A model generated the notes under the pieces. That model was not told the DNA's origin, ran no database searches, and saw nothing but the letters and a program-made list of their open reading frames with translations. Below, piece after piece: positions 1-18,704 of a stretch of 18,704 nucleotides of DNA. Within the stretch, counting starts at the first letter, position 1, and each line of letters begins with the position of its first letter. The DNA is taken from assembly GCA_003221005.1 (NCBI GenBank), contig QHTZ01000105.1, forward strand, positions 1 through 18,704. Direction: 5' to 3'. Made by a program: the position numbers and the translations under genes. The DNA comes from Gemmatimonadota bacterium (lineage in GTDB: Bacteria > Gemmatimonadota > Gemmatimonadetes > Gemmatimonadales > GWC2-71-9).

Positions 1-1500
1 CGTGTACACGACGAAGGGGCGTTCGACGAAGCTGAGCACATAGTCCCGCTCGAGCAGGCGGAGGAATCCGGGGGGAAACACGACGTCGCCGTAGCAGCGG
101 GCGCCGTCGCTCGCCGTGCACGCCTGCAGCGTCGCGGCTGTGTGGAACGCATCGGCACCGCTGAAATCCACCAGCACCACGGCGCCAAAGCTGTCGGCGT
201 CCATGCGCCGCCGGAATTCGCTCGCGATCTCCGGGCGCTTCCGCGCAAGCAGCCGGAGATTGAACGGGTCGAGCACGCGCGGCCGCTGGCCGAGCATGAC
301 CGGCACGATGGGGTTCTCACTCAGGAGATCGTGCGCGGCCGGCCCCAGGCGCGCCGCGATGTCCGAGACCTCGCGCCGTTGGGGCCAGCCGTCCTTCTCG
401 ATCACCGACCGGACCGAGATCATGCCCGGCAGCCAGGACGCGGCGGTGAGCCCCGCGACCACGGCCGGGACGCCGAGCGCCAGGCGGGCGCGGCGCGGCT
501 GGCGCGTGAGCTGATCCCCGAGCAGGAGCGCCGCCGCCCCCAGCACATCGAGGAAGTGATTCGTGTCCGTGCCCGGCGACGTGAAGATGAGCAGGGTGAA
601 CACCGCCGCGAGCACGAAGTAAGCGGGGGCGAAGCCCGCGTTTCCCTCGCGGAGCCGCGCGACCGCGTACACCGATGCGCCGGCCAGCACGATCAGCGAG
701 ACGGGATCCTGCGCCGCGCTGCGCAGGAACCACAGCGGAGCACCAAGTGCGTACGCGGGGCGCATCCCGCCCGCCGCCGCTGCCGCGAACGACGCGAGCG
801 CGCGACCGTCGCTCGCCCAATCGATGACCGCGAGCGACGCGAGCGCGAGCCCGCCGAGCGCCCCCGCCAGCGCGAGCGCGGCGCGAGGGCGCCCCCGCCA
901 GTGGAGCCACGCGCACACCGCCACCGCCCCACCCACGGTCGTGAACTTGGTCACGAACGCCCCGAGGAACGTGAGCGCGCACGCCACGAGCAGCGGCGCG
1001 GAGGGACGCCGGGCGTAGCGCAACCCCAGGCAGATGCCCCACATGTTGAGAGCGGCGGCAAGGAAGTCCCCTTTCACCTGGATCGTGAGCAACTGGAACG
1101 CCACAGTCGCGTGCGTCAAGATGGACAGGGGAATCGCAAGGGTCCACTCGACGTCGAGCTCGCGCATGGCTAGGAGGAGCGCAAGATCGAACAAGGCAGC
1201 CGAGGCGAGAGACAGCGCCACGCCCGCCGTGACGGGATCGACCGAGAGGCGGATCAGCCCGGCGTGCAGCGCGAAGAACAGCGGCATGTAGCGCGTGCCG
1301 CCGAAGCCGAACGCGTCCGCAGTGGGACGATAGAAGATCCCGCGAGCCAGGTCCTGCGCGAGCGCAGTCCACACGCCGCTCGCATTGTCCTGCGGCAGGG
1401 ACCCCGGCCAGTACCAGAGGATCAGCGCGAGCGAGCTGGCGAAAGGGACGAGGCACGCGACCCAGACGAGCCGCCGCTCCGACCGCGTCAACGAATCCAT
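1..1500 (-). CDS. Polytopic inner-membrane protein, probable GT-C-fold (ArnT/PMT-like) glycosyltransferase; 3' end runs off the window
   Basis: Absent from the ORF track because it has no stop in the window. Manual translation from ATG 1500 gives MDSLTRSERRLVWVACLVPFASSLALILWYWPGSLPQDNASGVWTALAQDLARGIFYRPTADAFGFGGTRYMPLFFALHAGL..., open for 500 codons to position 1 (...RLLERDYVLSFVERPFVVYT). It has many hydrophobic helices, an acidic first loop, QVKGDFLAAAL, AFVTKFT and GTDTNHFLD segments typical of GT-C membrane proteins, and a soluble C-terminal domain. Confidence 0.7.
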   Translation of the reverse strand, partial: MDSLTRSERRLVWVACLVPFASSLALILWYWPGSLPQDNASGVWTALAQDLARGIFYRPTADAFGFGGTRYMPLFFALHAGLIRLSVDPVTAGVALSLASAALFDLALLLAMRELDVEWTLAIPLSILTHATVAFQLLTIQVKGDFLAAALNMWGICLGLRYARRPSAPLLVACALTFLGAFVTKFTTVGGAVAVCAWLHWRGRPRAALALAGALGGLALASLAVIDWASDGRALASFAAAAAGGMRPAYALGAPLWFLRSAAQDPVSLIVLAGASVYAVARLREGNAGFAPAYFVLAAVFTLLIFTSPGTDTNHFLDVLGAAALLLGDQLTRQPRRARLALGVPAVVAGLTAASWLPGMISVRSVIEKDGWPQRREVSDIAARLGPAAHDLLSENPIVPVMLGQRPRVLDPFNLRLLARKRPEIASEFRRRMDADSFGAVVLVDFSGADAFHTAATLQACTASDGARCYGDVVFPPGFLRLLERDYVLSFVERPFVVYT

Positions 1501-1614
1501 GCGCGCATCACGCATAGCCCCCGCCCCGGGTTGTCGCTAGCTTCCAAAAGGGAACATCGCCGTTGGTTCCCGCGACGACGGAATGTAACGTTCGAGCCGG
1601 GCACGGCCCTTTTC

Positions 1615-1620
1615 GAGGAG
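1615..1620 (+). promoter_or_regulatory. Shine-Dalgarno site of the DUF6600 gene
   Basis: GAGGAG lies 6 nt upstream of ATG 1627. Confidence 0.8.
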
Positions 1621-1626
1621 ACCGCC

Positions 1627-3861
1627 ATGAGGATCGCTCGCCTGCTGACCCCAGCGTTGGTGCTGGCGTTCCTGCCCACGGCCGGGTTCACGAGTGCGTC
1701 GACCGCCGACCCGCCGACACGGGTGGGTCGCCTGAGCTTCCTCCGCGGGGCGGTCTCCTTCCGCCCGGCCGGGGGGGACGACTGGGCGGATGCAAGCCTC
1801 AACTACCCCCTCACGACCGGCGACCACCTCTGGAGCGACGACGACGGTCGGTCGGAAGTCTCCCTCGGCTCGACCGCCATCAGGCTCGCCCGGTACACCG
1901 CGGTCGGGTTCCTCGAACTGGATGACCACACCTCCCAGCTCCGGCTGTCGCAAGGGTCGGTCCAGGTGCGCCTCCGCAACCTCGAAGAGGACGACAGCTT
2001 CGAGATCGATACGCCGAACGGCGCGATCTCGCTGCTCCGGCCCGGCAGCTACGTCGTAGACGTGGACTCGACCGGCGACACGACCATCGTTACCGTGCGC
2101 CGCGGCGAGGCGGAGGTCACGGCCGCGGGGTCGTCGTTCAGCGTGCGCTCCGACCAGGCGGCCACGCTCGTCGGGACCGACTGGCCCACCTACGACGTGC
2201 ACGACCCGCTCGCCCCCGACGAGTGGGAGGACTGGTGCGCCAGCCGCGACCGCCGCGCCGACAACGCCCGCTCGGCCTCATACGTCTCCAGGGACATGCC
2301 CGGGTACGAGGATCTGGACGATTACGGCGACTGGCGCGTGACACCCACCTATGGCGCCGTGTGGGTGCCGCGCGGCGTGGTCGGCGGCTGGGCACCGTAC
2401 CGCTACGGCCACTGGGCCTGGGTCGAGCCGTGGGGCTGGACGTGGATAGACGACGCGCCATGGGGGTTCGCGCCGTTTCACTACGGCCGCTGGGTCTACT
2501 GGCAGGGCGGCTGGGGCTGGGTGCCGGGTCGCGTGGTGGCCGTGCGGCCCGTGTACGCGCCCGCGCTGGTCGTGTTCGTGGGCGGCGGCGGGTCGAGCCT
2601 GTACCTCAGGGTGGGCGGAGGCAGCGGCGTGGGTTGGTTCCCGCTCGCGCCGGGGGAGGTGTATGTCCCCGGCTACCGCGTGAGCGATGCGTACGTGCGC
2701 CGGGTGAATGTCACCAACGTGAACATCACCAACATCCGCATTACCAACATCGATGTGACCCGCGTCCGCTACAAGAACCGCGACGTCGCGAACGGCGTGA
2801 CGGTGGTGACGCGGGAGACGTTCGCGGGCGCGCGACCGGTGGACCGGAACGTGGTCGTCGTGACGCGGGAGCGCGCCAGCGCGGCGCCGGTCGTAGGCAC
2901 GACCGCGCCGGTCGCGCCGACGCGCGAGAGCGTCCTGATTCGTCGCGGTCCGGGCGGAGGGCCCGCCAGGCGCCCGCCTGACGTGACCGTCAGACGCCAG
3001 GTCGTGGTACGAAACACCCCGCCCCTGCCCCCCGTGCCGTTCGAAGCGCGAGAGCGGGAGCTCCGCGCCCATCCGGGCCGCCCGCTCGACGACGCGGCTG
3101 TCGCAGCGCTGCGCGGGCGAACTCCGGCCCATGGGGACCCGCTGGTGCGACCCGCGACGCCGCCCGGCCGGGCAGGCGGCGGCCCTGCTCCAGGCATGCG
3201 GCCGGCCCGCCAGGGCCTGCCCGAGGCGCGACCGGCGCCGCCGCCCGAGGAGCGCCGCGGGCGTGGCCGGCAGCGCGAGACGGCCCCACCTGCGGACCAA
3301 CGCGAGCGACCCGCCCCGGTCGAGCGTCGTGCTCCGCCCACCGAGCGGCCAGCCCCCGTCGAGCGTCAAACCCCACCGCCTGCTGAGCGACCGGCGCCCG
3401 TCGAGCGCCCGTCGCCCCGCGAGCGCCAACGGCCGCAACCACGCGAGAAGACCCCACCGCGGGACGAACGTGAGCGGCCGGCCCCCCCTGCCCCCCCGGC
3501 TCCGGAAGAGCGCCAAGCCCCGCCGCCTGCTGAGCGGCCGGCGCCCGTCGAGCGTCCCGCGCCCCGCGAGCGCGAGCGGCCGCAGCCACGCGAGAAGGCA
3601 CCGCCGGCGGAAGAACGGGAGCGCCCGGCCCCTGCTGAGCGCCCGGCGCCCCCGCCCACCGAGCGGCCCGCGCCGCCCGAGCGCCCGGCTCCCGCGCAAC
3701 CACCGCAGGCGCAGCCGCCAGAGCGCCCGACGCCGCCGCCGGCGGAGCGACCCGCGCCGCCACCCACGGAAAAGCAGGAGCCCGAGGGACGTCGCCAGGG
3801 CCCCGAGCGTCGGCGGCGGGCGAAACAGGACAGCAGTGAGACGCGGAGGGAGAAACCCTAA
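1627..3861 (+). CDS. Secreted FecR-like/DUF6600-domain protein with long Pro/Arg/Glu-rich disordered C-terminal tail (744 aa)
   Basis: ATG 1627 follows GAGGAG. Signal peptide MRIARLLTPALVLAFLPTAGFTSASTA is followed by DPPTRVGRLSFLRGAVSF...NYPLTTGDHLW (FecR-like beta domain), a Trp-rich block GWAPYRYGHWAWVEPWGWTWIDDAPWGFAPFHYGRW (DUF6600 signature) and a low-complexity tail. The ORF-track start at 1264 overlaps the opposite-strand gene and is rejected. Confidence 0.85.
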   Translation: MRIARLLTPALVLAFLPTAGFTSASTADPPTRVGRLSFLRGAVSFRPAGGDDWADASLNYPLTTGDHLWSDDDGRSEVSLGSTAIRLARYTAVGFLELDDHTSQLRLSQGSVQVRLRNLEEDDSFEIDTPNGAISLLRPGSYVVDVDSTGDTTIVTVRRGEAEVTAAGSSFSVRSDQAATLVGTDWPTYDVHDPLAPDEWEDWCASRDRRADNARSASYVSRDMPGYEDLDDYGDWRVTPTYGAVWVPRGVVGGWAPYRYGHWAWVEPWGWTWIDDAPWGFAPFHYGRWVYWQGGWGWVPGRVVAVRPVYAPALVVFVGGGGSSLYLRVGGGSGVGWFPLAPGEVYVPGYRVSDAYVRRVNVTNVNITNIRITNIDVTRVRYKNRDVANGVTVVTRETFAGARPVDRNVVVVTRERASAAPVVGTTAPVAPTRESVLIRRGPGGGPARRPPDVTVRRQVVVRNTPPLPPVPFEARERELRAHPGRPLDDAAVAALRGRTPAHGDPLVRPATPPGRAGGGPAPGMRPARQGLPEARPAPPPEERRGRGRQRETAPPADQRERPAPVERRAPPTERPAPVERQTPPPAERPAPVERPSPRERQRPQPREKTPPRDERERPAPPAPPAPEERQAPPPAERPAPVERPAPRERERPQPREKAPPAEERERPAPAERPAPPPTERPAPPERPAPAQPPQAQPPERPTPPPAERPAPPPTEKQEPEGRRQGPERRRRAKQDSSETRREKP
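3301..3765 (+). repeat. Intragenic repeats: 11 perfect ERPAP pentapeptides and a duplicated 42-aa/126-nt unit (3361-3486 vs 3508-3633)
   Basis: ERQTPPPAERPAPVERPSPRERQRPQPREKTPPRDERERPAP aligns without gaps to ERQAPPPAERPAPVERPAPRERERPQPREKAPPAEERERPAP, offset 147 nt. DNA is similar with synonymous changes. Confidence 0.85.
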
Positions 3862-3867
3862 CCGAAG

Positions 3868-3941
3868 TCGGGGCGCCGGGATTTGAACCCGGGACCTTCT
3901 GGTCCCAAACCAGACGCGCTACCGGGCTGCGCTACGCCCCG
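3868..3941 (-). tRNA. tRNA-Pro (anticodon TGG); CCA end not encoded
   Basis: Reverse complement folds as CGGGGCG TA GCGC AGCCCGGTA GCGC G TCTGG TT-TGG-GA CCAGA AGGTC CCGGG TTCAAAT CCCGG CGCCCCG A, a canonical cloverleaf. The next bases are CTT, not CCA. Confidence 0.97.
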
Positions 3942-4070
3942 CGTGGCCTAGAAGGTAATACCATGGTGGGCGACCGGTAGCACGAGTAGGGCCGCGCAGT
4001 CGATCGTTGGCGTGACAGCGTCTCGTCCGAGGCCGCCAAGGCGCTCGCTGCACAGACCGGTCCCGAGAGG

Positions 4071-4685
4071 TTAGGTGGAACGCCGCACCAATACCTCGAT
4101 CAGCGCCCGTACGGCACGTCCGCGGTGCGACACCCGCTGCTTCGCGGGGAGGGGCGCCTCGGCGAACGTCATCCCGAGATCGGCGGACCAGAATAACGGG
4201 TCGTAGCCGAACCCACCGGCGCCACGCGGCGTGGTGAGGATCCGCCCGTCGCAGGTGGCCTCAACGAGCTGCGGCTTCGCCGCCGGCGTCTCGATGTAGG
4301 CCACCACACAGCGATACCGTGCGGCACGGCGATCCTCGGGCACCGCCGCCAGCCGTTCGAGCAACAACGCATTGTTGGCGGCGTCGGACCCTTCCCCGTA
4401 CACACCCGCGAACCGCGCCGAGTGCACCCCCGGCTGCCCACCCAGCGCGTCCACCTCGAGCCCCGAGTCCTCGGCCAGGGCCGGGAGCCCGCTGCGTTTG
4501 GCGAAGTAGCGTGCCTTCGCGACGGCGTTTTCGACGAAGCTCGTGCCGCTTTCGATGTCCGCCTCTTCCGGGAGCCGCTCGAGGAGGCGGTCGGCCGGAA
4601 ACGTGACGGCGAACGGCAGGCCCGCCATGAGGTCCCGGAACTCGCGGATCTTGCCCTCGTTGCGCGTCGCGACAAGGAGCTTCAA
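4071..4685 (-). CDS. rdgB: RdgB/HAM1-family non-canonical purine NTP (dITP/XTP) pyrophosphatase (204 aa)
   Basis: Motifs LLVATRNEGKIRE, SFVENAVAKA, LAEDSGLEVDALGGQPGVHSARF, GFGYDPLF and KQRVSHRGRA are present. Probable start is TTG 4685, 4 nt after the upstream stop. Confidence 0.93.
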   Translation of the reverse strand: MKLLVATRNEGKIREFRDLMAGLPFAVTFPADRLLERLPEEADIESGTSFVENAVAKARYFAKRSGLPALAEDSGLEVDALGGQPGVHSARFAGVYGEGSDAANNALLLERLAAVPEDRRAARYRCVVAYIETPAAKPQLVEATCDGRILTTPRGAGGFGYDPLFWSADLGMTFAEAPLPAKQRVSHRGRAVRALIEVLVRRST

Positions 4686-4689
4686 GGGA

Positions 4690-5169
4690 TTACGCGTCCC
4701 CGCTCCGCAGGCGGGCGAGCAGGTCGCTGGTGGAGTGTCCCGGCACGAGCGCCACCCGGACGACGCGTCCCCCGCGGCTCTCCACTTCCCGGGCACCGAC
4801 GATCTGCTCGCGCGTGTAGTCAGCCCCTTTTACGAGCACGTCGGGCCGCAGCAGCTCGATGAGCCCGAGGGGGATGTCCTCGTCGAACAACACCACAGCG
4901 TCGACGCACGCGAGGGCGGCGACGAGCCGGGCCCGCTCTCCTTCAGGGACGAAGGGACGGCCCGGGCCCTTGGCGAGGCGCCGTGCCGAAGCGTCGCCGT
5001 TCACCGCGACCAGCAGCGCGTTCCCCTCGGCGCGCGCTGCTTCAAGCAGCGCGACATGCCCCACGTGCAACAGGTCGAAGACGCCGTTCGTGAACACGAC
5101 CGGACCGCGCTGCCCGGCGCGCCACGCCGCCGCGGCTGCCGCCGTGCGAATCTTGGTCGCCGTGGTCAC
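4690..5169 (-). CDS. rfaE2: D-glycero-beta-D-manno-heptose-1-phosphate adenylyltransferase (stand-alone RfaE/HldE domain II, 159 aa)
   Basis: Motifs [15 protein letters not shown] (HxGH), [26 protein letters not shown] and GHSTS are present. GTG 5169 overlaps the antiporter TGA (GTGA). Confidence 0.9.
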
Positions 5170-6389
5170 TCGCGCCCCATGGTAGCGCCCCAGCGACCCA
5201 GAGCCCAGGTGAGCAACGGCGGCGTCACGAGCGTCGTGCCGATCACCATGACGAGGAGGGCGCTGAACAGCTCCCGCGACAGCACCCCCGCGGTGAGGCC
5301 GACGTTCGCGAACACGAGCCCCACCTCGCCGCGCGGCGCCATGCCGATCCCCACGGCCCAGCGATTGAACCGGCGCCACGGCACGGCCCACCCCGCGGCG
5401 AGCTTGCCCACAACGGCGATCACGAGCAGCCCGCCCGCCACGGCCAGGACGCCGGCGTTCCGGGGCTCGAGCGGATTCAGCACCCGGAGATCTACCGCCG
5501 CCCCGATGGAGAGGAAGAAGACAGGTACGAAGATCTCGGCCACGGGCTTCATCTGTTGCTCGATCGTGCGCGCCTGGTTGGTGCCGGAGAGGATGATGCC
5601 TGCCGCGAACGCTCCGATGATGAGGGCTGAGCCCGCGCGGTCGGCGAGGGCCGCCAGGAGCAGGAGGAACGCGAACGCGGTCACGAGCAACACGCCGCGT
5701 ACGCGCATGCGCTCGATCAGCGCGAAGATGCGGGGCGCGAGCGCGAGCCCCACCGCGATCGCTACGGCAAGAAATCCGATCCCGACGGCGAGCACCCGCC
5801 CCACCCCCCACACGGTGAGGGGGCGGCCGCCCGCAAGCCCGGACACGACGGCCAGGATGGCGAGTCCCAGCACGTCATCGATCACCGCGGCCCCGAGAAT
5901 GATCCGGGCTTCGACGGTGTCGGTGCAGCTCAGGTCGGCGAGCACGCGAGCCGTGATCGCGACCGACGTTGCGGTGAGGGTCGCGCCCACGAACAGGGCC
6001 GTGACCGTCAGGCCCGAGACGGAATACTCCGGGCGGTGCAGCGGGGAGATCCAGTAGAGAAAGCCGAGCAGGAACGGCACCGCGACGCCGACCACGGCCA
6101 CGGCGCTCGCCGCGGGCCCCACCCGCATGAGGGTGCGGAACTCAGTGGCGAGGCCGATCTCGAACAGCAGCACGACGACGCCCACCAAGGCCAGGAGGTG
6201 GATGACGGGCGTGAGCGGGTCCCCTCGCCCCGTGGGGATGACGCCCAGCACGCTGCCACCCAGGAGGATGCCCACCGCCAGCTCGCCCAACACCGGGGGC
6301 TGCCGAATGCGCTCGCACAGCTCGCCGGTGAACTTCCCGGCCAGGAGCATGATGCCGAGCACGGTGAAGAAGCGGACGGCGAGCGGCAC
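5166..6389 (-). CDS. Cation:proton antiporter (Na_H_Exchanger family, NapA/Kef-type CPA2, 407 aa)
   Basis: About 12-13 hydrophobic segments. Motifs [58 protein letters not shown] and [13 protein letters not shown] are present. No C-terminal KTN domain. Confidence 0.92.
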
Positions 6390-6754
6390 TAGAGCGGCTG
6401 CGTGGACGTCGGGTGGAAGGCGAAGGTGTGGTTAAAGAAGGGGAGGGTGACCGTCTCGCTGTAGGCGGTCTCGATGGTGATCTGGCGCGGCGACGTGTTG
6501 CGCCGCACGACCACCCGCGCCGCCGAGTCCGGCAGCCCGATGTCCTGCACTGCAGCCGCGAGACGCCGCTGAATCGTACCGTTGTCGAGCGCGGAGGCGA
6601 GCCGCGCCTGCGAGTCCATCTCGTCGAGCAAGCGGTAGTAGCGGAAGAATACCTCACCGATGTTGACGCCGTAGTAGAGGAGCGCGACGAAGATCAAGAG
6701 CGAGAACAGGCATCCCGTCGTGCCCGCTCCGTGCGCCCCCGTACGGGTCACCAC
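6389..6754 (-). CDS. Small single-TM protein, DUF4845-like (~121 aa)
   Basis: GTG 6754 or 6751 overlaps the upstream stop. The N-terminal hydrophobic helix GCLFSLLIFVALLYYGVNIGEVFFRYY and the C-terminal ITIETAYSETVTLPFF..FAF pattern resemble DUF4845. Its TAG overlaps the next GTG. Confidence 0.6.
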   Translation of the reverse strand: MVTRTGAHGAGTTGCLFSLLIFVALLYYGVNIGEVFFRYYRLLDEMDSQARLASALDNGTIQRRLAAAVQDIGLPDSAARVVVRRNTSPRQITIETAYSETVTLPFFNHTFAFHPTSTQPL

Positions 6755-7272
6755 TGCGACTGGGCCCCGTCCACGATCTCGTTCACGAGCTTCTGGAGCG
6801 CGATCTTCCGCCCATCCGCGGGCTGCTGGCCCTGGGTGTACTCCCCCACCACGCTCAACCCCTGGCGCTGCCACAGCGTCTTGTTGTGGCGCTGGTCCAC
6901 AATCTCCACGTCGACGGTGACCTGGACCTGGCGCTTCGTGACGTCGGCGCGGCCGGCGCCCGGCTGGAAGGCGAGCGGCACGTCGGGGTCGTAGCGGACC
7001 ACGCGCCCGCGCACGACGGCGTCGGCGTTCGATTCCCCGGCCTGGCGCAATCCCAGCCGCCCCTGGATCGCCTCGGCGACGGCGTCATTCACTTCCTTGG
7101 TCAACGCCGGCTCCGGCGTCTGATTGTCGAACGGGAGGATGGCGACGGTCCTGATGTCTGGCAGACCGCCGCCCTTGAAGCTGTACAGGCAGGCGGCGAG
7201 CGCCAGCGTGGCGATGCTAGCGCCGACGGCGCCACAGCGAGGGCGCGAGCACGACCGCCGTGTCCACCCCAA
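6748..7272 (-). CDS. lptE: LptE-like LPS-assembly lipoprotein (start uncertain; TTG 7272 is the nearest in-frame start upstream of the lipobox)
   Basis: Lipobox LAAC is followed by LYSFKGGGLPDIRTVAILPFDNQTPEPALTKEV...ADAVVRGRVVRY...VQVTVDVEIVDQRHNKTLW...LVNEIVDGAQSQW, matching the LptE pattern seen in Bacteroidota and other non-proteobacterial diderms. Confidence 0.75.
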   Translation of the reverse strand: MGWTRRSCSRPRCGAVGASIATLALAACLYSFKGGGLPDIRTVAILPFDNQTPEPALTKEVNDAVAEAIQGRLGLRQAGESNADAVVRGRVVRYDPDVPLAFQPGAGRADVTKRQVQVTVDVEIVDQRHNKTLWQRQGLSVVGEYTQGQQPADGRKIALQKLVNEIVDGAQSQW

Positions 7273-7930
7273 CCACCGTGAGTTCAAAGCGAGCCGGGGC
7301 CTCCGGGAAATCGATGCGGGCCTTGGTCGGCTGCGCGCCGACGGTGAGCTCCGTGCGGCTGCGGGCCACGACCTTCCCCTCGCGGCGCCACTCCGCCTCC
7401 AGCGTCCGCGACGGGCCGTCGGTGGCGACATAGTCGAGCGTGTCCGCATCCTGAACGAACCGCCAGATCGTGCGCGGCGGCGTCTGCACGCCCGCCACGC
7501 TGGCGGCGGAGTCGGGAGGCCGCACCACGCCGAGCGCCGCCCACAGCATGCGCACGGCGGGCACGAGGGAGCGGAAGTTCTCCTCGGGGTCGGCCCACAC
7601 CGCTGAGTCGCCGACGACCACGGCGGCGCCGGACCCGAGGCCGAGCGGCCCGGTGTAGTCGAACCGCAGCGAGTCGGGCGGCGCCACGCGCGCGGTGCCG
7701 CGCCCGCCCCAGCGCCGCCGCCGGTCCTCATAGCGGAACCGGAACCGGATCGCTGTGTCACGACCGGGCAGCGTGCGCTGCGCCCAGGCGAGCGCCTGTA
7801 CCCGATCCGCCGGGGTGAGCGCTACGGCGACCAGCGGTGCCAACCTGCCGACGCAGCCGGCGACAAGCGCACAGGCGGCAATGTAGGAAAGGGCGCCGAG
7901 GCGGTCAAGCGAAAGCTGTTGCCGGCTCAA
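7217..7930 (-). CDS. Putative lipoprotein, possibly LolA/LolB-fold (DUF4292-like) (237 aa)
   Basis: TTG 7930 overlaps the Omp85 TGA. Lipobox LVAGC is followed by a beta-rich body with GRGTARVAPPDSLRFDYTGPLGLG, resembling the 'PDxLRxdxxgPlG' strand-turn of LolB/DUF4292-like proteins. The fold call is inference. Confidence 0.55.
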   Translation of the reverse strand: MSRQQLSLDRLGALSYIAACALVAGCVGRLAPLVAVALTPADRVQALAWAQRTLPGRDTAIRFRFRYEDRRRRWGGRGTARVAPPDSLRFDYTGPLGLGSGAAVVVGDSAVWADPEENFRSLVPAVRMLWAALGVVRPPDSAASVAGVQTPPRTIWRFVQDADTLDYVATDGPSRTLEAEWRREGKVVARSRTELTVGAQPTKARIDFPEAPARFELTVVGVDTAVVLAPSLWRRRR

Positions 7931-10785
7931 TAGTTAAACCCGAAGAAGAAGTCCACGAACTTGCTCCCGGTGCTGTTCGCGGGGAGGGCGTATCCGCTCT
8001 CGTTGCCAGAGTGAAACCGGTATCCCAGGTCGAGGCGCAGCACCAGCGGTGGGCCCACGGGCATTCGCAGGCCCAACCCCGCGCTGCCGACCGTGCCGCG
8101 ATCGACGGTCGCGGCGCTCCAGGCGCGGCCGGCGTCCAGGAACAGCGCGCCCTGGACGCCCGGAAACCGCGCCACGCCGAACGGGAAGCCAATCGACAGG
8201 AAGTCGGTGATCGGGAAGCGCCATTCAGTGTTGACGAGCCACGCCCGCGTGCCGGCGATGTAGCCGTAGATCGGATAACCGCGCAGCGCCCACGGCCCGC
8301 CGACGTTCACGGGTCGCGGCCGGTCGCCGCCGGCGTAGTACGCGAAGCCGCGCACCGCCAAGGCGCTGCGCAAGGACGTGCGGAAGTAGCGCCGCCAGTC
8401 GCCCGCGACCACCCAGGTGTCGAACCGGCCGTGGCTGATGTCGTTCACCAAGCCGCCCGTGAGGTTGTAGCGCTCGCCATCGATCGGACCGGTGGCGAGC
8501 CAGAGCGTGTTGTCTTTGACGTAGCTGACGTAGTTGGACGCGAGCCACCCCACGCGATGCAGGTCGGTGAGCCCGCTGTTGAAGTAGTCCGCCCGGGAGA
8601 TGTCGAAGCGGTCGGAGTGCTCGAGGCTGTACTCCGCCTCGATCCGGCGGAAGCGCGACAACGGATAGCGGATCTCGGCGACGACGCCGGCCGAGGTCTC
8701 CTGAAACACGGTGCTCAAATCGCCCTCGAAGAACAAACCGCGCAGCCGAAACGCCCCGACGCCCCAGTTGACGCGGTGCGCTTGGTTCAAGTAGAAGACG
8801 GAGCCATTGACGTTCTCGAGCAGGTTGCCGAGCCCCTGCCCTTGGAACGACGACAGTGTGAAGAACAGGTCGTGATCTCCGAGCATGTCGCTGAGCAGGA
8901 ACACGGCGCCCTGGGCCGACCCGAGCCCCGGCGCCACGAGGGCATCGCCGGCCGCGAAGTCGAGGGTGTACTTCCGCCCGTAGGGTGACGCATCGGTGCG
9001 CGCGTACTGCGGGCTCGACAGCTCAGCCCAGGTCCAGGTCGGGGGCGCGCGGTCCTGGGCACTCGCGAGCGCGACGTGGGGGGCGCTCGCATCGCCCGCC
9101 GGGGACGATGGCGCCGCGTAGATGTTGAAACTCAGGTCGGCAAAGCCGCCGAACACGACCTCGTGCTGGCTCTCCACCCACTCCGGGTCGAACGCCCCGT
9201 TGAGGGTGTTGGTCTCGCGGCGCCCGGCGCCGGTCGAGTCCACCGAGTAGAGCTGGAACAGTCCATCGCGGTCCGAGGAGAAGTAGATCAGGCCGGACGT
9301 GGCGGACCACCGCGGCTGGTCGTCGTGCCACTTGCCATACGTGAGATAGCTGATCGCGCCCGTGCGCAGGTCGAGCTTGAACAGGTTGCGTGCGCCCTCG
9401 TGCCCGAACGCGGTCCGGTCGGAGCAGAAGACGACGGTGTTGCCGTCCGGGCTGAACGTCGGGTCGATGTCCTGGTAGCGGTCCGACGTCAGGCGCTCGA
9501 GCCGGCCGTCGCTCAGCCAAAGGCGGTACAGGTCAGAGTACCCGGAGACCGCCAGGCCCGAGAAGACGACGCTCCGGCCGTCCGGGGCCCACGCCGGCGA
9601 CAGGATGGAGACAAGCTCGGGGAACTCGTACCGCCCCACCACCTTGTGCTGGGCGAGGTTCCAGAAGAACAGCGCGTCCCGGTCCAGGTACTTGCTGCTG
9701 AGCACCACCACCCCGCCGGGCGACACATCCATGCGCGACTCGAAGAAGTGGAACGACTCGAACTGGTCGGTCCGCTCCCCTTTGACCACCACGCGGCGCC
9801 GCCCACCGGTCAGGCGTTGCGAGTAGATGTCGGTGTAGCCGCTCGAGGGCGAGAAGTACAGGACCGCATCGGTCGAGTCGCCGGGGAAGCGATATACGAC
9901 GGGCTTGATGGCGAGCTTGGTCAGGAGCCGCGCCCGGATCGCGAGCGGCTCCCCCGTGGCGACCACCGGGTAGTAGCGTTGCCGCATCCAGAACTGCCAC
10001 TCCTCCGACAGCTGCTGCAGCGGCCGCCCGTACACCGCCCGGACCTCTTCCTCAAAGGTCGCATACTTCCATAGGTCCTGGTACATCGCGTCGATCCGCC
10101 ATTCCCCGTAGGTCTGGGCGAGGAAGCGATGGACGCTCGACCCCAACGGATAGATAATCGCGCCGTAGGCCTCCGCGAGGTCGCCCAGCGCTGGCAGCCG
10201 CCCGGATACCGTCATGTCGCGCAGGAACATCTGGTCCCGCGTATCCTCGCCCGCCGACCAGAACTCGGCCAATCCCTCGGTCCACCACAGCGGGAACGAC
10301 ACGTGGTGAATCCGCGGGTAACGCCGCAACGCTTCGCCGGCGACGCCGAGCTGGAAGACGTGGACCAGCTCGTGGCGGATCGTGTGACGGAAGTCGTGGT
10401 AGCTCCCGTTGAAGGGCAGCGCCACCCGCTGCTTCAGAAACTCCGTGACACCCAGCAGGCCTTCCGGCGGCACGAACGGGAGGACGTTGGTCTGCTCGAA
10501 GTCGGTATGCGACGCGTAAATGATCAGCGGAATGCGACGCGAGACGTGGTGATTGAAGCGCTGCTGCAGGACCTCGAAGCTCGCTTCGGCGTAGGCCAGC
10601 GCGACCCGCCCGAGCTCCTCTTCTTCCGGATAGTAGTAGAGGTCCACATGCTCGCCGCGCAGCATGTGCCAATCGAAGCCCCGGTACTGGATCTTGTTCT
10701 GACCGAAGGCACCGAGCTGTGCCGCCGCGACGCCGGGCAAGAGCGCGACCGCGAGCACCGTCCGCCACAGATGACCGACGGTCAC
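7927..10785 (-). CDS. Omp85-family outer-membrane protein: signal peptide + MA-clan zinc-peptidase-like domain + PD40/TolB-like beta-propeller + BamA/TamA-type barrel (952 aa)
   Basis: Signal peptide ...PGVAAA|Q is followed by FGQNKIQY and HELVH (10374-10360) ...PLWWTEGLAEF. PD40 repeats SPAWAPDGRSVVF, DPTFSPDGNTVVFCSDR and QPRWSATSGLIYFSSDR follow. Barrel motifs are LRGY and LFLDAG, with terminal beta-signal FFFGFNY. GTG start overlaps the upstream TGA. Confidence 0.88.
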   Translation of the reverse strand: MTVGHLWRTVLAVALLPGVAAAQLGAFGQNKIQYRGFDWHMLRGEHVDLYYYPEEEELGRVALAYAEASFEVLQQRFNHHVSRRIPLIIYASHTDFEQTNVLPFVPPEGLLGVTEFLKQRVALPFNGSYHDFRHTIRHELVHVFQLGVAGEALRRYPRIHHVSFPLWWTEGLAEFWSAGEDTRDQMFLRDMTVSGRLPALGDLAEAYGAIIYPLGSSVHRFLAQTYGEWRIDAMYQDLWKYATFEEEVRAVYGRPLQQLSEEWQFWMRQRYYPVVATGEPLAIRARLLTKLAIKPVVYRFPGDSTDAVLYFSPSSGYTDIYSQRLTGGRRRVVVKGERTDQFESFHFFESRMDVSPGGVVVLSSKYLDRDALFFWNLAQHKVVGRYEFPELVSILSPAWAPDGRSVVFSGLAVSGYSDLYRLWLSDGRLERLTSDRYQDIDPTFSPDGNTVVFCSDRTAFGHEGARNLFKLDLRTGAISYLTYGKWHDDQPRWSATSGLIYFSSDRDGLFQLYSVDSTGAGRRETNTLNGAFDPEWVESQHEVVFGGFADLSFNIYAAPSSPAGDASAPHVALASAQDRAPPTWTWAELSSPQYARTDASPYGRKYTLDFAAGDALVAPGLGSAQGAVFLLSDMLGDHDLFFTLSSFQGQGLGNLLENVNGSVFYLNQAHRVNWGVGAFRLRGLFFEGDLSTVFQETSAGVVAEIRYPLSRFRRIEAEYSLEHSDRFDISRADYFNSGLTDLHRVGWLASNYVSYVKDNTLWLATGPIDGERYNLTGGLVNDISHGRFDTWVVAGDWRRYFRTSLRSALAVRGFAYYAGGDRPRPVNVGGPWALRGYPIYGYIAGTRAWLVNTEWRFPITDFLSIGFPFGVARFPGVQGALFLDAGRAWSAATVDRGTVGSAGLGLRMPVGPPLVLRLDLGYRFHSGNESGYALPANSTGSKFVDFFFGFNY

Positions 10786-12842
10786 CGGTGAATGCTCCGG
10801 ATGCGGTCGCCCTGCGCGAGCGCCGCAAGCACGGGCGCTCCCGCGACAACCCGCCCGAATACGGTGTAGGTGCCGTCGAGGTGGGGCTGTGGGGAGTGGG
10901 TGATGAAAAACTGGCTTCCGCCCGTGTCGGGGCCTGACAGCGCCATGCCCATCGTACCCGTCTCATAGCGGGTGGGATTCAGCTCGTCGCGCAGCACGAA
11001 CCCCGGACCACCCCACCCGTCGCCCCGGGGATCGCCGTCCTGAATCACGAAGTTGGGGACGACGCGGTGCCAGCGCGATCCATCAAAGTACCGCCGATCC
11101 ACCAGCGTCAGGAAGGCCGCGACCGTGAGGGGCGCTTCACCGGCGAGCAGATCCACCACCAGGCTGCCGCGGTCGGTCTCGATCGTCACCCGTGGGAGCG
11201 GCTGGCCGGTGAGCGCGGGGACGAGGTAACGCCGCACCACGTCCCGGTAGTCGGCCTCCGTGCGCCCCGTGGCGATCGGCGCGGCCGGCCCCCACTGCTG
11301 CGCAGCGTCGCCGAGGCCGTTCGCCGCGAGCCGGCGGACCAGATAGTCGTCGGGCCGGGGGACGGTCGCGACGAAGCGCGTCGCGACCTGAAGGCGTCCC
11401 TCGGCGCTCGCACGGGCAATCGCGGCGAGCGCGGCGACCGCCGACAGCCGCGCGTCGTCGAACGGATCGCCGGCCGCGCGCGCGTACGCGCGTACCAACC
11501 GATCGATGTCTCCCACCGCCGCACGGCGCGCGAGCAGATCCGCGGCGACGCTGCGCACCGCCGGGTCGGCAGCTTCGAGCAGCGCGCGGGCGCGGCTCAG
11601 AGCGGCCGTGTCCTCAGGGGGGACGATCCGGCCCAAGGTCTGGAGGGCCTGCGCCACGACCCGGCCGTCAGGGTCAGAGAGCTGCGCCTGGAGCCTGGTG
11701 CGGTCCTGCGCCGCCCCGAACGCCTCGGCGGCGACACTCCGCCAGTTCCAGTCGGCCTCGGCGAGCAGCGCGTCCGCAGCCCGCACGCCCGCGGCGCTGT
11801 CGGCCTGGGCAAGCGCGATCACCGCCTGACGCCGCAGCGCGAATGCCGCGGCCTGCACCCGGCCCTCGAGCGCCGCCACACTCGCGCTCCCGCCCAGCAC
11901 GCCCAGCGTTGTTTCTGCCTGGACGGCCACGTTCACCAGGGGATCGTTCAGTAGCGGGATCACTGCCTGCGCGAGGCCGCTGTCGTGGAACGAGGTGAGG
12001 GCGCGCAGCGCGTTGACCCGCACGGCGGGGTTTGTGTCCGAAAGGAGCGGCCGAAGCTGGTCCGCCACGCCCCGCCACGCGACGTGCGCGCTGTCGAGGA
12101 GCTGGCGCGTGATACCCCGAGCGGCGCTGGCGCGCACCCGCGGATCGGGATCCTGGAGGCCGCTTACCAACAGCGGGGCGCCCTGCCGCACCCGCAACCG
12201 TCCGAGCGAGTAGAGCGCGCGCCAGCGCACCGTCGGATCGACATCGTCCACATACCCGGCGACGGCGCTGACGGGCGCCCGCTCGCCCAGGCGCCAGGCC
12301 TCGAGCAGCGCCGCCTTGCGCGCCGGTGGGGTCACGACGCCCGGCGTGTAGCCGTTACCGAGAATTTCACGCAGGTCGGCCGCCGCGAGCGCGCCCCCGA
12401 TCCGGGCGAGCGCGGTGGCACCCTCGATCTGCGGAACGCCTTGTGCTGCCTCCGGAACGGCACGCACCAGGGCAAGCAGCGGCCCGACAGCGCGCGGGTC
12501 CTTGAGCAAGCCGAGGGCGAACGCGGCCGCCGCTTGCACGCCGGGGCTCGAATCCGAGAGCGCGGGAATGAGGAGCTCGACCGCAGCCGGGTCGCCGATC
12601 CGCCCCGCGACGAGCGCCGCCTGGCGCCGCACCCGCTCGTCCGCGTCCCGCAACCCCGTGCTCACGAGCGCCGCGTCGAAGTTGCGCGCGTCGGCTGCTG
12701 CGAGCAGGTGGGCCAGCTCGCCGATCTGCGCCTCGTCCAGTTGCTGAGCCGCCAGGGGCGTGCCCGGGACGGCGGCCCACCAGAACAGCGCGGCGCTACA
12801 GGCGCACCGGATCCGGAATCGGCGTGAGCAGCTTGCTGACAT
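10782..12842 (-). CDS. Exported HEAT-repeat protein with C-terminal cyclophilin-type peptidyl-prolyl isomerase (start 12842 or 12872)
   Basis: Signal-like N-terminus ends ...TPLAA|QQ. Tandem HEAT_2-like units include LRDADERVRRQAALVAGRIG, LSDSSPGVQAAAAFALG, DPTVRWRALYSLG and DPDPRVRASAA. Cyclophilin motifs HRVVPNFVIQDGDP, GGPGF and GGSQFFITHSPQPHLDGTYTVFGRV follow. Confidence 0.9.
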   Translation of the reverse strand: MSASCSRRFRIRCACSAALFWWAAVPGTPLAAQQLDEAQIGELAHLLAAADARNFDAALVSTGLRDADERVRRQAALVAGRIGDPAAVELLIPALSDSSPGVQAAAAFALGLLKDPRAVGPLLALVRAVPEAAQGVPQIEGATALARIGGALAAADLREILGNGYTPGVVTPPARKAALLEAWRLGERAPVSAVAGYVDDVDPTVRWRALYSLGRLRVRQGAPLLVSGLQDPDPRVRASAARGITRQLLDSAHVAWRGVADQLRPLLSDTNPAVRVNALRALTSFHDSGLAQAVIPLLNDPLVNVAVQAETTLGVLGGSASVAALEGRVQAAAFALRRQAVIALAQADSAAGVRAADALLAEADWNWRSVAAEAFGAAQDRTRLQAQLSDPDGRVVAQALQTLGRIVPPEDTAALSRARALLEAADPAVRSVAADLLARRAAVGDIDRLVRAYARAAGDPFDDARLSAVAALAAIARASAEGRLQVATRFVATVPRPDDYLVRRLAANGLGDAAQQWGPAAPIATGRTEADYRDVVRRYLVPALTGQPLPRVTIETDRGSLVVDLLAGEAPLTVAAFLTLVDRRYFDGSRWHRVVPNFVIQDGDPRGDGWGGPGFVLRDELNPTRYETGTMGMALSGPDTGGSQFFITHSPQPHLDGTYTVFGRVVAGAPVLAALAQGDRIRSIHR

Positions 12843-13209
12843 GCTCGGGAATCCGCGTGAGAGTGTGCTCATGGGTGAGCGAGAGTAGTGCCGTTTCGCC
12901 GGTGGCGAGCAGGTCTCCCGTCCCGGCGCGCTCGACGGCATAGCCGAAGGTCACGCGACGCGACGCCAGCTCGCGTACCCAGCAGCGGACCTGCACGAGG
13001 TCGTCGTAGCGGGCGGGGGCGCGGTAGCGGACCTTCACCTCCGACACAGCGAGGTACACGCCCTGTTGCTCCAGCTCACGATATGTCAGCCCCGTTTCGC
13101 GCATCAGCTCCGTGCGGGCGCGGTCGAACCAGATGAGGTAGTTCGCGTGATAGACCACGCCCATCTGGTCGGTCTCGGAGTAGTTGACGCGCAGGGTAAT
13201 CGTGCCCAT
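12796..13209 (-). CDS. YbgC/FadM-family acyl-CoA thioesterase (hotdog fold, 137 aa)
   Basis: Motifs LRVNYSETDQMGVVYHANYLIWFDRARTE and VRYRAPARYDD are present. Start ATG 13209. Confidence 0.92.
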   Translation of the reverse strand: MGTITLRVNYSETDQMGVVYHANYLIWFDRARTELMRETGLTYRELEQQGVYLAVSEVKVRYRAPARYDDLVQVRCWVRELASRRVTFGYAVERAGTGDLLATGETALLSLTHEHTLTRIPEHVSKLLTPIPDPVRL

Positions 13210-13220
13210 GACGCCGGGGC

Positions 13221-13249
13221 AAAATCCGCGTCGCGTTCCCAAAAGTCAA
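13221..13249 (-). promoter_or_regulatory. Putative sigma70 promoter of the 9-gene operon
   Basis: TTGACT (13249-13244), 17-nt spacer, GATTTT (13226-13221), then 11 nt to ATG 13209, in an AT-richer patch. The -10 is a weak match. Confidence 0.45.
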
Positions 13250-13262
13250 ATACGACAGGCGC

Positions 13263-13291
13263 TTGCGGGCCCTCCCATGGGTTCCTAGCTT
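13263..13291 (+). promoter_or_regulatory. Putative sigma70 promoter of lpxH (leaderless geometry)
   Basis: TTGCGG (13263-13268), 17-nt spacer, TAGCTT (13286-13291), 6 nt, GTG 13298. No SD is present. Confidence 0.5.
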
Positions 13292-13297
13292 GGGGCC

Positions 13298-14047
13298 GTG
13301 CCTCCTCTGCCCTCCCGCGTTGTGGTGGTCGCAGACGCCCATTTGGGTCAGGCCGCCCCCGCCGTAGAGGCGGCATTCCACGCGTTCCTCGCGGCCATCC
13401 CCGACCTCGGCGACGCGCTGCTGATCAACGGCGACCTGTTCGACTTCTGGTTCGAGTATGGCCGCGTGATCCCGCGGCGCCACTTCGCGACCGTGGCTCG
13501 GCTGCACGACGTCTGCCGCCGCGGCATCCCGGTCACGCTCGTTGGCGGTAACCACGACCGCTGGGGCGGCGAGTTCCTGACCAAGGATCTCGGCATCGCC
13601 TTCTATGCCGGCGAGGCGGAGCTCAACGTGGCGGGGCGCCCGACGTTCGCGGCGCACGGCGACGGGCTGACGGAGCAGCACTGGGCGGCGAAAGTGATGC
13701 ACCGGGTGACACGCCACCCGCTCACGATCCGCCTGTTCCGCTCACTGCACCCGGACCTGGGGTTTTGGATCGCCGATAAGCTGTCAGGGCGCCTGGCGGA
13801 CAACACGCGCGATCGCGCCGTGCTCGATCGGGCCGCGCGGGCGCAGGTCCAATACGCCAAGGACTTCCTGGCGCGCCGCCCCGACCTCGAGCTCGTGATC
13901 CTCGGCCATACGCACCGGCCCGCGCTCGAGCAATTTCCCGACGGCCGCGCCTACCTCAACCCGGGAGCGTGGCTCGACGGGTATCGCTATGCGGTCGTGA
14001 CGCGGGATCGGATCGAAATGCGGAGCTTCGAGCCCCATTCATCTTAG
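13298..14047 (+). CDS. lpxH: UDP-2,3-diacylglucosamine diphosphatase (calcineurin-like metallophosphoesterase, 249 aa)
   Basis: Motifs ADAHLG, GDLFDFWFEY, GNHDRW, AHGDGL, ILGHTH and YLNPGAW are all present. Confidence 0.85.
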   Translation: MPPLPSRVVVVADAHLGQAAPAVEAAFHAFLAAIPDLGDALLINGDLFDFWFEYGRVIPRRHFATVARLHDVCRRGIPVTLVGGNHDRWGGEFLTKDLGIAFYAGEAELNVAGRPTFAAHGDGLTEQHWAAKVMHRVTRHPLTIRLFRSLHPDLGFWIADKLSGRLADNTRDRAVLDRAARAQVQYAKDFLARRPDLELVILGHTHRPALEQFPDGRAYLNPGAWLDGYRYAVVTRDRIEMRSFEPHSS

Positions 14048-14536
14048 CGGCACACTCACCCCGATCCGCCCCGGTCCCACCTCGAGCTTCAGCTCCTTCG
14101 GGAAATCCTGCAGATGCGCCGCCACGAATGCATCCGCGCCCGCGAAGAGGTGGTTGAAGATCCAGAGCACCACCCAGTCCTGCACCTGCTGGCGCTTTCC
14201 GCCGATGCTCTCGGAATGGGACTGCCTCATGTAGCGCTCCTCCTGCACCGCGCGCAGAGTCATCATCATCGTGACGCCTTCCCAGATCACGAACATGGCT
14301 CCCGCCACGTGATGCCCCGTCGCCGCCTGACCCCATCCCGGGAGCAGGAGCGAGCGCCATGTCGCGGCGCCGGGCTTCATGAACCGGGACGTGTCGGGAG
14401 TTGTCGCCACAGGCGTCGCTGGGGTCGTGTCGCGGACCTGGGCGGTCAGGCGGGTAAGCGGGTGGGCAGTTAGCAAGAACCCAAGTAACACCGCACGGCT
14501 AGCCGCCTGACGGATAACCCGACCCGCCCCCGTCAT
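14039..14536 (-). CDS. DUF5683-like membrane/exported protein (165 aa)
   Basis: ATG 14536 overlaps the kinase TGA (ATGA). Signal peptide ends ...RLTA|Q, followed by AATWRSLLLPGWGQ and ...ADAFVAAHLQDF, the DUF5683 pattern. Confidence 0.65.
   Translation of the reverse strand: MTGAGRVIRQAASRAVLLGFLLTAHPLTRLTAQVRDTTPATPVATTPDTSRFMKPGAATWRSLLLPGWGQAATGHHVAGAMFVIWEGVTMMMTLRAVQEERYMRQSHSESIGGKRQQVQDWVVLWIFNHLFAGADAFVAAHLQDFPKELKLEVGPGRIGVSVPLR
14441..14472. repeat. Degenerate 8-bp tandem repeat (4 units) inside a signal-peptide coding region
   Basis: GGCGGTCA GGCGGGTA AGCGGGTG GGCAGTTA on the + strand. Confidence 0.45.
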
Positions 14537-15426
14537 CCCGCCACCAAGACGTTCAGACGTCCCGGCTCCACTCGGACGCTGCACTGCCGCTGCTCGAGCG
14601 CGCGCAGCTCGCCGTCCAAGTGCAGCAGCAGCGGTGCGTCCGGAGTGTGCAGCACGACCTCACGCGTGCGAAACAGCTTGATCTCCTTCATGCCGAGATG
14701 GGTACCACGCATCACGCGCGGCACGGCGCCGAGGAAGCGCAACAACGAAACGCGCCGCACGAGACACACGTCGAAGTAGCCGTCGGCGGGATCCGCGCCC
14801 GGGGCAAACCGGTAGGCTCCCCCCGCCGTGGTGCCGTTGCAGACTTCGACCATCATGACGTACCCCCGCTCGCGCCATTCGGCCGACGAGATCTCACAGA
14901 GCGGCGCCCGGTACCCAAAGAACGCCCTGGGCAGCGGGACCACATACGACCACAGTCCCTTCAGGCCGGGCATCGCGTTCCGCACCCTGACGACCTCGGG
15001 CCCGAAGCCGAGCCCCATGCTGTTGACGAAGTACTCGTCGCCGACGCGGCCAACATCGAAGCGTCGCGCGCGGGCGGCGGCGAGCTGCGCGACTGCCCGC
15101 AGCGGTGCATGCCGCGCCACTCCGACTAGCTTCGCGAAATCGTTGCCGGTACCGACCGGAACGACACCGAGCTGGGCGGCCGCACGTTGGCGCAGCATCC
15201 CGTTCGCGACCTCGTGCACGGTGCCGTCACCGCCGACGGCGACGATGCGGCGAACGCCGTCTTCCGCCGCCCGCGCCGCGAGCTCGCGGGCGTGCCCCGG
15301 TCCCTCGGTCCGAGCGAGCTCGACCGACCACCCTTGCGTGCGGAACGCGCGGATGACGGAGTCTTCGAGGCGGCGCCCCGCGCCGCCCCCTGCCGCGGGG
15401 TTGAGGATGACGTGCGCGTGAATCAA
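14533..15426 (-). CDS. Diacylglycerol-kinase-family lipid kinase (YegS/DagK/BmrU-like, 297 aa)
   Basis: Motifs ILNPAAG, AVGGDGTVHEVANG, VPVGTGNDFA, FDVGRV, CNGTTAGG and LHLDGE are present. Start TTG 15426. Confidence 0.92.
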   Translation of the reverse strand: MIHAHVILNPAAGGGAGRRLEDSVIRAFRTQGWSVELARTEGPGHARELAARAAEDGVRRIVAVGGDGTVHEVANGMLRQRAAAQLGVVPVGTGNDFAKLVGVARHAPLRAVAQLAAARARRFDVGRVGDEYFVNSMGLGFGPEVVRVRNAMPGLKGLWSYVVPLPRAFFGYRAPLCEISSAEWRERGYVMMVEVCNGTTAGGAYRFAPGADPADGYFDVCLVRRVSLLRFLGAVPRVMRGTHLGMKEIKLFRTREVVLHTPDAPLLLHLDGELRALEQRQCSVRVEPGRLNVLVAG

Positions 15427-15434
15427 TAGGGACT

Positions 15435-15462
15435 ACAGTAAGGGGAAGGCCTGAAGGGGCAA
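15435..15462 (-). promoter_or_regulatory. Possible internal sigma70 promoter of the lipid kinase gene
   Basis: TTGCCC, 16-nt spacer, TACTGT, 8 nt, TTG start, within a 38-bp intergenic gap lacking an SD. Confidence 0.35.
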
Positions 15463-15464
15463 GG

Positions 15465-16406
15465 CTATTTCTGGCCGATCCTCTTGAGTCGGATGGAGCC
15501 GTTCACCGAGTTGAGCTCGATGCGGCGGCCGCCGGTGCCGAGCGTGCCCGCTGCGTGATGGGCCACGAACTTGCTCCCAACCGTTAGGGGAAAGTCGCTC
15601 TCGATGGTTCCGTTCACCGTGTTCGCGTCCACCGCGGCGTCGATGCGGGCCGGGAGCTCCACGGTCACCGCCCCATTCACGGTCATCACCTTGACCTGGC
15701 CCGTGTCGGCGAAGCCACGCATGGAGGCGCGGACGCTGCCGTTCACCGAGTACGCGTTCACCGGGCCCCGCGCGGTCTCCGCCTGGACGTCGCCGCTGAC
15801 GGTGCCGGCGACGACAGGTGCGCTGGCGCCGACCACGCGCACGGCTCCGCTCACGGTGGTCGCGCCGATCGCGACCCCACGCGGGAGCCGGACGGTGAAG
15901 TTGACCCGAACGTCGTTGTGCGAGACGTGTCGCTGGTGGTACGCCTCGCCCGGGCCACAGCGGTTGTCCCGGTCCCCCCTGCCCCACAGCGCGCAGATCG
16001 TGATGCCGTCGCTCCCGGGCGCGGCGACGATTCGCACGGTCCCGGGATCAGAGTGTCCGAAGCGCTTCACGGCGCTGACCTCGAGCGAGTCGCCGCTGGT
16101 GGGCTCGACGGTGACCGACCCCGACCGGTCGCGGATCCAAACCCATTGTCGTGGCGCGACGGGCGCGCGGTACGTCCAGGTGTCGCCGGTGGCGAGGGGG
16201 CCGACGGCGGAATCCGCGGCGTCGTCGAGGCCGCTCATCAGGCCGCCCAGGCCCCGTGGCAGCATGCCCGTCAGCTGCTGGCGCGCCTGCCGCGCCCGAC
16301 CCACGAGGTGGTTGATGACCAAGCCGAGCACCAGCGCTGCCGAGCAGAGCGCGACGAAGCGGATGATGTCGCGGCGCCAGCCGAGCCAGAACGCCTTCAG
16401 GTCCAT
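15465..16406 (-). CDS. DUF4097-family beta-strand-repeat (adhesin-like) protein with N-terminal TM anchor (313 aa)
   Basis: ATG 16406 follows AAGGAG. TM helix FVALCSAALVLGLVINHL is followed by repeats TTVSGAVRV, GTVSGDVQA, YSVNGSVRA, MTVNGAVTV, NTVNGTIES and NSVNGSIRL. Confidence 0.85.
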   Translation of the reverse strand: MDLKAFWLGWRRDIIRFVALCSAALVLGLVINHLVGRARQARQQLTGMLPRGLGGLMSGLDDAADSAVGPLATGDTWTYRAPVAPRQWVWIRDRSGSVTVEPTSGDSLEVSAVKRFGHSDPGTVRIVAAPGSDGITICALWGRGDRDNRCGPGEAYHQRHVSHNDVRVNFTVRLPRGVAIGATTVSGAVRVVGASAPVVAGTVSGDVQAETARGPVNAYSVNGSVRASMRGFADTGQVKVMTVNGAVTVELPARIDAAVDANTVNGTIESDFPLTVGSKFVAHHAAGTLGTGGRRIELNSVNGSIRLKRIGQK

Positions 16407-16461
16407 GGAGGGACTCCTTCCGGGGGCCGTACGGGCCCCCGCCCGACGCGGTTTCGGGCGA

Positions 16462-17016
16462 TCACTCTCGGAGGTACGGGCGCACGTGAGTCTCATAGCA
16501 GTCGGGACAGATGCCGTGACTGAACTGCGCGGCCGAGCGTCCCTCGACATAGCGCTCGAGCGGCACCCACGTGCCGTGCTCGTCCCGCAGCCGCTTGCAG
16601 TAGCTGCAGATCGCGAGCAACCCTTCGAGGGTCAGGAGCTCGTGGCGCAGTCCCAAAATGCGCTCGGCGACCTTGAGGCGCGCGATGAGCTCGTCGGGGA
16701 AGATCGGCTTCGTGATGAAGTCGTCCACGCCGGCCGCCATCGCCTCGAGAAAGTTGCCGCGCCCGCTGCGCACGGTCTCGAGGATGAAATAGGTGTAGGG
16801 CGCCTGCGCGTGCGCGCGGATCCTGCGGCACAGCTCGAGGCCGTCCATCTGGGGCATCAGCCAATCGGCGACCACCACGCGATGCTGGGTGATCTGCCAG
16901 ACGCCCCAGGCTTCTGCCCCGTTCTCCGCCGGCACGACCTCGTGCCCCTGGGCCGCGAGGATCGCCTCGAGCATTTGCCGCGACGCGGCCTCGTCCTCGA
17001 CGAGCAGGACCTTCAT
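16462..17016 (-). CDS. Response regulator: REC domain + Cys/His-rich C-terminal domain (184 aa)
   Basis: REC motifs LLVEDE, VADWLMPQMDG and FITKP are present. Tail is LEGLLAICSYCKRLRD...W..LERY...FSHGICPDC. ATGA overlap with the kinase stop. Confidence 0.9.
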   Translation of the reverse strand: MKVLLVEDEAASRQMLEAILAAQGHEVVPAENGAEAWGVWQITQHRVVVADWLMPQMDGLELCRRIRAHAQAPYTYFILETVRSGRGNFLEAMAAGVDDFITKPIFPDELIARLKVAERILGLRHELLTLEGLLAICSYCKRLRDEHGTWVPLERYVEGRSAAQFSHGICPDCYETHVRPYLRE

Positions 17017-18704
17017 CGCGGCGCCTCCATGCGGACCTCCGCCGGGGCGTGACGGCGACGCAAGTAGTCCACCACAGCTGCGAGCTCCGACTCAGCGCCC
17101 TGCAGGTCGTCACGAGCGCGGTCCACGTCGCCTTCGCGCCCCGCCGTCTCCATCCGCTCGAGCAGGCCGGCGAGGCCGCGGGCACCGATCGTGCCCGCCG
17201 CTCCCCGCAGGGCATGCGCGGCGCGCGCGACGTCCGGCGCCACCCGGCTCGCGAGCGCGGCGACGAGCGCGGCCATGCGCTCGGGCGCCTGCCGCGCGAA
17301 CGTGTCGAGGATCGAGTCGACCGCCTCCTCCGCTCCGGCTTCGCGCAGCGTGCTCCGGAATGCTTCGAGGTCCACGGGCACGCCGACGAGCGCACCCTCA
17401 GCTCCAGGCTTCTCATGCCCGCGATCGACGCTGCCCTCGAGCACGGCGAACAGCTCGTGCGCTTTGAACGGCTTCGCGAGATAGCCTGTCATCCCACGCG
17501 CGAGACAGTTCTCCCGCTCGCCCGACAGCGCGTGGGCGGTCAGGGCGACGATCGGCAGGTCCTTCCCGTGCGGCAGGCTGCGGATCGCCGCGGTCGCCTC
17601 GAAGCCGTCCATCTCCGGCATCTGGATATCCATCAGTACCACGTCGTAGGCGCGACGCCGCACCGCGGCGACGGCTTCGCGGCCGTTGTTCACGGTATCC
17701 ACGGTGTGCCCGCGCTTGAGGAGCATGGCCACCGCCACCTGCTGGTTCACGAGGTTGTCCTCCGCGAGGAGGATCTGCAGCGAGCGGCGCGACTCGGCGA
17801 TCGTATGCCGCGTGACGAGGGTCGCCGCGCTCGCCAACGGTGATCCCGCGAGCACGGTGCCGAGCGCTTCGACCAGGTCCGCACGGGAGATCGGCTTGGT
17901 CAGATAGGCCTGGATGCCGAGCTGGCGGCACCGCTCGCCGTCGCCCCGTCGGCCCGCCGAGGTGAGCATCAGCAGCCTCGCCTGCGTGAGCCTCGAGTCG
18001 GCCCGCACGGCGGCCGCAAGGTCGAACCCGTCCTCATCCGGCATCTGGGCGTCGAGAATCGTCAAGTCGTAGGGAGCGCCTTTCGCGACCGCACGGCGCA
18101 ACGCCTCGAGCCCGCTCGTCGCATTGGTCGCCTCATCCACCGCGACACCCTCGGCGGCGAGCATGTCGCGCAAGATGCGGCGATTGGTCTCGTTGTCGTC
18201 CACCACCAGCAGGCGGCGACCGCCGAGCGATGCACGACCGCCGGCCGGCAACTCCACCGTCGCCTCGACGGGCAGCGAAAGCGTGAAATGAAACTCGCTG
18301 CCGCGGCCCACCTCGCTCCTGACGGAGAGCTCACCACCCATGAGCCGGACGAGCTTCTGCGAGATGGCCAGGCCGAGGCCCGTTCCCCCGTAGCGCCGCG
18401 TCATGGACACGTCCGCTTGCGTGAATTCGTCGAATATGGCCCCGAGCTGCTCCGGCGCGATCCCGATGCCGGTGTCGCGCACGCTGAAGCGGACCCGGGC
18501 ACGTCCCCCGTCTTCCGCAGCGCTCGCAACCGACACCACCACCTCGCCCGCTTCCGTGAACTTGATGGCGTTCCCGACGAGGTTGGTGAGGACCTGGCGC
18601 ACCCGAGTCGGGTCGCCGCGCACGATCCGCGGTGTTTCGGCGGGCACGTCGGCCAACAGCTCGAGGTGCTTCTCGCGCGCCCGTACCGCGAGGAGGCTCG
18701 TGGT
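17013..18704 (-). CDS. Hybrid sensor histidine kinase (HATPase_c-REC-REC-Hpt); 5' part outside window
   Basis: Frame is open to 18704 (TTSLLAVRAREKHLELLADV...). N box QVLTNLVGNAIKFT, G1 VRDTGIGI, F box IFDEFTQAD and G2 GGTGLGLAI are present, then REC1 ILDAQMP, REC2 LMDIQMP and Hpt AAHALRGAAGTIGA. Confidence 0.95.
   Translation of the reverse strand, partial: TTSLLAVRAREKHLELLADVPAETPRIVRGDPTRVRQVLTNLVGNAIKFTEAGEVVVSVASAAEDGGRARVRFSVRDTGIGIAPEQLGAIFDEFTQADVSMTRRYGGTGLGLAISQKLVRLMGGELSVRSEVGRGSEFHFTLSLPVEATVELPAGGRASLGGRRLLVVDDNETNRRILRDMLAAEGVAVDEATNATSGLEALRRAVAKGAPYDLTILDAQMPDEDGFDLAAAVRADSRLTQARLLMLTSAGRRGDGERCRQLGIQAYLTKPISRADLVEALGTVLAGSPLASAATLVTRHTIAESRRSLQILLAEDNLVNQQVAVAMLLKRGHTVDTVNNGREAVAAVRRRAYDVVLMDIQMPEMDGFEATAAIRSLPHGKDLPIVALTAHALSGERENCLARGMTGYLAKPFKAHELFAVLEGSVDRGHEKPGAEGALVGVPVDLEAFRSTLREAGAEEAVDSILDTFARQAPERMAALVAALASRVAPDVARAAHALRGAAGTIGARGLAGLLERMETAGREGDVDRARDDLQGAESELAAVVDYLRRRHAPAEVRMEAPR

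Follow-up and report, generated by a model that had tools for sequence, protein, structure and literature searches.

Gene order and coupling at the locus

We analysed an 18,704-nt stretch of a Gemmatimonadota bacterium genome (GCA_003221005.1; contig QHTZ01000105.1, positions 1 to 18,704, forward strand), referred to here as the window. A sequence-only reading of this DNA had placed five consecutive envelope genes with overlapping stops and starts at 6389–12842, and they are indeed found there, all on the minus strand. They encode a HEAT-repeat cyclophilin, a 952-aa fusion protein, a lipoprotein of LolA/LolB fold, LptE and a small membrane-anchored protein. The junctions are GTGA (HEAT-cyclophilin stop and fusion start), TTGA, an overlap of ~55 nt, GTGA and TAGTG. 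Each gene has hundreds of homologues and the order is kept in related genomes, so these are real genes rather than chance ORFs of a genome with 70% G+C.

The same coupling extends upstream to a YbgC/FadM-family acyl-CoA thioesterase (12796–13209, minus strand; 4HBT_2, 1.1e-18; TIGR00051, 94.2 bits against a cut-off of 68.7, with the tol-pal YbgC equivalog under its cut-off), the first gene of the string, whose 3′ end overlaps the HEAT-cyclophilin start. Downstream it runs on through a CPA2-family cation/proton antiporter (5166–6389, minus strand; Na_H_Exchanger, 8.2e-63; TIGR00932, 1.4e-45), which is part of the string in some relatives only, and RfaE domain II, a heptose-1-phosphate adenylyltransferase (4690–5169, minus strand; TIGR02199, 1.5e-49, 167.5 bits versus a cut-off of 181.5), whose start overlaps the antiporter stop as GTGA. 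The string ends with an RdgB/Ham1 non-canonical NTP pyrophosphatase (4071–4685, minus strand; Ham1p_like, 4.7e-57; TIGR00042, 150.7 bits, above cut-off). Because coupling continues in both directions, from the five genes to these four more, the five-gene boundary is arbitrary. RdgB and the antiporter, which are cytoplasmic housekeeping proteins, are coupled just as tightly; therefore, translational coupling alone says little about shared function. An LpxH-like metallophosphoesterase gene (13298–14047, plus strand; Metallophos, 4.5e-11; NCBIfam LpxH PRK05340, 1.4e-23, 83 bits, under the equivalog cut-off of 134) is transcribed divergently from the operon, an adjacency kept in related genomes. 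The cluster is thus flanked by lpxH- and rfaE2-type genes, as had been proposed.

The HEAT-cyclophilin gene (10782–12872, minus strand; start ATG at 12872 or 12842) encodes HEAT_2 repeats (1.1e-37) followed by a Pro_isomerase domain (7.4e-34), and its C-terminal 150 aa resemble solved cyclophilins (best 2mvz, 6.4e-34). By eye, the N-terminus carries a signal-like segment, and the protein is probably periplasmic. The small bitopic membrane protein (~120 aa; 6389–6754, minus strand) matched no family in a Pfam search. Its suggested kinship to DUF4845 persists in weak form, based solely on ESM-Atlas neighbour clusters in which 15–42% of members carry that domain. The gene lies 3′ of lptE in 23/33 related loci (tblastn).

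A peptidase, a propeller and an Omp85-type barrel in one polypeptide

The fusion protein (7927–10785, minus strand) was assigned from Pfam, NCBIfam, AlphaFold2 and Foldseek; its model has a mean pLDDT of 82.9 and a pTM of 0.82. At the N-terminus lies an alpha/beta metallopeptidase domain (residues ~40–280; 9946–10668), matched by Peptidase_MA_2 at 2.5e-7 (31.1 bits, just short of the 32.4 gathering cut-off). This domain contains an HExxH motif (10360–10374) and a third-ligand glutamate, Glu170 (10276–10278). No substitution occurs at H138, E139, H142 or E170 in 44 orthologs with identities down to 39%, nor at the matching positions of 10 distant family members. Invariance of the HExxH…E motif in this family, as read from the aligned sequences, is new here.

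The next segment (residues ~285–560; 9106–9933) is a TolB/PD40-type beta-propeller (PD40, 5.5e-14; TolB TIGR02800, 8.1e-27) of ~24 strands in the model. Foldseek matches it best to TolB (2w8b, 1.6e-11), and also to the propellers of tricorn and S9 peptidases. In precomputed Pfam annotation, homologues of the fusion have two additional families, PF26549 and PF26550, both presumably tricorn-related. The placement of a propeller beside a peptidase suggests substrate gating.

The C-terminal region (residues ~606–952; 7930–8970) is modelled as a barrel of 16–17 long strands, with Foldseek matches to BamA (5or1, E 7.6e-9, TM 0.62 on target; 6qgw) and Sam50 (7e4h). In the Pfam search the last 349 aa matched no family at E≤10, with no PF01103 and no Omp85 threshold reached; the Omp85 assignment comes from the model and Foldseek. 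A long loop contains R835-G836-Y837 (8275–8283), with R835 invariant and G836 and Y837 at least 90% conserved across the 44 fusion sequences; this is presumably the BamA-type motif. Neither the Pfam search nor the model revealed a POTRA domain in the stretch that links the N-terminal domains to the barrel.

The LolB-like lipoprotein and LptE

The 237-aa lipoprotein (7217–7930, minus strand; lipobox Cys26) matches no Pfam or NCBIfam family, and shows no sequence match to LolB PF03550 or DUF4292. Its predicted model (pLDDT 88) has the LolA/LolB fold. The top Foldseek match is Porphyromonas gingivalis LolB (9tpm, 1.3e-6), and VIA-align gives Z scores of 14.5–11.2 against chains of the LolA/LolB superfamily (9tpm, 13.1; E. 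coli LolB 1iwm, 11.3). In VIA-align, a 'lipoprotein-sorting' domain and DUF1329 rank first, level with LolA3 and LolB. The LolA/LolB fold is common to proteins of other roles. Cys26 is at least 90% conserved, and the gene is present in single copy in 95/121 genomes of the phylum, including all of families f1 and f3–f8 and 22/28 of f2.

The lptE gene (6748–7272, minus strand; PF04390, 3.7e-11, 44.2 bits versus a cut-off of 23) is the sole PF04390 match in the genome. Its TTG start at 7272, which overlaps the preceding gene, and its lipobox were read from the sequence. Of 33 loci inspected, 32 have it at most 200 nt 3′ of the LolB-like gene; at the other the distance is 1.3 kb. The pair forms a stable, class-wide core.

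Conservation of the operon and distribution of the fusion

The HEAT-cyclophilin is more variable, occurring in 23/33 related loci, and the operon is retained without it in 9/20 loci. Where the fusion is present at class level, the HEAT-cyclophilin is immediately 5′ of it in 12/13 loci.

Orthologs of the fusion were called at a best E≤1e-110, with 7 first-look candidates scored per genome, and were found in 57 of 121 genomes of the phylum: f1 (the family of the window), 35/54; f2, 1/28; f3–f5, 3/3; f6–f8, 0/16; f9, 1/1; f10, 12/13; f11, 2/3; and f12, 3/3. In 19 of the 54 f1 genomes, and in almost all of those of f2 and f6–f8, the operon is kept without the fusion. A fusion-free site was seen directly in 19 loci. 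In nine loci (L071–L073, L075–L079, L090) the HEAT-cyclophilin abuts the lipoprotein, leaving no space for the fusion, and in three (L074, L080, L081) the thioesterase does. Fusion and lipoprotein genes are adjacent in 39/39 genomes where both were detected, the insertion point being constant in five families and over fusion identities from 100% to ~47%. Families in other classes of the phylum still carry the fusion next to the thioesterase (f9, f12) or close to RfaE2 (f10).

The wider family is large. Of 8000 candidates scored, 1841 are homologues at E≤0.001, and 1073 clusters at 50% identity have E≤1e-30; relatives are encoded in 547/599 candidate stretches from species-representative genomes. 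Several members occur per phylum genome sampled, and all 121 have a match. The best 80 relatives are labelled Ignavibacteriae, Bacteroidota, Calditrichota, Zixibacteria, KSB1, Latescibacterota, Eisenbacteria and others; this spread over FCB-group phyla is new here. In a tree from a quick, unfinished search, with paralogs on long branches, the family roughly tracks phyla, and the window protein clusters within it with other Gemmatimonadota copies, apart from the paralogs of its own genome.

Outside Gemmatimonadota, a BamB-like gene (PQQ_2, 3.6e-49; NCBIfam BamB, 1.2e-48, under its cut-off) is immediately 3′ of the fusion in 51/69 loci with room for it, and 31 of these 51 genes have a strict lipobox. 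This downstream partner is also new here. PEGA-domain and HEAT_2 proteins occur in the same strings, with HEAT-repeat proteins at 14 of the loci of the best 80 relatives. No LptE or LolB-like gene was found near the fusion in any of these 80 loci; the partners of the family outside the phylum are different ones. In any phylum, the conserved neighbours of the fusion are nearly all envelope proteins.

We also surveyed the genome for canonical envelope machinery. It encodes a POTRA-bearing BamA and a second POTRA-Omp85, BamD, two SurA-like (SurA_N_3) proteins, two M48 peptidases, a BamB-like propeller, LolA, and LptD of the LptD_2 type. Only LolB lacks a canonical counterpart, there being no PF03550 match and no other LolB candidate in the genome.

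Discussion

BepA is an M48 zinc protease with TPR repeats that associates with BAM in the quality control of LptD. Like BepA, the fusion is an HExxH zinc metallopeptidase by motif, situated with or close to an Omp85 protein and encoded in the neighbourhood of Lpt genes. However, its peptidase is of the MA-clan Peptidase_MA_2/BSP-like type, its putative substrate-binding module is a propeller rather than TPR, and the protease is covalently joined to the barrel; moreover, the genome has its own M48 genes. The barrel fold and R-G-Y loop recall BamA of the E. coli BamABCDE complex, as does coupling to a BamB-like lipoprotein gene in other phyla, but the fusion lacks POTRA, and a POTRA-bearing BamA and BamD are encoded elsewhere. 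In many other f1 genomes no ortholog was found among the 7 candidates scored, and the fusion is therefore not the essential insertase. The propeller matches TolB best, and its position next to a peptidase is reminiscent of tricorn and prolyl oligopeptidase/DPP-IV. Those enzymes have serine peptidase domains, whereas the catalytic domain here is a gluzincin; and, unlike TolB and the propeller-gated peptidases, the fusion would be anchored in the outer membrane by its barrel. PlpD, of type Vd, consists of patatin, POTRA and Omp85 domains and exports its passenger; it shares with the fusion an N-terminal enzyme domain and an Omp85 barrel, but differs in having POTRA, and the partners of the fusion point to the periplasm.

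The closest described architecture is the WD40-Omp85 subfamily of the Omp85/TpsB superfamily, in which a TolB-like propeller precedes an Omp85 barrel without POTRA (Heinz & Lithgow 2014, PMC4104836). The fusion fits this uncharacterised subfamily, matched by the described architecture rather than by the authors' member list. It differs in the invariant HExxH…E domain before the propeller; the word 'peptidase' does not occur in the retrieved text of PMC4104836, which gives neither gene partners nor function for the subfamily.

The lipoprotein resembles LolB of Proteobacteria and of Bacteroidota (DUF4292, 9tpm) in its lipobox cysteine and fold; it occurs as a single copy, in a genome that also encodes LolA. 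It differs in its sequence and in its constant adjacency to lptE, which the retrieved literature on Bacteroidota LolB does not mention. Most likely, it does in this lineage the work of LolB, the lipoprotein receptor/insertase. A more doubtful idea is that it is no general LolB but an accessory subunit of the LptD/LptE translocon peculiar to this lineage, like LptM and LptY of Enterobacteriaceae. Its near-invariant link to the sole lptE would suit this role, lineage-restricted lipoprotein subunits of the translocon are described (PMC12644819), and Bacteroides is reported to have an enlarged set of Lpt components (bioRxiv 10.64898/2026.10.02.756314). But LptY is lipocalin-like and LptM a short peptide-like lipoprotein, neither with the LolA/LolB fold (PMC12644819), and LolA would here be left with no other candidate LolB.

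How far do the five proteins act together? The sequence-only reading saw in them one dedicated maturation pathway for outer-membrane proteins and lipoproteins, with the HEAT-cyclophilin in place of SurA, the fusion in place of BamA, BamB and BepA, the lipoprotein in place of LolB, and LptE/LptD as client. The adjacency and coupling of the genes, the 39/39 contacts between fusion and LolB-like genes, the position of the HEAT-cyclophilin, and the HEAT proteins beside the fusion in other phyla, an independent echo of that link, all speak for it. Yet BamA, BamD, BamB-like, SurA-like and M48 proteins, LolA and LptD are all encoded separately, many genomes keep the operon but lack the fusion, 9/20 loci keep it but lack the HEAT-cyclophilin, and LptE and LolB-like neighbours are absent from the 80 loci of other phyla. 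We consider such a pathway very unlikely. The domain assignments of the sequence-only reading are borne out, including the LolB-like fold and the union of protease, propeller and barrel; that reading is supported in part. Synteny does hold far past close relatives, although not as a five-gene unit. At the other extreme, the fusion and HEAT-cyclophilin may sit in a mixed housekeeping operon through history or co-expression, functionally unconnected with LptE and the LolB-like protein. RdgB, the antiporter and the thioesterase share the string with identical 1–4-nt overlaps, and the fusion is dispensable here in many lineages and has different partners in other phyla. We think this unlikely, although it deserves some weight; the fixed insertion point, the retention of the fusion beside the thioesterase or near RfaE2 in other classes, and its conserved neighbours, nearly all envelope proteins in any phylum, argue against it. 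Very unlikely, too, is that the barrel exports the protease and propeller of its own chain, so that they degrade proteins outside the cell from its surface. Such self-export has a precedent within the superfamily in PlpD with its patatin domain, and several family members per genome would suit nutrient scavenging. Heinz & Lithgow (PMC4104836) raise the option for other non-POTRA Omp85 proteins. However, the fusion lacks POTRA, in other phyla it is mostly paired with a BamB-like lipoprotein, its neighbours here are periplasm-facing envelope factors, and its tree roughly follows phyla, in contrast to the patchy spread of horizontally moved secretion-type members (PMC4104836).

With moderate confidence, we favor an operon for envelope biogenesis that is conserved in the class Gemmatimonadetes, with LolB-like protein and LptE as its core and no self-contained five-protein machine. 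The genes look like co-regulated neighbours plus an optional accessory gene. The core pair would be set among LPS and lipid genes (LpxH-like, YbgC-type thioesterase, RfaE domain II), with the HEAT-repeat cyclophilin and the fusion as accessory genes just 5′ of it in some lineages; contacts among the products are conceivable. The fusion would be the Gemmatimonadota ortholog of a family across FCB-group phyla, its 16-stranded Omp85 barrel anchoring it in the outer membrane while a six-bladed TolB-type propeller and an intact gluzincin-type zinc peptidase extend into the periplasm. There, together with lipoprotein partners, these two modules may bind, and then trim or degrade, clients bound for the outer membrane.

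Organization of the operon

The genome that carries the window (G000; 2.79 Mb, 94% complete, G+C ~70%), whose contig C17 is the window itself, encodes here nine minus-strand genes in uninterrupted succession (13209 to 4071). The string begins with a YbgC/FadM-family thioesterase (12796–13209, −; TIGR00051, 94.2 bits, above cut-off), whose 3′ end overlaps the start of a protein that combines HEAT repeats with a cyclophilin domain (10782–12872, −; HEAT_2 1.1e-37, Pro_isomerase 7.4e-34, solved cyclophilin 2mvz 6.4e-34). Next come a 952-aa protein, hereafter the fusion, in which profiles and a structure model place a peptidase-MA-like domain, a TolB-type propeller and an Omp85-type barrel (7927–10785, −); a 237-aa LolB-like lipoprotein, recognized by its model fold and lipobox Cys (7217–7930, −); and LptE (6748–7272, −; PF04390, 44.2 bits versus a cut-off of 23). 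The string ends with a membrane-anchored protein of ~120 aa without a Pfam family (6389–6754, −), a CPA2 antiporter (5166–6389, −; profile matches), RfaE domain II (4690–5169, −; NCBIfam match) and RdgB/Ham1 (4071–4685, −; profile matches). An LpxH-like gene, assigned by profile matches (13298–14047, +), diverges from the operon.

A sequence-only reading of this DNA had described five consecutive envelope genes, from HEAT-cyclophilin to the small membrane-anchored protein, with overlapping stops and starts. These overlaps are real, and the accompanying domain calls were good. Read in the sequence, the junctions are GTGA, TTGA, a ~55-nt overlap, GTGA, TAGTG, GTGA and a 2-nt gap. Such tight coupling is common to the whole string and is not peculiar to the five envelope genes.

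Beyond the LpxH-like gene lie a DUF5683 membrane protein and a YegS/DAGK-type lipid kinase (14039–15426, −), which are kept in many relatives; the wider neighborhood of the operon is lipid and envelope themed. The window also encodes an 865-aa FecR plus DUF6600 protein (1264–3861, +), a DUF4097 'toastrack' protein (15465–16550, −) and a hybrid histidine kinase that contains two receiver domains and one Hpt domain (17013–18704, −).

Domains and conserved residues of the fusion protein

By eye, the N-terminus of the fusion looks like a cleavable signal peptide. Peptidase_MA_2 matches the protein at 31.1 bits, slightly below its cut-off of 32.4, and the N-terminal peptidase domain had no matches to PDB sequences at E ≤ 10. 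Residues H138, E139, H142 and E170 (the last in an EGLAE context) are invariant in 44 sequences down to 39% identity, and the corresponding positions do not vary in ten distant members of the family either. With these residues, the fusion carries the HExxH motif and downstream Glu of MA-clan gluzincins, E170 presumably being the third zinc ligand. In profile searches the propeller is matched by PD40 (5.5e-14) and TIGR02800 (8.1e-27), and the last 349 residues match no Pfam family at E ≤ 10.

An AlphaFold2 model built on a 44-sequence alignment (mean pLDDT 82.9, pTM 0.82) contains an alpha/beta domain at ~40–280; ~24 strands at ~285–560, consistent, on a count by eye, with six four-stranded blades; a short, partly helical linker at 560–605; and 16–17 long strands over residues 606–950. 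Foldseek matches the propeller to TolB (1.6e-11) and also to tricorn, and the barrel to BamA 5or1 (E 7.6e-9, TM 0.62 on the target, ~400 columns), to 6qgw and to Sam50 7e4h. As modeled, the barrel has the 16-stranded, BamA/Sam50-type fold of the Omp85 superfamily. PF01103 gives nothing on the fusion at E ≤ 10, the protein is not among the eight PF01103 matches of its genome, and NCBIfam gives a faint match to the TamL C-terminus (E 0.036). Among the matches listed, 3 of 120 fusion homologues carry PF01103, and the two paralogs in G000 reach it at 5.3e-8 and 1e-7.

We take R835-G836-Y837 to be the conserved Omp85 loop 6 motif, (V/I)RG(F/Y). R835 is invariant and G836 and Y837 are at least 90% conserved across the 44 fusion sequences (down to 39% identity); in 10 distant family members, R836 and Y838 likewise do not vary, with G837 conserved at 90% or more. 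The motif sits in a long loop of the model, between strands 808–820 and 847–858. POTRA domains, as in BamA and TamA, were found neither by the Pfam scan nor in the model. One ortholog, in genome G023 (contig C9, 112742–115561), is a single open frame of 1031 aa that aligns to the fusion at 3–288 and 550–952 only; its propeller region has either been substituted or diverged strongly.

The LolB-like lipoprotein and its other neighbors

The model of the 237-aa lipoprotein has a pLDDT of 88. Its top Foldseek match is P. gingivalis LolB, whose structure was solved recently (9tpm, 1.3e-6), and nearly all of the 41 matches at E ≤ 0.001 are LolA/LolB. VIA-align returns Z scores of 14.5 to 11.2 for LolA/LolB-superfamily chains, including 13.1 for 9tpm, 12.6 for LolA 2w7q and 11.3 for E. 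coli LolB 1iwm. The predicted structure thus has the unclosed-barrel LolA/LolB fold, which alone cannot separate LolB from LolA or DUF1329. A LolB-type role is suggested because of the lipid anchor: Cys26 (…LVAGC) reaches at least 90% conservation across 36 sequences, its lipobox being judged by eye. The protein matches no Pfam family at E ≤ 10, and hence lies outside PF03550 and DUF4292, nor does it match an NCBIfam family; PF03550 (LolB) has no match anywhere in G000. Three reports describe LolB structural orthologs recently shown in Bacteroidota (PMC11885536; bioRxiv 10.64898/2026.02.05.704107; PMC13103446), and our literature search found none on LolB in Gemmatimonadota.

The LptE gene product is the sole PF04390 match in the genome and has a LALAAC lipobox, the combination of above-threshold profile and lipoprotein signal predicted for LptE. 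The alignment of the HEAT protein to 2mvz includes the HRV..F..Q and SQFFI blocks, and the matches to PF00160 and to solved cyclophilins place it in the cyclophilin-type PPIase family. The small membrane-anchored protein had been called DUF4845-like. The only basis for this label is Atlas neighbor clusters with DUF4845 on 15–42% of their members, and PF16137 (DUF4845) gives nothing on the protein at E ≤ 10; NCBIfam yields no useful match to it either.

Conservation within Gemmatimonadota

We surveyed 121 genomes of the phylum, including G000, taking as an ortholog of the fusion the best match at E ≤ 1e-110 with at least 40% identity. Seven first-look candidates were scored per genome, and a genome without an ortholog is one with none among these top candidates. 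A member of the fusion family is present in 121/121 genomes, and an ortholog of the fusion in 57. Counted by family (f1–f12), orthologs occur in 35/54 genomes of f1, 1/28 of f2, 3/3 of f3–f5, 0/16 of f6–f8, 1/1 of f9, 12/13 of f10, 2/3 of f11 and 3/3 of f12. Presence tracks genera: g3 and g4, for example, have it throughout (7/7 each) and g10 not at all (0/5). The lipoprotein profile finds one copy in 95/121 genomes, namely all of f1 and f3–f8 and 22/28 of f2, and none in the 20 genomes of f9–f12. Leaving out the unpublished genomes G057 and G097, the counts are 56/119 for orthologs, 93/119 for the lipoprotein and 34/53 for f1. Wherever both genes are found, a comparison of coordinates puts them side by side (39/39, or 38/38 without G057).

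For a closer view, 40 loci were fetched, half through the fusion match and half through the lipoprotein match, the latter mostly from genomes without an ortholog of the fusion. Thirteen of the 20 fusion-selected loci come from class Gemmatimonadetes; the order fusion, lipoprotein, LptE holds in all 13, and HEAT-cyclophilin lies directly upstream of the fusion in 12. Among the 20 lipoprotein-selected loci, the fusion is absent from the site in 19 (the empty site was seen directly), LptE follows the lipoprotein by <200 nt in 19 and by 1.3 kb in one, and the lipoprotein is directly abutted by HEAT-cyclophilin in nine and by the thioesterase in three. In f7, the LpxH-like gene directly faces the lipoprotein/LptE pair. 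Overall (33 loci), LptE is adjacent in 32, HEAT-cyclophilin is present in 23, and the small protein was detected in 23.

In other classes, the fusion follows the thioesterase (f9, f12) or is one zinc-ribbon gene away from RfaE2 (f10), with RfaE2 directly beside it in one f10 locus. The simplest reading is that the operon position of the fusion is old, and that the gene has been lost repeatedly around a permanently kept lipoprotein/LptE core.

Three f10 loci (L061, 7592–8494; L063, 7955–8497; L064, 7565–8497) encode, directly after the fusion, a protein of 180–310 aa that starts with a zinc-ribbon motif. It occupies the slot that the LolB-like gene has in Gemmatimonadetes.

Canonical machinery and paralogs in the same genome

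The proposal of an alternative assembly pathway raised the question of separate canonical components, and these are encoded elsewhere in G000: BamA, with four scored POTRA stretches and Omp85 (C40); a second POTRA-Omp85 protein (C120); BamD (C88); two SurA_N_3 proteins (C88, C49); two M48 peptidases (C50, C102); a BamB-like propeller (C19); LolA (C32); and an LptD of the LptD_2 type (C88). The last was found with PF19838, while searches of the genome for LptD with PF04453 and PF03968 gave no match. We rejected the fusion as an LptD equivalent with LptE as the plug, given the separate LptD_2 gene and a barrel of the 16-stranded Omp85 type, and as a BamA replacement, given the POTRA-bearing BamA. 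On C88 (L099, 5916–9440), TatC (14–225) and LptD_2 (from residue 469) share one open frame of 1174 aa; these are probably two adjacent same-frame genes in a high-G+C genome, the alternative being a fusion.

The two paralogs of the fusion, on C84 (1061 aa) and C32 (split, 441 + 652 aa), weakly match BSP and DUF6055, and their neighbors are unrelated to the envelope, except for one SPOR-domain protein. The C32 copy (L095, 8640–11835, −) consists of two overlapping ORFs, one peptidase-like plus PD40 (441 aa) and the other PD40 plus Omp85 (652 aa), which could result from frameshifting or misassembly or could mean that the gene is truly split. Additionally, C3 (L097, ~643–5276, −) encodes an 860-aa protein with an Omp85 barrel and ~600 N-terminal residues without a Pfam family. 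The ORF after it weakly matches a PEGA-protein profile made from loci of other phyla (E 7.7e-5), a pair that echoes the fusion/PEGA arrangement seen in those phyla.

The fusion family beyond the phylum

Searched exhaustively with HMMER, 1.84 billion representatives yielded 1073 clusters at E ≤ 1e-30, many of them full length at 29–50% identity; one, at 36%, is named Cloacimonetes. Scanning one genome per species gave 547 relatives among 599 candidate stretches, and the best 80 of the 547 (L100–L179) are labeled Ignavibacteriae, Bacteroidota, Calditrichota, Zixibacteria, KSB1, Latescibacterota, Eisenbacteria and others.

We searched the ORFs of these 80 loci with the LolB-like and LptE profiles, and by phmmer with the remaining operon proteins. 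No LptE, LolB-like, HEAT-cyclophilin, thioesterase or RfaE2 neighbor was detectable, although LptE evolves fast and divergent copies could escape this search; jackhmmer with the HEAT-cyclophilin of the window likewise gave no matches in the 80 loci. The usual partners are different. Of the 69 loci that extend 1200 nt or more past the fusion, 51 have a gene for a BamB-like propeller (PQQ_2 3.6e-49; NCBIfam BamB 1.2e-48, under the equivalog cut-off) as the following same-strand gene, often overlapping the stop codon of the fusion. A strict lipobox is present in 31 of these 51 proteins, and looser ones occur among the rest. A PEGA-domain protein usually comes next, and in Eisenbacteria it directly follows the fusion. 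Large HEAT_2 proteins occur in the same string in 14/80 loci, linked to the HEAT-cyclophilin of the window by Pfam repeat type only. In 24 loci, the gene immediately upstream of the fusion and in its orientation encodes a SIS protein of the bacterial phosphoglucose-isomerase type, a metabolic neighbor often preceded by a PEP-utilizing enzyme (PtsI-like).

A quick maximum-likelihood tree unites the Gemmatimonadota copies in a single clade (SH-aLRT 99) whose sister group is the Eisenbacteria copies (97), and together these stand beside the other phyla, with the G000 paralogs outside on long branches. Based on the tree, the spread of the family and its neighbors, the fusion of the window is the local ortholog of an old family, with members in many FCB-group phyla, whose usual neighbors are envelope proteins. 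One gene of the family, at L135 (labeled Candidatus Limnocylindrales, Chloroflexota), falls inside the Eisenbacteria clade; its bin label or contig assignment may be wrong.

Discussion

The five envelope genes had been proposed to form one dedicated pathway for outer-membrane assembly and quality control. As such this is not supported, since the fusion is missing in many genomes and its partners differ in other phyla; nor does the genome lack separate canonical machinery. The neighborhood survey divides the proposal: the lipoprotein/LptE core is kept (32/33), and the fusion and HEAT-cyclophilin vary by lineage. A complex prediction for fusion residues 31–605 with LptE and the LolB-like protein scored 0.00, which is no answer and speaks neither for nor against binding. 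We favor an envelope operon shared across the class, in which the LolB candidate and LptE would be the fixed core and HEAT-cyclophilin and the Omp85-protease fusion probable lineage-variable accessories. The fusion itself is most likely a zinc peptidase that is anchored in the outer membrane, faces the periplasm and is gated by its propeller; it would cooperate with lipoproteins, as its folds, invariant residues and neighbors suggest.

A bolder reading would put the fusion at the center of a second outer-membrane machine, BAM-like, common to FCB-group phyla and equipped with its own quality-control protease. Its partners would be a BamB-like lipoprotein, a PEGA-domain protein and a HEAT solenoid. 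Wired into the LolB-like/LptE operon in Gemmatimonadetes, it would act there as a dedicated protease-insertase checking lipoprotein delivery and LptD/E assembly. We consider this unlikely.

With a TolB-like propeller placed ahead of its Omp85 barrel, the fusion resembles by description the 'WD40-Omp85' subfamily of Heinz and Lithgow, which the available text of their paper calls reminiscent of a BamA-BamB fusion and for which it gives no function; nor does the word 'peptidase' appear in that text (PMC4104836). Our literature search found no paper on the protease domain or partners of the fusion family. Elsewhere, lineage-specific additions to the Lpt translocon have been reported (PMC12644819; bioRxiv 10.64898/2026.10.02.756314).

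Omp85 proteins are central to the building of the outer membrane, and non-POTRA subfamilies catalogued in 2014 remain functionally unassigned. For what is probably one such subfamily, we add an invariant, putative zinc-peptidase site, a wide spread over FCB-group phyla and, outside Gemmatimonadota, a translationally coupled, conserved BamB-like lipoprotein partner. A LolB candidate is also nominated for Gemmatimonadota; that it constantly accompanies lptE hints that delivery of lipoproteins may be tied to the LPS translocon. Without overturning current models, these observations provide defined candidates for little-studied diderms.
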